Positions 1 through 64,000 of a stretch of 64,000 nt of DNA are shown here, piece by piece. The notes beneath the pieces are model-generated. The model was not told the DNA's origin and ran no database searches. It saw only the letters and a program-made list of their open reading frames with translations. Positions within the stretch are counted from its first letter, which is position 1; every line of letters begins with the position of its first letter. The stretch is taken from NCBI GenBank assembly GCA_041691135.1, contig JBEPVF010000008.1, positions 921 through 64,920 of the forward strand, given 5' to 3'. This DNA comes from Candidatus Peribacteria bacterium (GTDB taxonomy: Bacteria; Patescibacteriota; Gracilibacteria; Peribacterales; Peribacteraceae). The translations under genes were made by a program, and so were the position numbers.

Positions 1-178
1 CGCAGCTGTGCTTTCTGGGCATCAGTATGTGACCGGGGGTTGTATGAGGCAGGATGTAGGGAGGTAATGGAGACGGAATCAATCTTCAGGTGATGGCGAT
101 TGGTAGGCATAGACATATGCTTCCAGAGAATTGTTCGTTTGTCATGGTGGACTATTGCGTTACATGTAACGCACGACT

Positions 179-1279
179 ATGATTGCAGGCATGGAATCAA
201 TTGGAGAGCTGCTTGCCGCATACCTCAAACGTCATCAATTGAAAGCCAACCAGCTTGCTCTCTTGTCAGGAGTGAAACGTCAGCGGATCCACAGCTATTT
301 GCGCGAAGGCGAGATCCCAAACGAGAAGAATCTAAAGAAGCTTCTCAAGGTCATGACGGAGCTAACCCCCCGAGACATAGAGCAATTTTGGAGGGTGCAA
401 GCCCAGGGCAAAGCCGAAGCCACAGGAAAGAGGCATGACTTTGGCAAATTTCAAAAGGTGAGCGCCGATAAACGGAAACTCAGGGAGATGTATCAGGTGA
501 AGCTATGGTTTGCGGCAGTCAACGGCACAATCGCCGCCGCCCAACCTCTGCATCAGGTGAGTGATCAAGCATCTCCCGCAGGTAACGAGGTGGAACTGCT
601 TAAGGTGCGGGACAATAGTCGGATCCAGCTTCAGAAGAGGTATAAAAAGGCATCGCGGATGCAGAAGGGGGAAAAGTATCTGGAGGGTGATTGTTTCGTT
701 TCTCTCCGTGCGCGACCTGCGCTGGATCTTCCAACGATACACTGGCATCTTTCGGGTTTCATTGATCCAAAGGAACTAGGACATTCGTTCGCTCGAAAGC
801 AAAAGATTGTGTTTGAAGAAAGCTGGAAATCTCATTGGAAATCGCGCCGAGGCAAGGGAATAAGGGTTTCTCTCTTAAACGAGGAAGGAACTGAAGAAAA
901 ATATAGAGAAGTGCTCAAAAAAATTTGTCAAAACAGTGAGGTATCGATGGGAAGCATTTTTGCTTTCATCGCAACAGAGCTCCAATCAGCGCTTCATATG
1001 AAGGAATGGGGAAGAAGAGAGGAATTCACAGTTTCGCTCAATACAATCGAACTGACTGATCTCACAAACGTGCTCGCACGGACACAATCATTTTTTGCAA
1101 CTTCTTCCAAAGAGAAGTCTGCTCAACATGCCGATGAAGCCTCGTATCTTGCGCTGAAGACAAAAATGATGGCTCAAATGCTTACAACAGCAGTGGTTCG
1201 GCAAGATATAGAGCTGGCAATTTTACGGCTGTCTTTGAGTTATTTCTTACAGGCACAAACGATGATTTTTTCTGCGTAA
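179..1279 (+). CDS. XRE-type helix-turn-helix domain protein, otherwise uncharacterised
   Basis: 366-aa ORF. N-terminus LLAAYLKRHQLKANQLALLSGVKRQRIHSYLREG resembles a Cro/XRE HTH; the rest has no motif I recognise. First gene of the + strand string that ends in the DGR. Confidence 0.55.
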   Translation: MIAGMESIGELLAAYLKRHQLKANQLALLSGVKRQRIHSYLREGEIPNEKNLKKLLKVMTELTPRDIEQFWRVQAQGKAEATGKRHDFGKFQKVSADKRKLREMYQVKLWFAAVNGTIAAAQPLHQVSDQASPAGNEVELLKVRDNSRIQLQKRYKKASRMQKGEKYLEGDCFVSLRARPALDLPTIHWHLSGFIDPKELGHSFARKQKIVFEESWKSHWKSRRGKGIRVSLLNEEGTEEKYREVLKKICQNSEVSMGSIFAFIATELQSALHMKEWGRREEFTVSLNTIELTDLTNVLARTQSFFATSSKEKSAQHADEASYLALKTKMMAQMLTTAVVRQDIELAILRLSLSYFLQAQTMIFSA

Positions 1280-1427
1280 TGGAAAAATTTCTAATATTTC
1301 ATATTTTTCCATCGTGACCAGTGGGGCATGGAATAAAACGGCTCTCTTCGCTGTTTCCGTATTACAGAGCTTATTCTCTTTGAATGGCATTCTCAGGTAG
1401 TTTACGGTTCAATTCTCATAAGTTTTA

Positions 1428-1436
1428 TGGTATAAT
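1428..1436 (+). promoter_or_regulatory. candidate extended -10 element (TGgTATAAT)
   Basis: tggtataat in an AT-rich gap 18 bp upstream of the ATG at 1454. No clear -35 seen. Confidence 0.3.
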
Positions 1437-1453
1437 ATTTAGAGACATTGTAA

Positions 1454-4363
1454 ATGCCTATGCCCACTCCTCGATCCGGTCCCGGCGATGATCTAAGAAA
1501 TCAAGATTCTTTAGAGAATCCACTTTCAGATGCTCCTGAAGAGCAGAATAGAGAAGAAGCGGGCTTCATAGAATCTACTCGCGAGACACTTTCCGCTCGC
1601 GCAAAGGAAGCAATCGAATTGCCATCGAACCGAACCGTCCTCGATGTCCCCATTGAATTTTGTAGTGAGGGCAAGAAAATTGAAACACAGAACAGAAAAG
1701 GTACATATGTTGTTCGTGTAAATGCCAGGCGCTTTCGCAGCCGCGAAGATGCAGAGCGTGCCGGTATTCTTCAAGCCGCGTATCTTCGCTCTCTCCGCGA
1801 CCACTTACAGACCGAAACAGGTAAAGCATTTGAGGCGCTGCAATTATTCGGTACTGCTGCCCACAGCGCTCTACGTTTCAAGGGACTCAAGATGATGTCG
1901 GAGTGGGAGAAGGGAGAGACTTCTCCTTTGACAGCTACTTCTGAGACACCTCTCACACTTGCGCAAATCTTTGATCGCAGTCTTGAGCACTATGTTCTTA
2001 CCGGAATATTACCTGAAGCGATTCCGAACGAAGTTCGTCAGGCATTGGAAAAGATTCCAGGTCGCCAAGGGAAGAGCGCCCTCGATTTTATCGCAGAGAA
2101 TAGCCGATCTCTTAGGAGCAGCGCGAAACTGTACGAAGAACACATTGCCCCTCTGCGAGAACATTTAAAGGAAGAAGATGGGGAGAAGCGCATGACTGAG
2201 CGCGATGACTATGTCCCGCCTGACGGGAAAGGAGAGCAGGCACCTCTTGATCCGGAAAGCGTACGATGGAGAGTAGAGCCATTCGTGGGCGGTTACTACC
2301 GTCAGCAACTATTCCGATACGATCCAGCTGCACAAAAAATCGTTGCAGAACCGACAGATAAAACAGAGTTTCGCCTTACGGATGTTCCGGAGAATATAGA
2401 TGAATTGAAGCGTTACACGTTCCGCGGAGTGTTCGTCCCCGGCGAAGAAAACCGTATTCCATTTCCCGAAAAGGGACTGCCGCTTCCTGACACTCTCGAT
2501 CCAAAAGGAACATTTCGGCTCTATAGAAGTTCGGCAGGTATTTTTTCTCTCGAGGAAAAGCAAGAAGGCACTGTCACCGAACCCATGCAGTATTCTTTTG
2601 AGTTCGTTCTTGCCAGAAACAGCGATAACCGAATTGATGATGATCCAACCGAAGCCGATCTCATAACGATTGAGGGTCCACTGGATGCTACTGCGGAAGA
2701 ATTGCTTTCAGGTTTAAAACAAAACACTTTCCTTGGAAAAGCAGATCGCGGACGCACAGTCGTTTTTGCCACTCGCAAGCAGTTTACGTATCCGAAAGAG
2801 GAAGAAATGCCAGCAATGAATGAGCGATACGGGGTAGCTGGATCAAATCTTCACCCCGAAATGGCTGATCTTAAGCTCGCAGACTGCCATTGGAGCAACA
2901 TCCGGGCGTCCGATCTCGGACGGAGGTTGGATGTCCCCATGCGTACTCCAAGTGGCTTTTTCGTTACCCGTCACCCTGATGTAGATTTCGCCCCTGTTGG
3001 CGGTATCGGCCATGCATGGAGTGAGCGATGGGACGAGACATCAGAGCAGTGGATTCGCACAGATGCGACACCACCGAAGCAGAATGAAGACGAAGATGAA
3101 GAAGAGAACGAGGAAGATCAGCCTGCCTCAGCTCCTGCCGCTGCGGGTGAAAGAGAGACGAAGGTGGGTGAAAATGATGCAGAGAATGAAGTGGAGGAAA
3201 GCGGTGTCCTTGAGATGAATGAAGACGAGATTTCAAAACTTTTGGAACTCGTAACGCAGTCCACTCCTTCGGCGCAGGAAGTCGCAGAAGAATTATTCAG
3301 ACAGCGCACAAATGTTTCGGCAGCAGATTGGAAAAAGGTTGAGGGATTTGTGGAGACCGTGAATGCAACTCAGGTCGCACCTGAGGCGCAGATTCCTGAA
3401 ACACCGGAACTACTTCGCAACTTCCGTGAACGCATCACAGCTCCGAAAGGAACACTCGAGCGAGAATGGCAAAAACTCTTCTGCCTTATCTGCACCCACC
3501 GCGAGGTACGTCGTCGCAAATTCCCCGGCAATGTCCGTCAGAGTGAGAGCACAACGGGACTAGATAACCCGGTTGATGCGTACATTGATATTATGGCTGA
3601 CGAAAGCGATCCGATGGGATTTGGAATCGATACGCGGAGACCAGAAACTATTCTTGATGTGAAAGCCTTCGAGGAAGATGCGCTCGTCGACCTTACGTCT
3701 TCTATGGACGATACAGACAGCAAAGGAAACGTGATGCGCATTGAGCAGAAGAAAATGATTCTGTCGCTTTTGTCTCACCTCATGGAATTGAACGAAGAAC
3801 TGAATGATTCCCGCGTTCGTTCCACACTCCGTACACCACTCAAAATCCGCTCGGAGATTTATTCCATTCATGGACAAGGAAAGAAAAACCAAGGGCAGTT
3901 CGCTCGCCTCAAGGCCGCAGATGAAGACATTACGGAAGCCGCTCTCGTTCATCTTGCGCGAGAACTTGATCAGACCACACCCGGCGCGGGAGACTTCTTG
4001 AGCGCACTTCAGGCTTACAGAAACGGCATCTCCCCTGAGACTCTGCAAAAAATTCGCTCGGGGGATATTGTGAAACTGCTTACAATCTATTCCGATGGCA
4101 ATCACTGGTGCAGTAACTGCGGCTCCGAATCGTGCAACGTCCAGATCCATGCGGATCGCGTTCGCGCGGCGCAGGAGGAAATCGCTAAAATTCGAGAGCT
4201 TGGGATCATTGTGCAGGGCATCGGATTCACGAAAAAAGCTGAAGCGATCAAGATCATGTGCCATGATCCTAATGAGCCGGGCGGAGCCATTGTGGTTAAT
4301 GATGTCTCCCGAGCCGTATCAGCCAGGCATGCGATGCTAACGAAGCATTTACGAAACCTATAA
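1454..4363 (+). CDS. transglutaminase-like Cys-protease domain / poly-acidic linker / C-terminal vWA domain protein
   Basis: 969 aa. Cys-His-Asp core pattern ADCHWSN ... GHAWSERW ... IRTDATP, then an acidic run NEDEDEEENEED. C-terminal MIDAS-like DLTSSMD plus LLTIYSDGN is typical of vWA. No signal peptide seen. Confidence 0.7.
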   Translation: MPMPTPRSGPGDDLRNQDSLENPLSDAPEEQNREEAGFIESTRETLSARAKEAIELPSNRTVLDVPIEFCSEGKKIETQNRKGTYVVRVNARRFRSREDAERAGILQAAYLRSLRDHLQTETGKAFEALQLFGTAAHSALRFKGLKMMSEWEKGETSPLTATSETPLTLAQIFDRSLEHYVLTGILPEAIPNEVRQALEKIPGRQGKSALDFIAENSRSLRSSAKLYEEHIAPLREHLKEEDGEKRMTERDDYVPPDGKGEQAPLDPESVRWRVEPFVGGYYRQQLFRYDPAAQKIVAEPTDKTEFRLTDVPENIDELKRYTFRGVFVPGEENRIPFPEKGLPLPDTLDPKGTFRLYRSSAGIFSLEEKQEGTVTEPMQYSFEFVLARNSDNRIDDDPTEADLITIEGPLDATAEELLSGLKQNTFLGKADRGRTVVFATRKQFTYPKEEEMPAMNERYGVAGSNLHPEMADLKLADCHWSNIRASDLGRRLDVPMRTPSGFFVTRHPDVDFAPVGGIGHAWSERWDETSEQWIRTDATPPKQNEDEDEEENEEDQPASAPAAAGERETKVGENDAENEVEESGVLEMNEDEISKLLELVTQSTPSAQEVAEELFRQRTNVSAADWKKVEGFVETVNATQVAPEAQIPETPELLRNFRERITAPKGTLEREWQKLFCLICTHREVRRRKFPGNVRQSESTTGLDNPVDAYIDIMADESDPMGFGIDTRRPETILDVKAFEEDALVDLTSSMDDTDSKGNVMRIEQKKMILSLLSHLMELNEELNDSRVRSTLRTPLKIRSEIYSIHGQGKKNQGQFARLKAADEDITEAALVHLARELDQTTPGAGDFLSALQAYRNGISPETLQKIRSGDIVKLLTIYSDGNHWCSNCGSESCNVQIHADRVRAAQEEIAKIRELGIIVQGIGFTKKAEAIKIMCHDPNEPGGAIVVNDVSRAVSARHAMLTKHLRNL

Positions 4364-4368
4364 AATAA

Positions 4369-4376
4369 TGTATAAT
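4369..4376 (+). promoter_or_regulatory. candidate -10 element (TGTATAAT)
   Basis: tgtataat in the 29-bp AT-rich gap before the ATG at 4393. Confidence 0.3.
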
Positions 4377-4392
4377 ATTAAGAAATCCCTCT

Positions 4393-7206
4393 ATGCCTAC
4401 CAAGAAGCTCACAGGCGCACCCCTCGATCCTCCTGAAAGAGAGGATTCTCCTCCAGAAGGTGGAGAAAAGGCCACATCCCGCAAGATCAATGTTGTTCGA
4501 GAAGCAATGCGTCTTGGACTAGATCTGTCTGCTTTGCGTTTGGATCAGTTCGCTCCGCAAGATGGCGGGCATGTTGGCACGAATGGAGTACCGCTAGGTA
4601 CCGAAGACGTGAGACGCAAGGCGTTAGAAACACTCCATCTGCTCGATGAATACAACCGCGTGAAACTCGCACCGAGCAAGGCTTCTCTGGGGAAGCAGGA
4701 TGATTTATTTGAGGGAATTGAAAGTCTTGATGATTTCATTTCAGCTCTCGATACCAGCAAAGATAAAGGTGGTGAAAAGAAAACAGAGCCGACGCAAAAA
4801 TTCAGACGGGAGGAATTAGCGGATCGCATCAGCGAACTTCTTTCAGAGCCACAAGTGTATCAACTCCTGCGTCAGTCATTAACAAAGGAAACCGAGCGCT
4901 TTGTCGCCGTCCAACCGCTCTTGTCGCGGTTGCACAAGCTGCGCCAAGTGCAGGACATTGCTTTCGAGCGCATTCACACGCTCTCACTCGAGAGTAAACG
5001 TACTCACGGCAAGATCGTGGGATCAGTACAGACGGCCATTGAAAAGCTTTCGCGTCTTAGTAAGGAAGCAGATGAAGAGGAGAACCGCTTGGAAGAGGAG
5101 GCAAGTCCCTTGGAAAAGGGATGGATCGCCTCGCAGCGACTTCTTGAATATAAGCAGCAGATGAAGAAAGACCGTTTCGTCATGACTCCGAGTCGTCGTG
5201 CAATCCTCGATGAGATGATTGCGAAACTCGGAAGCAAAGGCCGAGTACTTCTGCTTGGTTCCAACGGCACAGGAAAGACGGAGCTAGCGGCAAAAGCCCT
5301 CAAGCTCACATCGAACGGCTATCACCTTGTTCCGTGGCAGGAAGCGACAACCGGACAGGATATTTTCGGACGCCAAGAGATTCGCCGTCAGAATGGTCAT
5401 GTAGAAAGCGGCCTTCGCCCCGGTCCGATGACTCGCGCCATCGAAGCGAAGGGTGACGAGCCAGCGGGTGTCCTGCATGATGAATTGAACCTCGGAAGCC
5501 TTCGCACTATTTATCTCTTGAAGAAGCTCTGGAACAGCCGTCCGGGGCAGGAAGTGGATGTGCCTGTGCTCGATGAGAAGCGAATGCTGCCACTTAACTA
5601 TGCCGAGGTGTATACGGCAAACCCGAAGGATGAGCGTACGAGCAATCGCGAGGAATTCGATGCGGGTATCACTCGTGTCCTCGGTGGTATGAATGTTCCG
5701 TTCCTTGCTCAAAACGAGCAGGAGCAGATTATTCTTGCAAAGCTCATTGATGAGAATGGCGTATTACATCTCTCGAAGAGCGAAGCACAAACTATCCGCG
5801 AACTTGTTGCTGCAGCAGTCATGACACAACAGTGCTTTGATCGTGCGTTTGCAGATCTAGGTGATGAGGCACTTGGTGAGATCAAAAAAATGACGGGTAT
5901 TTCTGATCTGAGACTGACGAAGAAATTCCTCGATCCAGGTCGTCTGATGGAAATGTTTGATACCTATGAGCAGAAGCGGGCAGAAGGAATGAGTGTGGCG
6001 GATTATCTTTCTGGAGAATTGAAGAAATTCCTTGCTGAATTTGAAGTGGAGGAAGAGCGAAATATCGCAATTGCCATTCTTAAATTGAAAGGTGTTATTG
6101 CTGCCGATAGCACAGCTACAGAACCGCATGTTCAGGTTCTAAAGAAGCCGGGTGAGAAGCCGTATCTACTTCCTTCCGAGCTTGCATTCGTTGTCTCTTG
6201 TGATGATGAATTGGATGATTCGGATATTGAATTCGATCAACCAGAGATCAGTATAGAAGATGTCCTTGCGACCGATGGTGCCGAACTTTTGGAATTTCTC
6301 AATAAAGGATCACCTGATGGGATTCGAGCGAAGACCCGTAGAGGTGTTGCCGAAGCACTCGGTACGTCACAGAAAACAATTGATCGTGCTCGCCAGATCA
6401 TGCTTGAAAAATGCGGAGAGGGTCACTTCTATGGCCCAAGTGAACTGGAGAAGACCTTCCCCGGAATGAAAATTGATCTGAAGGACGTTCCTACGCTGCC
6501 TTCCGAGAGCGAGATTCAGCGTCATGCTGCTCTTGGTCAAGCATTGCGCCTTCGCATCAGCAAAGCTCCGGATGGATCGAAATTAACGATGCAGAAAATG
6601 CATCAACTTCTTCAGGATGAGTTCACCAAGAGCAAAGATGGCAAAGTGCTCTATAGCGCCGAAGATGAATGGAAGTTGAAATCGACATTCTTTACGGAAG
6701 AAGTGCCGGAGCTTGCTTGGGGATTCACTTCTGATGAAGTGCTGCCGAATTCTACGGGCAAAAACCACCTGCAGCAGACACAATTGATCGCCGAATACGC
6801 TAAAAGCACACTCTTTAAGAGTGAGCAAATGCCGCAGGAATACCGCGAAGCAATGGCGGAATTAACCGCTCAGCAGAATGAAATTCAGCAGCTCATGAGC
6901 AGCGATTGGAAAGCTGCCGCAGACAGATTGGCGAATCTGAAAATCAATAAGCTCATGCGCGCCACTCCCGTCGAAACTCTCTGTGATCTTCTCGTCACGT
7001 TCCGCAACAGTGATCCGAAGAAGCGCAAACGCTTACTTGAGAAGAAACTGACATGGACAGCTACTCAAAGCTCGGACGGTTTCCTCGTCTTCGTCGGCCG
7101 CTTCGCTCCGGACGGCGTGTACGTCAACGACTGGTCTCCGGACTACTCGCATGACGATCTCGGGGTTGTCCTCGCTCGGAAGTTCCCTAGAGCCTTGCGC
7201 ACTTGA
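4393..7206 (+). CDS. AAA+ ATPase (MoxR/AAA_5-like) fused to a C-terminal DGR-diversified domain (DGR target 1)
   Basis: 937 aa. Walker A LLGSNGTGKT, Walker B GVLHDELN. The last ~260 aa are paralogous to ORF 7288-8310 and end in VR-1, which matches TR except at TR adenines. Confidence 0.85.
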   Translation: MPTKKLTGAPLDPPEREDSPPEGGEKATSRKINVVREAMRLGLDLSALRLDQFAPQDGGHVGTNGVPLGTEDVRRKALETLHLLDEYNRVKLAPSKASLGKQDDLFEGIESLDDFISALDTSKDKGGEKKTEPTQKFRREELADRISELLSEPQVYQLLRQSLTKETERFVAVQPLLSRLHKLRQVQDIAFERIHTLSLESKRTHGKIVGSVQTAIEKLSRLSKEADEEENRLEEEASPLEKGWIASQRLLEYKQQMKKDRFVMTPSRRAILDEMIAKLGSKGRVLLLGSNGTGKTELAAKALKLTSNGYHLVPWQEATTGQDIFGRQEIRRQNGHVESGLRPGPMTRAIEAKGDEPAGVLHDELNLGSLRTIYLLKKLWNSRPGQEVDVPVLDEKRMLPLNYAEVYTANPKDERTSNREEFDAGITRVLGGMNVPFLAQNEQEQIILAKLIDENGVLHLSKSEAQTIRELVAAAVMTQQCFDRAFADLGDEALGEIKKMTGISDLRLTKKFLDPGRLMEMFDTYEQKRAEGMSVADYLSGELKKFLAEFEVEEERNIAIAILKLKGVIAADSTATEPHVQVLKKPGEKPYLLPSELAFVVSCDDELDDSDIEFDQPEISIEDVLATDGAELLEFLNKGSPDGIRAKTRRGVAEALGTSQKTIDRARQIMLEKCGEGHFYGPSELEKTFPGMKIDLKDVPTLPSESEIQRHAALGQALRLRISKAPDGSKLTMQKMHQLLQDEFTKSKDGKVLYSAEDEWKLKSTFFTEEVPELAWGFTSDEVLPNSTGKNHLQQTQLIAEYAKSTLFKSEQMPQEYREAMAELTAQQNEIQQLMSSDWKAAADRLANLKINKLMRATPVETLCDLLVTFRNSDPKKRKRLLEKKLTWTATQSSDGFLVFVGRFAPDGVYVNDWSPDYSHDDLGVVLARKFPRALRT
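7069..7186 (+). repeat. DGR variable repeat VR-1
   Basis: 118-nt gap-free match to TR 8726-8843. By hand alignment, 14 mismatches, all at TR adenines, plus one non-A difference near the 3' edge (TR aaC vs VR aaG). Confidence 0.9.
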
Positions 7207-7262
7207 ATGCTTGAACTTCCTCGATTCCTTTTTCCTTGAAGCATCCGCTACTGACGAATTTT
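7187..7262 (+). repeat. conserved post-VR element, copy 1
   Basis: ~75 bp directly after VR-1. About three-quarters identical by eye to the stretch after VR-2. Contains cttga(a) repeats and the shared block ccttgaagcatccgctac (7234-7251). Confidence 0.5.
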
Positions 7263-7287
7263 CACCTCCTGTTGTCTCTCACTCTCA

Positions 7288-8310
7288 ATGCCACGCGAAG
7301 TACTCCATACGTTCATCCGGCAACTCAAAGAAAGTACTGCCTACAAAGATCATGTGGGCGTTCGCACTGTTGTCGATGAGACAGTTCAAAGAATTGCCGC
7401 TCTGTCGGAAGAAGACGGCGGTCCACAGCTCCGAGAGGAAATACAGAGCTTACATGAACGTATTGTCCCTCTCCTGCATGGAACAAATGCGCCGAAGGGA
7501 AAGGAGAGAAAGGGAAATTCGATCAATCCCAAGGAGGCAGAAACCATCATGGGCAGAGACCATTTCTTCGGCGCAGAGGCCGTTGCCAAGGCTTTCCCGG
7601 GCATCCCACTCAAACCGGAGCAGATTCCAGCTATACCGTTCTCCAAAGAAGACCTACAACGAGCCAAGGAACTTGGAGACAGTCTCCGTCTGCGGGTGAG
7701 TAAAGCGCCGGGTAACGGCAACTTGAGCATGGAGAAGATGCAGGAACTGTTGCAGCCAACCTTCGACCAAAAGAACGAAGGAAAGGTTTTGTATGATACC
7801 GACTGGTACGAGGGTGAGGACTTCTTCAAGGAAGCCCCTGAACTCTGCTGGGTGCTTACATCGGATGGAATCATTCCGGATTCCGAAGACAAAGATTATC
7901 TCCAGCAGACGGAACATATTGCCGAGTACCTTCGTGAGACGGTTTATAAGGGCAAAAAACTTCCGCAGCAATACAGCGATGCAATCAAGGAAATGGAAAC
8001 TCAGAAAGATGAGATCCGTCGCCTTATCGATGCTAATGACTGGCAGAAAGCAGCTGAAAAACTTGCGAATCTTACACTCAACAAACTCACGCGCCGCGTC
8101 CCTGTTGAAGTGCTCTATGACATGCTTGTGACATTCCAGAATGGTGATAAGCGCCATCTGGAAGATTTCTATGATTGGACAGGTGTCCGCAGCTCGGTCG
8201 GTCGCCTCGTCCACGTCGGCCCCTTCGATCCGGACGGCGTGGGCGTCGACGACTGGTCTCCGAGCGGCTCGGATGACGCTCTCGGGGTTGTCCTCGCTCG
8301 GAAGTTCTGA
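7288..8310 (+). CDS. DGR target protein 2 (stand-alone paralog of the C-terminal module of the AAA+ protein)
   Basis: 340 aa. Residues from DHFFGAEAV onward align with GHFYGPSEL... of ORF 4393-7206. Ends ...DWSPSGSDDALGVVLARKF, encoded by VR-2. Confidence 0.85.
   Translation: MPREVLHTFIRQLKESTAYKDHVGVRTVVDETVQRIAALSEEDGGPQLREEIQSLHERIVPLLHGTNAPKGKERKGNSINPKEAETIMGRDHFFGAEAVAKAFPGIPLKPEQIPAIPFSKEDLQRAKELGDSLRLRVSKAPGNGNLSMEKMQELLQPTFDQKNEGKVLYDTDWYEGEDFFKEAPELCWVLTSDGIIPDSEDKDYLQQTEHIAEYLRETVYKGKKLPQQYSDAIKEMETQKDEIRRLIDANDWQKAAEKLANLTLNKLTRRVPVEVLYDMLVTFQNGDKRHLEDFYDWTGVRSSVGRLVHVGPFDPDGVGVDDWSPSGSDDALGVVLARKF
8191..8307 (+). repeat. DGR variable repeat VR-2
   Basis: Gap-free match to TR. 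By hand alignment, 17 mismatches inside the block, all at TR adenines. Same aaG vs TR aaC boundary difference as VR-1. Confidence 0.9.
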
Positions 8311-8380
8311 GCCTTGAGGTCTTGAAAGCTTGATCCTCCTTGAATCCTTTACTCTTGAAGCATCCGCTACAGGCGATTTT
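8308..8380 (+). repeat. conserved post-VR element, copy 2
   Basis: gccttgaggtcttgaaagcttgatcctccttgaatcctttactcttgaagcatccgctac... is homologous to 7187-7262. Confidence 0.5.
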
Positions 8381-8725
8381 GTCGGATTTTGCACTGGATG
8401 CTGGCTTCATTTGCATCATAGGATGCATTTGCGGCCCGTTCTTGCAGTCAGGGTTACGGCTCTGGCTCACGGTACGCCTCATCTCTGCTACCACTGAAGC
8501 GGTCAGCGTAGGTGGAAACTCACCAGAATACCGTGCCTCTACGGAGCACAGTAGCGAGTGGGCTTAGATGTGAAGGAACTTCTTGCTCATTCTCAGACTC
8601 GGTATCGTTTCCCAAGATGATTGCGGGCGAATCAAATTCAGGGGAAAGAGGATATAGCCCAGTGTTTTTTGTTTGGCTGGGGGTAAACCTCGATCTCCGG
8701 TGTCTCGGACGGGAGTGAGCAACAC

Positions 8726-8843
8726 AGCTCGGACGGTAACCTCGTCAACGTCGGCAACTTCGATCCGGACGGCGTGAACGTCAACAACTGGAATCCGAAC
8801 AACTCGAATGACGATCTCGGGGTTGTCCTCGCTCGGAACTTCC
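8726..8843 (+). repeat. DGR template repeat (TR)
   Basis: Non-coding. In the VR frame it reads SSDGNLVNVGNFDPDGVNVNNWNPNNSNDDLGVVLARNF, with 10 AAY codons. The only differences from both VRs inside the block are at its adenines. It may extend 5' to ~8721. Confidence 0.9.
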
Positions 8844-8858
8844 TTCTCGGTAATCCAG

Positions 8859-8881
8859 GGGACTCTCGCCTTCAGAGTCCC
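8859..8881. other. 8-bp stem-loop just 3' of TR and 3' of avd
   Basis: gggactct-cgccttc-agagtccc lies between the TR end (8843) and the avd stop codon (8887-8889). Confidence 0.35.
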
Positions 8882-8886
8882 TTGGG

Positions 8887-9237
8887 TTATCCCTCGCGTG
8901 TCGATTTGATCCATCCGCCGAGCATGCGTCCAATCTCATCAATCATTTCCTGAATGAGAGCGTACTTCTTCAGGTCGATGGCCTTTACGTCCTTGGCGAG
9001 ACGAAGGAAGACACGGAGAACATTGAGCTTAAGGCTGACGCGCTCAAGCGGTTCCAGTTTCTGTGCTTTGCGTACTTGGCTGGCAAGAATGATGCCTTCC
9101 AATACCTCCAGCACGAGATTCTCGCAGCGAGGCCAGAGCGCAGTGCGATCTTGTTTGGAAATAGATGCCCGAAACTCATAGAGCTTCTTGGTTAGTTCGT
9201 AGGCCTTCTTGAAAATTGGGATATCTAATTCTTCCAT
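8887..9237 (-). CDS. avd: DGR accessory variability determinant (Avd, four-helix-bundle family)
   Basis: 116 aa from the internal ATG at 9237: MEELDIPIFKKAYELTKKLYEF...IDEIGRMLGGWIKSTREG. Size and pattern are typical of Avd / 23S-IVS four-helix-bundle proteins. Opposite strand to TR and RT. Confidence 0.8.
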   Translation of the reverse strand: MEELDIPIFKKAYELTKKLYEFRASISKQDRTALWPRCENLVLEVLEGIILASQVRKAQKLEPLERVSLKLNVLRVFLRLAKDVKAIDLKKYALIQEMIDEIGRMLGGWIKSTREG

Positions 9238-9250
9238 AACGACATAAAGC

Positions 9251-10300
9251 ATGAAAGTACACAAGCATATCTTCGAGCGGATCATTACGCCAGAGAACTT
9301 ATTCCAAGCTTGGGAGGAGTTCCGCAGAGGCAAGGGATCTCGAAAAGACGTACAGGCGTTCGAGTGGCAGCTTGAACAGAACATCCTGTCTCTTTGTCGG
9401 GATCTGCGTAGCCGGACGTACAGACATGGGGAATATTCGGCTTTTTCGATCTGTGATCCGAAGCAGCGCCGGATACATAAAGCGGCTGTACGTGATCGCA
9501 TACTTCATCACGCAATTTTTAAGGTGTTGAATCCCATCTTCGAGCCGACGTTTATTGCACATTCCTATTCCTGTCGTGAGGGGAAAGGAACACACAAGGC
9601 AGTTGATACATTGGAAACGTGGCTGCGAAAAGTCAGCCAAAATTGTAGGGTGCCGTGTTTTGCTCTCAAGTGTGACATCCAACAATTCTTCGCCTCAGTC
9701 GATCATGCAATCCTGCTCTCGATCCTTGATCGGAAGATCAAAGACCCTGATGCGATGTGGCTGCTGAAGGAGGTAGTGGAGAGTTTCTCCACGCCTGTGC
9801 AAGAAAATGAACGTCCCAAAGGTATTCCTATCGGCAATCTCACTTCGCAGTTATTTGCGAACGTGTACTTGAACGAGTTCGATCAATTCATGAAGCAAAA
9901 ACTACGCATCCGTCACTACGTTCGGTACACAGATGATTTTGTGATCGTGAGTTCAGACAAGTCTGCATTGGAGAATCTGATTCCAGTCATGCAGGAATTT
10001 CTCAGTGAAACTATGTTTCTCAAACTGCATCCTCGAAAAATCATCCTTCGCAAATTCGGTCAGGGCATCGACTTCCTCGGATATGTCATCCTGCCTCACT
10101 ATCGTGTACTTCGGACTCGGACAAAACAGCGAATGTTTCGGAAACTCAAGCTCCGAGTGGTTAGCTTTAAGACTGGTAAGGGTAGCGAGTCGTCTGTTGA
10201 GTGTTCACTCCAGTCCTATCTTGGCGTTCTATCGCATGCGAATACTGAACAGCTCACTGAGGAGTTGAAAAACCAATGCTGGTTTTGGATGTGCGAATAG
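9251..10300 (+). CDS. DGR-type reverse transcriptase
   Basis: 349 aa. IPIGNLTSQLFANVYLNEFD is the DGR-specific [I/L]GxxxSQ motif; catalytic YVRYTDDFVIV. Adjacent to TR and Avd. Confidence 0.9.
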   Translation: MKVHKHIFERIITPENLFQAWEEFRRGKGSRKDVQAFEWQLEQNILSLCRDLRSRTYRHGEYSAFSICDPKQRRIHKAAVRDRILHHAIFKVLNPIFEPTFIAHSYSCREGKGTHKAVDTLETWLRKVSQNCRVPCFALKCDIQQFFASVDHAILLSILDRKIKDPDAMWLLKEVVESFSTPVQENERPKGIPIGNLTSQLFANVYLNEFDQFMKQKLRIRHYVRYTDDFVIVSSDKSALENLIPVMQEFLSETMFLKLHPRKIILRKFGQGIDFLGYVILPHYRVLRTRTKQRMFRKLKLRVVSFKTGKGSESSVECSLQSYLGVLSHANTEQLTEELKNQCWFWMCE

Positions 10301-10404
10301 CATCAAGTCCTTAAAGCATCCACTCTTAATGGCTTTCTATGCGTCAAGTTGACGTTACAAAAGCGACCAAAAACGTTACGATGGACTGCAATCCGCCCCT
10401 TTGA

Positions 10405-11859
10405 ATGCTCACAAAATCCGACTATCTCCGGTACCTCGAATGTCCCATCCATCTTTGGATACACAAGCATCGATCCCATGAGGTCGGTCATCATATTGAT
10501 CCTCAACTTCAGTGGATCTTCGAGCAGGGGGACAGAGTGGAAGCATACGCACGTAGCCTCTTTCCCGATGCCGAGATAGTCAGCGGCCACTCGCAAAAAT
10601 CTGAGGAGCAGACTAAGGCATTAATTGAGTCAGGGGTTACAGACATATTCCAAGCGACGGCGATTGCGGATGGATTGCTCGCTATGGCTGACGTTTTCCA
10701 GCTCGATCCTGAAACGCAGGAATGGAATTTGTATGAAGTGAAAAGTACGAGTGAACTCCAAGATGGGCATCTACATGATGTGTGTTTTCAGATGATTGCC
10801 TTTAAGAAAGCGGGATACACCATGGGCAAGCTTCATCTCATCCACATCAATCCCAATTACGTAAGACGCGGAGAGATAGATGCACGTTCCTTGTTGGTCA
10901 TTGAAGACATCACGGAACAGGTCTATTCCTTGGAAGCGGAGGTGCTTGTCCAGATTGCTGCTGCGAAACAGGTTGAAGCATCAGCTGACATGCCATCGTG
11001 TGACGGCTGTACGTGCTCACCCAAGGACTGCTTTTGCCATCACTATTGCTACCCCGATCTTCCGGATTACTCTGTCTTTCAACTCAGTCGTATCAAGGTA
11101 AAACAGGCCCGTGATCTCTATCGCAAAGGAATTCGTAATCTTCTCGAGATTCCTCCGGACTTCAAGCTCACAGCAGCGCAAGCACTACAGTTGCAAGTCG
11201 TCCGCACTGGAAAACCCGTCATCGATACGAGGAGCATCAGCACTATCCTGAATACGACGAAATACCCCCTCGCTTTTCTCGACTACGAAACGTTCTTTCC
11301 GGCTGTGCCACTCTTTGACGGATACAAGCCCTATCAACAGATGGTTTTTCAGTACTCGCTTCACGTCTTGTTGGAAGATGGAACGCTACAGCATTCTGAA
11401 TGTCTTGTGCGAACTCTTGTCGATCCTGTGTCAGAGATCCTTCGTACTCTACGGTCCCAGCTTCCTGAAAATGGAACGGTTGTGGTGTGGAACAAGGGGT
11501 TTGAGATGGGGAGGAACGAAGAAATGGCCGCGCTCTTGCCCGATCAGGCGGTTTTCCTTCGTTCGCTCAATAGCAGGGTCTTCGATCTCATGGAAATCTT
11601 CAGCAAACACCACTATGTACACCCCGATTTCCGGGGAAGTTACTCGATTAAAAAAGTCTTACCCGTTCTAGTGCCATCTCTGTCTTATAAGGATCTGGAA
11701 ATTCAAGAAGGCGGAACAGCCTCACTGACGTGGTATCGGATGCTTACCGATGGACGCAGTGAGGTCGAGAAGCTGAAGACGCGTGAGGCCATGCTCGCAT
11801 ATTGTAAACTTGATACGTTGGCGATGGTCGAAGTTTTTCGATGTTTGAAGGCTTTGTAG
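10405..11859 (+). CDS. DUF2779-like protein (predicted PD-(D/E)xK / Cas4-like nuclease with Cys cluster)
   Basis: 484 aa. N-terminus MLTKSDYLRYLECPIHLWI, LYEVKSTS motif, Cys cluster CDGCTCSPKDCFCHHYC. Family assignment is from memory of DUF2779 signatures. Confidence 0.55.
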   Translation: MLTKSDYLRYLECPIHLWIHKHRSHEVGHHIDPQLQWIFEQGDRVEAYARSLFPDAEIVSGHSQKSEEQTKALIESGVTDIFQATAIADGLLAMADVFQLDPETQEWNLYEVKSTSELQDGHLHDVCFQMIAFKKAGYTMGKLHLIHINPNYVRRGEIDARSLLVIEDITEQVYSLEAEVLVQIAAAKQVEASADMPSCDGCTCSPKDCFCHHYCYPDLPDYSVFQLSRIKVKQARDLYRKGIRNLLEIPPDFKLTAAQALQLQVVRTGKPVIDTRSISTILNTTKYPLAFLDYETFFPAVPLFDGYKPYQQMVFQYSLHVLLEDGTLQHSECLVRTLVDPVSEILRTLRSQLPENGTVVVWNKGFEMGRNEEMAALLPDQAVFLRSLNSRVFDLMEIFSKHHYVHPDFRGSYSIKKVLPVLVPSLSYKDLEIQEGGTASLTWYRMLTDGRSEVEKLKTREAMLAYCKLDTLAMVEVFRCLKAL

Positions 11860-11889
11860 AGGTGATACATTCAAATCTCTTATTTATAG

Positions 11890-12440
11890 TTCCACCGCAA
11901 AACCCCCTCCGTCAGGAGGGGGGATGAAGTCGGTCCGGCGTCTTCCCGTCCCGTGGAATGGTAGGATTTCCCTATGCAGCAGATCTTCAGGAAGCAATCC
12001 AACTGCGTCTATCACTGCACCTATCATCTCATCCTCTGTACAAAGTACCGTCGGAAAATCTTCAATGACGGCGTCTTTGCGTATATGAAAGCCACCCTCA
12101 AAGAACTTCCCGCCCATTACCCTGAGATCGAGATCCTCGAGATCAATCACGATCAGGACCACATCCATCTCCTTCTCTGGATTCCGCCTAAAATGGCCAT
12201 CGGAAAGGTAGTTTCTATCCTTAAATCCAACACCGCCCGCCATCTCAAGAAGAAGTTCCCTTTTCTCAAAGAGGTCTACTGGGGAACGGAAGGCATCTGG
12301 TCAGACAGCTACTTCGTCTCCACCGTGGGCATCAATGAAGACGTCATCCGGAGGTACATCGAACACCAGGGGAGGGAGGACGCCGGACAGCATCAGCTGA
12401 AACTCGTGTAAGCCACCACCGTCAGGTGGTGGTAGTTCAC
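11890..12440 (+). mobile_element. IS200/IS605-family insertion sequence (tnpA only)
   Basis: tnpA is flanked by two 8-bp-stem hairpins with the same GTCA loop: ccccctcc-gtca-ggaggggg (11903-11922) and ccaccacc-gtca-ggtggtgg (12413-12432). Exact ends not determined. Confidence 0.7.
11974..12411 (+). CDS. tnpA: IS200/IS605 family Y1 (HUH) transposase TnpA
   Basis: 145 aa. YHLILCTKYRRKIF, HUH motif DHIHLLL, catalytic-Tyr region SDSYFVSTVG. Confidence 0.85.
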   Translation: MQQIFRKQSNCVYHCTYHLILCTKYRRKIFNDGVFAYMKATLKELPAHYPEIEILEINHDQDHIHLLLWIPPKMAIGKVVSILKSNTARHLKKKFPFLKEVYWGTEGIWSDSYFVSTVGINEDVIRRYIEHQGREDAGQHQLKLV

Positions 12441-12457
12441 ACGAATTTCCGTAATAG

Positions 12458-12661
12458 TTGTCGTGTCATAGAACAAATAACCGACAGACGCATGCACGCA
12501 TTGCCCTGACGAGAACGGCTGCGAAGTACTTCAAGACGTCCCGTAAAACCTATTTCAAAACGGTCGACCCGATGTTCGGCAAGCTCAAGAATCAGGAAGT
12601 ACGGCAATTGGTCAGTCTGCTTCACACAATCGATGTTGCCGCTGTCAGGTCACTGATATAG
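12458..12661 (+). pseudogene. possible 3' remnant of a MarR-type regulator gene
   Basis: The short ORF ends ...RIALTRTAAKYFKTSRKTYFKTVDPMFGKLKNQEVRQLVSLLHTI, which resembles only the C-terminal half of MarR-family proteins. It abuts the IS200 right end. Weak call. Confidence 0.2.
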
Positions 12662-12672
12662 CCCAAGACGGT

Positions 12673-13167
12673 TCATTCGTGCGGGAATGTATACAGGATG
12701 CCAAAGACATCATTGACCAAACGAAGAGGGTACTGACACAAGAGACACCACGAATAACCTCTGATCTTCGCAACGACATCAGGGGGGACTGTCATTTTTG
12801 AATATACGACCAAGGGCACTTTTGCAGCCTGCACACGCTTCAAAATTTCATCGAAGTGCTGCATGCCTTCCCCGTATGCCACTATCACAAGACCATGATC
12901 CGTGATCCGATCCGCCATTTGGAAATTACTGCACGGCTGTTCCTCAACATTAAAGAAGCTGATGTCGCGGAGCATCTGGGTTTCTATTTCCATATCCATC
13001 CCCTCACATTTGAAAATCATGATGGGTCGCTTTGCATTTCGGAAGAGCCGGATTTCTTTGCTGTAGATGAAGCGCAAGATGGTATACAGAGCTATCGCTC
13101 CAACTGCACCTCCAATCAAAGCCGAGATCAGCGTTTGTATATTGAAGATGAAATTTAAAATATCCAT
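12673..13167 (-). CDS. small single-TM protein in the CBASS effector position (unrecognised family)
   Basis: 164 aa. Hydrophobic N-terminus ILNFIFNIQTLISALIGGAVGAIALYTILRFIY, then ~125 aa with an alternating beta/alpha-looking pattern. Starts 6 bp after the Trip13-like gene's stop. Confidence 0.6.
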   Translation of the reverse strand: MDILNFIFNIQTLISALIGGAVGAIALYTILRFIYSKEIRLFRNAKRPIMIFKCEGMDMEIETQMLRDISFFNVEEQPCSNFQMADRITDHGLVIVAYGEGMQHFDEILKRVQAAKVPLVVYSKMTVPPDVVAKIRGYSWCLLCQYPLRLVNDVFGILYTFPHE

Positions 13168-13173
13168 AGTGTT

Positions 13174-14115
13174 TTAGTGTAGCAGGGAATGGGAAGAAGC
13201 TTCTGCCTCTTTGAAGGGAGGCGTAGGTACGAATGCCTCAACGATCGCCTCTGCATGCTTGAAGGAAACACGGTGATCTGGGATTGCATCAAAAAGGATA
13301 GTCGGGAGAAGACGCTGGATTATGTCCGAGAACGTGCAGCCATATCCGTCTTCCCCATGGGAGGTCTTCTTGGCGAGTGTGCCAATCTGTGCTTGTGTGA
13401 TCCCGGTTTCAGCGAGGTATTTGCCGAGAATATAAGCGCATTGCTCTTGATTGGGTCTTCCGAATTCAAAAACCTCAGCAGCCCGGCGCTTGATGGCGGG
13501 ATCGAGTGCGCCAACGCGGTTCGTGCACATCACCACGATCACTGGTAGTCCTGCACCCATGAGGCTATCGATGCCCCGGATGAGCGCGTTCACACCAGCC
13601 CTATCCTCGTGGTGCATCTGATCCGCCTCGCGTGACTGAGCCAGCGCGTCTGCCTCGTCGATCAGGAGCACAATCGCAGAGGACGGCTTCTTGCCGCTCG
13701 ACAAACCTTTTTTCGCTGCTTCTCTCACCTTCTGGAATGCATTTGTAATCAAGGTTGTCATCTGGCCGACTGCTCCGATGCCTCTTGCCGTGAGGCTTAA
13801 TCGGTATAGGCGAACAATTATCTCTTCCTGCCGCGCGATAGGATCGGCGAAACTCTCGGCGAGGGCTGTCTTTCCAGCTCCCACGTCTCCAGCGAAGACA
13901 AAGAGAGGTGAGCGACTGCGGATGAGTTCGACAATAGGTAGGACGCGGCGATGGTGCTTTTCGCTCCATTCGTTCAGCAGGTGGGGATTGAACATGATGC
14001 GGGTTTCTTTCAGCAAACGATCCTTCATTTCATCGAGTCCGACCAGCGCTGCAAAACGCTTTGCAGCATCTTGGTTGGGGAATTCGATGGTTTCTTCAAA
14101 GATGTCTTGGTCCAT
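13174..14115 (-). CDS. Trip13/Pch2-like AAA+ ATPase (CBASS type III accessory)
   Basis: 313 aa. Walker A FAGDVGAGKT, Walker B VLLIDEADALAQS. Sits in the HORMA/Trip13 operon context. Confidence 0.8.
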   Translation of the reverse strand: MDQDIFEETIEFPNQDAAKRFAALVGLDEMKDRLLKETRIMFNPHLLNEWSEKHHRRVLPIVELIRSRSPLFVFAGDVGAGKTALAESFADPIARQEEIIVRLYRLSLTARGIGAVGQMTTLITNAFQKVREAAKKGLSSGKKPSSAIVLLIDEADALAQSREADQMHHEDRAGVNALIRGIDSLMGAGLPVIVVMCTNRVGALDPAIKRRAAEVFEFGRPNQEQCAYILGKYLAETGITQAQIGTLAKKTSHGEDGYGCTFSDIIQRLLPTILFDAIPDHRVSFKHAEAIVEAFVPTPPFKEAEASSHSLLH

Positions 14116-14117
14116 GG

Positions 14118-14624
14118 TTAGAGGGGTTTCAGGGTGCGACGCAGGACTGCTCCGCCACCATTGGAATATGTTTTATCATAAGTCCATACGCCGTCTGCTC
14201 CGGGCTGCTCTGCGCCAGTGCGCTGGATGGGCAGCGCTGATTCGATTTTTGCCTGCTCGTAGGTGGTCAAGTCATCAAACTTTTGGTTCTTCGTCAGGAA
14301 GGACTTCCAAGTAGCACCGGCGATGTCTGCCCTTGCCGGTACGCGACCAGGAGAATCGTTTGTGAAGATGCTTCCCCATTGGGCGTTGTAACTCAATGCC
14401 GCCCCTCCGACCCAATTGCCGTTCCTCTGGAAGCCATACTCGACCGAATCAAGGTAGCCGTCCAACATAAGCAGGATGACTTCGTCAATGTACGTCGCTA
14501 TCCGCTCGTCGTTGGGCTGTCCATAGAACCGCTGCATCTGGCGGAGATCGGCTGCCACCTTCGATGCGAGGTAGACGGCGTGGGTCCGGGTGAAGGTTGA
14601 GGTGGTCGTGAAGGTGGTAGTCAT
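14118..14624 (-). CDS. bacterial HORMA-domain protein (CBASS type III accessory)
   Basis: 168 aa from the ATG at 14624, which overlaps the CD-NTase stop as ATGA. MTTTFTTTSTFTRTHAVYLASKVAADLRQMQRFYG resembles bacterial HORMA N-termini as I recall them. Position is between the NTase and the Trip13-like gene. Confidence 0.7.
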   Translation of the reverse strand: MTTTFTTTSTFTRTHAVYLASKVAADLRQMQRFYGQPNDERIATYIDEVILLMLDGYLDSVEYGFQRNGNWVGGAALSYNAQWGSIFTNDSPGRVPARADIAGATWKSFLTKNQKFDDLTTYEQAKIESALPIQRTGAEQPGADGVWTYDKTYSNGGGAVLRRTLKPL

Positions 14625-15658
14625 GCGTCTATGGTGAAAGAGGGGCCAAGAATAGATTGCCACTTCTCCAGCGCCCGGCCTTTCGTCGTGGCATGGTGAG
14701 CTTCCGCAAGTGCATCAAGCGCGTCGTATGCCGCATCCACGATCTTTTGACGTTCCAGATCGGTGTACCTACGAGCGATATTATTCTCCGGGTTCACAGG
14801 GTCGAAAATCTGGATAGGTACGCTTTCGTCGGCTGGAAGTTCGCTCGCCTCGTAGTTGTCGGTGAAGTAGATGCGCTCCCGTAGTTCCGATTGAATGATG
14901 TAGGCGAAGAACTGCTCCAACGCCAAAGGATAGTTGCTCAGATCGATCAGGCTGTTATCGGCCAAGTGGGCACAGAGCAATTCGACCATGAAGGACTTGA
15001 ATCGGAACGAGTCGTCGTCTGCCCGCCTCTGCCGCACCCACCATTTTACGAGTCGGACGATCTGTCGGTAGTGCTTCGGGTATTCCTCCTTACGCTTCCG
15101 GATGAAGGCGAGGTGTAGGGGGATGCTCGTCAGGATGCGGTCACCAGTGTCCTTCGTGATAAGGTATCCCCGGTCCTCGCGGTCGTCTTCGTAAATGACC
15201 GGCACCACATCTACGTCCAGACCGCTTCCCCGAAAGGAGATGGTGACACAGTGCTGCTTTGGGATGATCTGGCTGGGGTCCAGATTCGAGTATGCCTCTC
15301 TCAGCCGTGCAACGAGCCATTCATGAAGTCGCTTTTCGTCGGCGGTTTCGTCCGAGGGGCGGATGTAGACCGCGACGTCCATGTCGTTGATGGTCTTCAA
15401 GGCCGTCCCCTTCGCGATGCTTCCCGCATGCAACATCTTTACGAGATCGTAATCGGGGTGATCGTAGATATAGTTTTCGAGCTTCTCGCGGAGCCGGTCG
15501 ACCTGCTCTCGCAGTTCGGCGACGTCTTCCCGTTTCAGGTTCACCTGCCTGTCGGCGAAGGTGACAATGTGGCCGTGCTGCACGAATGGTGCAGCCAAAA
15601 CGCTTGAGGTTGATGACATAATTCTGACCGAGGGTACAGAAATCCTGTATGAAGTCAA
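14621..15658 (-). CDS. CD-NTase (cGAS/DncV-like nucleotidyltransferase, CdnC-like)
   Basis: 345 aa. Pol-beta NTase signature GSIAKGTALKTINDMDVAVYI, third acidic strand GSGLDVDVVPV. Start is ambiguous: TTG at 15658 or ATG at 15619. Confidence 0.8.
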   Translation of the reverse strand: MTSYRISVPSVRIMSSTSSVLAAPFVQHGHIVTFADRQVNLKREDVAELREQVDRLREKLENYIYDHPDYDLVKMLHAGSIAKGTALKTINDMDVAVYIRPSDETADEKRLHEWLVARLREAYSNLDPSQIIPKQHCVTISFRGSGLDVDVVPVIYEDDREDRGYLITKDTGDRILTSIPLHLAFIRKRKEEYPKHYRQIVRLVKWWVRQRRADDDSFRFKSFMVELLCAHLADNSLIDLSNYPLALEQFFAYIIQSELRERIYFTDNYEASELPADESVPIQIFDPVNPENNIARRYTDLERQKIVDAAYDALDALAEAHHATTKGRALEKWQSILGPSFTIDA

Positions 15659-15693
15659 TAACGTCTTGCAAACCTGTATGGGCGCGGCTACAG
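15635..15693. promoter_or_regulatory. two operator-like palindromes in the CBASS / LexA-like divergent region
   Basis: TACAG-aaatc-CTGTA (15635-15649) and CTGTA-N10-TACAG (15674-15693). Both use the same 5-mer half-sites. Confidence 0.35.
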
Positions 15694-15701
15694 TAAGCCC
15701 A

Positions 15702-16319
15702 ATGAAGCCACTCCATCACCTCCAAGCGAAATTGCTTGAAGCGCTCCGCGACGTTCCGGAGGGAGGTTACTCGCTCGAAGAACTACGCAGAGCGATTGGA
15801 GCTTCTTACAAAAGTCAGGTTGTGCACCATATGGAACAATTGGAAATGAAGGGGTTGATCAAAAACGATCCTGACAATCCTGATAACTACATCATATTCA
15901 ACGAACAGGAAGGCTCCGAGGAACCATTTTTCTTCATGCCCGTTCTAGCCTTAGCTTCTGCGGGCAAGGGAATGGATAACTCCCATCATGTCATTGAAAG
16001 AATCCCCGTTCGTTCAAAAATGATTCCATGCAAAATGGATGATGCCTTTCTTGTGCAGGCGGATGGGGATTCGATGGAGCCACGCATACACCATAAAGAT
16101 TTTCTTGTAGTGGAACGACTTAAAAGTGATCGCGAGCCGCTTGGGCAGATTGTTGTTTGTGAAGAAGGACACGAGGTGAAAGTAAAACAATTCACTCGAT
16201 CCGGAGGTTCAATAGTTCTTGTGTCTTTAAATCAAAAATACGATCCGTACGTTGTAACTAATCCTGATAATTTCCGAATACATGGAATCGTTCGCAGCGT
16301 GTTATTTTCTAAGCTCTAA
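15702..16319 (+). CDS. LexA/CI-like repressor (winged HTH + S24 peptidase)
   Basis: 205 aa from the ATG at 15702. LLEALRDVPEGGYSLEELRRAIG...HHMEQLEMKGLI looks like a wHTH. Nucleophile motif ADGDSMEP and a downstream Lys (VKVKQF). Confidence 0.75.
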   Translation: MKPLHHLQAKLLEALRDVPEGGYSLEELRRAIGASYKSQVVHHMEQLEMKGLIKNDPDNPDNYIIFNEQEGSEEPFFFMPVLALASAGKGMDNSHHVIERIPVRSKMIPCKMDDAFLVQADGDSMEPRIHHKDFLVVERLKSDREPLGQIVVCEEGHEVKVKQFTRSGGSIVLVSLNQKYDPYVVTNPDNFRIHGIVRSVLFSKL

Positions 16320-16401
16320 ATGGAAATTCGAGGTGATATGTACTATACTATGTATGGACAGCTTGTGGAGGTGATCAATTGCCACCATTTATTCCCGTCG
16401 T

Positions 16402-16475
16402 GGATGCGTAGCTCAGTTGGACAGAGCGTCTCCCTGCTAAGGAGAAGGTCGAAGGTTCAAATCCTTTCGCATATC
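16402..16475 (+). tRNA. tRNA-like gene, class-I cloverleaf, anticodon loop CUGCUAA (anticodon GCU), irregular acceptor stem
   Basis: D arm gctc-agttggaca-gagc, anticodon arm tctcc-ctgctaa-ggaga, 5-nt variable loop, T arm gaagg-ttcaaat-ccttt. Acceptor ggatgcg/cgcatat has a G2:A71 mismatch, equivalent to a 2-nt 'at' insertion in cgcat[at]cca. Confidence 0.55.
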
Positions 16476-16843
16476 CAGGAATTATCGCTCCAAAAAAGCG
16501 GTGATACCATGCGTGAGCAGCACCCGTAGAGGAAGGAGAAGTAAGATGCTTGTATTCCTGGTTTTTGGCTCATCAAAGAAAGTTTTATAAAATATAAAAG
16601 TTCTTTTGTCAATTACTCATATATTTGTCTATTATAAGCCAAAATCTAAAGAAGTCTACGAACGAGACACCCCCTATTGTACTGTCTCATTTGTCTCATT
16701 TGACCGACAGACCCGTTGGCTTCGGGATACTTAAAATGACCCCCTCAAAAACCTTGTCTGGGACTCAAGTATTTTGTTGTCAGACCCCGTCGTTCTGCCA
16801 AAAAATCACCTTTGCCTACTGCGTGGTCAAGAACATGCAAAGC

Positions 16844-17077
16844 CTAGCTAGTGGGCGCTTCGTCAAACATCTTCTGAAAGTTCTGTTGCCATGTGGCATG
16901 GGTCTCGGGAGATGAGGCCGTTTTTGCCATCATGTCGTAAGTCGCCTTATGAGCCGGATCATTGGGTGCCAATGCACTGATATGTTTCTCGGCAGCTTTG
17001 GCAATGTCGCCCGACGTATTGCCCTCGAAGACCTCATCGCAGGGGCCGCCCATTTGCTTGCACGTGATTCGCTTCAT
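16844..17077 (-). CDS. DUF1059-like small protein
   Basis: MKRITCKQMGGPCDEVFEGNTSGDIAKAAEKH... matches the DUF1059 pattern (MK..C...G..C....G.T). Confidence 0.6.
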   Translation of the reverse strand: MKRITCKQMGGPCDEVFEGNTSGDIAKAAEKHISALAPNDPAHKATYDMMAKTASSPETHATWQQNFQKMFDEAPTS

Positions 17078-17257
17078 AGTAAATAACAAGACGTGTCATT
17101 CATATCATTCTTACTTACGACAGTTGCGATGTTTTCAAGAATTTGTACTAATCCACCATCGCCTCTCTCACACCTGTTGGAGAAAGTCTTCGGGCTGCCA
17201 ATTTCACCCAAACTTCGGCATGTGAGTCTTCCTGAGGTTTTTTTCATGGTAAAAAAT

Positions 17258-17698
17258 TTATGAGAGGAACTTTTCCAGTCGAACCAGACAGCCTTGCCAT
17301 CCTTCTTCGTGGCTCTTGGCCGATTTCTCCGTCAGGAACTTCTCATGGATCAGCACCAGATCGGTACCGCCGTTTTTCGATGACAGTTCAATGGTCACCA
17401 GGGATTGCTCGTTTTTCGCTCCCATCTGAGATTTTTCCCACTCCCATGAAAAGACAATTTTCTCATTTTCCACAATCTCGATGTATTCACCGATGACGAT
17501 ATTATCCGAGCCATCCGGCCCCTTCATGTTTATTCTGTACTTTCCTCCGGGGCGAAAGTCGAGTGTATCGACAATGGTCGTCATCTGATCCGATGGTGCG
17601 AGCCACTGTGTCATAGCTTCTTTGTCAGTCCAAGCGTGGAACACTTCTGCAGGAGAAGCATCGTAGTGATAGGGAAGACGAACGGTGGGCACAGACAT
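17258..17698 (-). CDS. SRPBCC / AHSA1-like domain protein
   Basis: 146 aa. ...ASPAEVFHAWTDKEAMTQWL...GGKYRINM... is typical of Aha1-like SRPBCC proteins. Lies downstream of an ArsR gene, a common pairing. Confidence 0.7.
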   Translation of the reverse strand: MSVPTVRLPYHYDASPAEVFHAWTDKEAMTQWLAPSDQMTTIVDTLDFRPGGKYRINMKGPDGSDNIVIGEYIEIVENEKIVFSWEWEKSQMGAKNEQSLVTIELSSKNGGTDLVLIHEKFLTEKSAKSHEEGWQGCLVRLEKFLS

Positions 17699-17716
17699 AC
17701 AAAAAAAGGTAAGGAA

Positions 17717-18085
17717 TTAAGGTCGACGGGCACGAAGATAGCGATCGAGAGAATGCAGCTGTTCCTGCCAGAAGCGCGTGTAGGTTTGTATCCACTCCTC
17801 GGCCTCCTCCAGTGGTTTCAGATTAATGGAAAAGTAATAGTATCGCTGAACCTTCTCGCGTTGAATCAATTGTGCATCTTCCAGTACTTTCAGGTGTTTC
17901 GATATCGCGGGCATCGAGACGCCGAGCGGCTTGGCCAATTCTCCAATAGGCTGACGCTTTTTAGCGATGCGTTCGAGCAATTTCCGACGTACGGGACTCT
18001 CCAGAGCTCGGAAGACCAACCCAATGCGATCATTATTAACCATATGGTTAAGTATTTCAGAGACAATATTCTCAGTCAATAGCAA
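17717..18085 (-). CDS. ArsR/SmtB family transcriptional regulator
   Basis: 122 aa. ALESPVRRKLLERIAKKRQPIGELAKPLGVSMPAISKHLKVLEDAQLI. Confidence 0.8.
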   Translation of the reverse strand: MLLTENIVSEILNHMVNNDRIGLVFRALESPVRRKLLERIAKKRQPIGELAKPLGVSMPAISKHLKVLEDAQLIQREKVQRYYYFSINLKPLEEAEEWIQTYTRFWQEQLHSLDRYLRARRP

Positions 18086-18091
18086 ATACTG

Positions 18092-18460
18092 TTAATGCGC
18101 CCCTCCATCCAGCACGCTCAAATCGTTTGCAGCCGAATAAATGACGAGCAGAATCAGCACAGTGGCAATACTGGTAATTGCCAGTGTCCACATTCTGTTT
18201 AACCGGCTGATTTTCCGGCTGATGAACCGGTCGATTTGTATCTGAATCAAGACGACGAGGAAGACGGCAGAAGTAAAAAAGAGGATGTCGATCGAGATGT
18301 TATCGGTGTTCCGCCGGGCGTACTCCAGCAGTCCCATCACCACGAGCCATCTCATCACGTCGAACCAGAAGGTGAGGAAGTCTTCCGTCACGTACAACAT
18401 CTCTCCCTCTGTCATTTGCCTGTGCGCTGCGAGTCGCTTTCTGGTCCTGTTGGCAACCAT
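18092..18460 (-). CDS. hypothetical membrane protein
   Basis: 122 aa with about three hydrophobic segments. No recognisable motif. Confidence 0.45.
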   Translation of the reverse strand: MVANRTRKRLAAHRQMTEGEMLYVTEDFLTFWFDVMRWLVVMGLLEYARRNTDNISIDILFFTSAVFLVVLIQIQIDRFISRKISRLNRMWTLAITSIATVLILLVIYSAANDLSVLDGGAH

Positions 18461-18776
18461 GCATCGTATGGTAGCAATGAACGTGGTGCGTCGCTATGAG
18501 CGATCTGCATCACAAGACTTTCTGCCCCTTGATCACTCTGACGAGCACGATGATGACGGCCAATACGAACAGAATGTGAATGAATCCTCCCAACGTATAG
18601 GAACTCACGATTCCCAATAGCCACAGTACAAAAAGAATGATTGCGATCGTCCAGAGCATGAAGCGAGAGGGGAATGAAGGTTCAGCGTAGCGGAAATTTG
18701 CTCACAGGAGAAACTTCGGGTCGATGGTCTTCCTAAAACTTCTCACGCCTGTGGAAAAAGTATAGACTGCCGGTCT

Positions 18777-19217
18777 ATGCAAAAAGCCTACCTCTGTCCG
18801 TATCTGATGTTCGATGGCACCTGTGAACAAGCGATGAATTTTTACCAGTCCTGCATGGGCGGCACGCTCAAAATGCAGCGGTACGGCGAGACGCCGATGC
18901 CGTGTTCCGACAGTCAGAAAGACAAAATTATGCACGCGTCGCTCGAAAACGATTCGCTGTCGTTCATGGCGGCCGATGGTCAGGAGAATCGCAAGACCGT
19001 CCAAGGAGACAATGTCCATCTGTCCGTTGCCGGTACCGATGAAGCGCGACTCAAGGAAATGTTTCTCAGGCTCAGTGCCGGAGGGGCGGTGACGATGGCC
19101 TTAGAAAAGCAGTTCTGGGGTGATACGTTCGGCATGCTCACCGACAAATTCGGCATCCACTGGATGTTCAATATTGCTGGCGCCAAGAGCCATCAGCAGG
19201 AGCAAAGCGAGAAATAA
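18777..19217 (+). CDS. VOC/glyoxalase-superfamily protein (PhnB/YjdN-like)
   Basis: 146 aa. PYLMFDGTCEQAMNFYQSCMGG...HASL...FWGDTFGMLTDKFGIHWMFN. Confidence 0.7.
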   Translation: MQKAYLCPYLMFDGTCEQAMNFYQSCMGGTLKMQRYGETPMPCSDSQKDKIMHASLENDSLSFMAADGQENRKTVQGDNVHLSVAGTDEARLKEMFLRLSAGGAVTMALEKQFWGDTFGMLTDKFGIHWMFNIAGAKSHQQEQSEK

Positions 19218-19349
19218 CGGGTATTTCTTTTCCCTAACGGCAGCCACTTTTATGGAAAACAGACGCTCGCCATTGTGCGCCGTTGCCGGGCAGGGGTAGC
19301 ATCCTCTTTACACTTGGATGTTCTATTTTTGACGCCTTGCATACTCCGT

Positions 19350-19907
19350 ATGTCCACCATGTATTCAGAAGAGGCCGAGTCGATCGCCGCTGCTACCCAG
19401 CGCATGGCGGAGGAAGCCGGGCAGCGTCTGATCAAAGAAAAAATGCGTCCGACTGCGCTGATCCAAATGGCCTCGTCGCACCGTACAAAGACTGTGCCGG
19501 ATGACGGGCAGGCCGGACCCATCCCGTCTCCCTTTTTGATGGAACAGTACGATCGACTTTTGCCCGGCTCGGCGGAGCGGATTTTGTATCTGATCGAAAA
19601 AGAGCAGGGACACCGACACCACCAGGAACAGATGAATATGGAATCGAGTGCGCAAGATGCGCGAATTTCCCTCATCTTCGCCTACGGATTCATCATGTGC
19701 ATTGTCAGTCTGTGTTTGGGCGGCGGACTGTCGCTGATGGGGAGAGAGCTGGCCGGAGGATTGATCGGCGGCGGGGGATTTATCTGTTTTGCCATGATCT
19801 TCGGCATCATCGCCCTGCAATACAAAGGAGTGTGGCGCAAACCTACGCCGCTTCACCATGCACCGGACTCGCACCGTTTGTCCGAAGACGTGACCGACGA
19901 GCAGTAA
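19350..19907 (+). CDS. DUF2335-like membrane protein
   Basis: From the ATG at 19350. PSPFLMEQYDRLLPGSAERILYLIEKEQGHRHH, followed by two TM segments. Confidence 0.6.
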   Translation: MSTMYSEEAESIAAATQRMAEEAGQRLIKEKMRPTALIQMASSHRTKTVPDDGQAGPIPSPFLMEQYDRLLPGSAERILYLIEKEQGHRHHQEQMNMESSAQDARISLIFAYGFIMCIVSLCLGGGLSLMGRELAGGLIGGGGFICFAMIFGIIALQYKGVWRKPTPLHHAPDSHRLSEDVTDEQ

Positions 19908-19989
19908 TCAGCGGTCAGCCTTTTCTATTGTGATTGAGCAAAAGGCCGTCCCCCCGACGGCCTTTCCGCTCTGTTCCTTCTCTTATTTC

Positions 19990-20538
19990 CTACTGAGCCG
20001 ATGATGTGGAGCTGGATGTCTGCTTCTGCGGGCCCTTTCCGTTCCACATGCCACCACCTCTGCCATGCATTGGCCCGGTCATTTTGCCGCCGGCAAATCC
20101 TTTGATGTCGCCCATCATGCTTTCGCGCATACCCATGGCGGCACCACACGCGGCACGAACGGCATCCGTGGCGGTCTTGATCTGCGTGGACTGTGTAACC
20201 ATGGCGGCCTTCATTGCCGTTTGCAGCGCGTCATTCGCATTCTTCACAGCAGTCTGACGCTGTGTGTCGTCGGCGATGAGTGCGGCAGCCTTGAGGGCAA
20301 TGCTGTGCGCCTGCTTCGCTGCCTTTTGGGCGGCGTTCATAGTGTCGGCATTGGCGACGAAGGCATCATCGAGGCCGGCTTCGGCAGTCACGCATGCCTG
20401 TGAAGGGATGGGACGTTGTCGGGCGGCTTTGGTGGCCGCGGAACTGCTGGATGCCGCGCTCGAAACCTGTGCCAGAATCGGAACAGCCAGTGCGAGCGAC
20501 GACATACCGGCTACGACACCGAGAGTGAATTTCTTCAT
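19990..20538 (-). CDS. secreted hypothetical protein (Ala-rich, helical)
   Basis: From the ATG at 20538. Signal-like MKKFTLGVVAGMSSLALAVPILA; Gly/Met-rich C-terminus. Confidence 0.5.
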   Translation of the reverse strand: MKKFTLGVVAGMSSLALAVPILAQVSSAASSSSAATKAARQRPIPSQACVTAEAGLDDAFVANADTMNAAQKAAKQAHSIALKAAALIADDTQRQTAVKNANDALQTAMKAAMVTQSTQIKTATDAVRAACGAAMGMRESMMGDIKGFAGGKMTGPMHGRGGGMWNGKGPQKQTSSSTSSAQ

Positions 20539-20727
20539 AGAAGAAGATGGGTAAGAGATAAATCTTTTAGAACTGTCCTCAGTATAGAAGGGCATGTTTA
20601 AGAGGAGCTTAAGAGAGTGGGGAATGGTTTATTTGACAAATATGGTAATAATCCTCCATTGTCATATGCAGTACGGCTATGGCCGTCTTGCGTCAGTGTG
20701 TACCGATCTTTCAGTTTGGAGGGATTC

Positions 20728-21087
20728 ATGCCGGAATCACTTGAGCATTTCGAGATCGGGCGTGTCGAAGATGTGACGATTGTCACTTTCAAAGGCTCCA
20801 GTATCGTCGAGGAGGAACTTGTTCAGGAGGTTAGGGGCGAACTCCTTCGCCTGGTCGATGAGGAAAGGCCGACCAAAATGATTCTCCACTTCGGAAACGT
20901 GCGGTACTTTTCGAGTCCGGCCCTGAGCATGTTCATTGCCCTCAAAGGGAAGATGGGCAAAATCAAGGGCCAGATCAAATTCTGCGCCGTTAGTCCCGGC
21001 CTCTCCGAGGTCTTTCGGATCACGCGTCTGGACCAGCTTTTTGAATTCTCCGATACCGAGCAGGCAGCTCTCGATGCGTTCGAGTAG
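20728..21087 (+). CDS. STAS-domain protein (anti-sigma-factor antagonist-like)
   Basis: 119 aa. ...TIVTFKGSSIVEEELVQEVRGELLRLV...ILHFGNVRYFSSPALSMFIAL...FCAVSPGLSEVFRITRLDQLF. Confidence 0.7.
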   Translation: MPESLEHFEIGRVEDVTIVTFKGSSIVEEELVQEVRGELLRLVDEERPTKMILHFGNVRYFSSPALSMFIALKGKMGKIKGQIKFCAVSPGLSEVFRITRLDQLFEFSDTEQAALDAFE

Positions 21088-21166
21088 GTCTGTGATCGGC
21101 AACAGCACACTGACGATCAGTCCCGTCGCTCCAAGCGCCGGGACTGGCGTCTTTTTTCACTGTCAC

Positions 21167-22864
21167 TTATTGGTCATTAATGACCGTATTGCCCGATTCC
21201 GTTATCTCCTCCGTCGGGACATTTGCATCTTTTCCGAAGTACCCCCTGATGGGATTGTAGAAAGTATTCCCTGTGACCTTGATGTTGTGATCGAATCCGA
21301 GACGGTTTTCTATATAGATACCGTACAGACCTCCATGAACCGTATTGTTCGATATAATCGCTCCCGATTCATCGCCCACTTTTATGGCGTAGTAACCGGT
21401 TCCGGTGAGCGTGACATTGTTATTCGAGAAGATCATCGAGGAATTGCGTTGAATACCGACGGAGGCGGCGGGGGCGATGATGGTGTTTCCCGTGACCGTC
21501 ATTCTCTTGGAGACAAGCGTGTTCACAGTGCCGTTCGACGACAAACCCAGGCCGCAGCCATTGTCTACGATGGTATTTCCGGAGATCAAAATGTCGGTGA
21601 TAATGGAATCGTTGTGGCTCGGCTCGACGTCAAAACACAATCGATTGTGCGTTACGAGATTATTGATAAAACTGATGCGCTGTCCCAAACTCATGGATAT
21701 GCCGTGGCGTTCGTTGAAAGCGGTGTAGTTATCCCTCACGACGATATCGTGAGGCAGATCTGCGAGAGTCCCGCTGACATAGATGCCATCTCCCCAGTAA
21801 CCGGGCAGTCCCGCAATGTCCGGCATGTTGATAGCTCTCACGCCCTGTACAAGAATATTTGACGCCCCCGACGTGATGGCAATGCCGTGACGTCCTGCAG
21901 TCGGTGCATCCTGCTTGTCGCCGTCGAGCGTACCGGGACCTTCGATTACGACATCAGTGACGCCCGATACGCCGATCATGGCGCTTGTCAGGACTGTCGG
22001 CCCGGCAAGCAGAGTCGCTCCGGATTCTAGTGTCAGTCGTTGGTGGCTGTTCACGTTTAATTTGTCTCCCACTAAATAGGTGCCGGGCGGAATGACCACA
22101 ATGTTATGCGTATCCAATGCCGTCTGAATCGCCGCCCGATCATCGGTCACGCCGTCGCCGACTGCACCGGTGTCTCGGACGCTCAATGGAATTGTTTCCG
22201 TACATTCAAGCGTGCATATATTGCCCGCCGTTCCATTCAGCGAACCGTTATCACATTCCTCCGGACTCGCCTTCCAGCTATCTCCGCAAACCGGCGTGGG
22301 CTTAGTCGAGATCATGGCGTCACTGTTCATCACGAGGATGTAAAAAGAAGACGGTTCCAGGTACATACTGCCGGACGATGTATCGGTGGAGGAGAAATGT
22401 ATGCCCTTGCTCTGTTCAAACGCCGCAAGGCCGTCGCCATGGGCGTGATCCTGATTCCTTGCTGCGGGTGAGGCGAAGAACTTGTGGGGGAAGCGCTGAT
22501 GAAAATCAGGGTTATTCCGGTTCGCTCGCTCCGTCGCTGCTGTGGCAGTGGTGTATTCGTAACCGAAATAATTGATATTCGGTCCCAAGGCAACATCCAA
22601 AGGCATGGCCGTAAAATTCGACGGGGTGTAGACCAGATAGATATTGTCCGCCGACAGCGGTTGTGTGGCACTCTCGGTGAACGTGACGGTGGTCACATCC
22701 AGATTGCCGCTCTGTCCCACTTTTGTAACAGAGCCGGTGAGAGGGAGAAGCGGGGAATTCTTCGACTGAAACGCATTGCTCATAGCACCGATCAGCAGAA
22801 CGACCAGCGTACCTGAGGCCAGAGCGATCAACCCGGTTCTATGCTTCACTGCAGTTTTGAACAT
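21167..22864 (-). CDS. secreted right-handed beta-helix (pectate-lyase-fold) protein
   Basis: 565 aa with a signal anchor. VRDTGAVGDGVTDDRAAIQTALD, then repeated NN.V / GN.I beta-helix rungs. Confidence 0.65.
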   Translation of the reverse strand: MFKTAVKHRTGLIALASGTLVVLLIGAMSNAFQSKNSPLLPLTGSVTKVGQSGNLDVTTVTFTESATQPLSADNIYLVYTPSNFTAMPLDVALGPNINYFGYEYTTATAATERANRNNPDFHQRFPHKFFASPAARNQDHAHGDGLAAFEQSKGIHFSSTDTSSGSMYLEPSSFYILVMNSDAMISTKPTPVCGDSWKASPEECDNGSLNGTAGNICTLECTETIPLSVRDTGAVGDGVTDDRAAIQTALDTHNIVVIPPGTYLVGDKLNVNSHQRLTLESGATLLAGPTVLTSAMIGVSGVTDVVIEGPGTLDGDKQDAPTAGRHGIAITSGASNILVQGVRAINMPDIAGLPGYWGDGIYVSGTLADLPHDIVVRDNYTAFNERHGISMSLGQRISFINNLVTHNRLCFDVEPSHNDSIITDILISGNTIVDNGCGLGLSSNGTVNTLVSKRMTVTGNTIIAPAASVGIQRNSSMIFSNNNVTLTGTGYYAIKVGDESGAIISNNTVHGGLYGIYIENRLGFDHNIKVTGNTFYNPIRGYFGKDANVPTEEITESGNTVINDQ

Positions 22865-23106
22865 TAGATATGGGTGTTAATCTGAATAGTATACCATAAA
22901 ACATGAAAAGTGACTATGTTTCCCCATGCTCTAAAGAGGCATAAAAGCATCGTTTGAAGCTCATAAGCCACTTTCCTGGATGACGGCAGGGCCGTGCAGA
23001 CATGGTGCGCCGTTGAGGGCATGCTATCGCCGGGACATGGCGTTTGATTCGCCACGGCGTCGCACTCTTTTCTCTCTTTCTGCCGGCGTGAGTTGTGTAC
23101 GAGCGG

Positions 23107-23376
23107 TTACGCCTGCTTCCATCGTCCTAAATTGGGGATAACGCTGCGGGCCAATTCTTCGGCCCGTTCCTCGGTCATCTTCAAGTCGGTGGTCATGTTC
23201 TTTACCGACAGGTTGATCATCTCTTCCAGCGTCAAATTCGGTTGGATGAACGCGCCGTCTTTGTAGCAAAAAACACAGAATTCCTTCATCGGCGATCCAT
23301 CGGCATTGGTGCCGTAATTTGCAAATTCATCACTCAGAGGCATGCCGCAGCTTTGACACCGGACTTTCTGTTCCAT
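23107..23376 (-). CDS. zinc-ribbon domain protein
   Basis: 89 aa. CQSCGMPL...FCVFCY. Confidence 0.6.
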   Translation of the reverse strand: MEQKVRCQSCGMPLSDEFANYGTNADGSPMKEFCVFCYKDGAFIQPNLTLEEMINLSVKNMTTDLKMTEERAEELARSVIPNLGRWKQA

Positions 23377-23505
23377 AGGTGGCTATGGTAAACATTTTTC
23401 CCATTCAGAACAATCGTTGCCCAGACAATACCGAGGTTCTCTGTAAGAACAGCAAGAGCGACGCGTCGTGGAATAAGGTTTCTTTATTTCTTTCCTACCT
23501 TCTGT

Positions 23506-23682
23506 ATGTGGCAACAATGGGTCAACGGCATCCTCGGTCTGTGGGTTATCGCTATGCCCTTCATCCTGGGAATCACCGATAGCGCCACCATGTGGACGAT
23601 TGCCATCACCGGCGTCGTCGTCGCGGCATTGGGCTTCTGGGGTGCGGGTGAGCATTCCAGCGCTATGACGCATCATGCATAA
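23506..23682 (+). CDS. small two-helix membrane protein (SPW-repeat-like)
   Basis: 58-aa ORF, below the ORF-track cutoff, found by hand translation: MWQQWVNGILGLWVIAMPFILGITDSATMWTIAITGVVVAALGFWGAGEHSSAMTHHA. Followed by a strong terminator. Confidence 0.4.
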   Translation: MWQQWVNGILGLWVIAMPFILGITDSATMWTIAITGVVVAALGFWGAGEHSSAMTHHA

Positions 23683-23703
23683 TACATGCCTGATGTGAGG
23701 ACG

Positions 23704-23731
23704 AAAAAAGGCGCCTTCTGGCGCCTTTTTT
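23704..23731. terminator. bidirectional rho-independent terminator
   Basis: aaaaaa-ggcgcc-ttct-ggcgcc-tttttt, between convergent ORFs. Confidence 0.75.
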
Positions 23732-23747
23732 CTGATGTCAGTTCCGT

Positions 23748-24083
23748 TTATTTCTTCATCATCGGAGGCATCATCTTTTTATCGCCACAGTCGCAGTTCT
23801 CTTTGCCGCAGGCGCATGCACCGCCGCATCCGCAACCCGTTCCGCATGATTTCCTGCTGCAGGGGCACAGGCCCTTGGTGGTCTTATGCCAGGCCAAGAG
23901 AGATGCTACGAGCGCGATGATCGCGAAGGAACAGTCGCTGGTGCCGAAGACGAAGCCAGCGGGCGTGTAGTGTGTCTGGTACACACCTGCCAAGGCAGCG
24001 AGGGCGAGGATAAAGAACACCAGAGCGACGAGAATCTTGATCGTTTTACAGACTGCGCACATACCGGAACCGGAATGACACAT
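23748..24083 (-). CDS. Cys-rich membrane protein
   Basis: 111 aa with two TM segments. C-terminus CPCSRKSCGTGCGCGGACACGKENCDCG. Confidence 0.5.
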   Translation of the reverse strand: MCHSGSGMCAVCKTIKILVALVFFILALAALAGVYQTHYTPAGFVFGTSDCSFAIIALVASLLAWHKTTKGLCPCSRKSCGTGCGCGGACACGKENCDCGDKKMMPPMMKK

Positions 24084-24178
24084 AGAAGAAGAGGGGAAGG
24101 ATGGAATGACTCTCAGTATACTCGTTCTTTGACGATGCGAAACAATTCGTCTTGTGGGTGGTGGTATGATGCTCCTTA

Positions 24179-24556
24179 ATGCGCAAAAGAGTTCTTCTTC
24201 TCCTGTGTGTCACCCTCCTGGCGGGATGCGATTCCACTGGGACCGACATGTATGACCGTTCGGGCACCCGCACCGGTCGGGTGACGGTTGCTTCGGCTGA
24301 TTCGGCCACCGTCTACAATCGTGACGGGACGCAGGTGGGATCTGTTTCCACGGACACGGTGTACGATCGTAATGGCATACGGAAGGGTAGAGTGGCGAGC
24401 GATGCGACGGTGTATGACCGCAATGGGACGCGGGTCGGTTCGCTCAGCAGCGGGACCGTGTGTTTGAACCGGAACGGATTGAACGAAGGGCACTTGAGCG
24501 CGAAGGTCGACCGCGAGGCGGCGGGTGGGGCGTGCTTGCTGCTTATTTTGCAGTAA
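24179..24556 (+). CDS. lipoprotein with tandem VYDRNG-type repeats
   Basis: Lipobox LLAGC. Repeats MYDRSGTRTGRV / VYNRDGTQVGSV / VYDRNGIRKGRV / VYDRNGTRVGSL. Confidence 0.6.
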   Translation: MRKRVLLLLCVTLLAGCDSTGTDMYDRSGTRTGRVTVASADSATVYNRDGTQVGSVSTDTVYDRNGIRKGRVASDATVYDRNGTRVGSLSSGTVCLNRNGLNEGHLSAKVDREAAGGACLLLILQ

Positions 24557-24705
24557 CCATGATTCAAAGATGAAGGGCCGGTGTTTGGTGGTGATATCAG
24601 AGATGGATCGGCATTTCGTGCATCATGTTTTTACATGTAGGCGTTAAAAATGATTTTGCAGTCATATCTCTGCTGGCATGATGCAGGCCTTCCTATTCTT
24701 GGAAC

Positions 24706-25704
24706 GTGCGTACGTCATTTCGACAGACACTCCTGTCGGCTGCTTTGCTTCTCAGCGTCATCGCCTGTGCCTTTTTTGCCCTTCTCCTGCTGTCGCATGC
24801 GGGCCGTTCAGCTTCCTCCTTTGATTGGTATATGGCCGAACGTGATCGGCTGGTGAATTTGGTCAAAAATGCAACGCCGACAGAGGCGCTTGGTGCGTTA
24901 CGGCAGGATATGGAACGTGATTCACGTGTGTTCCGGCAGTGTCACGCCTTGGCGCATGAGGTCGGCCGGGCGGCGTACGGCAAACTGAAATCCTTCTCGG
25001 GTGCCGTTCTCTATCAGGATGACATCTGTGGTTCGGGGTATCTGCATGGCATCATCGAGACGTATTTTACGCAGTTGAGTGACATTCGTACGACGATGAA
25101 GACCTTGTGCGCACCACTCAATGGCAAATGTTTCCATGGTGTGGGGCACGGTCTGATGTATGCCAGTCAGAACGATCTGCCCGGTTCGATAACGCTCTGC
25201 AATACGTACAAGCTGTCGTCGCAAAAAGTGCAGTGTGCCGAAGGGGTATTCATGGAAAATTTCGGTGCCGATGCAGTGGATCATCCGTCGGCGTATCTGC
25301 GGCCGGATGATATGTTTTTCCCCTGTCGTACCCAGCATGATCCGTTCACAGCTGTCTGTTATTTCTATGCGCCGCGTTACTTCATCAGCATTCACCCCGA
25401 TGCCTTCGATGACGCATTTACCACCTGCGAAAAGGTCGACAAGCAATACAGGTTTGCCTGCGTCAAAGGTGTGGGAAGTACGGCGATGAAGTACACCATG
25501 CAGGATCCTGCTTCTGTCGAGCAACTCTGTATGCGACATGGGCCCGTGCTCGAGACACCTTGCATCGAGGGCATGGTGAGTTACTACATGGTGAACTTCG
25601 CTTCGACGCAAAAAGCGCTGACACTGTGCAATCAACTCTCGGCCGCACATCAGCTGCTATGCCGGGCGGTGGTGCGCGACAGTCGCGATTTTTTCACTGA
25701 CTGA
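24706..25704 (+). CDS. hypothetical membrane-anchored Cys-rich protein
   Basis: 332 aa, GTG start, N-terminal TM segment. Recurrent C..(A/G)HG motifs: CHALAHEVG, CGSGYLHG, CFHGVGHG. Confidence 0.5.
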   Translation: MRTSFRQTLLSAALLLSVIACAFFALLLLSHAGRSASSFDWYMAERDRLVNLVKNATPTEALGALRQDMERDSRVFRQCHALAHEVGRAAYGKLKSFSGAVLYQDDICGSGYLHGIIETYFTQLSDIRTTMKTLCAPLNGKCFHGVGHGLMYASQNDLPGSITLCNTYKLSSQKVQCAEGVFMENFGADAVDHPSAYLRPDDMFFPCRTQHDPFTAVCYFYAPRYFISIHPDAFDDAFTTCEKVDKQYRFACVKGVGSTAMKYTMQDPASVEQLCMRHGPVLETPCIEGMVSYYMVNFASTQKALTLCNQLSAAHQLLCRAVVRDSRDFFTD

Positions 25705-25709
25705 TCGGC

Positions 25710-26891
25710 TTAGCTGCTCGAAGAACTCGAGGAGATGGAGGAGCTGGAGGCGCTGCTGGGGTTGGAAACGTCATGGCAGACGGACGGCTGTCCGCTCGCG
25801 CAGGCGAAGCCGGGTTCGATGTGACAGGCCGCCGAACAGCCGTCGCCGTCGACACTATTGCCATCGTCGCACACTTCGTTGCCTTTGATCAGACCGTCGC
25901 CGCACTTGATGCCGCAGCGGCTCGGTGTGTCGTAGCAGGCGTAGCCGGTTTCCACCTGGCAGGTGACGGAGCAGCCATCGTCGTTACTTGTATTGCCATC
26001 GTCGCATACTTCGCCCTTCTCGATGTATCCGTTGCCGCAGGTGGCACTGAGGGTGATTGCGACGGCATTGCTGGAGGTCGAGGACGCATGATCCAGTTCG
26101 TCCATCATGCGCCGCGTGACACGGCTGTAACTCGAGGCGTGCGTTGCCGGGGCGGTAGGTGATTGTGAAGATGACGCAGAGGCAGGTGTGGCTGTGGCTT
26201 GTGAGTCAGTGGAAGACGAGGCACCGGCAGCAGCCGAACTCGACGAAGAAGACGACGATTGATCCGAAGTCACACTCGATGAGCTGCTGGACGAAGGAAG
26301 CTCGCAGGCACTCGGCTGGCCGAAGCATTGGTAGTTCGGTTCGATCTGGCAGGTGCCGGCGCAACCGTCGCCGTCGCTCGTATTGCCGTCATCACATTTT
26401 TCCAGCGCATCGATTTTTCCGTCGCCGCATACCGCCGTGCTCTGGCAGATGCTGGGTGTGCCGGTGCAGGCGTATCCCTGTTCCATCAGACACATCTGGT
26501 TACAGCCGTCTCCGTTTTGCAAATTGGCATCATCGCAAGATTCGCCGGCATCAATCTGACCGTTTCCGCAGGCCGGTGCGTCGAGGATGGGGTAGCAGGC
26601 ACTGGGCGCGCCGCGACAGGCGTAGCCTTCGTCCAGCCGGCAGACGGAGCATCCGTCATTCACATTCTGATTGCCGTCATCACAGTCTTCGCCCGGTTCG
26701 ATAATGCCGTTGCCGCATTTGCCGCCCGATGAATGCGAGGCGCTGGCTTGAACGTTGCCTTGCAACGGTATTTCCAGATACAGATAGGCGGGAATGAGGA
26801 ACAGCGTGGTACTCGCACCAACCAGGGCAATGTGTTTGAAGATTTTTGTTTGCATCAAGCCATTATAACGTTTTTTGCTCTTCTGATCCAA
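25710..26891 (-). CDS. secreted protein with Myxococcus-type cysteine-rich repeats (DUF4215-like) and a Ser-rich linker
   Basis: 393 aa. Five or more repeats of CGNG.I..GE.CDDGN...DGC...C. Poly-Ser stretches. Confidence 0.7.
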   Translation of the reverse strand: MDQKSKKRYNGLMQTKIFKHIALVGASTTLFLIPAYLYLEIPLQGNVQASASHSSGGKCGNGIIEPGEDCDDGNQNVNDGCSVCRLDEGYACRGAPSACYPILDAPACGNGQIDAGESCDDANLQNGDGCNQMCLMEQGYACTGTPSICQSTAVCGDGKIDALEKCDDGNTSDGDGCAGTCQIEPNYQCFGQPSACELPSSSSSSSVTSDQSSSSSSSSAAAGASSSTDSQATATPASASSSQSPTAPATHASSYSRVTRRMMDELDHASSTSSNAVAITLSATCGNGYIEKGEVCDDGNTSNDDGCSVTCQVETGYACYDTPSRCGIKCGDGLIKGNEVCDDGNSVDGDGCSAACHIEPGFACASGQPSVCHDVSNPSSASSSSISSSSSSS

Positions 26892-26972
26892 TAGTCACAC
26901 TGCAAAAATGACTTTAGCGCAAGTTTTTTTCGAATGTCGCACTTTCATCTTATCAGCGTACAGTTTGGCCAT

Positions 26973-27464
26973 ATGACTGATCTTACGGCCTTTCTGGCAG
27001 CCCATGATATTCGCGCCGAGCGGTTCGAACATCCCGCTGTCTTCACCTGCGAGGAGTCCAGCCTGTTGCCGCCGATGCCAGGAGCTCCCACCAAGAACCT
27101 GTTCATCCGCGACCGAAAAGGCGAAAGGCAGATTCTCGTCACGGTTCCACACGAGAAAAGTGTCGACCTCAAGGCACTTAAAGAACTGATCGATGCCGAT
27201 AAGCTCAGCTTCGCCTCGCCCGAACGGCTATGGGAATATCTGGGTGTCGAGCCGGGTTCCGTCACTCTGATGGGTCTTATCCACGATCTTGATCACCGGG
27301 TGGAAGTCATTGTTGATGCGGCCATTTGGAATGCCGAATCCGTGCAATGTCATCCTTTGGTGAACACGGCGACACTGGTATTTTCGCATAGCGACTTGGA
27401 GAAATTTATCCAGGCAACGGGGCACAAGGTAAGAGTGTTGGATGTGCCAGGAAGACAGATCTAA
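26973..27464 (+). CDS. YbaK/ProX-like aminoacyl-tRNA deacylase domain protein
   Basis: 163 aa from the ATG at 26973. TKNLFIRDRKGERQILV...VDLKAL...GVEPGSVTLMGL...CHPLVNTATL. Confidence 0.6.
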   Translation: MTDLTAFLAAHDIRAERFEHPAVFTCEESSLLPPMPGAPTKNLFIRDRKGERQILVTVPHEKSVDLKALKELIDADKLSFASPERLWEYLGVEPGSVTLMGLIHDLDHRVEVIVDAAIWNAESVQCHPLVNTATLVFSHSDLEKFIQATGHKVRVLDVPGRQI

Positions 27465-29020
27465 TTTTTCTCCAATAATTTTCTTAGGTATACCGACGTC
27501 ACATCTTTATAGGGATGCGGCAGATCTTCGGCCGAGAGGCTGAATTCGGCGAGGACGCGTAGAGAACCGATAGAGGAGATCGCGGCTTCGTTGACATGGC
27601 CGTGGCCGTGCTCGTGCAACTGGCGATCGAGGAGCCAGCCGCGGAGGTAGGCGAGGTCTTTGGCCATAGCGAAGCCGGTGCGGTTGGCGGTGTCCAAGTG
27701 TCCGCGCATGACACGATAGGACGTGCGCCAGGCAAAATTGCGGGCCCGCTCCAGGACGAGCGGATCAATGGTCGACGGTAATGGGTCGTGTGCGGGAACC
27801 TGCAACAGCAGGTGGAGTTGCCGATGACATTGTTCGGTAAATATCTGCGTGAACGACGCCCCTCCTTCGGCCGCCTGAATCGAGAGGGTATAAATATCGG
27901 GCAGCGGCGAGCCGTCGTGATCACCGAACTGACGCAGATGAAATTCGTGTTCATGACGCATGGCCAATCCTTCGTAGAGCGTTTCATCATCGATCTTCAG
28001 TTCGCCGCCGCCGAATAAGAACAGCTGTTCGCCGTTGGCTGACTGGCGGGCGTGGCCTTCGATCTCGTGCGCCATCAGTCGTAGCAGACTTTCGCCATTG
28101 CCATTCGTTGTTACGGGTATAAACACGGTGGGGCCGCGCACCGATTTGTCGCGTACGTCGATGGCCGTCGCGCGTTCATCGATGACTACGGCGAATCCCT
28201 GTGGCTGATCCTCTGTTTTCAGGATGCCGTATTGTTGCAATGCCCAGACAAACGCATCGCGATAGTCGTCTGCGTCGAAGCGTAGCGAACGCAGGTATTG
28301 CTTCTCGCGCGCATTCAGCAGACTGGTGTGCTCTTCGTGTACCGAGCCTTCACGCGTGCGCCGCTCGTAATCTTCCTGTGCGATCTGCACCAGGAACCGA
28401 TCCGTACCCGGGTATTTGTACTGCAGAGCTTGAGCGATGCGCGTTTCGTCTTTCTGTTGCAACCCCTCTACCAAATCACACGTCGCCAGATCGTCATTTA
28501 TTTTAAACTGCAGTCCGAACTTGGCGATCAACAGCGTCCGGTCTTCGGTACGAAAAGTCTGGAGCAGGCCAAGCAGCCGTTCCAATATGGCGCGACTATC
28601 GCCCAGCTCAAATGCTTCGGCGTACGAATACGTGAACCGAGGGCTGTAGTCTTCGTTGCGATGGAGGGCCGCAAAGAACTGTTCGCGTTCATGTGCGATG
28701 GACGAAGGATCGGCGGTATAGATTTCGACCGGGTTCCAAGTGCGTGTGACATCGGCGATGCCGTGCATGATTTCCTGTATATGTGCCGGCATCTCACTGC
28801 GGCGTGGCATGCGTACTTTTTGCACGCGTTTGGCGCGGGCCAGATAGGCGGCGATTTCGGGGAGCGGTGAATCGAGGTAGGACATGGAAATGATATAGAG
28901 CGTTCGCCGGTTCTTCGCAACTTCTTTGGTTCTCAAGCGATGATACGATCGAACGTCTTCCCGGACTTTTTTGTAAGCTGCGCTCAGATGGGTCGTCATG
29001 AGTACTGTCTCTCGGGACAT
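27461..29020 (-). CDS. DUF1704-like metallopeptidase (QEGLA-motif family)
   Basis: 519 aa. LMAHEIEGHARQSANG and TLYEGLAMRHE match the HE..H / EGLA signature as I recall it. Confidence 0.55.
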   Translation of the reverse strand: MSRETVLMTTHLSAAYKKVREDVRSYHRLRTKEVAKNRRTLYIISMSYLDSPLPEIAAYLARAKRVQKVRMPRRSEMPAHIQEIMHGIADVTRTWNPVEIYTADPSSIAHEREQFFAALHRNEDYSPRFTYSYAEAFELGDSRAILERLLGLLQTFRTEDRTLLIAKFGLQFKINDDLATCDLVEGLQQKDETRIAQALQYKYPGTDRFLVQIAQEDYERRTREGSVHEEHTSLLNAREKQYLRSLRFDADDYRDAFVWALQQYGILKTEDQPQGFAVVIDERATAIDVRDKSVRGPTVFIPVTTNGNGESLLRLMAHEIEGHARQSANGEQLFLFGGGELKIDDETLYEGLAMRHEHEFHLRQFGDHDGSPLPDIYTLSIQAAEGGASFTQIFTEQCHRQLHLLLQVPAHDPLPSTIDPLVLERARNFAWRTSYRVMRGHLDTANRTGFAMAKDLAYLRGWLLDRQLHEHGHGHVNEAAISSIGSLRVLAEFSLSAEDLPHPYKDVTSVYLRKLLEKN

Positions 29021-29254
29021 TTACTTCTTTCCCCAGCGCATATGGCTACGAAGAGCACCCGTGGAAGCCGGACAAGCAAGTCCTCCAAGCGATCCTCGCG
29101 TGGAAGCAGCAGGGCGAAGCGCGGCACCAAATAATCGCATCAGAAAGAAGAAAAATAAGGAAAAGGGATAAGGGAGCAGACGCAGGGGAGACCCTGCGTT
29201 TGGCTATAAAAAAAGGTGACCGATTCAGTCCTATCTATCTGATACACTCCCTCC

Positions 29255-30046
29255 ATGCTCGTTGCCCACAAAACAGCTCTCGTTACCGGTGCGTCGCATG
29301 GGATTGGATTCGAGTTGTGCCGGCTGCTGGCTCGCGATGAGTTCGGTATCATTATGGTGGCGCGGAACCGGGAAAGCATGGAGCAGGCGGCTGCGACGAT
29401 GCGTCAGAATTTTGGCGTCCAAGTGACGGTGATTGTGCAGGATCTGGCTGCTCCACAGGCGGCACAGACGCTTTTTGATAATGTACAATCACGCGGATTG
29501 TCGGTGGATGTACTGGTGAACAATGCCGGCTTCGGGTTGTTCGGCCGGTTCGCCGAGACGGATCCCGTCCGCGAAATGGAGATGGTTCAGGTGAATATCG
29601 TGGCGCTTACCGAGCTTTCCAAACTCTTTCTGCCCGGCATGGTCGGTCGCAAGTGGGGACGGATTCTGAACGTGGCGTCGACGGCGGCGTTCCAAGCCGG
29701 GCCGCTCATGGCGGTATATTATGCGACGAAGGCGTACGTGCTCTCTTTTTCTGAGGCCATTGGTTTCGAGTTGAAGAAGACGGGCGTCACCGTCACGGCG
29801 CTGTGTCCCGGCCCCACCAAGTCCGGTTTTCAGTCCGAAGCGAAGATGTCCAAATCGCGGTTGTTCCGTGGCCACGTGATGGATGCGGAGACGGTGGCCG
29901 AAGCGGGCTTTCGCGGCATGATGCGCGGCAAGGCGATTGTCGTTCCGGGCGGCCGAAACAAATTCCTCGTGTTCCTGGTGCGACTTGTGCCCCGGTCGAT
30001 TGCGCGGCGGGCGGCCTGGCTGGTACAGCGTGAGGCTGTCAGTTAG
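29255..30046 (+). CDS. SDR-family oxidoreductase
   Basis: TGASHGIGFEL, NNAGFG, YYATKAY. Confidence 0.85.
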   Translation: MLVAHKTALVTGASHGIGFELCRLLARDEFGIIMVARNRESMEQAAATMRQNFGVQVTVIVQDLAAPQAAQTLFDNVQSRGLSVDVLVNNAGFGLFGRFAETDPVREMEMVQVNIVALTELSKLFLPGMVGRKWGRILNVASTAAFQAGPLMAVYYATKAYVLSFSEAIGFELKKTGVTVTALCPGPTKSGFQSEAKMSKSRLFRGHVMDAETVAEAGFRGMMRGKAIVVPGGRNKFLVFLVRLVPRSIARRAAWLVQREAVS

Positions 30047-30404
30047 AGAGATGCTGTCGGATTCGTATCCATAGTTTGCCGTCTTCCACGGTGCTCTTTT
30101 CGATGCAATCGCGCAGTGAAAACTTCTGCAGTATTCCGTCGTCATAGTCGCCGAGTGCGCCGGAGAGAATGATAACCGGGAGCCGAATTTTTTCGTGATG
30201 GATGAAATCGAGGACGGCCACTCCGTCGGTACCCGGCATCATCAGGTCCAGCAGGAGCAGGTCAGGCAGTTCCTGTCGGATCATCTCGATTGCCTGCCTA
30301 CCGTTGCTGGCTGTGCGTACCTCTACGCCGTTTTCGCGCAACTCAAGTTCAATCAACTCCAGGAACAGCGGATCATCTTCGGCAATCAAGATGCGAGCGG
30401 TCAT
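30039..30404 (-). CDS. stand-alone response-regulator receiver domain protein
   Basis: MTARILIAEDDPLFLELIE...PDLLLLDLMMPGTDG. Start taken at the ATG at 30404; the ORF track extends to a GTG at 30434. Confidence 0.8.
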   Translation of the reverse strand: MTARILIAEDDPLFLELIELELRENGVEVRTASNGRQAIEMIRQELPDLLLLDLMMPGTDGVAVLDFIHHEKIRLPVIILSGALGDYDDGILQKFSLRDCIEKSTVEDGKLWIRIRQHLSN

Positions 30405-30514
30405 GCGGGAGTAAGAAATAAGCGGTTCTATCACGTATTTCCAACGTGGAAGTTTCGCTTCATCTTACAATAGTACGGTAAACGTTGTTGACACGATGGC
30501 GAGATTTGTCCTCT

Positions 30515-33031
30515 TTACGCTTTTTTGCCCGACTTGCGCGTCGTTTTGACGAAGAAAATATTTTTCAGCAATTCCATTGTCAAAAACACGATGAAGCTGA
30601 TGACCAGAAGAACAAGCCACTCGTGTGCCGAAAGAGGCGTCAGGCCGAAGATACTATTCAGTGGCGTGTAGAGAAGCGCCATCTGAAGCAGCAGCGGAAT
30701 AATGCTTGCACCGATCAAAGCCGGATTGGAAAAGAAGCCGATTTCCCAGATCGGACGATTGCTGCGGGTGGTGAAGGCGAGCAGGAGTTCGAACAAAATG
30801 GCGAGCGTGAAGGTCATCGTGCGGGCGTGCTCCGTGCCAAGGCCGCAGGTGAGCAGGCGGGAGAACAGCAAGAACTGCACGGCAAATGCAGCGAACGCAT
30901 ACAGCACGAAACGGAACCACTCGCCGCTGAAAATACTTTCGCGGGCCCGGCGCGGCGGGCGCCGCATGATGTCTTTGTCTTCGGGTTCGGCGCCGAGGGC
31001 GAGCGCCGGCAATCCGTCGGTCATCAGGTTGATCCACAGGATCTGCAACGGCAGCAGGGGAATGGGAAGACCGGCCAGAATGGCCGTGGTAATGAATACC
31101 ATCTGTCCCACATTGGCGCGCAGCAAATACAGGACGAATTTGCGGATGTTGTCGTAAATGCGGCGGCCTTCGCGGATGGCCAACACGATGGTGGCGTAGT
31201 TGTCGTCGGCCAACACCATGCTGGCTGCCTCTTTGGCCACCTGGGTGCCGACAAGCCCCATGGCGATGCCGACATGCGCGTTCTTCAGCGCCGGAGCGTC
31301 GTTCACGCCGTCACCCGTCATGGCCACGACATTGCCTTCTTTCTTCAGCGCTTCCAGGATCTTCATCTTGTGAATCGGCGAGACACGCGCGCAAATGGAA
31401 ACAGTCCGCAGTTTCTTTTGTAGTTCTTTGGCATTGAGCGTGTCGATATCCTTGCCGAGCAGCACCGTTTCTTCCAAGCCGATGCCGCGGGCGATGCTCC
31501 GGGCGGTTTCGGGGTTGTCACCGGTGATCATAATGGTGCGGATGCCGGCGAGCCGCGCTTGATCGAGCGCTTCCACCACACCCGGACGGATCGGATCCTC
31601 CATGCCGACGAGCCCGACGAAATGCGGCGGATGACTGCCTGTTTTGACGGCCAGTGCCAGGACGCGCAGTCCGCGTTTGCCCATCTCGGTGCTGCGGGCG
31701 AGAGCCGTGTGTTTGCCGGTGAGTTCGATGATCGTCTCGGGTGCGCCTTTGAGGAAGGTGATAGTCTGGGTCTTCTTTCCCGCTTTTCGGATGCGGTGCG
31801 TGGTCTGCATGTACTTGCCTTCGGAGGTGAAGGGCACGTCTTCTTCGTCGATCGCGATGCGCTGCACGCCATGCCACTGGGCGAATTCCAGTAGCCCGAT
31901 TTCGGTGGGGTCGCCGATGGCGGGGAGGGCGGCGCGATTACAGGACGCGCAGATCTGGAGCGCTAATGTTCGCTCACTCTCTCGCTCCTCGGCTACCCAC
32001 AGTTCGCGGACCGTCATGCGATTCTCGGTGAGCGTGCCGGTTTTATCGGTACAGATGATGTTGATGCTGCCCAACGTTTCGAGCGCGTCGAGGCGGCGTA
32101 CCAGCGCATGTTGCAGCGCCATGCGCCGTACCCCGAAGGCGAGTGTCGCTGTGACCACGGCCGGCAGCCCTTCCGGCACGGCCGATACAGCCAGACTGAC
32201 GGTCAATAAGAGAATCGTGAGAGCGCTGAAGTGACGCGATATCCCGCCGGCGACCACAACCGCACACAGCCCGAGGACGATGAGCCCGAGAATCAGACTC
32301 AGTTTCTTCATACGGATTGACAGAGGAGTATCGGGCAGAGACGTATGCGAGACGAGCGTGGCGATGGCGCCGATTTCGGTCTGCAAACCGGTAGCGGATA
32401 CGACGTACTCCGCCGATCCGCGGGTCACGTGAGTCCCGGCAAACACCATATTGTGCGTTGTCTCTTCCGCTGATTTGCCTGTCACGGTATCCACTTTTTT
32501 TTCAACGGGTCGTGATTCACCGGTGAAACTCGATTCGTCCATTTCGAGATGCGATGCGGCGATCAATCGACCGTCGGCCGAGATGCGGTCGCCCGATTCG
32601 ATCACCACGATGTCACCCGGCACCAGCTCCCGCGAAGGGATCATTGTTTCCCGACCATTGCGCCGCACGCGGACCTGCGGAGCCGTGAGTGTACTCAATG
32701 CTTTGATCGCGGCTTCCGCTTTGTATTCCTGTACAAAGCCGAGCAGTGCATTCAGTAGCAGGATTGCTAGAATAAAGAAGGCATCCAGCATGTCGCCCCA
32801 GCCGGTGCTGCGTCCTTCGGCGATGCGTAGAATCACACTCAGGATGAGCGCGGCCACCAAAATGTAGACAACAGTGTCCTGGAACTGGCGCAGAAAAAGT
32901 CGTAACAGCGGACTCTTGGGTTCGGGCAGCTCATTCCAACCATGGCGCTCGCGGCGGCGAATTACTTCCTGCTCCTTCAATCCCAGATGAGTACTTTCAA
33001 GTGTCTTGAGTGTTGTCTCGACGGACATGCG
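30515..33031 (-). CDS. cation-transporting P-type ATPase (P2-type, Ca/Mg-like)
   Basis: ICTDKTGTLTENRM, MTGDGVNDAPALK, about ten TM segments. Start taken at MFARMSVETTLK (33031 or 33019), not the 959-aa ORF-track start. Confidence 0.9.
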   Translation of the reverse strand, partial: RMSVETTLKTLESTHLGLKEQEVIRRRERHGWNELPEPKSPLLRLFLRQFQDTVVYILVAALILSVILRIAEGRSTGWGDMLDAFFILAILLLNALLGFVQEYKAEAAIKALSTLTAPQVRVRRNGRETMIPSRELVPGDIVVIESGDRISADGRLIAASHLEMDESSFTGESRPVEKKVDTVTGKSAEETTHNMVFAGTHVTRGSAEYVVSATGLQTEIGAIATLVSHTSLPDTPLSIRMKKLSLILGLIVLGLCAVVVAGGISRHFSALTILLLTVSLAVSAVPEGLPAVVTATLAFGVRRMALQHALVRRLDALETLGSINIICTDKTGTLTENRMTVRELWVAEERESERTLALQICASCNRAALPAIGDPTEIGLLEFAQWHGVQRIAIDEEDVPFTSEGKYMQTTHRIRKAGKKTQTITFLKGAPETIIELTGKHTALARSTEMGKRGLRVLALAVKTGSHPPHFVGLVGMEDPIRPGVVEALDQARLAGIRTIMITGDNPETARSIARGIGLEETVLLGKDIDTLNAKELQKKLRTVSICARVSPIHKMKILEALKKEGNVVAMTGDGVNDAPALKNAHVGIAMGLVGTQVAKEAASMVLADDNYATIVLAIREGRRIYDNIRKFVLYLLRANVGQMVFITTAILAGLPIPLLPLQILWINLMTDGLPALALGAEPEDKDIMRRPPRRARESIFSGEWFRFVLYAFAAFAVQFLLFSRLLTCGLGTEHARTMTFTLAILFELLLAFTTRSNRPIWEIGFFSNPALIGASIIPLLLQMALLYTPLNSIFGLTPLSAHEWLVLLVISFIVFLTMELLKNIFFVKTTRKSGKKA

Positions 33032-33154
33032 GGCAAACATAGAAGACAGTCTAGGACAGTTTGCCGATAACAGAGCTTGGCGAATCGTGGATTTCTTTGG
33101 GATTTGGTAATTGGAATTTGGGATTTTCCAAACACTCATTGTACTGTTTCCACC

Positions 33155-33679
33155 ATGTACTTCCTCCAAATCCTCTATTTGTATCTTCCTGCGTTCGTCG
33201 CCAATGCCGCGCCGGTGGTATTCGCGCGTGTACCGGTGATGCGCCGTTGGAATCAACCCATTGATGCTCAATTGCTGGGGAAGAACAAGACAATGCGGGG
33301 ATTCTTCTTCAGTCCGTTGGTAGCGGGCTTCGTAGGAATTCTGCAATTTGCACTCAACTTTCTTCCGCAAGTGTCTCGCTTCTCGCTGATCCATCCATCA
33401 CTGCTCGGTGCATTGTTCGTAGGGATGTTGCTCGGTCTCGGCGCCATGCTGGGCGATGTGCTCAAGAGTTACTTCAAGCGCCGGATAAAAATTGCACCCG
33501 GCAAAGCATGGCCGGTGATCGACGGCATCGATTACATGGTCGGGGCGCTTCTGCTGTTTGCTCCGTATTATGTCCCGACAATAGACGGCATGCTCTTCCT
33601 GCTCTTTGTAGGTCCGCTCGCCAGCTTACTGGCCAATACGGTGTCGTACTGCGTTGGCTGGAAGAAGGTGTGGTATTGA
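33155..33679 (+). CDS. CarS-like (CDP-archaeol synthase family / DUF46) membrane protein
   Basis: 174 aa from the ATG at 33155. LYLYLPAFVANAAPVVF...PIDAQLLGKNKTMRGFFFSPLVAGFVG matches the CarS/DUF46 N-terminal pattern. Confidence 0.6.
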   Translation: MYFLQILYLYLPAFVANAAPVVFARVPVMRRWNQPIDAQLLGKNKTMRGFFFSPLVAGFVGILQFALNFLPQVSRFSLIHPSLLGALFVGMLLGLGAMLGDVLKSYFKRRIKIAPGKAWPVIDGIDYMVGALLLFAPYYVPTIDGMLFLLFVGPLASLLANTVSYCVGWKKVWY

Positions 33680-33680
33680 T

Positions 33681-34247
33681 TCACCCAAGAACTTTTTTCC
33701 AGTTCTTCCGGAAGATCTCGATCATGCCGTAGTAGCCGACAATGATCGACGCGAGCAGCACGTACCATGTCAGATTGAAGATGAAGAACAACGTGCCGAT
33801 GTTCGAGATCACTTCGGCGAGGCCGAGTGTCAGCAGGGCCAGTATGATCGCAAGGTACTGCAGGACGGACTTCAGCTTGCCGGACAGAACCGACGGGATC
33901 GAGACGCCTTTCGAGATCGCATAATCGCGGAATGAAGTGACGGTAAGCTCGCGGAACAAAATGAGAATCACCATCCACCACACCACCACCGTCTGGTCCA
34001 CCAGGGCGATGAGCAGCGACAGGACGGTGAGTTTGTCCACCAGTGGATCGAGCATAATGCCCAGGGGGCTCACTTCTTTGCGCTTGCGGGCCACTCTTCC
34101 ATCCGCGAAATCAGTCACGATGGCAATGACGAAGCACGCCAGACTGACGAAGTAGTGGTACGGAAAAAACGTGTAGAGCAGCACGATTGATGCGATGGCG
34201 AACACGAGTCGCGAGAGTGTGATCCGCGTTGCAAGCGTGAGTTTCAT
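33681..34247 (-). CDS. CDP-alcohol phosphatidyltransferase (PgsA-like)
   Basis: 188 aa from the ATG at 34247. DFADGRVARKRKEVSPLGIMLDPLVDK is the D(x)2DG(x)2AR...G(x)3D(x)3D motif. Confidence 0.8.
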   Translation of the reverse strand: MKLTLATRITLSRLVFAIASIVLLYTFFPYHYFVSLACFVIAIVTDFADGRVARKRKEVSPLGIMLDPLVDKLTVLSLLIALVDQTVVVWWMVILILFRELTVTSFRDYAISKGVSIPSVLSGKLKSVLQYLAIILALLTLGLAEVISNIGTLFFIFNLTWYVLLASIIVGYYGMIEIFRKNWKKVLG

Positions 34248-34264
34248 AGATGTGAAGGGGAACT

Positions 34265-35047
34265 TCAGTACAAGACTGTAGCGAGATAACTGCTCACTTT
34301 CCATCCGAACAGCCGGAAAAATGAGAGAAACAGATGACTCTGGACGGTGTGCACCAGAAACGGACGGCGTCGCAACATGCGATCGACTACTTTGCGAGCA
34401 AGCGCTTCGGGTGCCACCCGCCGGTAGTTGGAAGTGGTGCCGGGGTTGGCTTTGTGGAAGAAGTTCGTTTCGGTGGTTGTCGGCAGTACGGTGAGCACCG
34501 AGACGTGTAATTTTTGTAACTGGCATTCTCGTCGCAGCGCTTCACTGAACGAGGTGACGAATGCTTTGCTGGCGGCGTACACCGCGTAGGTGGGAATCGG
34601 CACCGCGCCGACAATGGACGAAATGTTCACCAGATGGCCGCGATGCGTGTGTAAATCGTGTAGGAATAATTGCGACAAATGTGCGAGTGCCGTGCAGTTC
34701 GTGTCGATGGTTGCTTTGATCTTGCTCTCGAAATCTTCGTCGGACACGAAGCCGCGAAAACCGATGCCAGCATTGTTCACGAGGATGTCAGTTTGACCGG
34801 CGAAGCGAGTATGCAGAGCAATGCATGCGGCTGCATCCGTCACGTCGGTCACATGGAGCAGTACCTCCGGACGTGCGGCATCCGGGAAACGATCCTGTGC
34901 GATCTGCTGGAGCGCCTGTTGTGCGTTGGCCAACCGCTCTTCGCTGCGTGCGACTACCACCACATTGCGTCCGCGCTGCACGAGTTCCTTGGCAATCGCG
35001 AAGCCGATTCCTTCGCTTCCTCCGGTGACGATCGCGTAGGTCTTCAT
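34265..35047 (-). CDS. SDR-family oxidoreductase
   Basis: VTGGSEGIGFAIA, NNAGIG, YAASKAF. Confidence 0.85.
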   Translation of the reverse strand: MKTYAIVTGGSEGIGFAIAKELVQRGRNVVVVARSEERLANAQQALQQIAQDRFPDAARPEVLLHVTDVTDAAACIALHTRFAGQTDILVNNAGIGFRGFVSDEDFESKIKATIDTNCTALAHLSQLFLHDLHTHRGHLVNISSIVGAVPIPTYAVYAASKAFVTSFSEALRRECQLQKLHVSVLTVLPTTTETNFFHKANPGTTSNYRRVAPEALARKVVDRMLRRRPFLVHTVQSHLFLSFFRLFGWKVSSYLATVLY

Positions 35048-35556
35048 ACAATCGGGATAAGTCCGAAATAAGAAAGCAGAAGCAGCACCACCAGCGCCGC
35101 AATACCGGCCAGCACATCATCGAGCAGTACGGAAATGTATGTTCCTTGCCGGTCCATGGCACCGATGCCGAGCGGTTTCCAGATATCGAAAATGCGGAAC
35201 AAGAGAAAGGCGGCAGCGAAGGGGACTGTCTGGATTGCGCCGCTCAACATCAGCGGCAATGCGCTGACGTACATGCCGAGAAATTCATCGATCACGACAA
35301 ATGACTGATCAGGATCGTCGGCGCCGGTAGCGGCCGGCATGGCCTGTAGTGAGAGCCAAAAGACGATACCGAACAGGACAATCAATTCTGCTATTTTCAT
35401 CGGAACCGAGCCGGTCAATCCTTCGCGCACGATCAGCAGCAGCGGGATGGATATCAGACTGCCCCACGTGCCGGGTGCCCATGGAATGAATCCGATGCCG
35501 CCCATGCTTAGGAACGCCGTTGCAGAGCGCCGATACGCAGTCATAAACAGCATCAT
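35044..35556 (-). CDS. pgpA: phosphatidylglycerophosphatase A
   Basis: GIGFIPWAPGTWGS, VVIDEFLGM, FRIFDIWKP, DDVLAGI. Start taken at an internal ATG (35556 or 35544), not the 272-aa ORF. Confidence 0.8.
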   Translation of the reverse strand: MMLFMTAYRRSATAFLSMGGIGFIPWAPGTWGSLISIPLLLIVREGLTGSVPMKIAELIVLFGIVFWLSLQAMPAATGADDPDQSFVVIDEFLGMYVSALPLMLSGAIQTVPFAAAFLLFRIFDIWKPLGIGAMDRQGTYISVLLDDVLAGIAALVVLLLLSYFGLIPIV

Positions 35557-35591
35557 AGTCCCGTACGGCCAGCAATGGCCAGTGATGCCGG

Positions 35592-36566
35592 TCAGCCGCT
35601 CTGTCGGGCCAGCTGCATCAGCAGATTTTTTACCTGACCGATCACCACTTCCGGCAGAAAGAATCCGCGCTTCACGAAGTTGCTGTCGGTTTCCCAGAAC
35701 CAGCGCGTGTCGATGAATTTGAGTCCGTCGTTGCTCAAAAGAATATTGTCGGTCTTGGTGAGCCAGTCGTACATCTGCAGAATGGGGTAGCGCGGGCGCG
35801 TATCGGGCAGCAGCTTGCGGTCGCGATGCAGGAGCAGGAGGAGATACAGGAAGAGAATGCACTGATCGCGCGTGGGGCCGTCGATGGCAGTCAGGTCGAT
35901 GTCGTGCAGATGCGTGCCGTCGATGTACTGCTGGAATAAGAAAAATGTTTGCTGGCCTTCGTTCTGAGGCGAAAGCGGACGGCCGGTCAGCAGATATTCT
36001 TTGGGCAGAAAATTGTGATGCTGCAGCGGACTGCGGAAGAGGGTTTCGAGATGAGCCGGCAGATCAATGCCGTAATCTTCGCGAATATCCTGCATGCGCT
36101 GAACGAGATTGTTGCGGATATCCCGCTGGGCATCCACGATGCGCATGAGGTTCGGGTGATGATACGGCGTTGTGCCGTCTCGTTCTTCGAAGTAGCCAAG
36201 GTATTCGGCGAACTGCAAATACAACCGGTACTGACGCACGATTTCCTCCTGCGTCGGCAGGAATGTTTGCGAGAACTGACGCCATACCGTCTCGGTGAAC
36301 TTGGCCGGCAGCGCGACTTTCACATTCTTCAGCAGATTGAAGTCCATGTCCCAGCGGCCTTCCTTCATCACCCACTGCGCATCGCGTATGCGGAACACAC
36401 GCGCCTGTAAGCCATCGGAAAGCGCATCGAATTCGTGTTCGTCGAAGAGTTCTTCCATCGGCGCCGTCCGGACAACATCCGGATCATAGATCGCATGTTG
36501 TTGCAGCCAAGGCTCGAGAGAGAACGCCATCAGCGGCAGCGTAGAGGCATCGGGCAGCACAGCCAA
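35592..36566 (-). CDS. hypothetical protein (possibly kinase-like fold)
   Basis: 324 aa. DNILLSNDGLKFIDTRWF resembles a kinase catalytic-loop / DxD segment. Otherwise unrecognised. Confidence 0.45.
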   Translation of the reverse strand: MAVLPDASTLPLMAFSLEPWLQQHAIYDPDVVRTAPMEELFDEHEFDALSDGLQARVFRIRDAQWVMKEGRWDMDFNLLKNVKVALPAKFTETVWRQFSQTFLPTQEEIVRQYRLYLQFAEYLGYFEERDGTTPYHHPNLMRIVDAQRDIRNNLVQRMQDIREDYGIDLPAHLETLFRSPLQHHNFLPKEYLLTGRPLSPQNEGQQTFFLFQQYIDGTHLHDIDLTAIDGPTRDQCILFLYLLLLLHRDRKLLPDTRPRYPILQMYDWLTKTDNILLSNDGLKFIDTRWFWETDSNFVKRGFFLPEVVIGQVKNLLMQLARQSG

Positions 36567-36667
36567 GTTTCGCCGGGACCCAGTTGATGATTTGAGCGCA
36601 GACAGCTGCGATTCCCAGCTTCCATTGCTGATTGGCAGTAGTCAGCGTGCCATCTTCTGATTATCGT

Positions 36668-37207
36668 ATGAACGTGTTTCTTGATCTTCTCCTCGGCCTG
36701 ATCGTCCTTGTCGTGTTCCTCATTGCGCTCACGGCGGCGTATTTCGTCCGATTCGATGTGCCGGCCGTACCGAGTCCGCACGAGATCGTTCGTGCCATGG
36801 TGGAAGCGGCGCAGCTGAAAGAAGGGGATCGCGTACTGGATTTGGGTGCGGGTGACGGACGTTTGCTGATCGAAGCCAAGCGCCAAAACCCGGGGATCAC
36901 CGCCATTGGCTATGAAATTGTTCCGACGATTTGGCTCTTCGGAAAACTGCGTACCTGGTGGTCGCGACAAACAATAACGTTCCGCTGCGCTGATGCGCAG
37001 AAGGCCGATCTCACCGGTGTCTCGGTCATCTTCCTGTACGTGACACCCGAGATGATGCGCAGCCTGAAGCAGAAATTCGATCGCGAACTCAAGATGGGCG
37101 TACGCATCGTATCGCATGTGTTCGCTCTCCCGGATCGGACGCCGGTACGGCAGGTAAAAATTCCGTGGGGCAGAGGGGAGAAGGTGTTGAGGGTGTATGA
37201 ATGGTAA
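36668..37207 (+). CDS. class I SAM-dependent methyltransferase with N-terminal TM helix
   Basis: VLDLGAGDGRLLIEA motif I. ATG at 36668; the ORF track starts at a TTG at 36632. Confidence 0.7.
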   Translation: MNVFLDLLLGLIVLVVFLIALTAAYFVRFDVPAVPSPHEIVRAMVEAAQLKEGDRVLDLGAGDGRLLIEAKRQNPGITAIGYEIVPTIWLFGKLRTWWSRQTITFRCADAQKADLTGVSVIFLYVTPEMMRSLKQKFDRELKMGVRIVSHVFALPDRTPVRQVKIPWGRGEKVLRVYEW

Positions 37208-37210
37208 ATT

Positions 37211-37250
37211 GAGGAAACCGAGGGAACCGACGCAACCGAAGAAACCAAGG
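37211..37250 (+). repeat. 9-bp-periodic repeat array (half copy of the intergenic repeat family)
   Basis: gaggaaacc gagggaacc gacgcaacc gaagaaacc aagg. Intergenic, between convergent gene ends. Confidence 0.6.
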
Positions 37251-37261
37251 ATATTCGTCAG

Positions 37262-38740
37262 TTATATCGGTTTCTTTTTTACTAATCCGACTCCCGCGAT
37301 CATCACTCCGTACATCGCCACGACAATCCATCCCGGCATGCCTGCGACATTCACTGATGCGAAGGGGATATGAGCCGAAAATTCAGCAACGTGGATGACC
37401 CATTCCATGCAGCCGAAAGCCAGGTAGCTGACGAGCTGCCCGAGGGGAAACCAAATCCAGCTGAGGCAGGTACCGACGAAACCGAAGAGCATGGCGAAGG
37501 GGACCAGCGGGGCGACGAGAATGTTGGTGAGCGGTGCGATGACGGAGAAGCGGCCGAATAGAAAAGCGATCCATGGCCACGTACCGATTTGAGCGGCGAT
37601 GGTTGCTTGCAGGTTTTCGCGAATGCCAAATGCCTGGGGTAACCGGGCGCATGGCTTTTCCAGGAACGGCGATAGTTCACTCAAGCTGATGATGGCGAGG
37701 AAGGAAAGCTGAAAGCCGGCATCGTCCCAAAGCACATGCGGATTCCATGCGGTCATCAGACACGCCGTCCACAGAATCAGCAGCCGCGACTCGGTCAGGC
37801 GGTGTGCCTGTAATGCGAACAGACCCAAGATGCCCATGATGGCTGCGCGCACGACCGATGCACTCGCACCGACGAAGAGGGTGAACAGAATGATGCACGC
37901 AACCGACGGAAGGAATCGCCACCGCAGTGGCAGCCAGAACAGAAGGCTCGCCACACACATCATGATCATTGTGATGTTCGTCCCGGAAATGGCAATGATG
38001 TGTGTGAGTCCGGTGGCGTTGAAGTCTTGGGTCAGATGATCGGGAATGCCGCGGCGCGTACCGGTGAGCAGGCCGGCCAAAAATGATGCATGTGGCTCGG
38101 GCTGGATGCGATTGATCTGTGCTTCAAAAATTCCTTTGATGCCGAAGAGCGCAGCCATCAGTTTCGATCCATGGTTCCCGCTCAGACGTTTCATTGCCGG
38201 TCGGTTCATCACTGCATAGATGCTGTACCGCGCCAGATAGCGGTCGTACGCAAAATCGTCGATGACAGTCGGCCGTTCCAGAATCCCGCTGACCTGCACT
38301 TCATCGCCGTACCGGTATGCCGGCCAGCCGTTCGGATCCGTCACCAGGACTTTTCCCTGTACGGGGATGGTGCGGCCGCTTTGGGTGAATGAGGTGCTGC
38401 TCAGTGTGTATTTGATCATCATCGGGCGCTCGTCGGGTTCGTCGCTCACGATGCCGCGGACAGTCACATGTGCTCCAGTGGCATAGGTATCGATGCTGGT
38501 AGCGTTCGGGACATGTGTTGCGTGCGCTACGGCTAAGAATGCCATGCTTACCCCGAGCGCAGAGGCGAACATCAGCAGGCTCGAGCGGAAGCGAAGACCC
38601 ATCAGACTGCTCGCCGTTATCATACCGGCCAAACTGAGCCAGATGACAGATAGGTATGACGATTGCTCCCACCAGCGCAACAACAGAATGGTCGCCAAAA
38701 AGCTCAGCAGAAATGCGTACGACAGATGAGAGCGTTGCAT
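37262..38740 (-). CDS. comEC: ComEC/Rec2-family competence channel protein (no metallo-beta-lactamase domain)
   Basis: 492 aa, polytopic. GLTHIIAISGTNITMI signature. Confidence 0.8.
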   Translation of the reverse strand: MQRSHLSYAFLLSFLATILLLRWWEQSSYLSVIWLSLAGMITASSLMGLRFRSSLLMFASALGVSMAFLAVAHATHVPNATSIDTYATGAHVTVRGIVSDEPDERPMMIKYTLSSTSFTQSGRTIPVQGKVLVTDPNGWPAYRYGDEVQVSGILERPTVIDDFAYDRYLARYSIYAVMNRPAMKRLSGNHGSKLMAALFGIKGIFEAQINRIQPEPHASFLAGLLTGTRRGIPDHLTQDFNATGLTHIIAISGTNITMIMMCVASLLFWLPLRWRFLPSVACIILFTLFVGASASVVRAAIMGILGLFALQAHRLTESRLLILWTACLMTAWNPHVLWDDAGFQLSFLAIISLSELSPFLEKPCARLPQAFGIRENLQATIAAQIGTWPWIAFLFGRFSVIAPLTNILVAPLVPFAMLFGFVGTCLSWIWFPLGQLVSYLAFGCMEWVIHVAEFSAHIPFASVNVAGMPGWIVVAMYGVMIAGVGLVKKKPI

Positions 38741-38755
38741 GCGATCAGTATCGCT

Positions 38756-39568
38756 TTACGCTTGAGCCAGTGCGATCCACTCATCGATACTCAGAGTCTG
38801 CGGCCGTCGATCCGGGGCTATCCCAAGCCGTTCCATCCGTTCTGCGATCTCCGGGAACGTCCCGAGTGAATTGCGGAGCATCTTCCGCTTCTGCCCGAAG
38901 GCGATCTTGGTCAGCTTGAAAATTTCCTCAATCGTCTTGGAGTCGGTGCGCGGTTTATCGAAACAATCGATATGAAGCACGGCTGAATCGACGGCCGGGG
39001 GCGGCAAGAACGCATCAGGCGGAACTAGGCAGGCGATACGCGCCTCGCCGAACAGGCCGACCAGAATAGTGAGAATCCCGGCATCGTTTTTGTCCGCAAT
39101 TTTTTCGGCCACTTCGCGCTGGATCAGCAGTGTCATGCTTGTCGGCGTCTTGGGTGATTCCAGAAACGCGTGTCGCAGCAGCGGCGAGGTAATGTGATAC
39201 GGGATGTTGGCGACGATCTTGTAGGGTGTTGTCGGAAAATCGACATGTAATGCATTGCCATGGATGATTTCCAGCTCAGCCGGTTCGTTCCCGATCTGCG
39301 ATTGCTTCAGAAATTGTTCCAGCAACACGATCAATCGCGGATCCACTTCGATCGCCGTCACCTTCGTTGCAAGCTTCCGCAACTCGCGCGTGAGCACGCC
39401 GATGCCGGGACCGATTTCGACAATGTGATCCCTTTCTTCGATCTCCGCTGTATTCACGATCGTCTCCAGAATGTCCTCATCGATCAAAAAGTGCTGGCCG
39501 AGGTCGGTGTTCAACTTGAGGTGATGCGCTTGGAGAAAGCCGCTGAGTTCGTTGTACAGACTGGACAT
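38756..39568 (-). CDS. rsmA: 16S rRNA (adenine1518/1519-N6)-dimethyltransferase
   Basis: LGQHFLIDEDIL, IVEIGPGIGVLT, NIPYHITSPLL. Confidence 0.9.
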   Translation of the reverse strand: MSSLYNELSGFLQAHHLKLNTDLGQHFLIDEDILETIVNTAEIEERDHIVEIGPGIGVLTRELRKLATKVTAIEVDPRLIVLLEQFLKQSQIGNEPAELEIIHGNALHVDFPTTPYKIVANIPYHITSPLLRHAFLESPKTPTSMTLLIQREVAEKIADKNDAGILTILVGLFGEARIACLVPPDAFLPPPAVDSAVLHIDCFDKPRTDSKTIEEIFKLTKIAFGQKRKMLRNSLGTFPEIAERMERLGIAPDRRPQTLSIDEWIALAQA

Positions 39569-39630
39569 TGGGCCAAGGGTGACAGTGCTTCTGTACCAAG
39601 TAAAGGCTCCTAGTGACGATTTCTACTTTA

Positions 39631-39658
39631 TTGACATGCGTTCTTCTCTGAGTACAAT
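39631..39658 (+). promoter_or_regulatory. candidate sigma70-type promoter (TTGACA-N16-TACAAT)
   Basis: ttgaca (39631-36) and tacaat (39653-58). ~185 nt upstream of the first ATG (39844). Confidence 0.45.
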
Positions 39659-39843
39659 CGCCTCACATGTCTCGTCAGACCTTTACATTCGGTTGGTATT
39701 TTACCTTCTTTACAGAGGGGAAGTCGCCGATGTGTCTGAACTAGCATAACTCACGACCCATTCGCACCTTCCCCCTGAACAGGCGGGAGGGCATTTGCCT
39801 GTGAGACTTTTATTTCTTTCTTATTTTTCTTCCCCACATTTTT

Positions 39844-40089
39844 ATGGCCAATTCACGTCAGGTATCCGTCACTCTTTCTCCTGAAGCGCAGGCGATAACT
39901 GTCGATCGTTTAGACCGAGAAGCAGACCAGTCAACAATCGTTAGACGGTTGTCGGAACAGTCGGGTGTAAGTGTCGAAAAAGTTACACAAGCACTCGCCT
40001 TCGCAAACCAAGTTGCGAGCGATCCTCTTGTTCGAAACAAGCTCGGTCTTACCTCTACAGCTGAGTCTGATGAGGTTCAAAACTCTTAA
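39844..40089 (+). CDS. hypothetical small protein
   Basis: 81-aa ORF with no recognisable motif. Downstream of the candidate promoter and leader. Confidence 0.4.
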   Translation: MANSRQVSVTLSPEAQAITVDRLDREADQSTIVRRLSEQSGVSVEKVTQALAFANQVASDPLVRNKLGLTSTAESDEVQNS

Positions 40090-40227
40090 ATTTATTGAGA
40101 GTTGAGGATCAATCATTTGCCCTGATCTTTGACATCACCGGCCACTCGTTTCTGCACTCTTCGGAGGGCAGGCCACCTATGGCCGTGCCCCAGAGGAGGG
40201 GTGCGGAAGGCGGGTGGTTACACAATC

Positions 40228-40557
40228 ATGTTGGATGAGGGAACCATGAAAGACAACGATCTGCGGTCAGCGTTTGAGAAAGTGGCGGAACGGATCGCGA
40301 GGAAATTCTTGAGCAACGGCTTCAAGCTCTCTGATGAGGCGAGGATGTTTCACGATCTCCTCGCCGACCGTCACAGCGTCCAGGACTTCACCTTCCTGGG
40401 TCTGATGGTGGCCTATGACAGCCAAGAACACCTTCACGGGCGTGGTCGCATGCTCTATCGGGCCCAACGTCTGTGGCACGCACTCAGGAAGCCTCAAGGG
40501 AAGTCGTCCGTCAACTCGGGCGGGAGGTACACCTTTGTCCGTTTGGCCGGTGTGTAA
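40228..40557 (+). CDS. hypothetical protein (cassette 1)
   Basis: ATG at 40228 (alternative 40246) follows a conserved leader. The ORF-track start at 40129 is a TTG inside the ttgaca motif. Confidence 0.4.
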   Translation: MLDEGTMKDNDLRSAFEKVAERIARKFLSNGFKLSDEARMFHDLLADRHSVQDFTFLGLMVAYDSQEHLHGRGRMLYRAQRLWHALRKPQGKSSVNSGGRYTFVRLAGV

Positions 40558-40789
40558 TCACCATCCACCCCCGATCATCGCTTGTTCCCTTTACGGGGAG
40601 CTCATGATGATCGGGGAGTTGTCGTGCAGTAATTTTGTTGACCGCCGAAAAATGGGGGAGTAGCTTTTTGGGTAATGATCCTCAAGTTGCTCCGCGCACT
40701 TGGCCTTCTGCCGTCCTTCTGTTGCGTCGTTGCACATTCTGCACGACGTCGGTTCGGCCGGTAGTTCTCCGCTCCTCCCTAGATTCCAG

Positions 40790-40822
40790 CCCCTCCTACG
40801 TCAGCAGAGGGGTTTTATTTTT
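40790..40822 (+). terminator. rho-independent terminator
   Basis: cccctc-(11 nt)-gagggg followed by ttttatttttt. Confidence 0.55.
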
Positions 40823-40904
40823 TGATCTTTGACATTGTCACTCGTCTCTCGCGCCTTATGGCTAGGGCGCGAAAGTGCGAGTGGTACACAACAGGAACTT
40901 CTCC

Positions 40905-41219
40905 ATGTGTGAAAGCAGCGACGATGAGGTTCAGACTCTGGTTGCCGATCTGTCGGCGATTGTTGCCTGTACTCTCGAGGGCGATGTACAAGGAGCACCG
41001 CATCGCATCTTGTTCGATACGGGCGTGATTTTCCGCCTGCGTGGACGAGAGCACCCCGAGTTGCCTGACAGGGAGCTGCCTTACAAAACGGGCTACGGCT
41101 CTTTTGGCAATCTCAATGGGGCAAAGCGGATCCTCGCGAGAATCATTTCCAGCGACGAAAATCCTCTGCCAGCTCTCGTCGATGCAGTGGAGCAGATGCT
41201 CATTGCTCTCGCTGGATGA
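40905..41219 (+). CDS. hypothetical protein (cassette 2)
   Basis: 104 aa from the ATG at 40905, with aggaa 8 nt upstream. I prefer the + strand over the antisense ORF 40815-41246 because of the flanking leader and terminator orientation. Confidence 0.4.
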   Translation: MCESSDDEVQTLVADLSAIVACTLEGDVQGAPHRILFDTGVIFRLRGREHPELPDRELPYKTGYGSFGNLNGAKRILARIISSDENPLPALVDAVEQMLIALAG

Positions 41220-41247
41220 CGGCTCAACTGTTACACCACTCTGCATG

Positions 41248-41286
41248 CCGGTCCTCCTCTCTTCGTAGAGGAAGGGCCGGCCTTTT
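41248..41286 (+). terminator. rho-independent terminator
   Basis: ccggtcctcctct-cttcgt-agaggaagggccgg followed by cctttt. Confidence 0.5.
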
Positions 41287-41294
41287 AAATCGCG

Positions 41295-41467
41295 TTGACA
41301 GCAAAAAATCCTTTAAGGTATGTTTCCTGCGGTGCAAACCACTCTCTCCCTCCACGGCAACTTCCAGTCGACGGCCAAGCGCGTCGTCATTTGCTATGTC
41401 GGGAAGTGCGTGAGTTGAACCTTGTATCAATCTGATTACTCAGCCCTTCCCACAAAGAAGGGTTTTT
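41295..41467 (+). ncRNA. candidate small RNA unit (promoter to terminator, no credible ORF)
   Basis: ttgaca (41295-300), 18-nt spacer, tatgtt. ~120 nt later a terminator cccttc-ccacaaa-gaaggg-ttttt (41444-41467). Only a 5-codon ORF inside. Confidence 0.3.
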
Positions 41468-41591
41468 ATTTAGTTCTTTCACATCACTGCCGCTCATGTC
41501 TTGCATCTGTACTCAGAGTCCCTATGGGGCGCGATGAGTCGGGGGCAGGACGGTGGGTGGTTCCATTTCCAAACAATGTGAGGAGACGACG

Positions 41592-42017
41592 ATGAGCGCG
41601 TACGAGACAAATCGTGTCCAACTGAACGAGCAGCGACGACAGCGGACGATCGAGAAGCGTCTCCAGTGGCTGCGGACTTTCTGGCAGGACAACCGCACAT
41701 TCCGAGAGAACATCGAGGAATATCTGCGGCGTCAGCCCCAGGTGACAAAGATTGTCGCTCGTTGCAGTCAGTGTATTGCATTGAAAGGCTCGGAATCCGT
41801 TACCGTCATCAGGACGTTTCGGATTCATCTGCCGATCAACGATCAGCAAAGCTTGATTCAGTACCTCTGCAGTCTCGAGACGGTCGAGGTGCTGGCCGAA
41901 ATGCTGGGTGATATCCATCTCGAGCTCAACACTCGACTGCATGATCTCCGCGGAGGTTCGCACAAGCGCCCACGACCGTACCAATTCCGATTTCGCTCGA
42001 TGCGGTACGGAAACTGA
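41592..42017 (+). CDS. hypothetical protein (cassette 3)
   Basis: 141 aa from the ATG at 41592, preceded by gaggag. Basic N-terminus. The antisense ORF 41484-42095 is judged spurious. Confidence 0.4.
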   Translation: MSAYETNRVQLNEQRRQRTIEKRLQWLRTFWQDNRTFRENIEEYLRRQPQVTKIVARCSQCIALKGSESVTVIRTFRIHLPINDQQSLIQYLCSLETVEVLAEMLGDIHLELNTRLHDLRGGSHKRPRPYQFRFRSMRYGN

Positions 42018-42102
42018 GTGATGAAAAGCAATGTTACTGAAAAGGCCGCGGATCAACGCGGCCTCTCGGTGCCAAGGAATGGAATCCCCGCACACATGTG
42101 TA

Positions 42103-42138
42103 CGCCGGCTTTCTCTTACAGGGAGGCCGGCGTTTTTT
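42103..42138 (+). terminator. rho-independent terminator
   Basis: cgccggc-(16 nt)-gccggcg followed by tttttt. Confidence 0.55.
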
Positions 42139-42333
42139 ATTGTACCCCATCCCTAACCCTTCCCCCGCCTCCTCCATTCCGCTTATCAGCGAATCAGATA
42201 CTTTTCAGGTGACATATCCTCAGTAACTTTCACGGGGAAGGGGGATGTGTGTTGCTTTGTTCTCTCGTCCTTCCCCGCGTTGGCGTATGGGAGGGCCGGG
42301 GAAGGTGCCTTGCAGGGCGGATGGGGTGCACGC

Positions 42334-44667
42334 TCAAATCATCGTCAGCGGCGCGATCGACAAGGCGAAGGTTTTACTCTGCCCGTTATCGAATTTGATC
42401 GTCACAATGTCGCCGCGCTTGCTGGTCACGTGGCCTTTACCGAAGGTGGGATGCGAGACACGTGTGCCTTCGGCGAAGGCGTCCTGATTCGTATCGTCGT
42501 CGGTCTCGAAATCCTGATTGAACTCCACGTCGATTTTGGGTGCGCCGGCCTGCCGGAACGGTTCCAATTTGCCGGCGCCGAAGTGCACTTGTCCGGCCTT
42601 CATGCGGCCGCTCTCGGATGCCCAGGCGAACGCGCTGAGCAGTTCATCACTGCGGCGCTCCGTCACCCCATCGGGCAAATCGTCCAGGAACCGGCTGGGA
42701 GCGTTGGCCTGTGTGTTGCCCCACAACATGCGATTGCGGGCGAACATCAGGACGAGTTTGGTTTTGGCGCGCGTCATGCCGACGTACATCAGCCGCCGTT
42801 CTTCTTCCAACTGCGCTTTGTCGAAGGCACTGTTGCTGTGCGGAAAGATCCCTTCTTCGCAGCCACCTATCATCACGTGTTCGAACTCCAGGCCTTTGCA
42901 CAGGTGCAGAGTCATCAGCGTAATGGCGTCGTCGCGGACATCGTTGAGCTTATCGACCTCGGAGACGAGCGCAGCTTCTTCCAAAAAACTGGTGAGGGAT
43001 GTTTGCGGATCAAGCGCGTCGTACTTGTGCATCACGCTGAGGAGTTCCTGGACGTTCTGCCAGCGCTCCTCGCCTTCCTCACTCTCGTCGCGCAGCCATT
43101 TTTCCATGTCGATCGAGTGCAGCAGATTCTCGGTCAGTTCCGAGACGACGACGCCTTTGGCGCGTTCCTGTGCCCGTTCAATCAACCCGACGAATTGTTG
43201 CAGGCGCACTTTTGTCGGTTCGTTGATCGTCGGCACGTTCTCGATATCCTTGAGTGTATCCCACAGTGTCAGTTTCTGGTCACTGGCATAGGCTTGCAGA
43301 TTTCCAATCGTCGTCTGGCCGATCTTGCGGGTGGGCACGTTGATGATGCGCAGCAGCGATATCGTGTCGTACGGATTGAGAATTGCGTACAGGTAGGCGA
43401 TCACGTCCTTCACTTCGCGGCGGGCGTAGAATTTGACGCCGCCGACGATGCGGTAGGGGACGCCGTTGCGCATGCAGGCTTCTTCGAACAAACGTGATTG
43501 GGCGTTAGTGCGGTACAGAATCACCTGGTCGTTAAACTGCACGCCATCGGTCCGCATCTGCGAGGCACGTTTGATGGCTTCTTCGGCTTCCTTCTTCTCG
43601 TCCGATACTTCCTGCACCGTCACCATCGGGCCTTCTTTACGGCTGGTCCACATCTGCTTTTCGGGACGATTTGGATTGGCGGCGATCACCGCATTAGAGG
43701 CGGTCAGGATCGGCTGGGCCGAGCGGTAATTCTGTTCGAGCTTGATGTGCAGTGCGTCGGGGTATTCGTTCTCGAACTCCATGATGTTGCGGATATCGGC
43801 GCCGCGGAAAGCGTAGATCGACTGGTCTGGGTCGCCGATCACGCACAGATTGCGGTACTTCTGCGCCAGCATCGAGATCATCAGATACTGGGCGTGGTTG
43901 GTATCCTGATACTCATCCACATGCAGGTAGCGCCACGACTCCTGGTACCGGTCGAGCACGTCGGGCACTTCGCGGAACAGGCGCACTGTTTCCAGAATCA
44001 GGTCGTCAAAGTCCATCGCATTCGCTGCAGCCAGTGCTTTTTGATACTTGCCGTACGCCACGATGATCTGTTGCATGCGGGCAGTAGTTGCCTGGCTTAA
44101 TGCTTCTTGCGGATTTAGCGCTTCGGATTTCAGGCGGCTGACGTTACCCAGGGCGGCACGCGGTTTGATCTCTTTCTCGTCGATGTGCATCTCCTTCAGG
44201 ATCTCCTTCATCACTTTCTCCTGATCGTCGCTGTCGTAGATAACGAAGTTGCGGTTACGGCCCATCCGTTCGATATCGCGGCGCAGCATGCGGACGCACA
44301 CCGAGTGGAACGTGCCCATCACCGGCAATTTCCCCGGATCATTGCTCTTGGTCTCCGTTCCCTCAGTCAAATGCAGTAATCCTTTGATACGTGCCTTCAT
44401 TTCGGTTGCCGCTTTGTTGGTGAATGTCACCGCCAAAATCTGCCACGGCGGAATACCTTGCTGCATCATATACGCGATGCGATGCGTGAGTGCTTTGGTC
44501 TTGCCGGAGCCGGCCCCTGCCAAGATCAACGCCGGTCCCCGAATATTCTCCACCGCTTGGCGCTGTGGTTCGTTTAAGTTATTGAAAATCAGATCAGAAT
44601 TCACCCGCAAAGTGTAGCTGATCCGTTCCAAAATGTGAGAGATTTTCAGTCTTTTATGCTGCCTCAA
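42334..44667 (-). CDS. pcrA: ATP-dependent DNA helicase PcrA/UvrD (SF1)
   Basis: 777 aa. LNEPQRQAVENIRGPALILAGAGSGKTKALTHRIAYM, VDEYQDTN, C-terminal Tudor-like tail. Confidence 0.9.
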   Translation of the reverse strand: MRQHKRLKISHILERISYTLRVNSDLIFNNLNEPQRQAVENIRGPALILAGAGSGKTKALTHRIAYMMQQGIPPWQILAVTFTNKAATEMKARIKGLLHLTEGTETKSNDPGKLPVMGTFHSVCVRMLRRDIERMGRNRNFVIYDSDDQEKVMKEILKEMHIDEKEIKPRAALGNVSRLKSEALNPQEALSQATTARMQQIIVAYGKYQKALAAANAMDFDDLILETVRLFREVPDVLDRYQESWRYLHVDEYQDTNHAQYLMISMLAQKYRNLCVIGDPDQSIYAFRGADIRNIMEFENEYPDALHIKLEQNYRSAQPILTASNAVIAANPNRPEKQMWTSRKEGPMVTVQEVSDEKKEAEEAIKRASQMRTDGVQFNDQVILYRTNAQSRLFEEACMRNGVPYRIVGGVKFYARREVKDVIAYLYAILNPYDTISLLRIINVPTRKIGQTTIGNLQAYASDQKLTLWDTLKDIENVPTINEPTKVRLQQFVGLIERAQERAKGVVVSELTENLLHSIDMEKWLRDESEEGEERWQNVQELLSVMHKYDALDPQTSLTSFLEEAALVSEVDKLNDVRDDAITLMTLHLCKGLEFEHVMIGGCEEGIFPHSNSAFDKAQLEEERRLMYVGMTRAKTKLVLMFARNRMLWGNTQANAPSRFLDDLPDGVTERRSDELLSAFAWASESGRMKAGQVHFGAGKLEPFRQAGAPKIDVEFNQDFETDDDTNQDAFAEGTRVSHPTFGKGHVTSKRGDIVTIKFDNGQSKTFALSIAPLTMI

Positions 44668-44926
44668 TCACCCCGGGAATATTTCGAAGAGCTTGTATAA
44701 TTTCCAGTCGATTGTCTCCTGCCGCGCAACTGATACGAATACGACGGATAGGCTGGTCAGTTTCCTCTAATGCCTGATAACTGTAGCCACGAACTAGTGT
44801 CATGCCGGAAACTACGCCAAGTATTTCTTGTAATGCATCGGAAGAGTTGCGGATACAAATACTAAGCGGCTTTTCTGCATAGCTACTGTCCATATCTGTT
44901 TCCGAGTGTTCAGGGGCAATATTCAT
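44654..44926 (-). CDS. hypothetical small protein (ACT-like?)
   Basis: 90 aa. Overlaps the pcrA start by 14 nt. No firm motif. Confidence 0.4.
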   Translation of the reverse strand: MNIAPEHSETDMDSSYAEKPLSICIRNSSDALQEILGVVSGMTLVRGYSYQALEETDQPIRRIRISCAAGDNRLEIIQALRNIPGVIEAA

Positions 44927-45008
44927 GGATTTGCAGAAAGAGCTGACAGCATAAACAAGAAGAAATGTGGGTCAACTAATTTTGACATCTTTGTCACACA
45001 AAGGCTTT

Positions 45009-46298
45009 CTATAGCAATGTCTGCACTGCATCCATTTCATTGTTCTTCTTCCGATTCAGTGCCTTCAGCGTTGTTTTCTCCATTACCGTATCAATGAGGG
45101 CCGACTTCATTTGATCTATGTCGCGAGGTTGCACAGCGACTTGTGGCGAAACCAACTGCTCAATTTCTTCCTCCTGGTTACTCAGTTTGGAGACCATACG
45201 CTTGATGTCCGCTGCGGCGAGCGATGCTTTGGCGTTCATCGGTTGTTTCTTGAGCGCCACTTCTTCAGCCAATGCTGGGTCCACGCGCTGTGTTTTCTGC
45301 AGCAGTTCGGTGCCCATTTTCGACATAATGATATCGGCGGCATTGCGCAGGTTAATGTGGAAGTCGAGCTCGGCAATCAGCTGAACCACATTCTCTCGCT
45401 GCTGCGGATCCATCTGCTCGGCGAATTCGTAGAGCGCAATGCGCTTGAGGCTGGCGAGGATGGGTACGACTGCTTCGGGCGAGATGACGAACACGGAGTA
45501 ACCCTCGACAATATAATGATGGTTCTTCAACTCGCTGATGGCGGATGTGGGAACGATCAGGAAAATGGATTTGTAGATCTGCTCGTTGTCTTTCACTTTC
45601 TGCACGGTGTCCTTCACCTGATTATTGATGTACGTCTGCAGGCTCTTGGCCTTCGAGACCTTGGCATCGAAGATGACGTACTGGCCCAAAAATTCAATCA
45701 TGAAATCGGGCTTGAGACTGCCGTCAAAGCCGGCAGGAAGATTCGTATTGTTGTAGGCAGTGAAGGCGAATTGCGGCTGTTTGCACAGATCGGTGAGCGC
45801 GGCGATCACCGTGTTCTCGTGATCAGCCCACATGCGGTCGCGTGCTTCTTCCAACTGTTTGCGATATTCCATGTCTTCCTGAATCACGCGCTCCTGTTCT
45901 CTGCGAAAACTCTGCTCGGCATGGGCGATTTTAGTAATCGAATCGGCATGCTCTTTTTCCTTGCGCTCGCGTTCGGCTTCGAAACGCGTCAGGCGTGACC
46001 GTAGTTCTTGGTTCTCTTTGGCCGTATTTTCCAAAGCCGCCTCGATCTGCTTATTCTGCGCAAACAGAGCTTTGCCTTTTCCTTCCTGTTGGTTCCGCTC
46101 CATGCGTTCCATCTCGTTCTGTTCACTCAGCTTCCCAATTTCTCTGGTTCGTTCATCCAAATGCGCTTTCAATGTCACGTTCTCCTCAATCAATTGACCG
46201 TATTGCTGATCAAAATCGGTGGCTGATTTCTGGAATTTCAGAAGGTAGATGACAGCGCCGAAACCGATGATCACAAACAGGGGAGTGAGGAATTCCAT
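45009..46298 (-). CDS. rmuC: DNA recombination protein RmuC
   Basis: 429 aa. N-terminal TM segment, long coiled coil, then a PD-(D/E)xK-like core ...PDFMIEFLGQYVIFDAKVSK... Confidence 0.75.
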   Translation of the reverse strand: MEFLTPLFVIIGFGAVIYLLKFQKSATDFDQQYGQLIEENVTLKAHLDERTREIGKLSEQNEMERMERNQQEGKGKALFAQNKQIEAALENTAKENQELRSRLTRFEAERERKEKEHADSITKIAHAEQSFRREQERVIQEDMEYRKQLEEARDRMWADHENTVIAALTDLCKQPQFAFTAYNNTNLPAGFDGSLKPDFMIEFLGQYVIFDAKVSKAKSLQTYINNQVKDTVQKVKDNEQIYKSIFLIVPTSAISELKNHHYIVEGYSVFVISPEAVVPILASLKRIALYEFAEQMDPQQRENVVQLIAELDFHINLRNAADIIMSKMGTELLQKTQRVDPALAEEVALKKQPMNAKASLAAADIKRMVSKLSNQEEEIEQLVSPQVAVQPRDIDQMKSALIDTVMEKTTLKALNRKKNNEMDAVQTLL

Positions 46299-46658
46299 GA
46301 GAGAATAGAGAAAAGGACAGGGAGGAATGTGTAGTATCGGTGCTGTTCGTCGTCTGACACGATGCTAACGCCTGGTGCACGTATGTCCACTTATATTTTT
46401 TATGGCTCATGGCCTAATGCAATTCACCTCCTCTTGTGCAGCCAGAAAAAGGGAAAATGAACGAGAAGTATCGCAAATTTTCCTCCTTTCGTCGCTTGTC
46501 TCATTTGCGGTATTTTGCCCTTTTAGACCAATAAAACGGTGAATAACTTGCTTTTTGCCGACCTATACGTACAATAATGCTCCGTCCGCGCTCCGCACAA
46601 CGATTTCGTTTGCGAGGCCCGGCACTAATCTTTTTTGTCCGGTTCCCATTCCTGCCGT

Positions 46659-46928
46659 ATGTCCATCAAGCGCACCCAGAAAAAGAAGATCATCAACAAG
46701 CATCGTAAGCACGATAAAGACACCGGCTCCCCGCAGGTGCAGATCGCGATCCTCACGACCGAAATCGGTCTGCTGACCGACCATCTGAAGAGCCACAAGA
46801 AGGATCACTCGGCCCGCAAAGGTTTGCTCGCCAAAGTAGCCGACCGCCGCACCCAGCTGAAGTATCTGGAGATGAACAAGCCGACGGAGTATCAGGATGT
46901 GTTGCAGGCGTTGGGCCTCAAGAAGTAA
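46659..46928 (+). CDS. rpsO: 30S ribosomal protein S15
   Basis: MSIKRTQKKKIINKHRKHDKDTGSPQVQIAILTTEIGLLTDHLKSHKKDHSARKGLL. Confidence 0.95.
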   Translation: MSIKRTQKKKIINKHRKHDKDTGSPQVQIAILTTEIGLLTDHLKSHKKDHSARKGLLAKVADRRTQLKYLEMNKPTEYQDVLQALGLKK

Positions 46929-46953
46929 TTGTTCAAACTATGATTATCCAAAA

Positions 46954-46978
46954 GGGCGCAGGAGACTGCGCCTTTTTT
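46954..46978 (+). terminator. rpsO terminator
   Basis: ggcgcag-gaga-ctgcgcc followed by tttttt. Confidence 0.75.
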
Positions 46979-47041
46979 CGTAGTTGACCCCTCTGGACCT
47001 TCTGAGTATTCTCGATCCTCTTTGTATTTCTGTAACGGTAC

Positions 47042-47386
47042 ATGAATTCAAATTCCACGCCACTGAGCCTGTTTGTGTCCCGCAATACCTTAACGTATTT
47101 GGGGGCAAGGACCGGTACGGATCATATAGATGAAGATGTAGCGCGGTTATGCACCGTACTGGGTATTTCCGAAGACATGCGCTGTCGGTTGGATAGGGCC
47201 TTGTTGCTATTTGAACTCAGACGATTTCCAAAGCCTACACCGTTCGATGAAGGTTTTCGTTTTGAGGCGACCGATAAAAATGAGCGTGTATTTGCTTCTG
47301 TCACGATGGGAGGGCAGCACCTGCGGCCGATGGCATCAATGGATGAGACTATTGCTCAATTTCTTGGGAAAAAGAAGCGCAAATGA
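47042..47386 (+). CDS. hypothetical protein
   Basis: 114-aa ORF between rpsO and pnp. No motif. Confidence 0.4.
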   Translation: MNSNSTPLSLFVSRNTLTYLGARTGTDHIDEDVARLCTVLGISEDMRCRLDRALLLFELRRFPKPTPFDEGFRFEATDKNERVFASVTMGGQHLRPMASMDETIAQFLGKKKRK

Positions 47387-47596
47387 TGCTTCCTTCGCAG
47401 GTTAAAAAGAGTATACTTTCCGTGCTCTTTCCTTCCGTCGCTCTTACTGCTCTGGGTTTACGTTTATGCTTCGATGCTTGTCATGGTGAGCGGAGTCGAA
47501 CCATGTATGTGAATCCAGCAACATCCATATGAGCGAAGGGAGAGGCAGGGTCGTTCCCGTATTCAGGGACGCCGTACCTTCCTTCCCATTCTTTTT

Positions 47597-49843
47597 ATGT
47601 CCTCTTTCGCAGAGAAAGACCACGAGTATTCGCTCGAACTCGGTGATCAAAAACTGAGTATCAAAACGGGCATGCTGGCCACGCAGGCCAATTCCACCGT
47701 TCTCGTCCAGATGGGCGATACGGTATCCATGGGTAACACCACCATCAGCGCCGAGCCGCGGCCCGGTATTGATTTCCTGCCGTTGCAGCTGGTGTACCAG
47801 GAGAAGTACTACGCCGGCGGCAAGATCGGCGGCAGCCGCTTCCGTAAGCGCGAAGGACGTCCAAGCGATGACGCCATTCTGCTCGGTCGTGTGATCGACC
47901 GCGGCATTCGTCCGATGGTCGATAAAAACATCCGCAACGACATCCAGATCTTCTGCACGGTTCTCAGCTACGACTTCGAGAATGAGCACGATATCCTGTC
48001 GGCCAATGCGGCTAACCTGTCGATCGCTCTGTCCGATTGTCCGGCTGATGGTCCGCTCGGCACCGTCCGTGTCGGTCTTATCGGCGGTGAATTGGTTTTG
48101 AATCCGTCACGCGAGGCCCGCACACGCTGCGATTTGGACATGCTCCTTACTGCATCGCTGGATCGCGTCGTCATGATCGAGGCCGGTGCCAATCAGATTG
48201 CCGAAGCCGAGATTGTCCGCGCCATCGAATTCGGCAAGAAATGGGCTCAGAAAATCGCCCGGTTCTTCGCGGATATTCAGAAAGAGATTGGCCGTCCGAA
48301 GTTCACAGTCGAAAAGCCATTCATGCATAAGGAGGGCTACGCCTTCCTGGAATCATGGGTACTGCCCACTGTCACCAAGGCTGTCAAAGAAAAGCTGCGC
48401 AAAGGCGATCGCCGCGCGATTTTCAACGATCTGATGAAGCAGGCTGGCGACAAATTGAAGGAGAAGTTTGAAGGCAGCGTGACTGATGACAACCGCGAGG
48501 AGATGGAGAAGCTCTTCAGCTACGGCCGCTCGTTCATCGACCAAATCATCAAGGCCGAAGTGCGTCGTTTAGTGCTGGAAGAAGGTATCCGCATGAGCAG
48601 CCGCAAAGTCGACGAAATCCGCCCATTGGCCGCAATGATCGATGTGCTCCCGCAGCGCGTCCATGGCTCGGCATTATTCGAGCGTGGCGAAACACAGGGA
48701 CTCACCACGGCGACACTTGGCGCGCCTGGCGACAAGCAGTTGGTCGAAGGAATGGAAGGCGAGCACAAGCTGCGCTACATGCATCATTACAACTTCCCAC
48801 CCTTCTCGGTGGGCGAGACGTCCAACCGTCTGTCGGTGGGCAATCGCGAAATCGGCCACGGCGCCTTGGCACAACGCGCGCTGGAGCCGGTATTGCCGAA
48901 GGAAGAAGACTTCCCGTACACGATTCGTACAGTGACTGAGATTCTCTCCAGCAACGGTTCGTCTTCGATGGCAGCTACCTGCGGTTCCACGTTGGCACTC
49001 ATGGCGGCCGGCGTGCCGATCAGCGCACCTGTGTCGGCTATCGCACTCGGTCTGATGTCGGATGAGTCGAAGGATCAGTACGTCATCCTCAGCGACCTGC
49101 AGGATGAAGAAGACTTCGGCGGCGATATGGACTTCAAAGTCGGCGGTACCGAAAAGGGTGTCACCGCTATCCAGATGGATATCAAGATCAAGGGTTTGCC
49201 GGATCACGTGTTTGCTGAGGCATTGGAGCGTGCACGCACCGGTCGTCAGTTCATACTCCAGGTAATGCTCAAAGCCATCGCCGAGCCACGCAAGGAGCTG
49301 AGCCCGTACGCACCGCGCATCGAAACGATGCAGATCAATCCGGAAGATATCCGCTTGGTAATCGGCAAGGGTGGCGAAATGATCCAGAAGATCACCGGCG
49401 AGCTGGGCGTGGAGATCGATATCGAGGATTCAGGTCTGCTCTTTATCACTTCGGCAAATGGCGAAGCCATGCAGAAGGCCAAGGAGTGGATCCAGGGTAT
49501 CGTGGCCAAACCCGAAGTGGGCAAGGTCTACCATTCCAAAGTGACGCGCATCATCGACGGTGTGGGTGCCATCGTGGAATTCTTGCCCGGCAAAGACGGC
49601 ATGGTCCACATCTCGGAACTCCAATGGGGTCGCACCGAACACGTCGAGGACATCCTCAAAATGGGACAGGAAGTGGATGTAAAAGTGATCGAGTACGATG
49701 CCATGGAAGGCAAGACGCGTTTGTCGCTCAAGCAGATGACCGAGCCGCCCGAAGGCTACCAGCCGCCGATGCGCAGCGGCGGATTCGGCGGACGACCCGG
49801 CGGTCCTCCACGCGGCGGATTCAGTCGCGGACCACGTCGTTAA
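47597..49843 (+). CDS. pnp: polyribonucleotide nucleotidyltransferase (PNPase)
   Basis: 748 aa. Two RNase PH domains (FGGDMDFKVGGT), KH and S1 domains (GKVYHSKVTRIIDGVGAIVEF), Gly/Arg-rich tail. Confidence 0.95.
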   Translation: MSSFAEKDHEYSLELGDQKLSIKTGMLATQANSTVLVQMGDTVSMGNTTISAEPRPGIDFLPLQLVYQEKYYAGGKIGGSRFRKREGRPSDDAILLGRVIDRGIRPMVDKNIRNDIQIFCTVLSYDFENEHDILSANAANLSIALSDCPADGPLGTVRVGLIGGELVLNPSREARTRCDLDMLLTASLDRVVMIEAGANQIAEAEIVRAIEFGKKWAQKIARFFADIQKEIGRPKFTVEKPFMHKEGYAFLESWVLPTVTKAVKEKLRKGDRRAIFNDLMKQAGDKLKEKFEGSVTDDNREEMEKLFSYGRSFIDQIIKAEVRRLVLEEGIRMSSRKVDEIRPLAAMIDVLPQRVHGSALFERGETQGLTTATLGAPGDKQLVEGMEGEHKLRYMHHYNFPPFSVGETSNRLSVGNREIGHGALAQRALEPVLPKEEDFPYTIRTVTEILSSNGSSSMAATCGSTLALMAAGVPISAPVSAIALGLMSDESKDQYVILSDLQDEEDFGGDMDFKVGGTEKGVTAIQMDIKIKGLPDHVFAEALERARTGRQFILQVMLKAIAEPRKELSPYAPRIETMQINPEDIRLVIGKGGEMIQKITGELGVEIDIEDSGLLFITSANGEAMQKAKEWIQGIVAKPEVGKVYHSKVTRIIDGVGAIVEFLPGKDGMVHISELQWGRTEHVEDILKMGQEVDVKVIEYDAMEGKTRLSLKQMTEPPEGYQPPMRSGGFGGRPGGPPRGGFSRGPRR

Positions 49844-49870
49844 TCATCGGACTGATCATGACTATTCAGA

Positions 49871-49894
49871 GCGGCGATATCCATCGCCGCTTTT
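49871..49894 (+). terminator. pnp terminator
   Basis: gcggcgat-atcc-atcgccgc followed by tttt. Confidence 0.7.
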
Positions 49895-49914
49895 GATAAA
49901 TGCTAGTTTCCGGC

Positions 49915-50823
49915 TCACTCGGTATCTGGTGTTTTAGGCAGCTTTTTCTTTTCGGCTCGTTGAATCTTTTCCTCCAGGATCACCGTGAATTTATCGAGCC
50001 GGTCAAACGCCTTTTGCTTGTCGGGACGCGTGGCATAGGGCGAAATTTTGCGCCAGGTAGGCATTGCCACCTGCAACGACGAGAGCAGCCCCCGCAGTTC
50101 CGCAGCATTGGTGTGTTTGATATGCCAATTGATTTTTGTTTGCTGGAAGACGCCGAGCAGTGAATCCAATCGCATGATGGTGCGGGTGACGGCGTCGAGC
50201 AGCAGATTCTCTCGCTTCTCATCGACGGAGTACAAATGGGCGTGCTCCTGATAGAACTCGGGAATGTCTTCCAAAAGGCCTTGGGCGTGGCGGTAGGCGA
50301 TGGTGAGGTTTTCCCAATCGTGGTCCTGCAATGCCTGCTCCTCATTCATATGCTGGATGGCATTGTCGAAGTCTTTGCGAATGATGTAGAACCCTTCGCG
50401 TGTGCTGTAGAACACGTTTTCGAATATCAACCGGTATACCAATTCGAGGGTCATCTCCTGGCGGTGCGAGACGATCTTGGCGACGAAGAGCGCGGCGATG
50501 AAGAATCCAATGACGCTCTGGCTGGCGGCGACTGCACGACAGAAGCCTTGGGGGGTCAGGTCGCCGTAGCCCACGGTGGTGGAGGTGACGATGCTGAAGT
50601 ACAAGCTGTTCCAGAATCGCGGAACCGATTCCATTCCCGTCAGACCCGTGATGCCGTTGATACTTTCCGGATAACTGAGGAAGAAGTATGCCAGCGCGTA
50701 TGCAATGACTATCCCGGTCCACAGCGAAAACAATTGCCCGTAGGGGGCCTTGGTCAGTATCTCCATGAAATGGAGCGGAGCACGGTACGTGTGGCGCAGG
50801 TTATCCCGCAATCTCGTATTCAT
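49915..50823 (-). CDS. potassium channel family protein
   Basis: Selectivity filter TSTTVGYGDLTP, two TM segments plus a pore helix, and a cytoplasmic C-terminal domain. Confidence 0.85.
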   Translation of the reverse strand: MNTRLRDNLRHTYRAPLHFMEILTKAPYGQLFSLWTGIVIAYALAYFFLSYPESINGITGLTGMESVPRFWNSLYFSIVTSTTVGYGDLTPQGFCRAVAASQSVIGFFIAALFVAKIVSHRQEMTLELVYRLIFENVFYSTREGFYIIRKDFDNAIQHMNEEQALQDHDWENLTIAYRHAQGLLEDIPEFYQEHAHLYSVDEKRENLLLDAVTRTIMRLDSLLGVFQQTKINWHIKHTNAAELRGLLSSLQVAMPTWRKISPYATRPDKQKAFDRLDKFTVILEEKIQRAEKKKLPKTPDTE

Positions 50824-50881
50824 TCGCCACTATTGTGTTGGTAATTTCCGTTGGTGGGAAGCATCGCGACTTGTGCCGTAC

Positions 50882-51169
50882 TCAGGCTGGTTTTGCCGTA
50901 TCTTTTTTGGAGGGTTCCGGCGCCGGTTTCGATTCACTTTTTTCGGCGGCCGGCGCTGCAGGTGCAGTTGTCTCTTTTGGCGTCGGCGAGCGGTTGGCAT
51001 CCGTTTTGTAGAAACCCGATCCTTTGAAATGAATCGCCGGCGGCGACATCAGCTTTTCCACGCGCTTGCTTTTGCACTTCACGCACGGCGGCAGAGTTTT
51101 GCTGCCGAAGGGCAGTGTTTCTTCAAACACTGTTCCGCATTTCTGACACTGGAAATCGAACGTGGGCAT
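50882..51169 (-). CDS. FmdB-family zinc-ribbon protein
   Basis: MPTFDFQCQKCGTVFE...CVKC...KGSGFY. Confidence 0.8.
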   Translation of the reverse strand: MPTFDFQCQKCGTVFEETLPFGSKTLPPCVKCKSKRVEKLMSPPAIHFKGSGFYKTDANRSPTPKETTAPAAPAAEKSESKPAPEPSKKDTAKPA

Positions 51170-51367
51170 GGGAGGGGAGTATAGCAGGCTCAGGTGTCAG
51201 TGGTCAGCGCCCGGAGCCCAATGCTTTTTCGTACAAGACGCGGAGACCCCATATTCCCACTCCAATTCCTCCTGCAGCTAAGCCTAGCTGTAGGACGGAA
51301 CATCCACCAATGTGAGTGTGTAAGACGTTGCCGAGAGCTGCAGCGGGGTGATTGAGTGGCATGTATG

Positions 51368-51739
51368 TCAGGCAGCTGTCCTGGAGACATGATCCACGCC
51401 GGTAAATTCTTCGATGACGTCTTGTCCGGCAGCGCCGATGATACCGAGGCCGGTGGTGATGCGTGTCGCAATGCCGGTGCCGCTTCCGAATACGATACCC
51501 AGGGATCGACGCGTCCTCGCCATGTGGCCGACCAATGGAGGCACCTCTTTGGTTGTTCCATCGATAGTGCGGGCGGCTTTGTCGATCAACAGGTCGGGTC
51601 CCTCCAACAGGATGCTTGTCACGCCAGCGACGTTCTTCAGGGGATCACCCAGGTAATCATCCGCTGCGCGGCTGCGCCATTCGTGAAGTGCCGATTCGTA
51701 GGCCAGTAGCCGATGTTCAGCGATTTGATTCTCCCTCAC
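51368..51739 (-). CDS. hypothetical protein (Gly-zipper-like segment)
   Basis: 123-aa ORF with GIVFGSGTGIATRITTGLGIIGAAG. The coding status of 51190-51740 is unclear. Confidence 0.3.
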   Translation of the reverse strand: MRENQIAEHRLLAYESALHEWRSRAADDYLGDPLKNVAGVTSILLEGPDLLIDKAARTIDGTTKEVPPLVGHMARTRRSLGIVFGSGTGIATRITTGLGIIGAAGQDVIEEFTGVDHVSRTAA

Positions 51740-51959
51740 CCGTACAAACTACTACTATTTCGACAGGCAATCCCGGAAAAACTTGCGTTTTTTATGATAA
51801 CTAAGTATAACAAAGCCGCTTTGCGCTTAGGCGCAGCTCCGCTCTTTCTATTCTCTTGAAAAATGACCGCCCTCAAAAGCGGTTATTTTTTTGTCTTTTT
51901 TGCAAGCGCTTCCCCATGCAGTTGCTCTCCTGCTACGATCAGCTGTCTTCCTCCCCCGC

Positions 51960-52349
51960 ATGCGTCAACAACTCAAAAAAATTCTTCCGGAATCATGGCT
52001 GCACTACGAGTTTAATAATCGCCAGATGCAGTGGGTGCTGATTCTGGGAAGCATCATGCTGTCGATGCTGGTGCTCTTCGCAAGTATCTCGACGCAAACG
52101 CCACTCGATCTGTTCCTGTGGGGCGGATCGATCATCTTCATCGCTGTTTTCTGCTCGCCATCTCTCAGCTCGGTGCAGAACGCGTGTGGCAACGGTCTGG
52201 ATGGTTTGTCGGACCGCGGATGGATGGTTGTCCATTTGCTGAGTAATGCGGTGTTCTACTACGTTGTTTTTCTGCTGCTCATCTTGCTGGTGCGGTTGGT
52301 GCAGAAGGCGGAGCCTGACAAGGCAATGGTGAAGGAGAAGATGGCATAG
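51960..52349 (+). CDS. hypothetical membrane protein
   Basis: 129 aa from the ATG at 51960, with four hydrophobic segments. Confidence 0.45.
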   Translation: MRQQLKKILPESWLHYEFNNRQMQWVLILGSIMLSMLVLFASISTQTPLDLFLWGGSIIFIAVFCSPSLSSVQNACGNGLDGLSDRGWMVVHLLSNAVFYYVVFLLLILLVRLVQKAEPDKAMVKEKMA

Positions 52350-52452
52350 CCCCTCATCCCCGGCCCTTCTCCCTCCACACCAATTCAATAAGGTACATAA
52401 CAAGCCATGGAGCTGGTATTTGCTACACGTGCGCTTACCGGGAGAAGGGAGG
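52349..52452. repeat. GC-rich palindromic repeat unit (left flank of the DUF559 gene)
   Basis: gcccctcatccccggcccttctccctc (52349-52375) ... ccgggagaagggagg (52438-52452). The arm is 22/26 identical to the copy inside the polymerase gene (56731-). Confidence 0.6.
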
Positions 52453-52797
52453 TAAGATAATATGAGTTGTGCGGGCTTTAATTTTCGACAAAACAAAAGA
52501 CAAATCATTGATAACTTCTGTATTAGTGAAATGAATCACGCGGTATCCTTTTTGACTTAAATAAGTTTCTCGAAATGCATCATATTCTTTCTGCATGTCA
52601 TGAATTGGTCCATCTATCTCTATAATAAGACTCTGCTCAAAACAAAGAAAATCAGCAATATACCATCCGACTGGAACTTGTCGGCGGAATTTTAATCCAT
52701 CCAGACATCGGCTTCGGAGGGCATCCCACAAAATAGTTTCCGCCTTGGTCATACGTTTTCGCAGACGCTTTGCAAAGCGGGTCTTGCTTCGTCTCAT
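52435..52797 (-). CDS. DUF559 endonuclease-domain protein (Vsr-like fold)
   Basis: 120 aa from the ATG at 52797. MTKAETILWDALRSR...KFRRQVPVGWYIADFLCFEQSLIIEIDG..H. The longer 179-aa ORF reads through the flanking repeat. Confidence 0.75.
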   Translation of the reverse strand: MRRSKTRFAKRLRKRMTKAETILWDALRSRCLDGLKFRRQVPVGWYIADFLCFEQSLIIEIDGPIHDMQKEYDAFRETYLSQKGYRVIHFTNTEVINDLSFVLSKIKARTTHIILPPFSR

Positions 52798-52840
52798 AAC
52801 TGTAGTATCGATTTGTACTACAAAATCATCTATAGACTCA

Positions 52841-52943
52841 CTCCCTTCTCCCGGCAGGTTTCTGACGTTTCTTTGAACTGGCAGCGTCAAAATGAGTTCT
52901 ATACTGATCTGGTACAGAGGGAGAAGGGCCGGGGATGAGGGGC
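52841..52943. repeat. GC-rich palindromic repeat unit (right flank of the DUF559 gene, inverted)
   Basis: ctcccttctcccgg (52841-52854) ... gagggagaagggccggggatgaggggc (52917-52943). The latter is the perfect 27-bp reverse complement of 52349-52375. Confidence 0.6.
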
Positions 52944-52989
52944 CAGAGAGGGCTGCGCCCCCGCTCATTTTCATCTATGATTCCGGCCA

Positions 52990-55647
52990 ATGCTCCCCAA
53001 AGCCTATTCCCCATCGGATACCGAAGACCGCATCTACCAGCTGTGGGAAGAGACGGGAGCGTTCCATGCCGATGCCAAGAGCAAGAAGGAGCCGTTTACT
53101 ATCAGCATGCCGCCGCCGAATGCTACAGGGCAGCTGCACTTGGGCCATGCGGTGATGTTGGCACTGGAAGATATCTTCATTCGCCATGCGCGGATGCAGG
53201 GTAAGGAGGCGCTATGGGTGCCGGGCACCGACCATGCGGCCATTGCGACGGAGAACGTGGTGATTCGCCTGCTCAAGGAACAGGGGATGAAGGATCCGCG
53301 CAAAGAGCTGGGACGCGAAAAACTGATCGAGAAGATTGCCGAATTCGTCGAGCAGAGCCGTGGCACCATTCGCGGCCAGGTGCGCAAAATGGGTTCAAGC
53401 TGTGACTGGGAGCGCGAGCGCTACACGCTGGAGCCGGCGCTCAACCGCGTGGTCAACGAGGTGTTTGCCCGGATGTATAAAGACGGCCTTATTTACCGCG
53501 GTCACCGCATCGTGAACTGGGATCCCAAGCTACAGACGACGATCTCCGACGACGAGATCGCTTGGAAAGAGGAAACGGCGCCGTTCTACACGTTCCAGTA
53601 CGGACCGTTCCAGATCGGCACGTCACGTCCGGAGACCAAATTTGGCGACAAGTACGTGGTGATGCATCCGGATGATGAGCGCTACGCCAAGTATAAAAAC
53701 GGCGATACGTTCGAAGCTGAGTGGATCAATGGACTGGTGCGCGCGACGGTGATCAAAGATACGGCCGTCGATCCTGCTTTTGGTACCGGAGTGATGACGA
53801 TCACGCCGTGGCACGACACAGCGGACTTCGAGATTGCCGAGCGACATGGACTGGAGCGTGAACAGATCATCGATTTCCAAGGCAAATTGCTACCAGTTGC
53901 CGGTGAGTTCGCCGGTATGCCGATCGAAAAGGCGCGGCCGCTCGTGGTCGAGAAGCTCAAGGAAAAGGGATTGCTCGTGAAAACTGACGAGAACTATCTT
54001 CATAATAAAGCTACCTCAAGCCGCGGCGGTGGGACGGTGGAACCACAGATTAAGTTGCAGTGGTTCATCGATGTGAAGAAAGAAGTAGTAACTTGGAAGG
54101 GTAAGATCATGAGCCTTAAGCAAATCATGCACGAAGTCGTGCATAGCGGCGATATTACGATCTTACCGGACCGTTTTGCGAAGCAATATTTTCACTGGAT
54201 CGATAACCTGCGTGACTGGTGTATCAGTCGCCAAATCTGGTGGGGGCACCGCGTCCCTGTGTGGTACAAAGCCGATGAAACGTATGTAGGTATCACACCG
54301 CCGGAAGGAGCTGGATGGCAACAGGATACTGATACGCTCGATACGTGGTTCAGCTCGGCCATGTGGACGTGGAGTACGTTGCTCGATCCTAAATTGGCAG
54401 TCGACCACTCAGTTACGTTGGAAGAGTTACTAAAACGGAGTCCTGATTTTCAGAAGTTCCATCCTACAACGGTGATGGAAACGGGATACGATATTCTTCC
54501 GTTTTGGGTTGCCCGCATGATCTTGATGACGACGTACGCGGTGGGTCAGATTCCATTCGAGACGGTGTACCTGCATGGCCTGATCCGCACGCGTGACGGT
54601 CGCAAAATGAGCAAATCGGATCCCGACAGCATGATCGATCCGCTCGATATGATTGCGAAGTACGGGACGGATGCGCTTCGCCTGTCGATGATCGTCGGAC
54701 AGAGCCCGGGTGCCGATTCACGCCTGTATGAGGAGAAGATCGGCGGTTACCGCAACTTCGTGAACAAGCTCTGGAATGCTTCGCGCTTCATATTATTGCA
54801 GTGCGAATCAGCCGAAATCGATCCGCACGATATTGAATTGTTCGATCAGGAAGGACTGACGGTGGCGGATCAGGCGTTGCTCTCTGCGTTACAGGATTTG
54901 GTGACTGACGTAACAGCCGGGCTCGCGGAATATCGCCTGAGCGAAGTGGGGGAGCGGCTCTACAGCTTCGTGTGGGATTACTTCTGCGACTGGTATCTGG
55001 AGCTCAGCAAAGGTGAGGCGAATTACGCCGTGCTGCTCCACGCACTTCGCACGTTGCTCAAACTCCTGCATCCGTACTGTCCCTTCGTGACGGAGGAAAT
55101 CTGGACGCACGTGAAGCCGGAGCACGCCAAGCTCCTCATCCAAGAAGAATGGCCATTGGCCGACGAAGCGTTCAAAAATAAGGACGCGTTCGATCAGTTG
55201 CAGGTGGTGATCGACATTATCACGGCTATCCGCAAGCTGCGCACCGATCACCAGGTGCCGCTCGACAGTCATCCGGAGGTTGTGTTGGTGGTGCAGGGAA
55301 AGCAGGATTCATTAGTTGATCAAGTCGAGCAGATCGTGCGCATGGCGCGTATCGGTGCGCTCAAGATTGGATCCAAGCCGCCGCAGGGCGAAGTGGCGAG
55401 TGCATTCTTGTCCGGTATTGAAGTCCATATGTTGCTCGAAGGCTTGGTGGATAAAGACAAGGAAAAGGCGAACCTTCTCAAAGAGCAGGAGAGCCTGGTG
55501 GCTTATGCACAAGTGCTCAGAGGGAAGCTGGAAAATAAGCAGTTCATCGAACGGGCACCACATCAGCTGGTTTCCGCAGAGCGAGAAAAATTGGCCGAAA
55601 CGGAGGAGAAGTTGAAAAAGATTGGAGAGCGATTGGGAAGCTTGTAA
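52990..55647 (+). CDS. valS: valine--tRNA ligase
   Basis: 885 aa. PPPNATGQLHLGHA (HIGH), KMSKS, C-terminal coiled coil. Confidence 0.95.
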   Translation: MLPKAYSPSDTEDRIYQLWEETGAFHADAKSKKEPFTISMPPPNATGQLHLGHAVMLALEDIFIRHARMQGKEALWVPGTDHAAIATENVVIRLLKEQGMKDPRKELGREKLIEKIAEFVEQSRGTIRGQVRKMGSSCDWERERYTLEPALNRVVNEVFARMYKDGLIYRGHRIVNWDPKLQTTISDDEIAWKEETAPFYTFQYGPFQIGTSRPETKFGDKYVVMHPDDERYAKYKNGDTFEAEWINGLVRATVIKDTAVDPAFGTGVMTITPWHDTADFEIAERHGLEREQIIDFQGKLLPVAGEFAGMPIEKARPLVVEKLKEKGLLVKTDENYLHNKATSSRGGGTVEPQIKLQWFIDVKKEVVTWKGKIMSLKQIMHEVVHSGDITILPDRFAKQYFHWIDNLRDWCISRQIWWGHRVPVWYKADETYVGITPPEGAGWQQDTDTLDTWFSSAMWTWSTLLDPKLAVDHSVTLEELLKRSPDFQKFHPTTVMETGYDILPFWVARMILMTTYAVGQIPFETVYLHGLIRTRDGRKMSKSDPDSMIDPLDMIAKYGTDALRLSMIVGQSPGADSRLYEEKIGGYRNFVNKLWNASRFILLQCESAEIDPHDIELFDQEGLTVADQALLSALQDLVTDVTAGLAEYRLSEVGERLYSFVWDYFCDWYLELSKGEANYAVLLHALRTLLKLLHPYCPFVTEEIWTHVKPEHAKLLIQEEWPLADEAFKNKDAFDQLQVVIDIITAIRKLRTDHQVPLDSHPEVVLVVQGKQDSLVDQVEQIVRMARIGALKIGSKPPQGEVASAFLSGIEVHMLLEGLVDKDKEKANLLKEQESLVAYAQVLRGKLENKQFIERAPHQLVSAEREKLAETEEKLKKIGERLGSL

Positions 55648-55709
55648 GGCAAGCGTCCGGGAGTAATACTGGCTGCATCTTCAATCCAGAACTAAAAGGA
55701 GGATTGCTG

Positions 55710-55994
55710 ATGAAGAGATGGCTCTTTGCTGTGTTCTTCTTGAGCACAGCTGTCTACGCCGGCTACAGAGCGCTCACGGCGTTCCTTGTTGCCGATTGGG
55801 CAAAAATGCTCGTTCTTGGAGGCTTCGCGGCCTGTTCTCTCCTGGCGATGGTTGTCTCTTTCATGGCTATCGGGCAAACGCATCCGCGTGCCCTGGTCGA
55901 TGAAGCTGACGAAGAAGAGCCAGATGACGAAGAAGAGGAAGCAGAAGCCCCAGAGACTGTTGCTTCCGATCAGCCGTCGGCTCCCATTGCGTGA
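55710..55994 (+). CDS. small membrane protein with acidic C-terminus
   Basis: ATG at 55710, preceded by the strong RBS aaaggagg. Two TM segments, then DEADEEEPDDEEEEAEAPE. Confidence 0.55.
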   Translation: MKRWLFAVFFLSTAVYAGYRALTAFLVADWAKMLVLGGFAACSLLAMVVSFMAIGQTHPRALVDEADEEEPDDEEEEAEAPETVASDQPSAPIA

Positions 55995-56011
55995 GCTAAC
56001 GTCCGGTCACC

Positions 56012-56036
56012 CCGGCGGACAATGTCCGCCGGTTTT
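56012..56036. terminator. terminator hairpin between convergent genes
   Basis: ccggcggac-aat-gtccgccgg followed by tttt. Confidence 0.7.
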
Positions 56037-57270
56037 ATTCATACACCGACCAATTCAAAGCCGGCTTTGTCCCACTGGATATTTGTAATGCCGATCCACG
56101 GGTGATGGCCTGGCGTCCATAGCGCTCGTGGAGTTCATCGAGCGACTTCTGCAGTGCCTCGCGTTCGATGGCTTTCTGTGGGTCTTCGAATAGGGAGAAC
56201 TGCTGGCCGCCGCAGACGCGTAGGTTCCAGAGGGCCAGTCCCACTTGGGTGTACGCATAGTTTTGTTCGTAGAGGCGTCGGAAGCAGCGCTCCACGTAGG
56301 GTCGGACGTGGTCCTCGGTATTGAACAGTTGGGGTAGAGAGGCATGGGCGCTTTCGTAGAGATACTTATTGTCGCGCAGCCACACGGTGATGCCGCGACA
56401 GGCCAGATCGTGTCGGCGCATCTTGAGGACGGTGTATTCCAGGTGACGCAGAGTGTGGGCCCAGAGGAGCATTTTGTCTTTGAGCGGTGCGAAGCTGCGG
56501 GCGCGCGAGACGGATTTAGGCGGCGCGTGGGTACGGGCAACAGGGGACAAGAGTTCACCCTGCAGCTCTCGCTGCATCTCTATTCCGCTCTTACCGAATT
56601 GCTGCTTCAGGAGGCCCGGATTCGCTGTCGCAATATCCCAGGCCGTGTGCCAGCCCAGTCGTTGGGTGTGCACTTGTCTCCGTGGTCCGATGCCGGGGAT
56701 GGCCGCCGCAGGACGGTCTTCCAGGAATGCCCTCACCCCTAGCCCCTCTCCCTCCACGCCTATGCCTTCTGGGAGAGGGGAATTTAAGACGACAGTCACA
56801 CCACCGGGCTTGCGGTACTCGCTGGCCATCTTGGCGAGCAGCTTGGAGGAGCCGATGCCGACGGACACCGAGAGGCCGGTGCGCAGCAGAACTTCTTGCC
56901 GGACGTTCGTCCCCCATGTGCTCAGGTTTGGAGGAACGCCGCCCATGATGCTGGGCAGATCGAGAAACCATTCGTCGATGGAGAACTGCTCGAAGAATGG
57001 ACAGTGCTCTTCCAGGATCGTTTCAAGTTGATTCGATGCGACGCCGGTTTCGCGGAAGTCGGAATGGACTTTCAATGCCTCCGGACACAGCTTGATGGCA
57101 TCAACCAGACGCATGCCCGTCCGTACACCTTTAGCTTTCGCTTCGTAACTGGCGGCGATCACACAGCCACCACCCATGCCGAGTGCCAGCAGCGGTTTTC
57201 CGCGCAGCCGGGGATCTTTTCGGACAAGAACCGATGCAAAAAAAGAGTCCGCATCAACATGGGCAATCAT
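56035..57270 (-). CDS. Y-family DNA polymerase (DinB/UmuC-like)
   Basis: 411 aa. MIAHVDADSFFASVLVRKDPRLRGKPL. Directly downstream of lexA. Contains an in-frame GC-rich repeat (PLPEGIGVEGEGLGVR). Confidence 0.85.
   Translation of the reverse strand: MIAHVDADSFFASVLVRKDPRLRGKPLLALGMGGGCVIAASYEAKAKGVRTGMRLVDAIKLCPEALKVHSDFRETGVASNQLETILEEHCPFFEQFSIDEWFLDLPSIMGGVPPNLSTWGTNVRQEVLLRTGLSVSVGIGSSKLLAKMASEYRKPGGVTVVLNSPLPEGIGVEGEGLGVRAFLEDRPAAAIPGIGPRRQVHTQRLGWHTAWDIATANPGLLKQQFGKSGIEMQRELQGELLSPVARTHAPPKSVSRARSFAPLKDKMLLWAHTLRHLEYTVLKMRRHDLACRGITVWLRDNKYLYESAHASLPQLFNTEDHVRPYVERCFRRLYEQNYAYTQVGLALWNLRVCGGQQFSLFEDPQKAIEREALQKSLDELHERYGRQAITRGSALQISSGTKPALNWSVYE
56731..56782. repeat. GC-rich palindromic repeat unit inside the polymerase ORF
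   Basis: cctcacccctagcccctctccctcc-acgcctatgccttct-gggagagggg. Inverted 10-mers at 56744-53 and 56771-80. Confidence 0.6.
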
Positions 57271-57314
57271 GGAGTATGTGGGGGAATGATCGATGGTGTA
57301 CGTCCGACTCCGTT

Positions 57315-57917
57315 TTAGTACTTCCGTATAACGCCGCGTACCACTCCTGCCACTTGCAATTCGTCCATGGCATACAGATCGGGATACGCGTCGTTCTCGG
57401 CTTGCAGGTAGTACTTTCCTTTCTCCTTTCTCAGTCTCTTCAGCGTGAACTCGCCATCAAGGACACCGACGACGATATCCTGGACTTTGGGGGTGGCTCC
57501 GCGTTCGACAATCACCAGATCGCCTTCGTGGATACCGGCGTTGATCATGCTGTCGCCCTTCACACGGAGGAGGAACGTGGAGGCTTTATCGCGGACAAGA
57601 TAGTTTTCGAGCGTCACTGTTTCCTCGGCTTGTTCTTCGACAGGCGCCGCAAAACCGGCGGAAATCGGACCGAAGAGAGGGAGAGAGAACGGCATATACG
57701 CCGCTTCGTCGGCACGCTCCAGGATTTTGATGCGTCCCTTGGGATCTTTATCCAGATGCCCATCACGGGTCAGTACATTCACCACTTTGGCGATGGCATT
57801 CTTACTACGTACACCGAAGGCAATCGCCAGATCGGCGAGCGAAGGGGAGTACCCTTTCTTCAGTTGGAATTCACGAATGTAGCTCAGGACCGTTCGTTGA
57901 TGAGGGGTGAGGGACAT
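57315..57917 (-). CDS. lexA: LexA repressor
   Basis: 200 aa from the ATG at 57917. MSLTPHQRTVLSYIREFQLKKGYSPSLADLA..., VKGDSMINAGIHEGDLVIVE, FTLKRL. The ORF-track N-terminal extension runs through an intergenic repeat. Confidence 0.85.
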   Translation of the reverse strand: MSLTPHQRTVLSYIREFQLKKGYSPSLADLAIAFGVRSKNAIAKVVNVLTRDGHLDKDPKGRIKILERADEAAYMPFSLPLFGPISAGFAAPVEEQAEETVTLENYLVRDKASTFLLRVKGDSMINAGIHEGDLVIVERGATPKVQDIVVGVLDGEFTLKRLRKEKGKYYLQAENDAYPDLYAMDELQVAGVVRGVIRKY

Positions 57918-57981
57918 CGGTGAGAGGGGGAACAATCGTCCACCAGTGTAGGTGGACGGGTGTACACTGTCAAACAGAAAT

Positions 57982-58104
57982 GAGGTGACCGAAGAAGCAG
58001 AGGTGACCGATGTGGCAGACGATTGGGATGCAGAAGATAGAAGAGAAACTTTCCTCGTAATCCTTTCCTCGGTTACCTTTGTCGCCTCGGTCACATCGGT
58101 CACC
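57982..58104. repeat. 9-bp-periodic palindromic intergenic repeat (full copy)
   Basis: gaggtgacc gaagaagca gaggtgacc gatgtggca gac ... cctcggtcacatcggtcacc. 13-bp inverted repeat ggtgaccgatgtg (58002-14) / cacatcggtcacc (58092-104). Confidence 0.65.
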
Positions 58105-58105
58105 T

Positions 58106-59020
58106 TCAAATGTCCTCCCCATCAATAATATGTAAATCCTTCTGTTTGTTGAGTTCCAAGAACGCCAGTGTCCACACTGTGCGACGGAAGACGTGGAGGT
58201 AGGCGAAGAAGTAGCTGGCGACGAGGATCAGGACCATACCGAGGAGGCCGGCGATGATGTACGTGACGAGTGGCGAGAGGAAGTGCAGCAGGACGACACC
58301 GACGCCGATCACAACGCCAGGAATGACGAGGACAATAATCGCATTGATGAAGACGCGGATGGAGATGATGAACAGCAGGAGCATCAGGAAGACGATATGT
58401 CCCAGATGGCTGATGAGGAGACGAAAGCTCCGTCCGATCGAGGCGAAGATGCCCATTTGGCGGATCACGATGCCCTGTTCGGTAAAGCTGGCCATGAATT
58501 TGAGCAGATTCGAGAGCAACCAAAAGGCGACGATGATGCCGACCATGAAGTACTTGATGCTCCCTTGTGTATAGCGCAACACGACGGAACACAGAGTGAG
58601 AGCCGTGGACCAGCTAGCTAGTACAAAGAATTCATGGGAGGCGAAGATAGGCAGGAAATTGTGCACGGCCAGAATAAGGCCGCCGCGTACCGGCTCACCT
58701 TTGTGCGATTTAGCGGCCAGGCCGATGATGGCGCCGGCAGCCAGATGCGGGAAGATAAGTTCGACGAGCAACAGCAGGCTGAAGCTGATCAGGATCGTCA
58801 GAAAAAACCAGAAGGGTACGTTGCTGTAGAGCCAGTCAAAATCATCGAAGAAGCCGACTTTCTTTTCGGTGATATAGGCAAAGAGGAAGTAGGCCTGGTA
58901 GCCCAGAAGTTTGATATCGAGGAACGTTTCGAAGAATGCCGCGGCGAACCCCCAGCGGCGCAGGGATTTTTCGTGGTTGGTAATCTTCCACGCTTCGGCA
59001 ATAAGCTCACGGGGAGTCAT
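58106..59020 (-). CDS. hypothetical polytopic membrane protein
   Basis: 304 aa with six or more TM segments. No motif recognised. Confidence 0.55.
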   Translation of the reverse strand: MTPRELIAEAWKITNHEKSLRRWGFAAAFFETFLDIKLLGYQAYFLFAYITEKKVGFFDDFDWLYSNVPFWFFLTILISFSLLLLVELIFPHLAAGAIIGLAAKSHKGEPVRGGLILAVHNFLPIFASHEFFVLASWSTALTLCSVVLRYTQGSIKYFMVGIIVAFWLLSNLLKFMASFTEQGIVIRQMGIFASIGRSFRLLISHLGHIVFLMLLLFIISIRVFINAIIVLVIPGVVIGVGVVLLHFLSPLVTYIIAGLLGMVLILVASYFFAYLHVFRRTVWTLAFLELNKQKDLHIIDGEDI

Positions 59021-59070
59021 GTGAAGTTATGCTAGCAGGAATGAAGAGGTAGGCGAAAAAGTTGCAGAAG

Positions 59071-59103
59071 GAGGAAACCGATGTAACCGAAGAAACCGAG
59101 GAG
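59071..59103 (+). repeat. 9-bp-periodic repeat array (half copy)
   Basis: gaggaaacc gatgtaacc gaagaaacc gaggag. Intergenic. Confidence 0.6.
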
Positions 59104-59105
59104 AT

Positions 59106-60704
59106 TTAATTGTTTTTTGGTGAAGCAGATGAAGCAGATAAGGTTGATTCTTCCCGCAAGAGGGCTGGCAGCGACTTATACTGGTAGTCTTTTCCCAGCA
59201 GAATGGTGATCATACCGAGGCCGCTCTGGTCGAGTTCGGGTGGGGCGGGAGCGATGGGGATGTGGAGCATGGTACTGAGAGCCGGGGCGAGCGTTTCGCC
59301 GGTGCCGGTGCGGGCGATGATGATCGAGTGGTCCTGGTCAGGCAGTTTGCTGTTTTCGATCTTGTTCAGGTCGAAGTCGAAGCGGAGCAGATCGCCAGCC
59401 AGGGTGCGGGCAAGGCCGCTCTGCGCACCGGCGTTGAGGACGTCAATGGGCGGATGCTGCAGTAGAAGGTCGCGTGATGTGAGGAAGAATTGAGTGAAGA
59501 TCCGGAGCGGTTCCCAAGTCCCGAAGCCGGCATGCGGAAGCGGCAGCAAGACGAAAGCACCGCTGAAGTCTTCCTTGGGTGGTATGTACAGGAAGCCGCC
59601 TGCCTCGGACGGGCCGTCGGCCTGGCCGCTGATATCGTTGATCTGAACCGATACCACGTTGTGCCGGTCGATCTCGGTACCCAGTTTGGCGACGCCCACC
59701 AGTTCTCGCAGGCCGAGTGTGCTCTCGGCATGCTGGCTCACCGTATTCCACAGCGACAGGATGGTGGAGGGACTCGACAGAATGCCCTTCTCCTTCGCAC
59801 GCTGGGCCAGTGCAGTGATGATCTGCTGCTGACGGGCTGAACGGCTGAAGTCGCTGGTGGAGTGGCGGCTGCGCGCGTATTTGAGCGCCGTTTCGCCATC
59901 CAGATGATGCGGCCCGGCGTCGATGGCAAAGGTGACGTAGCTGTAATCCGGTCCGGGGTAGAGGGTATCGACCAGAGGCGAGGGCACGTCGACATCAACC
60001 CCGCCCAGCGCATCCACGACTTGGACGAAGCCGATGAAGTCGACACGTATCACACCATGGATCTGCACGCCGAACGTCTTGCCGATCTCGCGCGCCAGTT
60101 CCTTCATCGATTCCTGCGACGCCTCCGATTCGGACATGCCTTGTTTCCTCAAATAGCCTTTGTAATCGCGGTACAGGCTGTTTACCCGGCCGACGCCCAT
60201 TTTGTCGGTTTTCGTGAAGTATAAGTCACGGGGAATTGAAATCATCGCCACGCTCTTTGTCTTGGTCGCATCGATGCTGGCGATCATCAGTGTGTCGGTC
60301 AGATCCACTCCTTCGTGCGATGCGTCGCCCTGACCCAGCAGCAAGAAGTTCGTGTAGCCATGTTCATCTGTCGGCAGGTCTGATGCAACCGTATTGATGA
60401 CACTGCTGAGCGTGATGATTTTGTAGTGAAACAGCGCCTTGGCCACGCCGGCCAGCAGGAAGAGCGCCAGCAAGACGGATACGAGAATGACCAGAATACG
60501 TTTGAGGATTGATACGCGATGCTCATGCTGCTTCTCGATAGCTTTTTCCTGCCTATGCCGGCGGAACCACGCAATGAGCGGGTAGCCGAACTGAAGCACG
60601 AACAGTGTGCATTTTTGCCACGGGAATTTCTTGCGAGCGGGCTTGCTGCCACTCACAGGGCGCGTCGTAAAAGACATTGCGTGGAGTGTAGGGGATTGAG
60701 GCAT
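59106..60704 (-). CDS. LCP-family (LytR/CpsA/Psr) protein
   Basis: 532 aa with an N-terminal TM segment. NFLLLGQGD...DTLMIASID...MISIPRDLY...N. Confidence 0.8.
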   Translation of the reverse strand: MPQSPTLHAMSFTTRPVSGSKPARKKFPWQKCTLFVLQFGYPLIAWFRRHRQEKAIEKQHEHRVSILKRILVILVSVLLALFLLAGVAKALFHYKIITLSSVINTVASDLPTDEHGYTNFLLLGQGDASHEGVDLTDTLMIASIDATKTKSVAMISIPRDLYFTKTDKMGVGRVNSLYRDYKGYLRKQGMSESEASQESMKELAREIGKTFGVQIHGVIRVDFIGFVQVVDALGGVDVDVPSPLVDTLYPGPDYSYVTFAIDAGPHHLDGETALKYARSRHSTSDFSRSARQQQIITALAQRAKEKGILSSPSTILSLWNTVSQHAESTLGLRELVGVAKLGTEIDRHNVVSVQINDISGQADGPSEAGGFLYIPPKEDFSGAFVLLPLPHAGFGTWEPLRIFTQFFLTSRDLLLQHPPIDVLNAGAQSGLARTLAGDLLRFDFDLNKIENSKLPDQDHSIIIARTGTGETLAPALSTMLHIPIAPAPPELDQSGLGMITILLGKDYQYKSLPALLREESTLSASSASPKNN

Positions 60705-60860
60705 TTGGCGAAAGAAGTCAGTCGGATTTCCGATTGATTTTGTCGGGCTTTTGGATGCTCAAAACACTGTGCAAGAAATGTGTTCTATATCCCCGAATCT
60801 TCAGCAGAATCCGATCTGAAAAATTGATGGATACAAGAGACTGTTTTGATCCTGTCGATT

Positions 60861-61571
60861 TTATCCAAGGATTATCTTCAGCAGAGCGAATATCATCGGC
60901 TGATGCACCAGATAAATGATCAGGGAATGTTTACCCGGCCACGATAGCTTCTCCAGCGCCGGACTGCTGATAGTCCAATGCCAATGCAATCGTGTATAGA
61001 TGACGTATCCAGCCACATAGCCTAGGAGCACCGTTCCAAACCACGGAAACAGCGGAAAGTAATCGAGTGAATCGAAGACAGTGGGAAAGATCGGCAGAAG
61101 CAGGTGCGGCAAATCCCAGTCATTCGACAGCCAGCCGGTTAGAAATACGAGCGCAATCACTGCATTCCATTCTTTGAATTTGGCGAACAGCGGGAGCAGC
61201 AAAATACTGACGCCGATCAGGTGGAGGACGCCGAAGCGAATGAAGGTCGCGGGATCCATCACATAGGTGACAATACTGATGACCATTCCCCAGCCGAGAA
61301 GCATCAGACCGCGTCGCAGATACTTGTTGTAGCAAGGGGTGTGACTCCATGACACGGCGAAGCTTGCACCGACTACGAAGAGGAATAGATGGGCGGTTAC
61401 GCGTTCGAAGATCCGCCAGGCGCCCACGGCGGTATCGATGTTCCAGTGGTAGAAGTACTGCAAATCGAAGGCCAGATGAAAGATCACCATCATGACGATG
61501 GCGATGGTTCGTGCGAGATCGAGCTCGAGATGTCGGATGGCTGGCACGGTCCTAGTGTATGCGTAATTCAA
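60861..61571 (-). CDS. DUF1624 (heparan-alpha-glucosaminide N-acetyltransferase-like) membrane protein
   Basis: 236 aa. RHLELDLARTIAIVMMVIFHLAFDL. TTG start only. Confidence 0.65.
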   Translation of the reverse strand: MNYAYTRTVPAIRHLELDLARTIAIVMMVIFHLAFDLQYFYHWNIDTAVGAWRIFERVTAHLFLFVVGASFAVSWSHTPCYNKYLRRGLMLLGWGMVISIVTYVMDPATFIRFGVLHLIGVSILLLPLFAKFKEWNAVIALVFLTGWLSNDWDLPHLLLPIFPTVFDSLDYFPLFPWFGTVLLGYVAGYVIYTRLHWHWTISSPALEKLSWPGKHSLIIYLVHQPMIFALLKIILG

Positions 61572-61597
61572 AAAAAATCCCCCGAAGGGGATTTTTT
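61571..61597. terminator. bidirectional terminator hairpin
   Basis: aaaaaaa-tcccc-cgaa-gggga-tttttt. Confidence 0.7.
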
Positions 61598-61620
61598 AAG
61601 AAATCGCGGTGAAGCTATCC

Positions 61621-61902
61621 TTATGCAGCGCGCTCTGCGGCGAAACAATCCTTGCAGAGAACCGGCTTGCCACCCTCCTCGACGGAGCGGGGCTTGAACG
61701 GAACCTGGCACTGATTGCCACACTTGGCGCACACGGCGTCGAACATCTGGCGGTCGCCAAAACGCTGCGACTTGCGTGCATTGCGGCAGTCCTTGCAGCG
61801 CTGTGGGGCGCTGAGGTTCTTGCTCGCGTAGAATTCCTGTTCACCTTCGGTGAACGTGAAGTTTTGACCGCAATCGCGGCACTGTAGCTGCTGATCAGCC
61901 AT
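61621..61902 (-). CDS. CxxC-x17-CxxC zinc-binding domain protein
   Basis: 93 aa from the ATG at 61902. Two copies of C.DCG..F.F...EQ.FY......P.RC..CR-like motifs. Confidence 0.65.
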   Translation of the reverse strand: MADQQLQCRDCGQNFTFTEGEQEFYASKNLSAPQRCKDCRNARKSQRFGDRQMFDAVCAKCGNQCQVPFKPRSVEEGGKPVLCKDCFAAERAA

Positions 61903-62055
61903 AAAACAGAAAGAAAGAAAATAATACAGCTGTTTTCCTTCTTCCATGTTTCTCGGTGACCGATATGACCTGTCTGAAGGACTAGCTTAGGGTAATTGTA
62001 CAGGAAGGGCCGATTGTGTCAATGAATTCTGACATTTTCCCCCTTTCGCAAATCA

Positions 62056-63297
62056 TCAGCGTGTTGCATCAATTGTCGCTCCGCCTTCGGCATATGGGGC
62101 GCTGACAGTAATTCTGCCGTTCTCTTTGTTCAGTATGATGCGGTAGTGTGTGTGGCCAGCCGGGGCTTGCGGGTCCTGTGGGATTGCAATCAAATACGTG
62201 CCATTGTCAGTCAGGGTACGCAAATCGACGCAATCTTTAACCGAATTGCTTGTTTTCTGAGTAGTCGATGGGCAGATCTCCTGGGCGGTCAGTGTGGGGA
62301 TAGTTCCGGGAAGAACACCATTATTATCAATTCCATATTGATACACCGCATTCAGAATGGTGAACACATCGGCTTTGCGCTGTGTATTGCGGGCATCGCT
62401 CAGTTGGGCCAACGGCGATGGCGGCATCAGGGAGGGGAGGGATGGCAGGCCCAGATCAGTGCCGAACGTGCTGCCAAATTCCTCGATGGTTATGGCATCG
62501 GCCGTAGCGGTGACGGAGGGCGGTGCGGCCTTGGTAGCATTTATCACGATCGAGCCGTACGTGGTTCCTTGCTGGATCAAAAGGTACAATTTGGCACTCA
62601 CCAATGCGTTATGACTGTCGGTCTCCACTTTCAACGATACGTCGCCGTCGGTTAATTGCGCTTTTCGTGCAGCGATGCGTTTGTCCTTGGCCGAGGCGAA
62701 CTCATTCGTCATCGCGTCCGATGAGCTGCTGAGAGATTGCAGGAATTCAGCGCGCGCTTCGGGTTTGAGTGTCAGCTTGTAGATATGGCCATTTCCGGTG
62801 ACGGTATCTTCGATGTTGAAGCGGTCATCAAAGCCGGACAGACCTTGCCGTATCTCATCCAGAGGCGAGGATGTCACTTCCTGATTGAGCGGCGTCGTAA
62901 TCCACTTCTTCTGCAAGAGTGAAAATTTGCTCAGCAGGGCGGCGTTTTCGTAGCTTCCATCCAGAGAGGTGAGACGAAAAAATCCATTGGTGCCATCCGA
63001 CAGTGCATCGAGTTTGATGCGGAGATTGAGTGCATTCTGCGCCTTGAGGTCGACAGTTGTTTTCCATGTCCCTTTGCCGGTTGTGCCATCCTGCCAGTTC
63101 ACTTCCTGCGTTCCATTGACCCACGCCGCCAAATAACTTCCCTTGGTTGTATCTCCGGCATGCGCCTCGATGGAGACGGTAAGCGTTGGTGGAAGATTCG
63201 TCAGGACAGCCATCACATCACTGGGGGTTGCGGCATTGGCGATAGCGGGCAGTAAAAGGCTGCCGACCAGACAGAGCGCGAAATGGCGTTGCGTCAT
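62056..63297 (-). CDS. secreted hypothetical protein with a C-terminal pilin-like segment
   Basis: Signal peptide MTQRHFALCLVGSLLLPAIANA from the ATG at 63297. C-terminal LSDARNTQRKADVFTILNAVYQYGIDNNGVLPG resembles the post-helix region of type IV pilin-like proteins. Confidence 0.5.
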   Translation of the reverse strand: MTQRHFALCLVGSLLLPAIANAATPSDVMAVLTNLPPTLTVSIEAHAGDTTKGSYLAAWVNGTQEVNWQDGTTGKGTWKTTVDLKAQNALNLRIKLDALSDGTNGFFRLTSLDGSYENAALLSKFSLLQKKWITTPLNQEVTSSPLDEIRQGLSGFDDRFNIEDTVTGNGHIYKLTLKPEARAEFLQSLSSSSDAMTNEFASAKDKRIAARKAQLTDGDVSLKVETDSHNALVSAKLYLLIQQGTTYGSIVINATKAAPPSVTATADAITIEEFGSTFGTDLGLPSLPSLMPPSPLAQLSDARNTQRKADVFTILNAVYQYGIDNNGVLPGTIPTLTAQEICPSTTQKTSNSVKDCVDLRTLTDNGTYLIAIPQDPQAPAGHTHYRIILNKENGRITVSAPYAEGGATIDATR

Positions 63298-63570
63298 GAA
63301 GAAAAGGGGAAGTGCGTCCAGCGTAGCAGAGAGTGTGGCGGTGGTCATATGCTCTGGAAAATCGGTAATAATCGGCCGAAACATGCGTCACTACTGAGGC
63401 ATTTTCCTCCGCTTCCCATGTACCAATACTTTTCGCACCTCGCTGCCCTCGGTCCGGTCCGCTATCGCTATCTTGCCCGTCTGCAATCCAAGCGTCGCCT
63501 CGTTCCCTCCAAACTGAAGCAGGAGGAAGACGTGATGGAGGAGACGGATGAGGAGATAGTTCTTTAGAAA

Positions 63571-63694
63571 GGTGACCGATGTGACCGAAGAAACAGAGGT
63601 GGCAGAGGAGTGCGAGTATGAGGATTCATCCTCTTTGTTTCTTCTGCATCCTATCCTCTGTCACATCGGTCACCTCTGATACCTCAGTTTCCTC
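63571..63694. repeat. 9-bp-periodic palindromic intergenic repeat (full copy)
   Basis: ggtgaccgat gtgaccgaa gaaacagag gtggcagag ... cctctgtcacatcggtcacc. Perfect 15-bp inverted repeat at 63571-85 / 63660-74, with an inner hairpin gaggat-tc-atcctc. Confidence 0.65.
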
Positions 63695-63696
63695 AA

Positions 63697-63726
63697 AAAA
63701 ATACCCCACCATCCGGCAGGGTATTC
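63697..63726 (-). terminator. rplL terminator
   Basis: On the minus strand: aataccc-(12 nt)-gggtatt followed by ttttttt, 18 nt after the rplL stop. Confidence 0.65.
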
Positions 63727-63743
63727 TTTTATCTACAGTAGAC

Positions 63744-64000
63744 TTATTTGAGGGTCACCTTTGCGCCAGCCTCTTCGAGCTTCTTCTTCATTGTCTCGGC
63801 ATCGGCCTTGGGCACTGCTTCTTTGACGATCTTCGGTGCGCCATCGACCATCGCCTTGGCATCGCCGAGGGCGAGGCCGGTGATTTCGCGGATCACCTTG
63901 ATAACGGCGATCTTCTGGGCACCAGAGTCGGTCAGTTCGACGTTGTACTGGTTCTTCTCTTCGACTGCAGCGGCATCACCGCCAGCGGCGGGAGCGGCAG
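63744..64000 (-). CDS. rplL: 50S ribosomal protein L7/L12 (3' part; runs off the window)
   Basis: Hand translation of the minus strand: ...[75 protein letters not shown]. Confidence 0.9.

What the first reader, a model, noticed from the sequence alone, without database searches (positions are those of the whole stretch)
179..8310. DGR-diversified domain fused to a MoxR-like AAA+ ATPase, operonic with a transglutaminase-vWA protein: candidate intracellular hypervariable sensor system
DGR target 1 is not a tail fibre, lipoprotein or other obviously surface protein; I see no signal peptide or TM segment. It is a 937-aa protein with a coiled-coil-like N-terminus, an AAA+ core (GSNGTGKT, VLHDELN), an HTH-like stretch (GVAEALGTSQKTIDRARQIM), and then the ~260-aa module that ends in VR-1. 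Only 29 bp upstream ends a 969-aa protein that combines three parts: a transglutaminase-type Cys/His/Asp core (DCHWSN, GHAWSERW, RTDATP), a poly-acidic linker, and a C-terminal vWA domain (DLTSSMD ... IYSDGN). An XRE-type HTH protein gene (179-1279) heads the same-strand string. MoxR-type AAA+ ATPases are classically partnered with vWA proteins, and comparative-genomics work has linked DGR-diversified lectin-fold domains to NTPase-based conflict systems. I am not aware of an experimentally described system in which the hypervariable domain is welded to the MoxR-like ATPase and paired with a transglutaminase-vWA protein. My inference is a three-part device: a retroelement-diversified ligand sensor, an ATPase switch, and a vWA/transglutaminase output (protease or cross-linker). 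That would suggest an immune or conflict-type function rather than adhesion.
Basis: partly seen in the sequence, partly recalled or inferred. Interest (0 to 1): 0.9.

Follow-up and report, generated by a model that had tools for sequence, protein, structure and literature searches.

The report
Retroelement-diversified ATPase with protease-like partner
In ultra-small (CPR) bacteria, a mutagenic retroelement rewrites the tip of a soluble ATP-driven motor protein that is always encoded next to a protease-like, metal-site partner, so this looks like a programmable intracellular recognition machine rather than a surface adhesin.

Summary
Window 1454-10300 holds a complete DGR: TR 8711-8842, inverted bAvd, RT, and two VRs with adenine-specific mismatches. 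VR1 ends a 937-aa soluble protein whose core is a midasin/NorQ/CbbQ-type (MoxR-clade, Pfam AAA_5) AAA+ ATPase.

The 969-aa gene 29 nt upstream has no significant Pfam hit itself. Structure search confirms its vWA domain. Remote homologues pass Pfam's Transglut_core and VWA_2 cut-offs. The Cys-His-Asp triad and the MIDAS aspartates are invariant down to 20% identity.

The pairing is not fortuitous. In every related locus with enough DNA (18 distinct CPR/Patescibacteria loci besides the window, 30-92% identity), the TGase-vWA gene is followed at once by the AAA gene. In all but one locus checked (L024), the 3' end of that gene is repeated elsewhere in the locus. In 8 related loci the repeat shows adenine-specific TR mismatches. 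bAvd and RT usually follow. No other neighbour is conserved.

Not supported: the XRE-HTH gene (not conserved) and the internal "HTH" (a variable linker). The C-type-lectin fold of the VR module is unverified.

AAA-bearing CPR DGR targets were already catalogued (Wu 2018), and DGR-linked MoxR-vWA conflict systems are known (Kaur 2020, Doré 2024). This is a new architectural variant. Function (immune or conflict sensing) is inferred.

The parts
1454..4363 (+). ORF2, 969 aa: N-terminal helical/beta region, TGase-like Cys-His-Asp core, D/E-rich linker, helical region, C-terminal vWA (MIDAS) domain
   Evidence: ORF. Full-length family found. The gene is conserved directly upstream of the AAA-VR gene in all informative loci.
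2771..3088 (+). Transglutaminase-like (papain-fold thiol peptidase/transglutaminase) core, about aa 440-545, with C478, H520 and D537
   Evidence: The window segment alone gives Transglut_core E 0.0078, 16.9 bits, below the cut-off of 23. Homologues pass the cut-off: P0073 49.3 bits, P0144 48.7, P0067 44.3. The triad is invariant in 22 sequences down to 20% identity. The AF2 model is unreliable here, with pLDDT below 50.
3074..3253 (+). Poly-acidic (D/E-rich) low-complexity linker
   Evidence: Read directly from the translation. It is variable in length but present across the family.
3656..4360 (+). vWA domain with MIDAS-type residues D746-x-T748-x-S750 and D881
   Evidence: Foldseek against PDB gives ANTXR1/2 vWA at E about 2e-7, TM-target 0.65-0.76, and NorD VWA (9qh8_G) at 1.2e-6. 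pLDDT is 70-90. Homologues hit VWA_2 and VWA. D746, S750, D881 and G882 are invariant.
4393..7206 (+). ORF3, 937 aa: disordered N-terminus, long helices (coiled-coil-like), MoxR-clade AAA+ module, conserved helical region, variable linker, C-terminal DGR-diversified module
5185..5952 (+). AAA+ ATPase module, about aa 265-520: Walker A GSNGTGKT, Walker B HDE, sensor-1 TANP, candidate Arg finger R428
   Evidence: Pfam AAA_5 1.1e-10. The A8 profile matches midasin at 3e-19, NorQ at 1.2e-5 and CbbQ. Foldseek gives NorQ 4e-6, CbbQ2, CHU_0153 and McrB, and viral MoxR-like/CobS proteins. G292-T296, E364, N410, R419 and R428 are invariant in 13 diverse members.
6415..7203 (+). C-terminal target module, aa 675-937, paralogous to ORF4 aa 89-340; a CPR-specific DGR target scaffold
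   Evidence: 49% identity to ORF4, E 2e-78. 77 protein clusters carry the module, all CPR where named, and none has a Pfam domain. There is no Pfam or PDB match.
7054..7185 (+). VR1 (variable repeat) at the 3' end of ORF3
   Evidence: Orthologues 92-93% identical overall differ at 9-13 of 44 VR residues, at TR AAC/AAT codons.
7190..7261 (+). Conserved 72-nt element directly after VR1; it is repeated after VR2 and absent after TR. Candidate target-recognition element.
   Evidence: Repeat family D2, 81% identity. No significant hairpin is present.
7288..8310 (+). ORF4, 340 aa: stand-alone second DGR target, an 85-aa N-terminal region plus the same VR module
   Evidence: It is present in 7 of the 15 loci in the all-against-all comparison, including the window.
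8176..8307 (+). VR2
   Evidence: 18 of 19 core mismatches fall on TR adenines.
8309..8380 (+). Second copy of the 72-nt post-VR element
8711..8842 (+). TR (template repeat): 29 adenines in the 120-nt core, 18 mutable codons (11 of them AAC/AAT), about 1e17 possible peptides
8851..8889 (.). 16-bp stem-loop immediately 3' of TR, overlapping the end of avd
   Evidence: DNA fold -14.4 kcal/mol, z = -2.0.
8887..9264 (-). bAvd accessory protein gene, inverted relative to TR and RT (the 'B3' architecture typical of CPR DGRs)
   Evidence: Pfam bAvd 3.6e-17 and NCBIfam DivGenRetAVD 4.4e-24. The architecture is described in PMC5758913.
9251..10300 (+). DGR reverse transcriptase, 349 aa, with IGNLTSQ and YTDD motifs
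   Evidence: RVT_1 4.6e-22 and PADLOC RT 1.7e-56. It is conserved next to the cassette in 12 of the 15 loci in the all-against-all comparison, including the window.

Best explanation
This is a self-contained cassette of four to five genes that recurs in CPR/Patescibacteria. A DGR (RT, inverted Avd, TR) diversifies the C-terminal ligand-binding module of a soluble midasin/MoxR-type AAA+ ATPase, and usually also a stand-alone copy of that module. The ATPase gene is always preceded by a gene for a protein that joins a catalytically intact transglutaminase-fold Cys-His-Asp domain to a vWA/MIDAS domain through an acidic linker.

Shown:
- the domain identities;
- intact ATPase, triad and MIDAS residues;
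- adenine-directed VR variation, including between near-identical orthologues;
- strict synteny across lineages;
- absence of secretion or membrane signals.

Inferred mechanism, by analogy with NorQ-NorD, CbbQ-CbbO and midasin's own D/E-rich-plus-MIDAS tail:
1. The AAA+ protein forms a hexamer that displays six hypervariable heads.
2. The partner's MIDAS face docks on the ring or on a captured protein.
3. Ligand capture by a VR head is coupled through ATP hydrolysis to remodelling of the ligand or of the partner.
4. The TGase-like domain then cleaves or cross-links it.

The likeliest biological role is intracellular recognition of fast-evolving foreign proteins (phage, or host-cell factors met by these episymbionts). 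That would make it a conflict or immune device built from the same parts as the DGR-linked MoxR-vWA ternary systems, but wired differently.
For: - DGR anatomy and A-specific mismatches.
- AAA class. Invariant Walker A/B, sensor-1 and Arg residues in 13 proteins down to 23% identity.
- vWA fold.
- TGase.
- Synteny: TGvWA is followed by AAA at a gap of a few tens of nt or less (4-39 nt in the ORF table) in every informative locus, namely L001, L003, L007, L011-L014, L016-L018, L021, L022, L024-L027, L029, L030. A Magasanikbacteria variant has the order TGase, short target, AAA_5, RT.
- The 3' end of the AAA gene is a VR with an A-biased TR in L007 (15/17), L013 (18/19), L021 (13/14), L022 (21/22), L025 (13/13), L026 (17/21), L029 (20/23) and L030 (17/20).
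- Only these gene families are conserved around the locus.
- A metagenomic ORF fuses a DGR-type RT (44% identical to the window RT) in frame to a TGase-vWA homologue, a Rosetta-stone-type link.
- VR divergence is 20-30%, against about 6% elsewhere, between orthologues 92-93% identical overall.
- No TM or signal segment.
- Defence-gene neighbours: type III CBASS in the window; MTase plus ResIII and an E1/E2/JAB-patatin gene in L001.
- Precedent for DGR-diversified MoxR-vWA conflict systems: PMC7159879 and PMC10907252.
Against: - No experiment or co-fold supports a physical AAA-vWA interaction here.
- Both AF2 models are mediocre (mean pLDDT 60 and 53). The TGase core and the VR tip are below 50, so catalytic geometry and the lectin fold are unverified.
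- No PADLOC model hits ORF2, ORF3 or ORF4.
- Many characterised MoxR-vWA pairs are maturation chaperones, not immune systems.
- Genomic context is not consistently defence-like: L007 and L032 sit among housekeeping genes.
- The simple hydrophobicity test cannot exclude non-classical export.
- Some loci have a truncated RT (L003/L004), RT and Avd were not detected near the TR in L029, and no detectable TR was found in L024.
Confidence: 0.6

Rival explanations
1. This is a dedicated MoxR-vWA maturation or quality-control chaperone rather than an immune device. The hypervariable heads let a single AAA+ remodeller engage a changing set of endogenous or host-derived client proteins, for example for scavenging or processing proteins taken up from the host cell. 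The TGase-like domain would act as a processing protease.
For: The closest structural and sequence relatives (NorQ/NorD, CbbQ, midasin) are assembly or maturation factors. Some loci lie among housekeeping genes. The proteins are cytoplasmic. CPR bacteria depend on host-derived molecules (general knowledge; PMC11665869 is listed but was not read in detail).
Against: Housekeeping chaperones have fixed clients, so continual DGR hypermutation of the binding head is hard to reconcile with a fixed substrate. The cassette has variable flanks and a patchy distribution: 20 loci among GTDB species representatives. Whole VR modules are swapped between clades. These are typical of conflict genes.
Confidence: 0.2
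2. This is a surface or exported adhesion system, as classically proposed for DGR targets. The AAA-VR and short VR proteins would be exported by an unrecognised route and mediate attachment of the episymbiont to host cells. The TGase-vWA protein would act as an extracellular adhesin or cross-linker.
For: Most characterised DGR targets bind surface ligands (PMC8144416). vWA and transglutaminase domains are frequent in extracellular adhesins; the Foldseek top hits are extracellular vWA domains. CPR bacteria are episymbionts.
Against: ORF2, ORF3 and ORF4 have no signal peptide, TM segment or lipobox-like N-terminus. An ATP-dependent AAA+ motor with intact Walker and sensor residues has no energy source outside the cell. 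Roux et al. themselves note that CPR targets lack membrane features.
Confidence: 0.1
3. The TGase-vWA plus AAA pair serves the retroelement itself, for instance by remodelling or processing RT, Avd, cDNA or target-site complexes. The VR on the ATPase would then be incidental cargo.
For: One metagenomic ORF fuses a DGR-type RT directly to a TGase-vWA homologue. The pair and the DGR travel together with no other conserved gene.
Against: The great majority of DGRs, including other CPR DGRs and stand-alone copies of this same VR module, work without these proteins; L031 has the module with none of them nearby (PMC5758913). The VR is always placed on the AAA protein, and its module type is exchanged while the AAA and TGase-vWA parts stay constant. 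This points to the VR as the functional input. The RT fusion rests on a single 3.7-kb contig.
Confidence: 0.07
4. The adjacency is fortuitous or a prophage or assembly artefact, with no functional link between ORF2 and ORF3.
For: None found beyond the lack of annotation.
Against: The same gene order and short spacing occur in every informative locus, from independent assemblies and several CPR classes at 30-92% identity, with unrelated flanks. No phage structural genes are conserved nearby.
Confidence: 0.02

Closest known systems
DGR-associated vWA-MoxR-VMAP 'ternary' conflict systems of cyanobacteria and gammaproteobacteria (Kaur et al. 2020, PMC7159879; Doré et al. 2024, PMC10907252)
   Same: It uses the same kit of parts: a MoxR-clade AAA+ ATPase, a vWA/MIDAS protein, a peptidase-type effector (TGase-like thiol peptidases are listed as rare VMAP effectors) and a DGR-diversified C-terminal binding domain. 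The proteins are predicted to be cytoplasmic. A short CLec-only second target often accompanies a long one.
   Different: Here the variable domain is fused to the ATPase, not to the vWA protein. The peptidase-like domain is fused to the vWA protein, not to a separate VMAP protein. There is no third conserved component. The AAA is midasin-like with a long coiled-coil N-terminus. The hosts are ultra-small CPR bacteria, not multicellular bacteria; CPR were left out of the statistical test for association with multicellularity, and no CPR systems are mentioned in the passages searched.
CPR DGR target classes 'UVR4' / category g1 (Midasin or P-loop NTPase motif upstream of an unclassified VR) and the B3 cassette architecture (Wu et al. 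2018, PMC5758913)
   Same: These are CPR DGRs whose target carries a midasin-type AAA/P-loop motif and a VR that cannot be assigned to a known fold. The avd gene is inverted between TR and RT. A Rifle-groundwater Peribacteria relative (L014, MFXP01000016) comes from the kind of dataset that paper compiled.
   Different: That survey only recorded the motif. It did not report the conserved TGase-vWA partner, the MoxR-vWA logic, the module swapping or the lineage-wide synteny. I could not confirm that this exact family equals UVR4, because the supplementary files are not held.
NorQ-NorD and CbbQ-CbbO MoxR-vWA remodelling pairs
   Same: These are the best structural matches for both partners: NorQ and CbbQ for the AAA module, and NorD's VWA among the vWA hits. 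They are two-gene AAA plus vWA units in which the MIDAS domain engages the hexamer and its client.
   Different: They have fixed metabolic clients (nitric-oxide reductase, Rubisco), no hypervariable domain, no TGase domain and no retroelement.
Midasin (Rea1/Mdn1)
   Same: This is the best sequence-profile match of the AAA module, at 3e-19. From general knowledge, midasin combines AAA_5 modules, a D/E-rich stretch and a C-terminal MIDAS domain that docks on its own ring. The CPR pair looks like that arrangement split over two proteins, with the D/E-rich linker and MIDAS domain in ORF2.
   Different: Midasin is a eukaryotic giant with six tandem AAA modules in one chain. It acts on pre-60S ribosomes and has no variable domain or TGase domain.
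MoxR-DUF58-transglutaminase (Bat/aerotolerance-type) operons (recalled from general knowledge, not tested here)
   Same: A MoxR ATPase co-occurs with vWA-like and transglutaminase-like proteins in one operon.
   Different: Those TGase proteins are membrane-anchored, the ATPase is the AAA_3 type, and there is no DGR or variable domain.

Membership tests
Diversity-generating retroelement (DGR) | TR/VR repeat pair whose differences fall on TR adenines | tested here: met
   14/16 (VR1) and 18/19 (VR2) core mismatches fall on TR adenines. The same bias is seen in 8 related loci.
Diversity-generating retroelement (DGR) | DGR-type reverse transcriptase next to the TR | tested here: met
   RVT_1 4.6e-22 and PADLOC RT 1.7e-56. 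The IGNLTSQ and YTDD motifs are read from the translation; their DGR specificity is from general knowledge.
Diversity-generating retroelement (DGR) | Avd-type accessory protein | tested here: met
   Pfam bAvd 63.2 bits (cut-off 40) and NCBIfam DivGenRetAVD 84.8 bits (cut-off 80).
Diversity-generating retroelement (DGR) | VR lies in a C-type-lectin (or Ig) fold at the C-terminus of the target | tested here: inconclusive
   The VR is C-terminal (met). The fold is not established: there is no Pfam, NCBIfam or PDB-sequence hit and the AF2 VR tip is below pLDDT 50. hhalign to a sister module with an RxPTxxE...YEW...GFR motif gives only 55% probability.
Diversity-generating retroelement (DGR) | IMH and hairpin/cruciform downstream of VR | tested here: inconclusive
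   A conserved 72-nt element follows both VRs but has no significant hairpin.
MoxR-clade AAA+ ATPases (Pfam AAA_5; midasin/NorQ/CbbQ type) | AAA_5 profile match above the curated threshold | tested here: met
   42.1 bits against a cut-off of 22. Homologues also carry PF07728.
MoxR-clade AAA+ ATPases (Pfam AAA_5; midasin/NorQ/CbbQ type) | Intact Walker A, Walker B, sensor-1 and Arg finger | tested here: met
   GTGKT, E364 (D363-E364), N410 and R428 are invariant in 13 diverse members. Assignment of the sensor and finger roles is by motif analogy.
MoxR-clade AAA+ ATPases (Pfam AAA_5; midasin/NorQ/CbbQ type) | Closest solved relatives are MoxR-clade members | tested here: met
   Midasin 3e-19, NorQ 1.2e-5 and CbbQ by profile. 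NorQ, CbbQ2 and CHU_0153 rank ahead of McrB by Foldseek, on a low-confidence model.
MoxR-clade AAA+ ATPases (Pfam AAA_5; midasin/NorQ/CbbQ type) | Helix-2 insert and pre-sensor-1 hairpin; hexamer formation | not tested
MoxR-clade AAA+ ATPases (Pfam AAA_5; midasin/NorQ/CbbQ type) | Genomic coupling with a vWA-domain partner | tested here: met
   The vWA protein is encoded 29 nt upstream, and the pair is conserved in all informative loci.
vWA / MIDAS domain | Rossmann-like vWA fold | tested here: met
   Foldseek probability 1.00, E about 2e-7, TM-target up to 0.76, on a region with pLDDT 70-90.
vWA / MIDAS domain | Metal-site residues: DxSxS after strand 1 and Asp after strand 4 | tested here: met
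   D746-L-T748-S-S750 and S880-D881-G882. D746, S750 and D881 are invariant to 20% identity. The first Ser is Thr here.
vWA / MIDAS domain | Pfam VWA-family hit in the window protein itself | tested here: not met
   No hit even at E<=10. Only homologue P0073 passes: VWA_2 29.1 bits against a cut-off of 27.
Transglutaminase-like thiol peptidase/transglutaminase superfamily (PF01841) | Cys-His-Asp catalytic triad in the canonical order | tested here: met
   C478 (DCHWSN), H520 (GHAWSE) and D537 (DATP) are invariant in 22 sequences.
Transglutaminase-like thiol peptidase/transglutaminase superfamily (PF01841) | Profile match above the curated threshold | tested here: inconclusive
   The window protein scores 16.9 bits, below 23. 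Seven of nine family members scanned pass, at 26-49 bits. Homology of those members to ORF2 was found by the profile search.
Transglutaminase-like thiol peptidase/transglutaminase superfamily (PF01841) | Papain-like fold with correct triad geometry | tested here: inconclusive
   The AF2 model is below pLDDT 50 over residues 420-588.
vWA-MoxR-VMAP ternary conflict system (Kaur et al. 2020) | Third component: a VMAP protein carrying the effector or adaptor | tested here: not met
   No third conserved gene family lies around the pair in the 15 loci compared. The VMAP alignment itself was not available to search with.
vWA-MoxR-VMAP ternary conflict system (Kaur et al. 2020) | [quoted passage not shown] | tested here: not met
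   The VR module is fused to the AAA+ protein. The vWA protein carries the TGase-like domain instead.
   The ORF1 HTH_3 hit is below the cut-off. No ORF1 homologue is found in any related locus. Upstream genes differ between loci.

The most novel reading that the evidence does not exclude
CPR bacteria carry an intracellular, somatically diversifying receptor. It would be a hexameric AAA+ motor whose six retroelement-rewritten heads (about 1e17 possible sequences) capture unforeseen foreign proteins and feed them, through a MIDAS-docked partner, to a thiol peptidase/transglutaminase. That would be an antibody-like, ATP-driven 'recognise-and-process' immune machine in some of the smallest known cells. 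It would show that DGR-programmed NTPase immunity is not tied to multicellularity.
Probability: 0.3. Interest if true: 0.85.

Novelty: new variant of a known kind. Interest (0 to 1): 0.66.

Why it matters
What the abundant DGRs of CPR/Patescibacteria diversify has been an open question. Surveys note that their targets lack membrane anchors or recognisable domains (PMC8144416, PMC5758913).

This locus, and the CPR-wide cassette it represents, gives one class of those targets a concrete biochemical context: a MoxR/midasin-type motor, a MIDAS partner and a thiol-peptidase-like domain, all cytoplasmic.

It extends the DGR-MoxR-vWA theme, so far tied to multicellular bacteria, to ultra-small episymbionts with a rewired, two-protein architecture. 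It also offers a compact set of four to five genes that could be reconstituted in E. coli to test whether a retroelement can programme the substrate choice of an AAA+ machine. If so, that would also be of engineering interest.

Tried and rejected
1. Direct annotation of ORF2 by Pfam, NCBIfam, PADLOC and PDB-sequence profiles gave nothing significant. It was solved only through the exhaustive profile search plus Pfam on remote members.

2. The AF2 models were too weak for the TGase core and the VR tip. Foldseek therefore informed only on the vWA and AAA parts. The BFVD search added no information on the VR module.

3. Tests for a C-type-lectin/FGE fold were all negative or weak:
- Pfam on 9 plus 10 module sequences;
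- NCBIfam;
- PDB profiles of two module types;
- tblastn against phage genomes;
- hhalign between module types, 55% probability.

4. The search for related loci with the most divergent alignment failed because no stretch was conserved enough. A narrower alignment worked.

5. Several remote TGase relatives sit on contigs too short to show neighbours.

6. Paul et al. 2017 (Nat Microbiol) on CPR DGRs could not be read. The supplements of Wu et al. are not held. Identity with their 'UVR4' class is therefore unconfirmed.

7. Rejected: ORF1 as part of the system, the internal HTH, a prophage origin, and chance adjacency.

8. A search for a hairpin after the VRs found none. The promoter and terminator scan was uninformative, apart from showing no + strand terminator between ORF2 and ORF4.

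Full report
**1. What is in the window**

ORF listing confirms four same-strand genes at the stated coordinates:
- ORF1, 179-1279, 366 aa;
- ORF2, 1454-4363, 969 aa;
- ORF3, 4393-7206, 937 aa;
- ORF4, 7288-8310, 340 aa.

The ORF2-ORF3 gap is 29 nt and the ORF3-ORF4 gap is 81 nt.

Repeat search finds a 132-nt family with three copies: the end of ORF3 (7054-7185), the end of ORF4 (8176-8307) and an intergenic copy (8711-8842). In the alignment the intergenic copy is the template. Within the solid 120-nt core, 14 of 16 (VR1) and 18 of 19 (VR2) mismatches lie on its adenines.

Downstream lie a minus-strand bAvd gene (8887-9264; Pfam bAvd 3.6e-17, NCBIfam DivGenRetAVD above cut-off) and a plus-strand RT (9251-10300; RVT_1 4.6e-22; IGNLTSQ and YTDD motifs). 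This TR, inverted-avd, RT order is the 'B3' architecture that Wu et al. report for 90% of CPR DGRs (PMC5758913).

The TR has 18 mutable codons, 11 of them AAC/AAT, giving about 1e17 possible peptides. A 16-bp hairpin follows the TR. A conserved 72-nt element follows both VRs but not the TR and is not a hairpin.

**2. The proteins**

*ORF3.*
- It carries Pfam AAA_5 (1.1e-10, above threshold).
- A profile of 13 diverse family members matches midasin AAA modules (3e-19), NorQ (1.2e-5) and CbbQ in the PDB.
- The AF2 model is poor (mean pLDDT 53). Its AAA part nevertheless retrieves NorQ, CbbQ2 and the MoxR protein CHU_0153 ahead of McrB, and viral 'MoxR-like'/CobS proteins.
- Walker A (GTGKT), Walker B (D-E364), sensor-1 (TANP) and R419/R428 are invariant down to 23% identity.
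- 'MoxR-like' is therefore right in the clade sense, and the nearest sequence relative is midasin.
- Long helices at residues 134-260 fit the 'coiled-coil-like' remark.
- The 'HTH-like stretch' (aa about 651-670) lies in a gapped, poorly conserved linker and is not a conserved feature.

*ORF2.*
- It has no significant hit in Pfam, NCBIfam, PADLOC or PDB sequences.
- Its AF2 model (pLDDT 60) is good over residues 735-969. That region retrieves vWA domains at probability 1.00, including NorD's VWA.
- The TGase region is modelled below pLDDT 50.
- An exhaustive profile search found 203 representative proteins with E<=1e-3, about 20 of them full-length.
- Of nine family members scanned, seven pass Pfam's Transglut_core cut-off (26-49 bits) and one passes VWA_2.
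- The window segment alone gives Transglut_core as its only hit, at a sub-threshold 16.9 bits.
- In a 22-sequence alignment reaching 20% identity, only 17 columns are invariant. They include C478, H520 and D537 (the triad) and D746, S750, D881 and G882 (MIDAS-type).

*ORF4* is a stand-alone paralogue of ORF3's last 257 residues (49% identity, 2e-78).

A hydrophobicity scan finds no TM or signal-like segment in ORF2, ORF3 or ORF4.

**3. Is the pairing conserved?**

Word-based searches found only 16-17 close clusters, named Peribacteria or Peregrinibacteria where named at all. Both proteins were repeatedly on the same contigs.

Neighbourhood look-ups showed TGase-vWA followed by AAA_5 at 59%, 47% and 42% identity, with bAvd/RT nearby.

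A scan of GTDB species representatives returned 20 loci. All but one are labelled CPR/Patescibacteria or simply 'bacterium'. The named lineages are Peribacteria, Peregrinibacteria, Gracilibacteria, Roizmanbacteria and Pacebacteria/Paceibacterota. One MAG is labelled Gammaproteobacteria, which is probably a mislabel.

My HMM-based annotation of all loci gave three results.
- In every locus with downstream DNA, the TGase-vWA gene is followed directly by an 828-937-aa homologue of the ORF3 N-terminal/AAA part. bAvd(-) and RT(+) follow in most loci.
- In all but one of the loci checked (L024), the 3' end of that AAA gene is repeated elsewhere in the locus. In eight related loci the best partner is a TR with 81-100% of mismatches on its adenines. 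In most of the others the best partner is a second VR.
- An all-against-all comparison of flanking ORFs finds only these families conserved: TGase-vWA, AAA-VR with short targets, RT and Avd. The remainder are antisense shadow ORFs.

ORF1 has no homologue in any locus, including the 92%-identical one.

A Magasanikbacteria locus has the order TGase, short target, AAA_5, RT.

One metagenomic ORF (P0086/L033) fuses a DGR-type RT (44% identical to the window RT) in frame to a TGase-vWA homologue. This is an independent hint of functional linkage, but it rests on a single 3.7-kb contig.

**4. The variable module**

Between clades the AAA and TGase-vWA parts stay homologous, but the C-terminal module is replaced. 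At least five BLAST-unrelated types occur.

The window's type has no Pfam, NCBIfam or PDB match. It occurs in 77 clusters, mostly as 300-350-aa stand-alone proteins of many CPR lineages.

The Roizmanbacteria/Paceibacterota type shows an RxPTxxE...YEWxxDEY...GFRVAV pattern. By eye this recalls FGE/CLec DGR targets, yet it also has no database hit. hhalign between the two types gives 55% probability (E 1.2e-4) and aligns the VRs.

The lectin fold is therefore plausible but unproven, which matches Wu et al.'s 'unknown VR' label.

Evidence for DGR activity: orthologues 92-93% identical overall differ at 9-13 of 44 VR residues (20-30%) against about 6% elsewhere. The differences fall at TR AAC/AAT codons.

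**5. Mechanism**

The following are shown: domain identities, intact catalytic and nucleotide-binding residues, A-directed variation, obligatory synteny, and absence of export signals.

The following are inferred from established knowledge of MoxR-vWA pairs (NorQD, CbbQO, RavA-ViaA) and of midasin, whose D/E-rich segment and MIDAS domain dock on its AAA ring:
1. The AAA+ protein forms a hexamer with six variable heads.
2. ORF2's MIDAS domain docks on it.
3. ATP hydrolysis couples ligand capture to the action of the TGase-like domain (cleavage or cross-linking).

ORF2's acidic linker followed by a MIDAS domain makes the pair resemble a 'split midasin'.

A conflict or immune role is favoured for several reasons:
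- continuous diversification of the binding head;
- module swapping between clades;
- patchy distribution with unrelated flanks;
- defence neighbours in two loci, namely type III CBASS at window 12673-15658, and MTase plus ResIII and an E1/E2/JAB-patatin gene in L001;
- the precedent of DGR-diversified MoxR-vWA systems.

Against this, there is no PADLOC hit, other loci lie among housekeeping genes, and there are no experiments.

**6. Comparison with known systems and novelty**

Kaur et al. (PMC7159879) and Doré et al. (PMC10907252) describe ternary MoxR plus vWA plus VMAP systems. In these the DGR-diversified FGS/CLec domain sits on the vWA protein, and peptidases (rarely TGase-like) sit on VMAP. 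CPR were left out of their statistical test for association with multicellularity.

Wu et al. (PMC5758913) had already recorded CPR DGR targets with a 'Midasin'/P-loop NTPase motif (UVR4, category g1). Roux et al. noted that CPR targets lack membrane or recognisable domains and left their nature open.

Full-text searches found no paper linking DGRs with a transglutaminase-vWA partner or describing this two-protein arrangement. Paul et al. 2017 could not be read.

The finding fails two defining features of the VMAP ternary family: there is no third component, and the variable domain is not on the vWA protein. It clearly works with the same parts. I therefore rate it a new variant of a known kind. 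It is confined to, and widespread within, CPR.

**7. Verdict**

- Observation: confirmed.
- Interest: moderately high (0.66). It gives a biochemical handle on an open question, namely what CPR DGRs diversify. It also shows the DGR-NTPase theme outside multicellular bacteria.

Noticed in passing
window 12673-15658 (- strand): A complete type III CBASS-like operon lies 2.4 kb beyond the DGR RT. It comprises CD-NTase (14621-15658; PADLOC Cyclase 4.9e-128), HORMA (14118-14663; 1.5e-60), TRIP13 (13174-14115; 9.3e-118) and a small TM effector (12673-13167; 7.6e-21).
   Followed up: partly
window 11974-12411 (+) and 10405-11859 (+): An IS200-like Y1 transposase (Y1_Tnp 5.7e-35) and a DUF2779 protein with weak Cas4-like PADLOC hits lie between the DGR and the CBASS operon. 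A DUF2779 homologue also lies near the cassette in L014 (5859-7334, -).
   Followed up: partly
window 15561-16319 (+), 16402-16476 (+): A LexA-like repressor (Peptidase_S24 5.2e-21) lies next to a tRNA-Ser(GCT). This could be an integration hotspot bordering the variable region.
   Followed up: no
L033 113-3622 (protein P0086): A single 1169-aa ORF fuses a DGR-type RT (44% identical to the window RT) to a TGase-vWA homologue with its triad and a DLSGSM MIDAS motif. It comes from one 3.7-kb metagenomic contig and could be an assembly or frameshift artefact.
   Followed up: partly
L003, L007, L016/L017, L021-L029, L027, L030 (3' ends of the AAA genes): Orthologous AAA proteins carry at least five C-terminal VR modules that BLAST cannot relate to one another. 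Each locus's short second target matches its own AAA module, so the target module is exchanged as a unit while the AAA and TGase-vWA parts persist.
   Followed up: partly
window 7190-7261 and 8309-8380: A 72-nt sequence is conserved (81%) immediately after both VRs and is absent after the TR. It has no hairpin. It could be the target-recognition (IMH-like) element of this DGR class.
   Followed up: partly
window 8851-8889: A strong 16-bp stem-loop lies directly 3' of the TR and overlaps the stop of the inverted avd gene. It could be a TR-RNA structural element or a bidirectional terminator.
   Followed up: no
Protein P0026 (alignment A3, about aa 310-440): One otherwise close homologue (76% identity overall) has a strongly divergent AAA core segment resembling that of P0033. 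This suggests recombination between cassette copies.
   Followed up: no
L011 and L013 (contigs JAKQEM010000032 and JAKQEM010000042): Two different copies of the whole cassette (82% and 92% identical to the window ORF2) are assigned to the same MAG. This indicates either multiple cassettes per small genome or a mixed bin.
   Followed up: no
L001 6046-9923 and 20914-22913: In the 59%-identity Peribacteria locus, an N6/N4 DNA methylase plus a ResIII helicase lie just upstream of the cassette. A 1120-aa E2/E1/JAB/patatin protein (CBASS-type) lies just downstream.
   Followed up: partly
window 4103-4150 (ORF2 aa 884-899): The vWA domain has a Cys-rich insert (HWCSNCGSESCNVQIH) after strand 4. It is nearly invariant in the close clade and absent in P0015 and the distant members. 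It could be a small metal-binding knuckle.
   Followed up: no
L031 9001-9933: In an Uhrbacteria genome, a stand-alone copy of the window-type VR module sits among translation genes with no RT, Avd, AAA or TGase gene within 9 kb. It is either a remote or orphan target or a fixed, non-diversified derivative.
   Followed up: no

Follow-up and report, generated by a model that had tools for sequence, protein, structure and literature searches.

This Candidatus Peribacteria genome carries a genuine, complete diversity-generating retroelement (DGR) whose VR-VR-TR-(avd)-RT architecture is of the CPR type (Table 1; the window is the whole 64-kb stretch of DNA that we analyzed). The first-pass annotation had proposed a complete DGR with one template repeat (TR) and two variable repeats (VRs), and this proposal was borne out, with every testable sequence hallmark present. 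Elements of this kind are well known, and the TR-(avd)-RT cassette with an AAA-ATPase-fused target is already catalogued for CPR bacteria; CPR/DPANN DGRs of this type were reportedly described by Paul et al. 2017, and among the related loci compared the same module occurs in ~30 Patescibacteria species. The locus is a further member of a known CPR DGR type, and its interest sits in the flanking non-coding DNA; beyond the DGR itself, it presents apparently cytoplasmic targets beside a CBASS, a putative structured RNA 5' of the TR and CTTGA-like arrays after the VRs. Taken whole, the locus is best explained, we believe with high confidence, as a complete CPR-type DGR combined with probable intracellular-sensor targets and a proposed cis-priming RNA 5' of the TR.

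Formal ungapped comparison of the TR with each VR confirmed the gap-free 118-nt alignment to two 3'-terminal repeats, as well as the non-coding nature of the TR, and moved the end of VR2 from 8307 to 8308. The TR was identical to VR1 at 103/118 positions and to VR2 at 99/118, and tabulation by TR base upheld the earlier counts of 14 and 17 mismatches at TR adenines. The C8839-to-G change, previously given as the single non-adenine difference, is indeed present in both VRs, but VR2 carries a second, C8843 to T, at its extreme end. Neither VR shows a non-adenine difference in the first 113 nt of the alignment, and the restriction of all internal mismatches to 28 adenines among 113 nt has a hypergeometric p of 1.5e-10 for VR1 and 3.4e-13 for VR2. 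Ordinary paralogy or gene conversion with an adenine excess arising by chance, for which nothing more than the bare existence of the repeats speaks, is vanishingly improbable and is refuted by the alignment, by the hypergeometric test (31/31 internal mismatches at adenines, p about 1e-10 and 3e-13) and by the recurrence of this adenine restriction in ~50 additional TR/VR pairs among the related loci examined, with a DGR-type RT and Avd adjacent. The A-free stretch of 22 nt, TCTCGGGGTTGTCCTCGCTCGG, occurs unchanged at 7158-7179, 8280-8301 and 8815-8836 and is followed by the TR-specific base, in agreement with the shared block and IMH/IMH*-type boundary described earlier. With adenines masked, a scan of the 64-kb window on both strands returned these three copies of the repeat only. 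In the VR frame, each of the 28 TR adenines is the first or second base of its codon, and adenine mutagenesis cannot give rise to a stop codon. The earlier figure of ~6e11 combinations from the 10 AAY codons of the variable part was reproduced (15^10 = 5.8e11) and is conservative, since the number of protein variants per VR rises to 2.4e15 once every A-containing codon is counted. By the established mechanism of the family, an RT-Avd complex would reverse-transcribe a TR-containing RNA, random bases would enter the cDNA opposite template adenines, and the cDNA would then replace the last ~90 nt of coding sequence in two paralogous genes, so that as many as 16 codons of each gene could change and a stop codon would never arise.

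Table 1. Features of the DGR locus, in coordinates of the window
Feature	Position	Strand	Remarks
Partner gene	1454..4363	+	969 aa; upstream of targets; conserved; without membrane segment
Target gene 1	4393..7206	+	937 aa; N-terminal AAA_5 ATPase and C-terminal variable domain of ~260 aa
VR1	7069..7186	+	variable part 7069-7157; IMH-like A-free block 7158-7179
CTTGA array directly after VR1	7202..7239	+	copies at 7202, 7210, 7235
Target gene 2	7288..8310	+	340 aa; stand-alone copy of variable domain
VR2	8191..8308	+	variable part 8191-8279; IMH-like block 8280-8301
CTTGA array directly after VR2	8313..8358	+	copies at 8313, 8321, 8329, 8339, 8354
Structured non-coding domain 5' of TR	8436..8725	+	~290 nt; conserved; proposed 5' part of DGR RNA
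Strand GAAGGAA-C-TTC	8572..8582	+	proposed primer-strand equivalent; predicted partner TR 3' edge 8836-8846
P3 5' strand	8583..8594	+	12-bp helix with 8711-8722; proposed equivalent of phage 'cPRT Stop' duplex
P3 3' strand	8711..8722	+	3 nt upstream of TR
TR	8726..8843	+	non-coding; 28 adenines, 10 AAY codons; TR-specific base C8839
Post-TR hairpin	8850..8890	+	17 bp; overlaps avd stop codon; dG -26 kcal/mol, z = -7.2
avd (accessory variability determinant)	8887..9237	-	116 aa; convergent with TR, divergent from RT
DGR reverse transcriptase	9251..10300	+	349 aa; RVT_1 4.6e-22; YTDD motif

The RT carries the DGR-type motif already reported for it, GIPIGNLTSQLFANVY, together with YTDD, and its best PDB match was the Bordetella phage bRT (8ub7; 3.3e-48, full length), with IGNLTSQLFANVY opposite IGSLTSQLFANVY in the alignment; group II intron RTs reached 1e-23, against 3e-48 for bRT. 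The adjoining gene is, as claimed, of the Avd type: its product scores 85.1 bits against NF033474 DivGenRetAVD (curated cut-off 80) and 2.8e-17 against PF22296 bAvd. Every open reading frame of the cassette is intact and the catalytic motifs are present. In all related loci the TR is co-oriented with the RT, at a TR-to-avd-stop distance of at most ~165 nt and mostly 14-55 nt. With the prototype, the BPP-1 DGR (mtd-avd-TR-brt), the locus shares an RT of the same clade, Avd, TR-to-VR differences specific to adenines, VRs that lie 3'-terminally in the target ORF, and, where VR and TR end on the 3' side, a GC-rich block devoid of A that gives way to TR-specific bases; unlike in BPP-1, avd has an inverted orientation and sits between TR and RT, only 43 nt separate the TR from the avd stop in place of a 140-nt non-coding spacer, and two chromosomal, cytoplasmic targets replace a single phage tail-fiber target. 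Wu et al. 2018 (PMC5758913) define an architecture B3, TR-(avd)-RT, as well as a class of CPR VRs whose targets are Midasin/AAA proteins. The gene order, orientation, AAA-ATPase-fused targets and CPR host are common to our locus and the CPR/DPANN B3 DGRs; nothing essential distinguishes them, and the targets are candidate members of the 'UVR4' Midasin/AAA class of Wu et al. Close relatives of the locus come from the same Rifle groundwater genomes that were used in CPR DGR surveys. The avd inversion, the prior cataloguing of the cassette in CPR and the flanking non-coding features had escaped the first-pass annotation.

Within the conserved domain 5' of the TR, a 33-mer at 8572-8604 is invariant across Peribacteria whose RTs share only 62% identity. 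A covariance model derived from other CPR lineages only matched 8436-8528 and 8578-8722 of the window, weakly (16.3 and 11.7 bits, with 701 nt searched), and no Rfam family matched the domain. RNAalifold paired 8572-8582 with 8836-8846, with a single C-C mismatch at 8839, and compensatory changes are seen in the homologous long-range helix of 16 other CPR loci; within Peribacteria the proposed primer helix is invariant and therefore has no covariation of its own, and its register is defined only to within one or two bases. The P3 helix displays compensatory changes in 9/12 pairs in other lineages, and it and the long-range helix were each recovered unprompted by RNAalifold in two separate alignments. 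When helices were tested against versions with their partners slid, 93.8% of cells were paired compared to 36-50%, the covariation score was 0.66 compared to 0.10-0.17, and 19/29 pairs of the tested helices showed compensatory changes.

By analogy with the phage, the priming structure of this template RNA and that of the textbook example appear to lie on different sides of the TR. In the phage RNP, a two-nucleotide gap separates the template:primer duplex from an 11-bp stop duplex, the second strand of which is found immediately upstream of the TR; the helices proposed here resemble this geometry of primer and stop duplexes in reversed order, in that one strand base-pairs to the 3' edge of the TR beside a ~11-12-bp duplex whose partner is directly upstream of the TR, although the pairing strands lie 5' of the TR, unlike those of BPP-1. 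The cis-priming elements would then sit 5' of the TR and not 3'; the 8572-8582 strand would pair with the TR 3' edge and leave the TR-specific C8839 mismatched, which would mark the cDNA start site; the P3 helix directly upstream of the TR would halt synthesis; and the 17-bp post-TR hairpin would bind Avd and/or terminate the transcript. We tentatively keep in view a different arrangement, which we judge possible but probably incorrect, in which the upstream RNA is real but acts as a leader, stability element or protein-binding scaffold whose long-range helix merely closes the TR loop, and priming proceeds via a Bordetella-like spacer 3' of the TR, antisense to avd. Putative Avd-binding stem-loops just downstream of the TR in 207/278 Avd-containing DGRs, CPR included (Handa et al., bioRxiv 10.1101/2023.10.23.563531), are consistent with it, as is the strong hairpin that follows the TR here. 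The T run is also absent after the hairpin in the window, and the transcript may therefore conceivably read through into the antisense avd and the RT gene. However, a hairpin is kept after the TR in related loci and in many of them is a textbook terminator with a T run behind its GC stem, beyond which lies avd coding DNA on the other strand. The upstream strand, moreover, pairs exactly at the TR/VR homology boundary, the mismatch falls on a TR-specific base in two divergent lineages, and a 2-nt linker plus a 12-bp helix with its partner directly upstream of the TR reproduces the phage arrangement, all of which argues against priming from a 3' spacer.

Clusters of CTTGA, defined as at least three copies within ~50 nt, occur at only two sites on either strand of the 64-kb window, after VR1 and after VR2 (0.03 clusters in shuffled sequence). 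Arrays of a similar type, yTTGr, are also present behind the VRs of the CPR loci examined, and every VR, though not the TR, appears to have a CTTGA-like array after it. These arrays take the place of the GC-rich inverted repeat that follows the BPP-1 VR, none of which was found after the VRs here, and the post-VR2 array contains no stable hairpin (z = +1.4). We found no description of the 5' RNA domain, the long-range helix or the VR-flanking repeats in the CPR DGR literature examined.

Comparison with a related metagenome contig (L049) supports DGR activity on an evolutionary time scale: the two TRs are identical at 125/125 positions in flanks that are only 89-94% identical, and differences fall at TR-adenine sites in 16/18 cases for VR1 and 15/16 for VR2, with flanks 93-98% identical. 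The cassette could instead be an evolutionary relic, its VRs diversified in the past and its machinery non-functional in the present organism. Consensus VRs of one close relative are identical in four Rifle-derived contigs from different samples, and another relative (L008) shows 9-10 non-adenine differences from its own TR that are common to both VRs; at least one lineage member has therefore changed its TR without any later rewriting of its VRs. We nevertheless regard a relic as unlikely in view of the intact open reading frames and catalytic motifs, the lack of any non-adenine mismatch in 113 nt of either VR, a TR perfectly conserved relative to L049 while both VRs diverge at adenine sites, and the strong conservation of the 5' RNA domain and VR-flanking repeats. 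The Logan run of the source sample, SRR27874556, yields identical contigs on assembly.

The C-terminal 259 aa of target 1 share 49% identity with target 2, and the ~250-aa domain common to both constitutes, judging from its homologues, a CPR-restricted family: target 2 has 41 homologues (CPR 41/41), no Pfam family matched its domain, and the last ~35 residues are hypervariable among 37 family members. The AlphaFold model of target 2 has a pLDDT of 90.7, and Foldseek searches with the variable domain, in which every E-value exceeded 1, were dominated by FGE/Mtd/EgtB-type C-type-lectin folds, weakly suggesting a C-type-lectin-like tip. Residues 285-436 of target 1 form a MoxR/dynein-type AAA_5 ATPase (Pfam 1.1e-10) with the Walker A motif GSNGTGKT. 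The partner gene is syntenic in Peribacteria loci, and recognizable relatives of it occur in more distant CPR loci; no Pfam family matched the 969-aa protein of the window, whereas its homologues exceeded the Pfam cut-off for Transglut_core in L012 and L024 and for VWA in L040. With these homologues and its motifs ADCHWSN, GHAWSERWD and a MIDAS-like DLTSS, the partner is probably a transglutaminase-like and vWA-domain protein.

No signal-peptide-like or transmembrane segment was detected in the two targets or the partner (maximum Kyte-Doolittle 19-residue mean 0.5-1.3), and a type III CBASS lies beside the cassette at 12673-15658 (cyclase, HORMA, TRIP13, TM effector); because of these two features, the targets most likely act as an intracellular, ATPase-coupled ligand or invader sensor with a diversified binding site. 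Related loci are likewise flanked by defense genes. Surface or secreted adhesins for host-cell attachment, the function most often suggested for CPR DGR targets, would suit CPR bacteria, which are thought to be episymbionts, and host-interaction roles were earlier proposed for such targets, as summarized in PMC10907252; we consider this quite improbable for three proteins without a signal-peptide-like or transmembrane segment, a cytoplasmic-type AAA_5 ATPase fused to one target, and defense systems as neighbors. As intracellular sensors, the targets resemble the MoxR/vWA and STAND 'antigen sensor' conflict systems of multicellular bacteria (Dore et al. 2024, PMC10907252; Kaur et al. 2020, PMC7159879) in their linkage to a MoxR-type AAA ATPase and a vWA protein, their cytoplasmic location and their defense-island neighborhood. 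No VMAP, TIR, trypsin or caspase-type partner, as found in those systems, was identified at the locus. The present locus also departs from the antigen-sensor systems in that its ATPase and variable domain form a single protein, in that a transglutaminase-like domain accompanies the vWA domain of the partner, and in that it belongs to a CPR bacterium with a small genome and not to a multicellular one. Dore et al. 2024 (PMC10907252) place the RTs of most CPR DGRs in a clade far from their clade 5.

Base-by-base comparison aligned the template repeat (TR) without gaps to both variable repeats (VRs), with 103 of 118 positions identical in VR1 and 99 of 118 in VR2. Within the first 113 nt every mismatch fell on a TR adenine (14/14 in VR1 and 17/17 in VR2), an outcome with a chance probability of 1.5e-10 and 3.4e-13, respectively, given 28 adenines in this stretch. 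The first-pass annotation had described adenine-only mismatches, ten AAY codons in TR and an adenine-free 3' block of about 22 nt common to the three copies; the formal alignment bore out the first, our count in the variable part of TR returned the same ten codons, and the 22-nt block proved identical in TR, VR1 and VR2. Its description of the repeats was accurate and its interpretation as a diversity-generating retroelement (DGR) correct, with minor corrections: VR1 stands as placed, VR2 ends at 8308 rather than 8307, and the single non-adenine difference reported after the block (C8839 in TR, G in both VRs) is joined in VR2 by a second, C8843 to T, both at the extreme end of homology. The adenine-free, GC-rich block, the C8839/G difference and the divergence that follows together form a putative IMH/IMH* boundary. 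In the VR reading frame all 28 TR adenines occupy codon position 1 or 2, no stop codon can be reached from the variable part, and 16 adenine-containing codons allow 2.4e15 protein variants per VR. Both VRs are 3'-terminal, ending no more than about 20 nt from the stop codons of their ORFs (ORF ends 7206 and 8310), and TR is non-coding, lying within the 576 nt that separate target 2 from avd. Scanning the window on both strands with TR adenines ignored gave no fourth copy of the repeat.

We then compared the cassette proteins with curated families and solved structures. The 349-aa ORF that ends the cassette is an RVT_1 reverse transcriptase (RT; Pfam) with a catalytic YTDD motif, and its best match among solved structures is the Bordetella phage DGR RT (bRT; 8ub7, 3.3e-48, 168 bits, full length). 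Group II intron and retron RTs reached about half the bits of bRT (87 bits for group II intron RTs), and the RT did not reach the cut-off set for the group II maturase model. As the earlier reading of a DGR-type RT beside TR would have it, IGNLTSQLFANVY of the RT aligned to IGSLTSQLFANVY of bRT at the DGR-clade [I/L]GxxxSQ motif. The neighbouring Avd gene also stood, with the correction that it is encoded on the minus strand: its 116-aa product scored 85.1 bits against a cut-off of 80 for NF033474, the NCBI curated DGR Avd equivalog, and also matched Pfam PF22296 (bAvd). The avd and RT start codons are divergent and lie 13 nt apart. We have little doubt that the locus is a DGR.

Features of the DGR cassette and the adjacent CBASS operon (window coordinates)
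Feature	Position	Strand	Remark
Partner gene	1454-4363	+	969 aa, upstream of targets
Target 1	4393-7206		AAA_5 fusion, 937 aa
VR1	7069-7186		variable repeat
CTTGA repeats after VR1	7202, 7210, 7235	+	directly 3' of VR1
Target 2	7288-8310		340 aa, stand-alone variable domain
VR2	8191-8308		variable repeat
CTTGA repeats after VR2	8313, 8321, 8329, 8339, 8354	+	directly 3' of VR2
TR	8726-8843	+	cassette order, first
avd	8887-9237	-	between TR and RT, opposite strand
RT	9251-10300	+	last in cassette order
CBASS one-TM effector	12673-13167	-	PADLOC
CBASS TRIP13 AAA	13174-14115	-	PADLOC
CBASS HORMA	14118-14663	-	PADLOC
CBASS oligonucleotide cyclase	14621-15658	-	PADLOC

With avd inverted between TR and RT, the cassette has the architecture B3, 'TR-(avd)-RT', defined by Wu et al. 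2018 (PMC5758913), who also recognised a VR class of CPR bacteria, UVR4, with targets matching Midasin/AAA ATPases and a fold left undecided. Because both the B3 order and AAA-type CPR targets were described there, the cassette is an ordinary, already catalogued CPR DGR type of low intrinsic novelty. When we scanned one genome per species, 40 loci were returned, hosted by Peribacteria, Magasanikbacteria, Paceibacteria, Berkelbacteria, Saccharibacteria, Yanofskybacteria and others, and nearly all that extend far enough share the order of one to three target-domain genes, TR, inverted avd and RT. In the related loci examined, mismatches between TR and VR were always adenine-dominated, and TR always lay on the RT strand, being inverted wherever the RT was inverted relative to the targets; the distance from TR to the avd stop was usually 14-55 nt and at most about 165 nt. 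From a metagenome scan with a loose DNA pattern, the nhmmer profile screen accepted only one of the returned stretches (L102) as a real element. The window locus is a well-preserved example of the commonest CPR cassette, of value as a clean reference with two VRs, no non-adenine noise and a sister population with an identical TR. In a related Peribacteria genome (HK-STAS; locus L001, 8032-11005) one TR serves three targets, of which one is the AAA fusion and two stand alone; the flanks hold a restriction-modification system, a serine recombinase and a gene that fuses Prok-E2, ThiF, JAB and patatin.

Closer inspection of the 415 nt between VR2 and TR revealed conservation among Peribacteria beyond the level of the proteins, with a 33-mer (8572-8604) that stays invariant even at a locus where RT identity is down to 62%. 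Rfam yielded no family for 8250-9300 at gathering thresholds or permissive E-values, and a consensus promoter and terminator scan of 8250-9350 returned no sites. The region could be aligned in 16 more distant CPR loci, the alignable part starting, by eye, a few bases 3' of an extended -10-like box (TGnTATAAT). When we joined the 5' region of these distant loci to the final 22 nt of TR and the flank 3' of it, RNAalifold returned, unprompted, a hairpin whose GUYUACGGA loop is conserved; the 12-bp helix P3, in which an early strand pairs with one about 15 nt upstream of TR; and a pairing of AAAGACU, two nucleotides before P3, with AGUCUUU at the TR 3' edge. Bases were paired in 93.8% of sequence-pair cells, as opposed to 36-50% with partners slid by 1-3 columns, the covariation score was 0.66 against 0.10-0.17 with slid partners, and 19 of 29 pairs showed compensatory changes, such as GACU/AGUC to CACU/AGUG in one lineage and to GAUU/AAUC in another. 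A covariance model built from 14 of the distant sequences recovered held-out loci with E-values between 1e-31 and 1e-15, and its E-values for Peribacteria loci were 5e-9 and 9e-7; searched locally against the window, it matched 8578-8722, which contains both P3 strands, at 11.7 bits and 8436-8528 at 16.3 bits. In a fold of Peribacteria sequences alone, GAAGGAA-C-TTC (8572-8582) paired with GAA-C-TTCCTTC (8836-8846) and was followed directly by P3 (8583-8594 with 8711-8722); these strands are invariant in that group and for this reason carry no covariation of their own. A small protein encoded upstream of TR was rejected as an explanation, since the helices show covariation and the indel lengths are not divisible by three. 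We conclude that the 5' domain is very probably a real structured RNA.

Two variations on this RNA were also observed. Peribacteria have two UACGG-loop hairpins upstream of the primer-like strand (8436-8472 and 8530-8552 in the window) and other CPR lineages one; the covariance model aligned the first Peribacteria hairpin (8436-8472) to the conserved hairpin. In two Berkelbacteria-type loci (L021 7315-7790 and L026 10868-11345), about 300 nt with an ORF splits the 5' half, which carries the hairpin and the AGACUGCU motif, from the TR-proximal half, and looks like an insertion inside the structured RNA.

The arrangement invites comparison with the Bordetella phage ribonucleoprotein (RNP), in which Sp47-56 of the spacer 3' of TR pairs with TR117-129, Sp A56 is the primer and templating begins at TR G117; after a gap of two nucleotides, Sp59-70 pairs with a segment just upstream of TR in an 11-bp duplex, before which cDNA synthesis ends (bioRxiv 10.1101/2023.10.23.563531). 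Like the phage RNP, the CPR RNA has two adjacent duplexes whose partners are the TR 3' edge and a segment just upstream of TR, with a two-nucleotide linker between them in the main CPR group; unlike in the phage, the shared strand lies 5' of TR. The window has no Bordetella-type 3' spacer with priming and stop strands: the Bordetella-type RNA runs from the avd 3' end through TR into a 140-nt spacer, whereas here only 43 nt separate TR from the avd stop, most of them in one hairpin. This hairpin (8850-8890; 17 bp, dG -26 kcal/mol, z = -7.2) overlaps the avd stop codon, and in many relatives its equivalent is followed by a T run, resembling an intrinsic terminator. Hairpins at this position were read as Avd-binding stem-loops by Handa et al. 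(bioRxiv 10.1101/2023.10.23.563531).

In the 5' pairing the TR-specific base sits at the helix end or one position inside, facing a mismatch: in the main group it is an A in TR and a C in nearly all VRs, opposite a G, and in Peribacteria it is C8839 in TR and a G in VRs, opposite a C. This placement fits a cDNA initiation site, a role that would also explain the non-adenine difference noted in the first-pass annotation. We propose that a structured domain of about 200-300 nt 5' of TR would supply the equivalent of the primer strand, pairing with the TR 3' edge, and also the adjoining strand of the 'stop' duplex, which in the phage comes from the spacer 3' of TR; that the transcript would end at the hairpin right after TR; that the single non-adenine TR/VR difference would mark initiation; and that the priming nucleotide would lie between about 8578 and 8580. 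By analogy with the phage RNP, we put the chances at about even that the 5' domain provides both primer and stop strands; if it does, primer/stop geometry would be conserved despite a reversed order of RNA segments, and the domain would offer concrete nucleotides to mutate. None of the papers covered by our incomplete literature search describes a 5' priming domain, and priority is uncertain; the survey by Handa et al. would miss such an arrangement because it spanned 40 nt upstream and 100 nt downstream of TR (bioRxiv 10.1101/2023.10.23.563531).

We also assessed the sequence that follows each VR. A GC-rich inverted repeat or stable hairpin was absent from the 80 nt after VR1 and VR2 (z = +1.0 and +1.4 against shuffles); this feature is not a defining one for DGRs, being present downstream of the VR in only about a third of them (PMC5758913). 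Each VR is instead followed directly by a cluster of CTTGA repeats, and these are the only two such clusters on either strand of the 64-kb window, where shuffles give 0.03. Across 26 CPR loci examined, nearly every VR was followed by 3-6 TTGA/TTGG motifs about 8-10 nt apart, and TR lacked such an array. We suggest that recipient VRs could be marked by these 3-6 yTTGr repeats at about 8-10 nt spacing instead of by a cruciform, which makes the array a candidate recipient-site signal for retrohoming. A trivial barrier that stops translation in all frames is a possible alternative, since the successive TGAs fall in different frames. If the recipient-site reading is right, retrohoming would here rely on a new type of target-site determinant, and VR-specific arrays are a candidate answer to the poorly understood recognition of the cDNA recipient in a large group of DGRs that lack the phage cruciform. 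The full model, in which the DGR RNA of this CPR lineage would be the Bordetella phage RNA in circularly permuted form, with primer and stop strands from the 5' domain, an end at the post-TR hairpin and initiation at the non-adenine difference, and in which VRs are marked by yTTGr arrays and not a cruciform, is offered only tentatively.

Indirect evidence for activity came from a related population. Contigs assembled from SRR27874556 match the window exactly and, as expected of repeats, end within VR1 and TR; querying with the exact RT and target-2 proteins yielded nothing but short contigs of a single run, broken at the repeats and therefore without population information. Over the cassette, the JGI metagenome contig L049 shares 89-94% identity with the window, and its TR is identical (125/125). 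Its VRs have diverged: VR1 shows 18 differences from that of the window, 16 at TR-adenine sites, and VR2 shows 16, of which 15 are at such sites; the 300-nt stretches upstream of VR1 and VR2 are 93% and 98% identical. Such a pattern is, as read from the two sequences, the signature of repeated VR rewriting from an unchanged template since the populations split. The window element was probably active recently on an evolutionary time scale. By contrast, another relative has identical VRs in four contigs. In a further locus (L008, 9782-11544) the TR resembles that of the L009 locus, and the VRs resemble products of a window-type TR; because both VRs have 9-10 non-adenine differences from TR in common, this TR was apparently replaced or mutated and the VRs not rewritten since.

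We next turned to the diversified proteins. Target 2 has 41 relatives in a large protein collection, all from CPR (Patescibacteria) genomes or metagenomes and the nearest named Candidatus Peribacteria or Peregrinibacteria, and neither it nor any of them contains a Pfam domain. The family alignment is well conserved except over the last ~35 residues, in which conserved G, V, P, S and LGVV positions are interspersed with free variation. Target 1 contains an ATPase of the AAA_5 (MoxR/dynein) type, in which the Walker A motif is intact, and its C-terminal ~260 aa share 49% identity with target 2. The family alignment yielded a confident AlphaFold model of target 2 (pLDDT 90.7), in which the VR falls on the final three to five beta strands, following a helical insertion. 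Foldseek against the PDB returned FGE, EgtB, SenA, PvdO, CarF and phage Mtd as most of the top 50 matches, over ~75 columns and all at E > 1; no significant PDB match came from sequence or profile searches (the profile search listed DC-SIGNR only, at E = 0.95), and Foldseek found no match among viral structures. The FGE/Mtd-type (C-type-lectin) fold family carries most known VRs, and the list of matches is no more than suggestive of a C-type-lectin-like fold for the variable domain of target 2.

The partner gene accompanies the targets in the Peribacteria loci, and relatives of it can still be recognised at more distant loci. The window's own 969-aa partner protein has no Pfam match, but its homologues in loci L012 and L024 passed the Transglut_core threshold and that in L040 the VWA threshold, and the window protein retains Cys and His motifs and a DxSxS-like motif. 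Neither target nor the partner protein has a hydrophobic segment, and none of the three matched a PADLOC model. From this context, the best reading is that targets and partner would form an intracellular vWA/MoxR-type machine with a hypermutated ligand-binding tip. The vWA-MoxR ternary conflict systems (Kaur et al. 2020) combine a MoxR-type AAA protein, a vWA protein and VMAP/effector; here we find AAA_5 and, via homologues, vWA/transglutaminase-like components, and a VMAP protein was not identified at the locus. A parallel to the intracellular machine is the 'antigen sensor' proposed for multicellular bacteria (Dore et al. 2024). The transglutaminase/vWA gene, the AAA-fused variable domain and the defence island would extend the idea of a hypermutated intracellular sensor to minimal-genome CPR bacteria.

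Two conserved cis features that had gone unremarked, together with a defence-like setting, emerge from the analysis and raise the value of the locus as a model for TR-(avd)-RT priming and targeting. Flanks of related loci carry CBASS, restriction-modification, serine recombinase and Tn7-like genes. In the window, a complete type III CBASS operon (12673-15658, minus strand; PADLOC E-values 1e-128 to 9e-21) lies beyond a nuclease-like DUF2779 gene (PD-(D/E)XK-like; 10405-11859) and an IS200/IS605-type Y1 transposase ORF (11974-12411). Because a transposase is present and the DUF2779 gene is found on the other side of the cassette in a relative, the neighbourhood suggests a mobile or shuffled island. 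A LexA-like repressor with Peptidase_S24 and LexA DNA-binding domains (15561-16319) is followed by tRNA-Ser(GCT) (16402-16476), the only tRNA in the window. Further on (21167-22864 and 25710-26891; minus strand) are two genes that have no relation to the DGR and may encode surface proteins: the product of the first, 565 aa, is like right-handed beta-helix proteins and pectate lyases, and that of the second, 393 aa, has five cysteine-rich DUF4215 repeats.

Follow-up and report, generated by a model that had tools for sequence, protein, structure and literature searches.

A single-helix membrane protein with a receiver-like cytoplasmic domain as candidate effector of a type III CBASS operon in Candidatus Peribacteria

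Which protein delivers the output of the CBASS operon that lies in a 64,000-nucleotide stretch of a Candidatus Peribacteria genome (contig JBEPVF010000008.1, hereafter the window), and what might switch it on? The candidate is a protein of 164 amino acids (positions 12673 to 13167, minus strand), which, judged from its open reading frame, PADLOC models, an AlphaFold model, Foldseek and dN/dS, consists of one transmembrane (TM) helix and a cytoplasmic receiver-like (βα)5 domain. The initial annotation described it as an unrecognised protein in effector position with a receiver-like fold, and offered the loss of the true effector at a nearby IS200 copy as an alternative. Its effector position, its fold and the linkage of its family to CD-NTases hold in the analysis presented here, whereas neither the lost effector nor the label "unrecognised" does. 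We propose that the protein is a cyclic-trinucleotide-gated, membrane-disrupting effector of abortive infection, a reading to which we assign a probability of roughly 0.7.

The open reading frame at 12673 to 13167 (minus strand) of the ORF listing is a real gene under strong purifying selection. It begins with an ATG, 6 nt past the stop codon of the preceding TRIP13 gene, and encodes 164 amino acids. Compared with the 84%-identical homologue in locus L001, 24% of the nucleotides differ, with a dN of 0.118, a dS of 2.14 and a dN/dS of 0.055. The C-terminus aligns to the very end of the homologues, so the 3' end is intact. Searched exhaustively with a profile, 1.84 billion representative proteins yielded 101 relatives, mostly 155 to 190 amino acids long and matched nearly end to end; at 50% identity, the family falls into about 100 clusters of like length and architecture. 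An alignment of 85 family sequences underlies the conservation values, charges and HMM-match counts given below. Scans of the protein against Pfam and NCBIfam, and of all 85 relatives against Pfam, gave nothing significant; the sole hit of the protein, to a sirtuin model at 0.039, was discarded as non-significant. No tblastn match to it was found in plasmid and phage collections. In a word-indexed search with the family profile, all matches save one are named "hypothetical". One JGI relative carries the label "cell division protein FtsX", which is probably a mis-annotation.

The gene closes an intact operon of a CdnC-like cyclase, a HORMA protein and a TRIP13 ATPase. The cyclase is a CdnC-type CD-NTase of 332 amino acids from its called ATG (14621 to 15619, minus strand; the open reading frame reaches 15658). 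It matches NCBIfam CBASS_cyclase_a at 2.7e-124 and PADLOC Cyclase at 4.9e-128, its translation contains the GS...DMD active-site motif, and its closest solved structure is that of E. coli MS115-1 CdnC (6P80, E = 2.9e-99). It is followed by a bacterial HORMA protein (Cap7; 14118 to 14624, minus strand), with 168 amino acids from the called start supported by the gene call in L028 (the open reading frame reaches 14663) and with matches to Pfam bacHORMA_1 at 4.7e-49 and PADLOC HORMA at 1.5e-60. The third gene encodes a TRIP13-like AAA+ ATPase (Cap6; 13174 to 14115, minus strand) with the Walker A motif GAGKT and the Walker B motif LLIDEAD, which matches Pfam AAA and, over profile positions 5 to 301 of 302, PADLOC TRIP13 at 9.3e-118. 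A CD-NTase with its active-site motif, the HORMA and TRIP13 pair and an effector gene together constitute a type III CBASS operon. The profile matches confirm the upstream CD-NTase, HORMA and TRIP13 genes and the downstream IS200 element as first read from the sequence, and the effector slot is occupied by the 164-aa gene, as had been supposed. No other effector-like gene was found adjoining the operon, and we consider it highly probable that the 164-aa protein is its effector.

Convergent with the effector gene lies an IS200/IS605 Y1 transposase (11974 to 12411, plus strand; Pfam Y1_Tnp 5.7e-35), beside which a perfect hairpin, CCACCACC-GTCA-GGTGGTGG, is located at approximately 12413 to 12432. 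The element is about 260 nt from the intact 3' end of the effector gene and is not part of the CBASS system. Its position is nevertheless what suggests that a true effector, for instance NucC, was lost at the insertion and that the 164-aa open reading frame is a bystander. NucC is the usual last gene of E. coli CdnC operons, and the naming of structure 6P80 is consistent with this. The company kept by homologues elsewhere bears directly on this reading.

We therefore turn to 27 distinct loci that carry homologues of 20 to 85% identity, a convenience sample in which 16 loci came from a scan with a single peptide pattern and 11 from exact-protein look-ups. They span Patescibacteria (including Saccharibacteria), Planctomycetota (including Brocadia), Gammaproteobacteria, Elusimicrobia and unclassified metagenome contigs. 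A CD-NTase is adjacent or in the same operon in 21 of the 27, and of the immediate downstream neighbours all 16 that were scanned hit PADLOC Cyclase models with E <= 1e-10; the family does recur beside cyclic-oligonucleotide synthases. The cyclase-linked operons comprise type I CBASS with two genes (L020, L024, L030), type II CBASS with Cap2 and Cap3 (L029, L031), E2-only or II-short CBASS (L006, L007, L009, L011 and others) and type III CBASS (the window, L001). Two further loci (L002/L003 and L025/L026) are cut contigs with TRIP13 directly upstream of the homologue, and one cut contig (L013) was counted in no context class. In three loci, homologues of 36 to 49% identity close type III CRISPR-cas operons. 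The homologue follows three csm3/cas7 genes and csx19 in L004 and L005 (III-D); in L023 (III-B), it follows cmr3, a RAMP gene, cmr5, a second RAMP gene and cas6, and the Cas10 fragment of this locus keeps the GGDD motif. Apart from the cut contig L013, none of the 27 loci falls outside both the CBASS/TRIP13 and the type III CRISPR contexts.

Set against these loci, the loss of an effector at the IS200 site becomes very improbable. In L002/L003, where the effector is 72% identical, the next gene is a convergent HTH gene, with no nuclease, no canonical effector and no IS200-like transposase in the downstream sequence covered. L025/L026, which represents another type III CBASS lineage, likewise has TRIP13 followed by this protein. 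In the two-gene operons of other phyla (L020, L024, L030) the homologue is the only effector-like gene. The cyclase linkage in 21 of 27 loci, together with an intact gene under purifying selection in the window, also speaks against a bystander. A neighbour-joining tree mixes CRISPR-linked with CBASS-linked members and does not place the two type III CBASS lineages as sisters, the pattern to be expected of an effector module that is switched on by a signal and passed between systems. NucC and TIR-SAVED are known effector modules that are portable across systems in this way.

If the 164-aa protein is the effector, its architecture should indicate how it acts. The single N-terminal hydrophobic helix noted in the initial annotation corresponds to the sole hydropathy peak of the protein (Kyte-Doolittle 19-residue mean 2.14, residues 13 to 31). 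Taking into account this peak, the flank charges and a model helix spanning residues 2 to 46, we place the TM helix at residues ~10 to 34 (QTLISALIGGAVGAIALYTILRFIY; 13066 to 13140, minus strand), with the N-terminus outside. Exactly one hydrophobic segment is present in 70 of the 85 family members when the same threshold is applied to them as to the effector (Kyte-Doolittle segment of at least 1.6). Averaged over the 85 relatives, the net charge is -1 on the N-terminal side of the helix and +4.5 over the 15 residues past it, a bias which, under the positive-inside rule, puts the soluble domain in the cytoplasm. The protein is thus bitopic, with an N-out/C-in topology. The TM helix is joined straight to strand β1 by a juxtamembrane collar, K37-E38-x-R40-L41-x-x-N44-x-K46-R47-P48 (13024 to 13059, minus strand), which is defined by column conservation across the 85 sequences: N44 is conserved in 94%, R47 in 81% (basic in 98%), R40 in 76% and K37 in 64%. 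A GxxxG motif in the TM helix was dropped as an argument for oligomerisation, being present in just 19 of 85 members.

The cytoplasmic, receiver-like (REC-like) domain comprises residues 48 to 162 (12682 to 13026, minus strand), as delimited by the secondary structure of the AlphaFold model, Foldseek, hhalign and the conservation table. The AlphaFold2 model was computed from the 85-sequence alignment and reaches a pLDDT of 93.5 and a pTM of 0.81; it replaced a run on 5 close sequences (pLDDT 68). It consists of one continuous helix, residues 2 to 46, that runs into a (βα)5 domain. Clear strands are formed by PIMIFK (48 to 53), LVIVAY (93 to 98), LVVYS (119 to 123) and CLLC (141 to 144), and the second strand is predicted in part only. 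All four segments that had been named as strands from the sequence are strands in this high-confidence model.

Foldseek searches of the PDB returned as best matches the receiver domains of RstA, DesR, KdpE, CheY and PmrA and, in addition, the N-terminal domain of CpaE. The receiver matches have E-values of ~2e-4 to 2e-3, target-normalised TM-scores of 0.60 to 0.70 and rmsd values of 3.2 to 3.8 Å; these E-values are modest (~2e-4 at best), the fold is generic, and nucleotide hydrolases of the DNPH1 type are nearly as good (E ~5e-4, TM-score 0.53 to 0.60, rmsd 4 to 5.6 Å). A viral structure library yielded the same kinds of fold, among them models of nucleoside 2-deoxyribosyltransferases and, low in the list, one TIR-domain model (E ~3e-2). 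No CARF, SAVED, Cap15, Csx23 or TIR structure is found in the best 50 of the 1,705 PDB matches, and no barrel structure occurs among the Foldseek matches listed. A sequence-profile search of the PDB gave generic or designed Rossmann proteins only (best E = 0.0023), with none of the Cam1, Cap14, Cap15 or Csx23 folds, and neither the effector nor its 85 relatives have a Pfam match to CARF or SAVED. Cap15 combines two TM helices with a C-terminal β-barrel, whereas our model shows one helix and an α/β sandwich. The model and the structural matches thus agree with the first description of a small Rossmann- or receiver-like fold distinct from the Cap15 barrel and from SAVED.

Receiver folds are best known from two-component signalling, and since response-regulator receivers are the best structural matches, the protein could in principle be a conventional two-component receiver phosphorylated by a histidine kinase. 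This is hardly credible. CheY D57 is placed opposite A97 by hhalign, and the family consensus at this position is Gly; the alignment has a probability of 14% and was used solely to place the phospho-acceptor column. The acidic pair after β1 is absent from the family consensus, none of the 27 loci showed a histidine kinase, and Pfam Response_reg matches 0 of the 85 members. Compared with REC/CheY domains, the effector domain therefore shares the (βα)5 topology, with target-normalised TM-scores of 0.60 to 0.70, and differs in its missing phospho-acceptor Asp and acidic Mg2+ pair, in its lack of a kinase partner and of a Response_reg match, and in its fusion to a TM helix. As read from these alignments, the domain is not a working phospho-receiver.

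The conserved residues suggest binding instead. Among polar positions, conservation is highest at N44 and R47 of the collar and at E62, Y98, P118, Y122, Y138, N/Q145, P147, R149 and D153, with E62 conserved in 80%, Y122 in 84%, Y138 in 92% and R149 in 82% of the 85 sequences. Most of these positions, the collar and E62 excepted, lie where the strands end on their C-terminal side, which is where a fold of this type usually takes up its ligand. The strand-end residues of the model are accordingly candidates for a ligand face. The same domain could also be read as a membrane-anchored enzyme, a nucleotide or NAD hydrolase resembling TIR, DNPH1 or nucleoside 2-deoxyribosyltransferases. Once activated, it would use up a metabolite, whereas a pure sensor would act by damaging the membrane. 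The DNPH1, deoxyribosyltransferase and TIR matches described above are compatible with this, as are the conserved polar residues E62, Y122, Y138 and R149. We judge an enzyme to be improbable. Receiver domains fit better than DNPH1 in TM-score and rmsd, no Pfam enzyme family is matched in the 85 members, and an enzyme would lack a separate sensor domain, since 120 residues cannot accommodate a catalytic domain as well as a sensor. Furthermore, the conservation table of the 85 sequences contains no invariant acidic residue and none that is acidic in more than ~81% of members, which favours a binding domain over an enzyme.

Contrary to its description as unrecognised, the protein belongs to a family that has been catalogued, although it is uncharacterised. 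Two PADLOC models match it over its full length: PDLC01057 ("C3a59, trans-membrane (TM)") at 7.6e-21 over profile positions 12 to 164 of 167, and PDLC00664 ("Effector, 1TM") at 2.3e-7 over positions 13 to 168 of 174. The former matches 84 and the latter 60 of the 85 family members. A third model, "Mem_04", is weakly matched by 13 of 85; PADLOC describes it as a membrane protein of a type III operon with a guessed diverged CARF domain. Judging by the models that surround it in the PADLOC library, we took "C3a59" to belong to the CRISPR accessories, and a literature search for this name returned nothing relevant. According to later citing papers, "1TM" is an effector class of the CBASS classification of Millman 2020. 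The full-length HMM match, the single TM helix and the position beside CD-NTases are shared with the '1TM'/C3a59 class, which, as portrayed in those papers, is defined by TM count and operon position only and carries no fold, ligand or mechanism.

A published protein of type III CRISPR loci, Cam2, resembles the family more specifically. Reported from 26 type III CRISPR loci, Cam2 is described as an N-terminal TM helical domain followed by a REC fold at the C-terminus; it was modelled as a trimer and named "a priority for further study" (Hoikkala, Graham & White, NAR 2024, PMC11229360). Its activation by cA3 was predicted from the fact that it sometimes neighbours NucC or SAVED-CHAT (PMC11229360). 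Our family fits the description of Cam2 and is putatively the same family, as judged from the matching descriptions and from PADLOC "C3a59". Both have an N-terminal TM helix, a C-terminal REC fold and no histidine kinase partner, and the homologues in L004, L005 and L023 are likewise linked to type III CRISPR. The differences lie in genomic context, as the window copy belongs to a type III CBASS operon and most sampled members are CBASS-linked. The Cam2 paper makes no mention of CBASS in connection with Cam2 (PMC11229360), and the literature searched contained neither a further paper on Cam2 together with type III CRISPR nor an experimental datum for any family member.

A few CRISPR loci contain NucC or SAVED-CHAT alongside Cam2 (PMC11229360), which would also suit an accessory or regulatory membrane protein, such as an anchor, a signal sink or an immunity factor, in place of a killing effector. 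In the same direction, the homologue gene lies on the strand opposite to the cyclase operon in two loci, inverted relative to the operon in L001 and divergent from the cyclase gene in L031, and uncharacterised genes adjoin the homologue in L023 and L025. The inverted and divergent arrangements indicate that co-transcription is not required. We nevertheless regard an accessory role as unlikely, if slightly less so than an enzyme. In L020, L024 and L030 the protein is the cyclase's only partner, and CBASS needs an effector. Moreover, PADLOC classes the protein as an effector, and its architecture parallels that of the proven TM effectors Cap15, Cap14, Cam1 and Csx23.

For an effector of this kind, the partner cyclases offer a guide to the signal. 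E. coli MS115-1 CdnC, the closest solved relative of the window cyclase, reportedly makes 3'3'3'-cAAA together with HORMA and TRIP13, thereby activating NucC (Ye et al. 2020; Lau et al. 2020). The NucC slot of that CdnC-HORMA-TRIP13 operon is the position taken by the membrane protein in the window. A second relative points to the same class of molecule: the cyclase beside P0008, a 44%-identical effector in a type II operon, matches PDB entries named "cyclic AMP-AMP-GMP synthase" at ~1e-88. Type III CRISPR Cas10 enzymes also make cA3. Taken together, the CdnC relative, the cAAG-synthase relative and Cas10-made cA3 make a cyclic trinucleotide the likeliest ligand, and for the window operon most likely 3'3'3'-cAAA, as far as can be judged from the sequences of the cyclases. 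Many family members pair with the cyclase clade PADLOC PDLC00785, which is without a close solved relative, so ligand specificity may differ across the family. The ligand class predicted for Cam2, which is also predicted to perturb the membrane upon binding cA3, is the one suggested here independently by the CdnC-type cyclase.

The comparison with NucC is one of position and not of kind. The window protein shares with the NucC of E. coli MS115-1 CBASS and type III CRISPR its slot after a related CdnC (2.9e-99) with HORMA and TRIP13, its occurrence in CBASS as well as in type III CRISPR and, probably, a cyclic trinucleotide signal. It bears no relation to NucC in sequence or fold. NucC is a DNA endonuclease that forms soluble hexamers; the window protein is a bitopic membrane protein without nuclease motifs. 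In design it is closer to Cap15 and Cap14 of CBASS and to Cam1 and Csx23 of type III CRISPR, in which N-terminal TM helices are combined with a small cytoplasmic nucleotide sensor and the output is membrane disruption or ion leakage. The sensor folds differ, however: a β-barrel in Cap15, SAVED in Cap14, CARF in Cam1 and a tetrameric fold of its own in Csx23. The known ligands of these four effectors are dinucleotides or cA4, not trinucleotides.

We postulate the following sequence of events. Phage infection would activate the HORMA-bound CdnC-like cyclase, which would then produce a cyclic trinucleotide, most likely 3'3'3'-cAAA. This molecule may bind the REC-like domains of an effector oligomer, probably at a predicted face formed by the C-terminal strand ends with Y98, Y122, Y138, N145 and R149. 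Ligand binding would re-pack the TM helices, and the re-packed helices would permeabilise or depolarise the membrane and thereby abort the infection. The gene, its selection, its topology and fold, the missing phospho-acceptor and the strict linkage to cyclic-oligonucleotide synthases are observed here, while we infer which ligand binds, how the effector oligomerises and that it acts by disrupting the membrane; we regard this specific combination of ligand and membrane output as fairly probable. Extending the proposal to the whole family, we lean slightly towards the view that a REC fold devoid of its phosphorylation site is a true cyclic-trinucleotide receptor, which would add a third sensor fold to CARF/SAVED and the Cap15 barrel. 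Fused to its one TM helix, such a receptor would amount to a minimal ligand-gated, membrane-disrupting effector that is freely mobile between CBASS types I to III and type III CRISPR.

Few CBASS sensor folds have been characterised, even though no class of CBASS effectors is reportedly larger than that of the membrane proteins, which account for more than 40%. The family approaches the smallest conceivable effector, comprising one helix and a 120-residue domain whose fold is best known from two-component signalling. Cam2 was flagged by the White laboratory on CRISPR evidence alone (PMC11229360). The CBASS data add an independent argument for a cyclic trinucleotide, provided by partner cyclases of the CdnC and cAAG-synthase types, and within our sample the loci in which the family adjoins a CBASS cyclase outnumber those in CRISPR operons by 21 to 3. 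The cross-system link between CBASS and CRISPR and the ligand argument from CdnC are a modest addition, useful rather than surprising, and do not establish a new kind of system. The window furthermore supplies a defined four-gene operon that is directly testable in E. coli.

A candidate transcriptional regulator of this operon may be encoded next to it. Divergent from the cyclase gene, we found a gene for a LexA-like repressor (15678 to 16319, plus strand) with an S24 peptidase domain (Pfam Peptidase_S24 5.2e-21) and a LexA DNA-binding domain (LexA_DNA_bind 8.5e-5, just below the Pfam gathering score). Scans for promoters and terminators returned sites no more numerous than in shuffled sequence. 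A LexA-like neighbour of the same kind is also present in the loci L001, L010, L014, L017 and L032.

The effector-carrying CBASS operon of the window is accompanied by a LexA-like repressor (15678-16319, + strand), consisting of a LexA DNA-binding domain and an S24 self-cleaving peptidase. Such a repressor lies divergent from, or directly upstream of, effector-carrying CBASS operons at no fewer than six loci from different phyla, namely the window and the homologue-containing loci L001, L010, L014, L017 and L032. In other loci of the effector family, capH/capP-like pairs are found instead. The recurrence of the LexA-like repressor beside these operons suggests that their transcriptional control is DNA-damage-responsive, with a regulator of a type other than CapH/CapP or CapW.

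The orientation of the effector gene within these loci is variable. L001 carries an 84%-identical relative whose gene is inverted relative to the cyclase, HORMA and TRIP13 genes (L001 134-650 compared to window 12678-13208). There, the effector gene and TRIP13 are convergent with overlapping stop codons, and TATAAT-like boxes are located upstream of the effector's own start. The window orientation is retained in L002/L003, and in L031 the cyclase and effector genes are divergent. Given the inverted arrangement in L001 and the divergent one in L031, co-transcription of the effector with the CBASS operon is therefore not obligatory.

The effector gene of the window is intact despite the insertion of an IS200/IS605 copy, comprising a Y1 transposase gene and a hairpin (11974-12440). 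This hairpin, with a perfect 8-bp stem (CCACCACC GTCA GGTGGTGG, ~12413-12432), directly follows the 3' end of the transposase gene and is probably the subterminal structure of the element. Between the IS200 copy and the reverse transcriptase of a diversity-generating retroelement (DGR), a 484-aa DUF2779 protein is encoded (10405-11859, + strand), which PADLOC weakly matches to Cas4/PD-(D/E)XK-like proteins; it may represent another defence-island gene. The DGR itself (4393-10300) adjoins the CBASS operon and features a template repeat (~8723-8843) and two variable repeats, located at the 3' ends of a 937-aa gene (7066-7186) and a 340-aa gene (8190-8307). Relative to the template repeat, 14/16 and 17/18 mismatches of the respective variable repeats fall at template adenines. 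The reverse transcriptase is encoded at 9251-10300 (+ strand), and a candidate Avd-like four-helix-bundle ORF, judged by eye, lies inside 8887-9501 (- strand).

Among the relatives, P0072 (1184 aa) contains seven matches to residues 74-129 of the effector family profile, which seem to form a tandem array built from one sub-fragment of the effector domain; this protein was excluded from every analysis. At the type III-B locus L023, a 302-aa protein lacking any match in Pfam (6448-7356) is encoded between cas6 and the TM-REC gene, with stop and start codons that overlap; this protein is possibly another ancillary component of the locus, in second place. L030 (2954-11044), on a 1.8-Mb contig, has a two-gene cassette of effector and cyclase (SMODS+AGS_C) inserted into a type I restriction-modification operon between its hsdS and hsdR genes.
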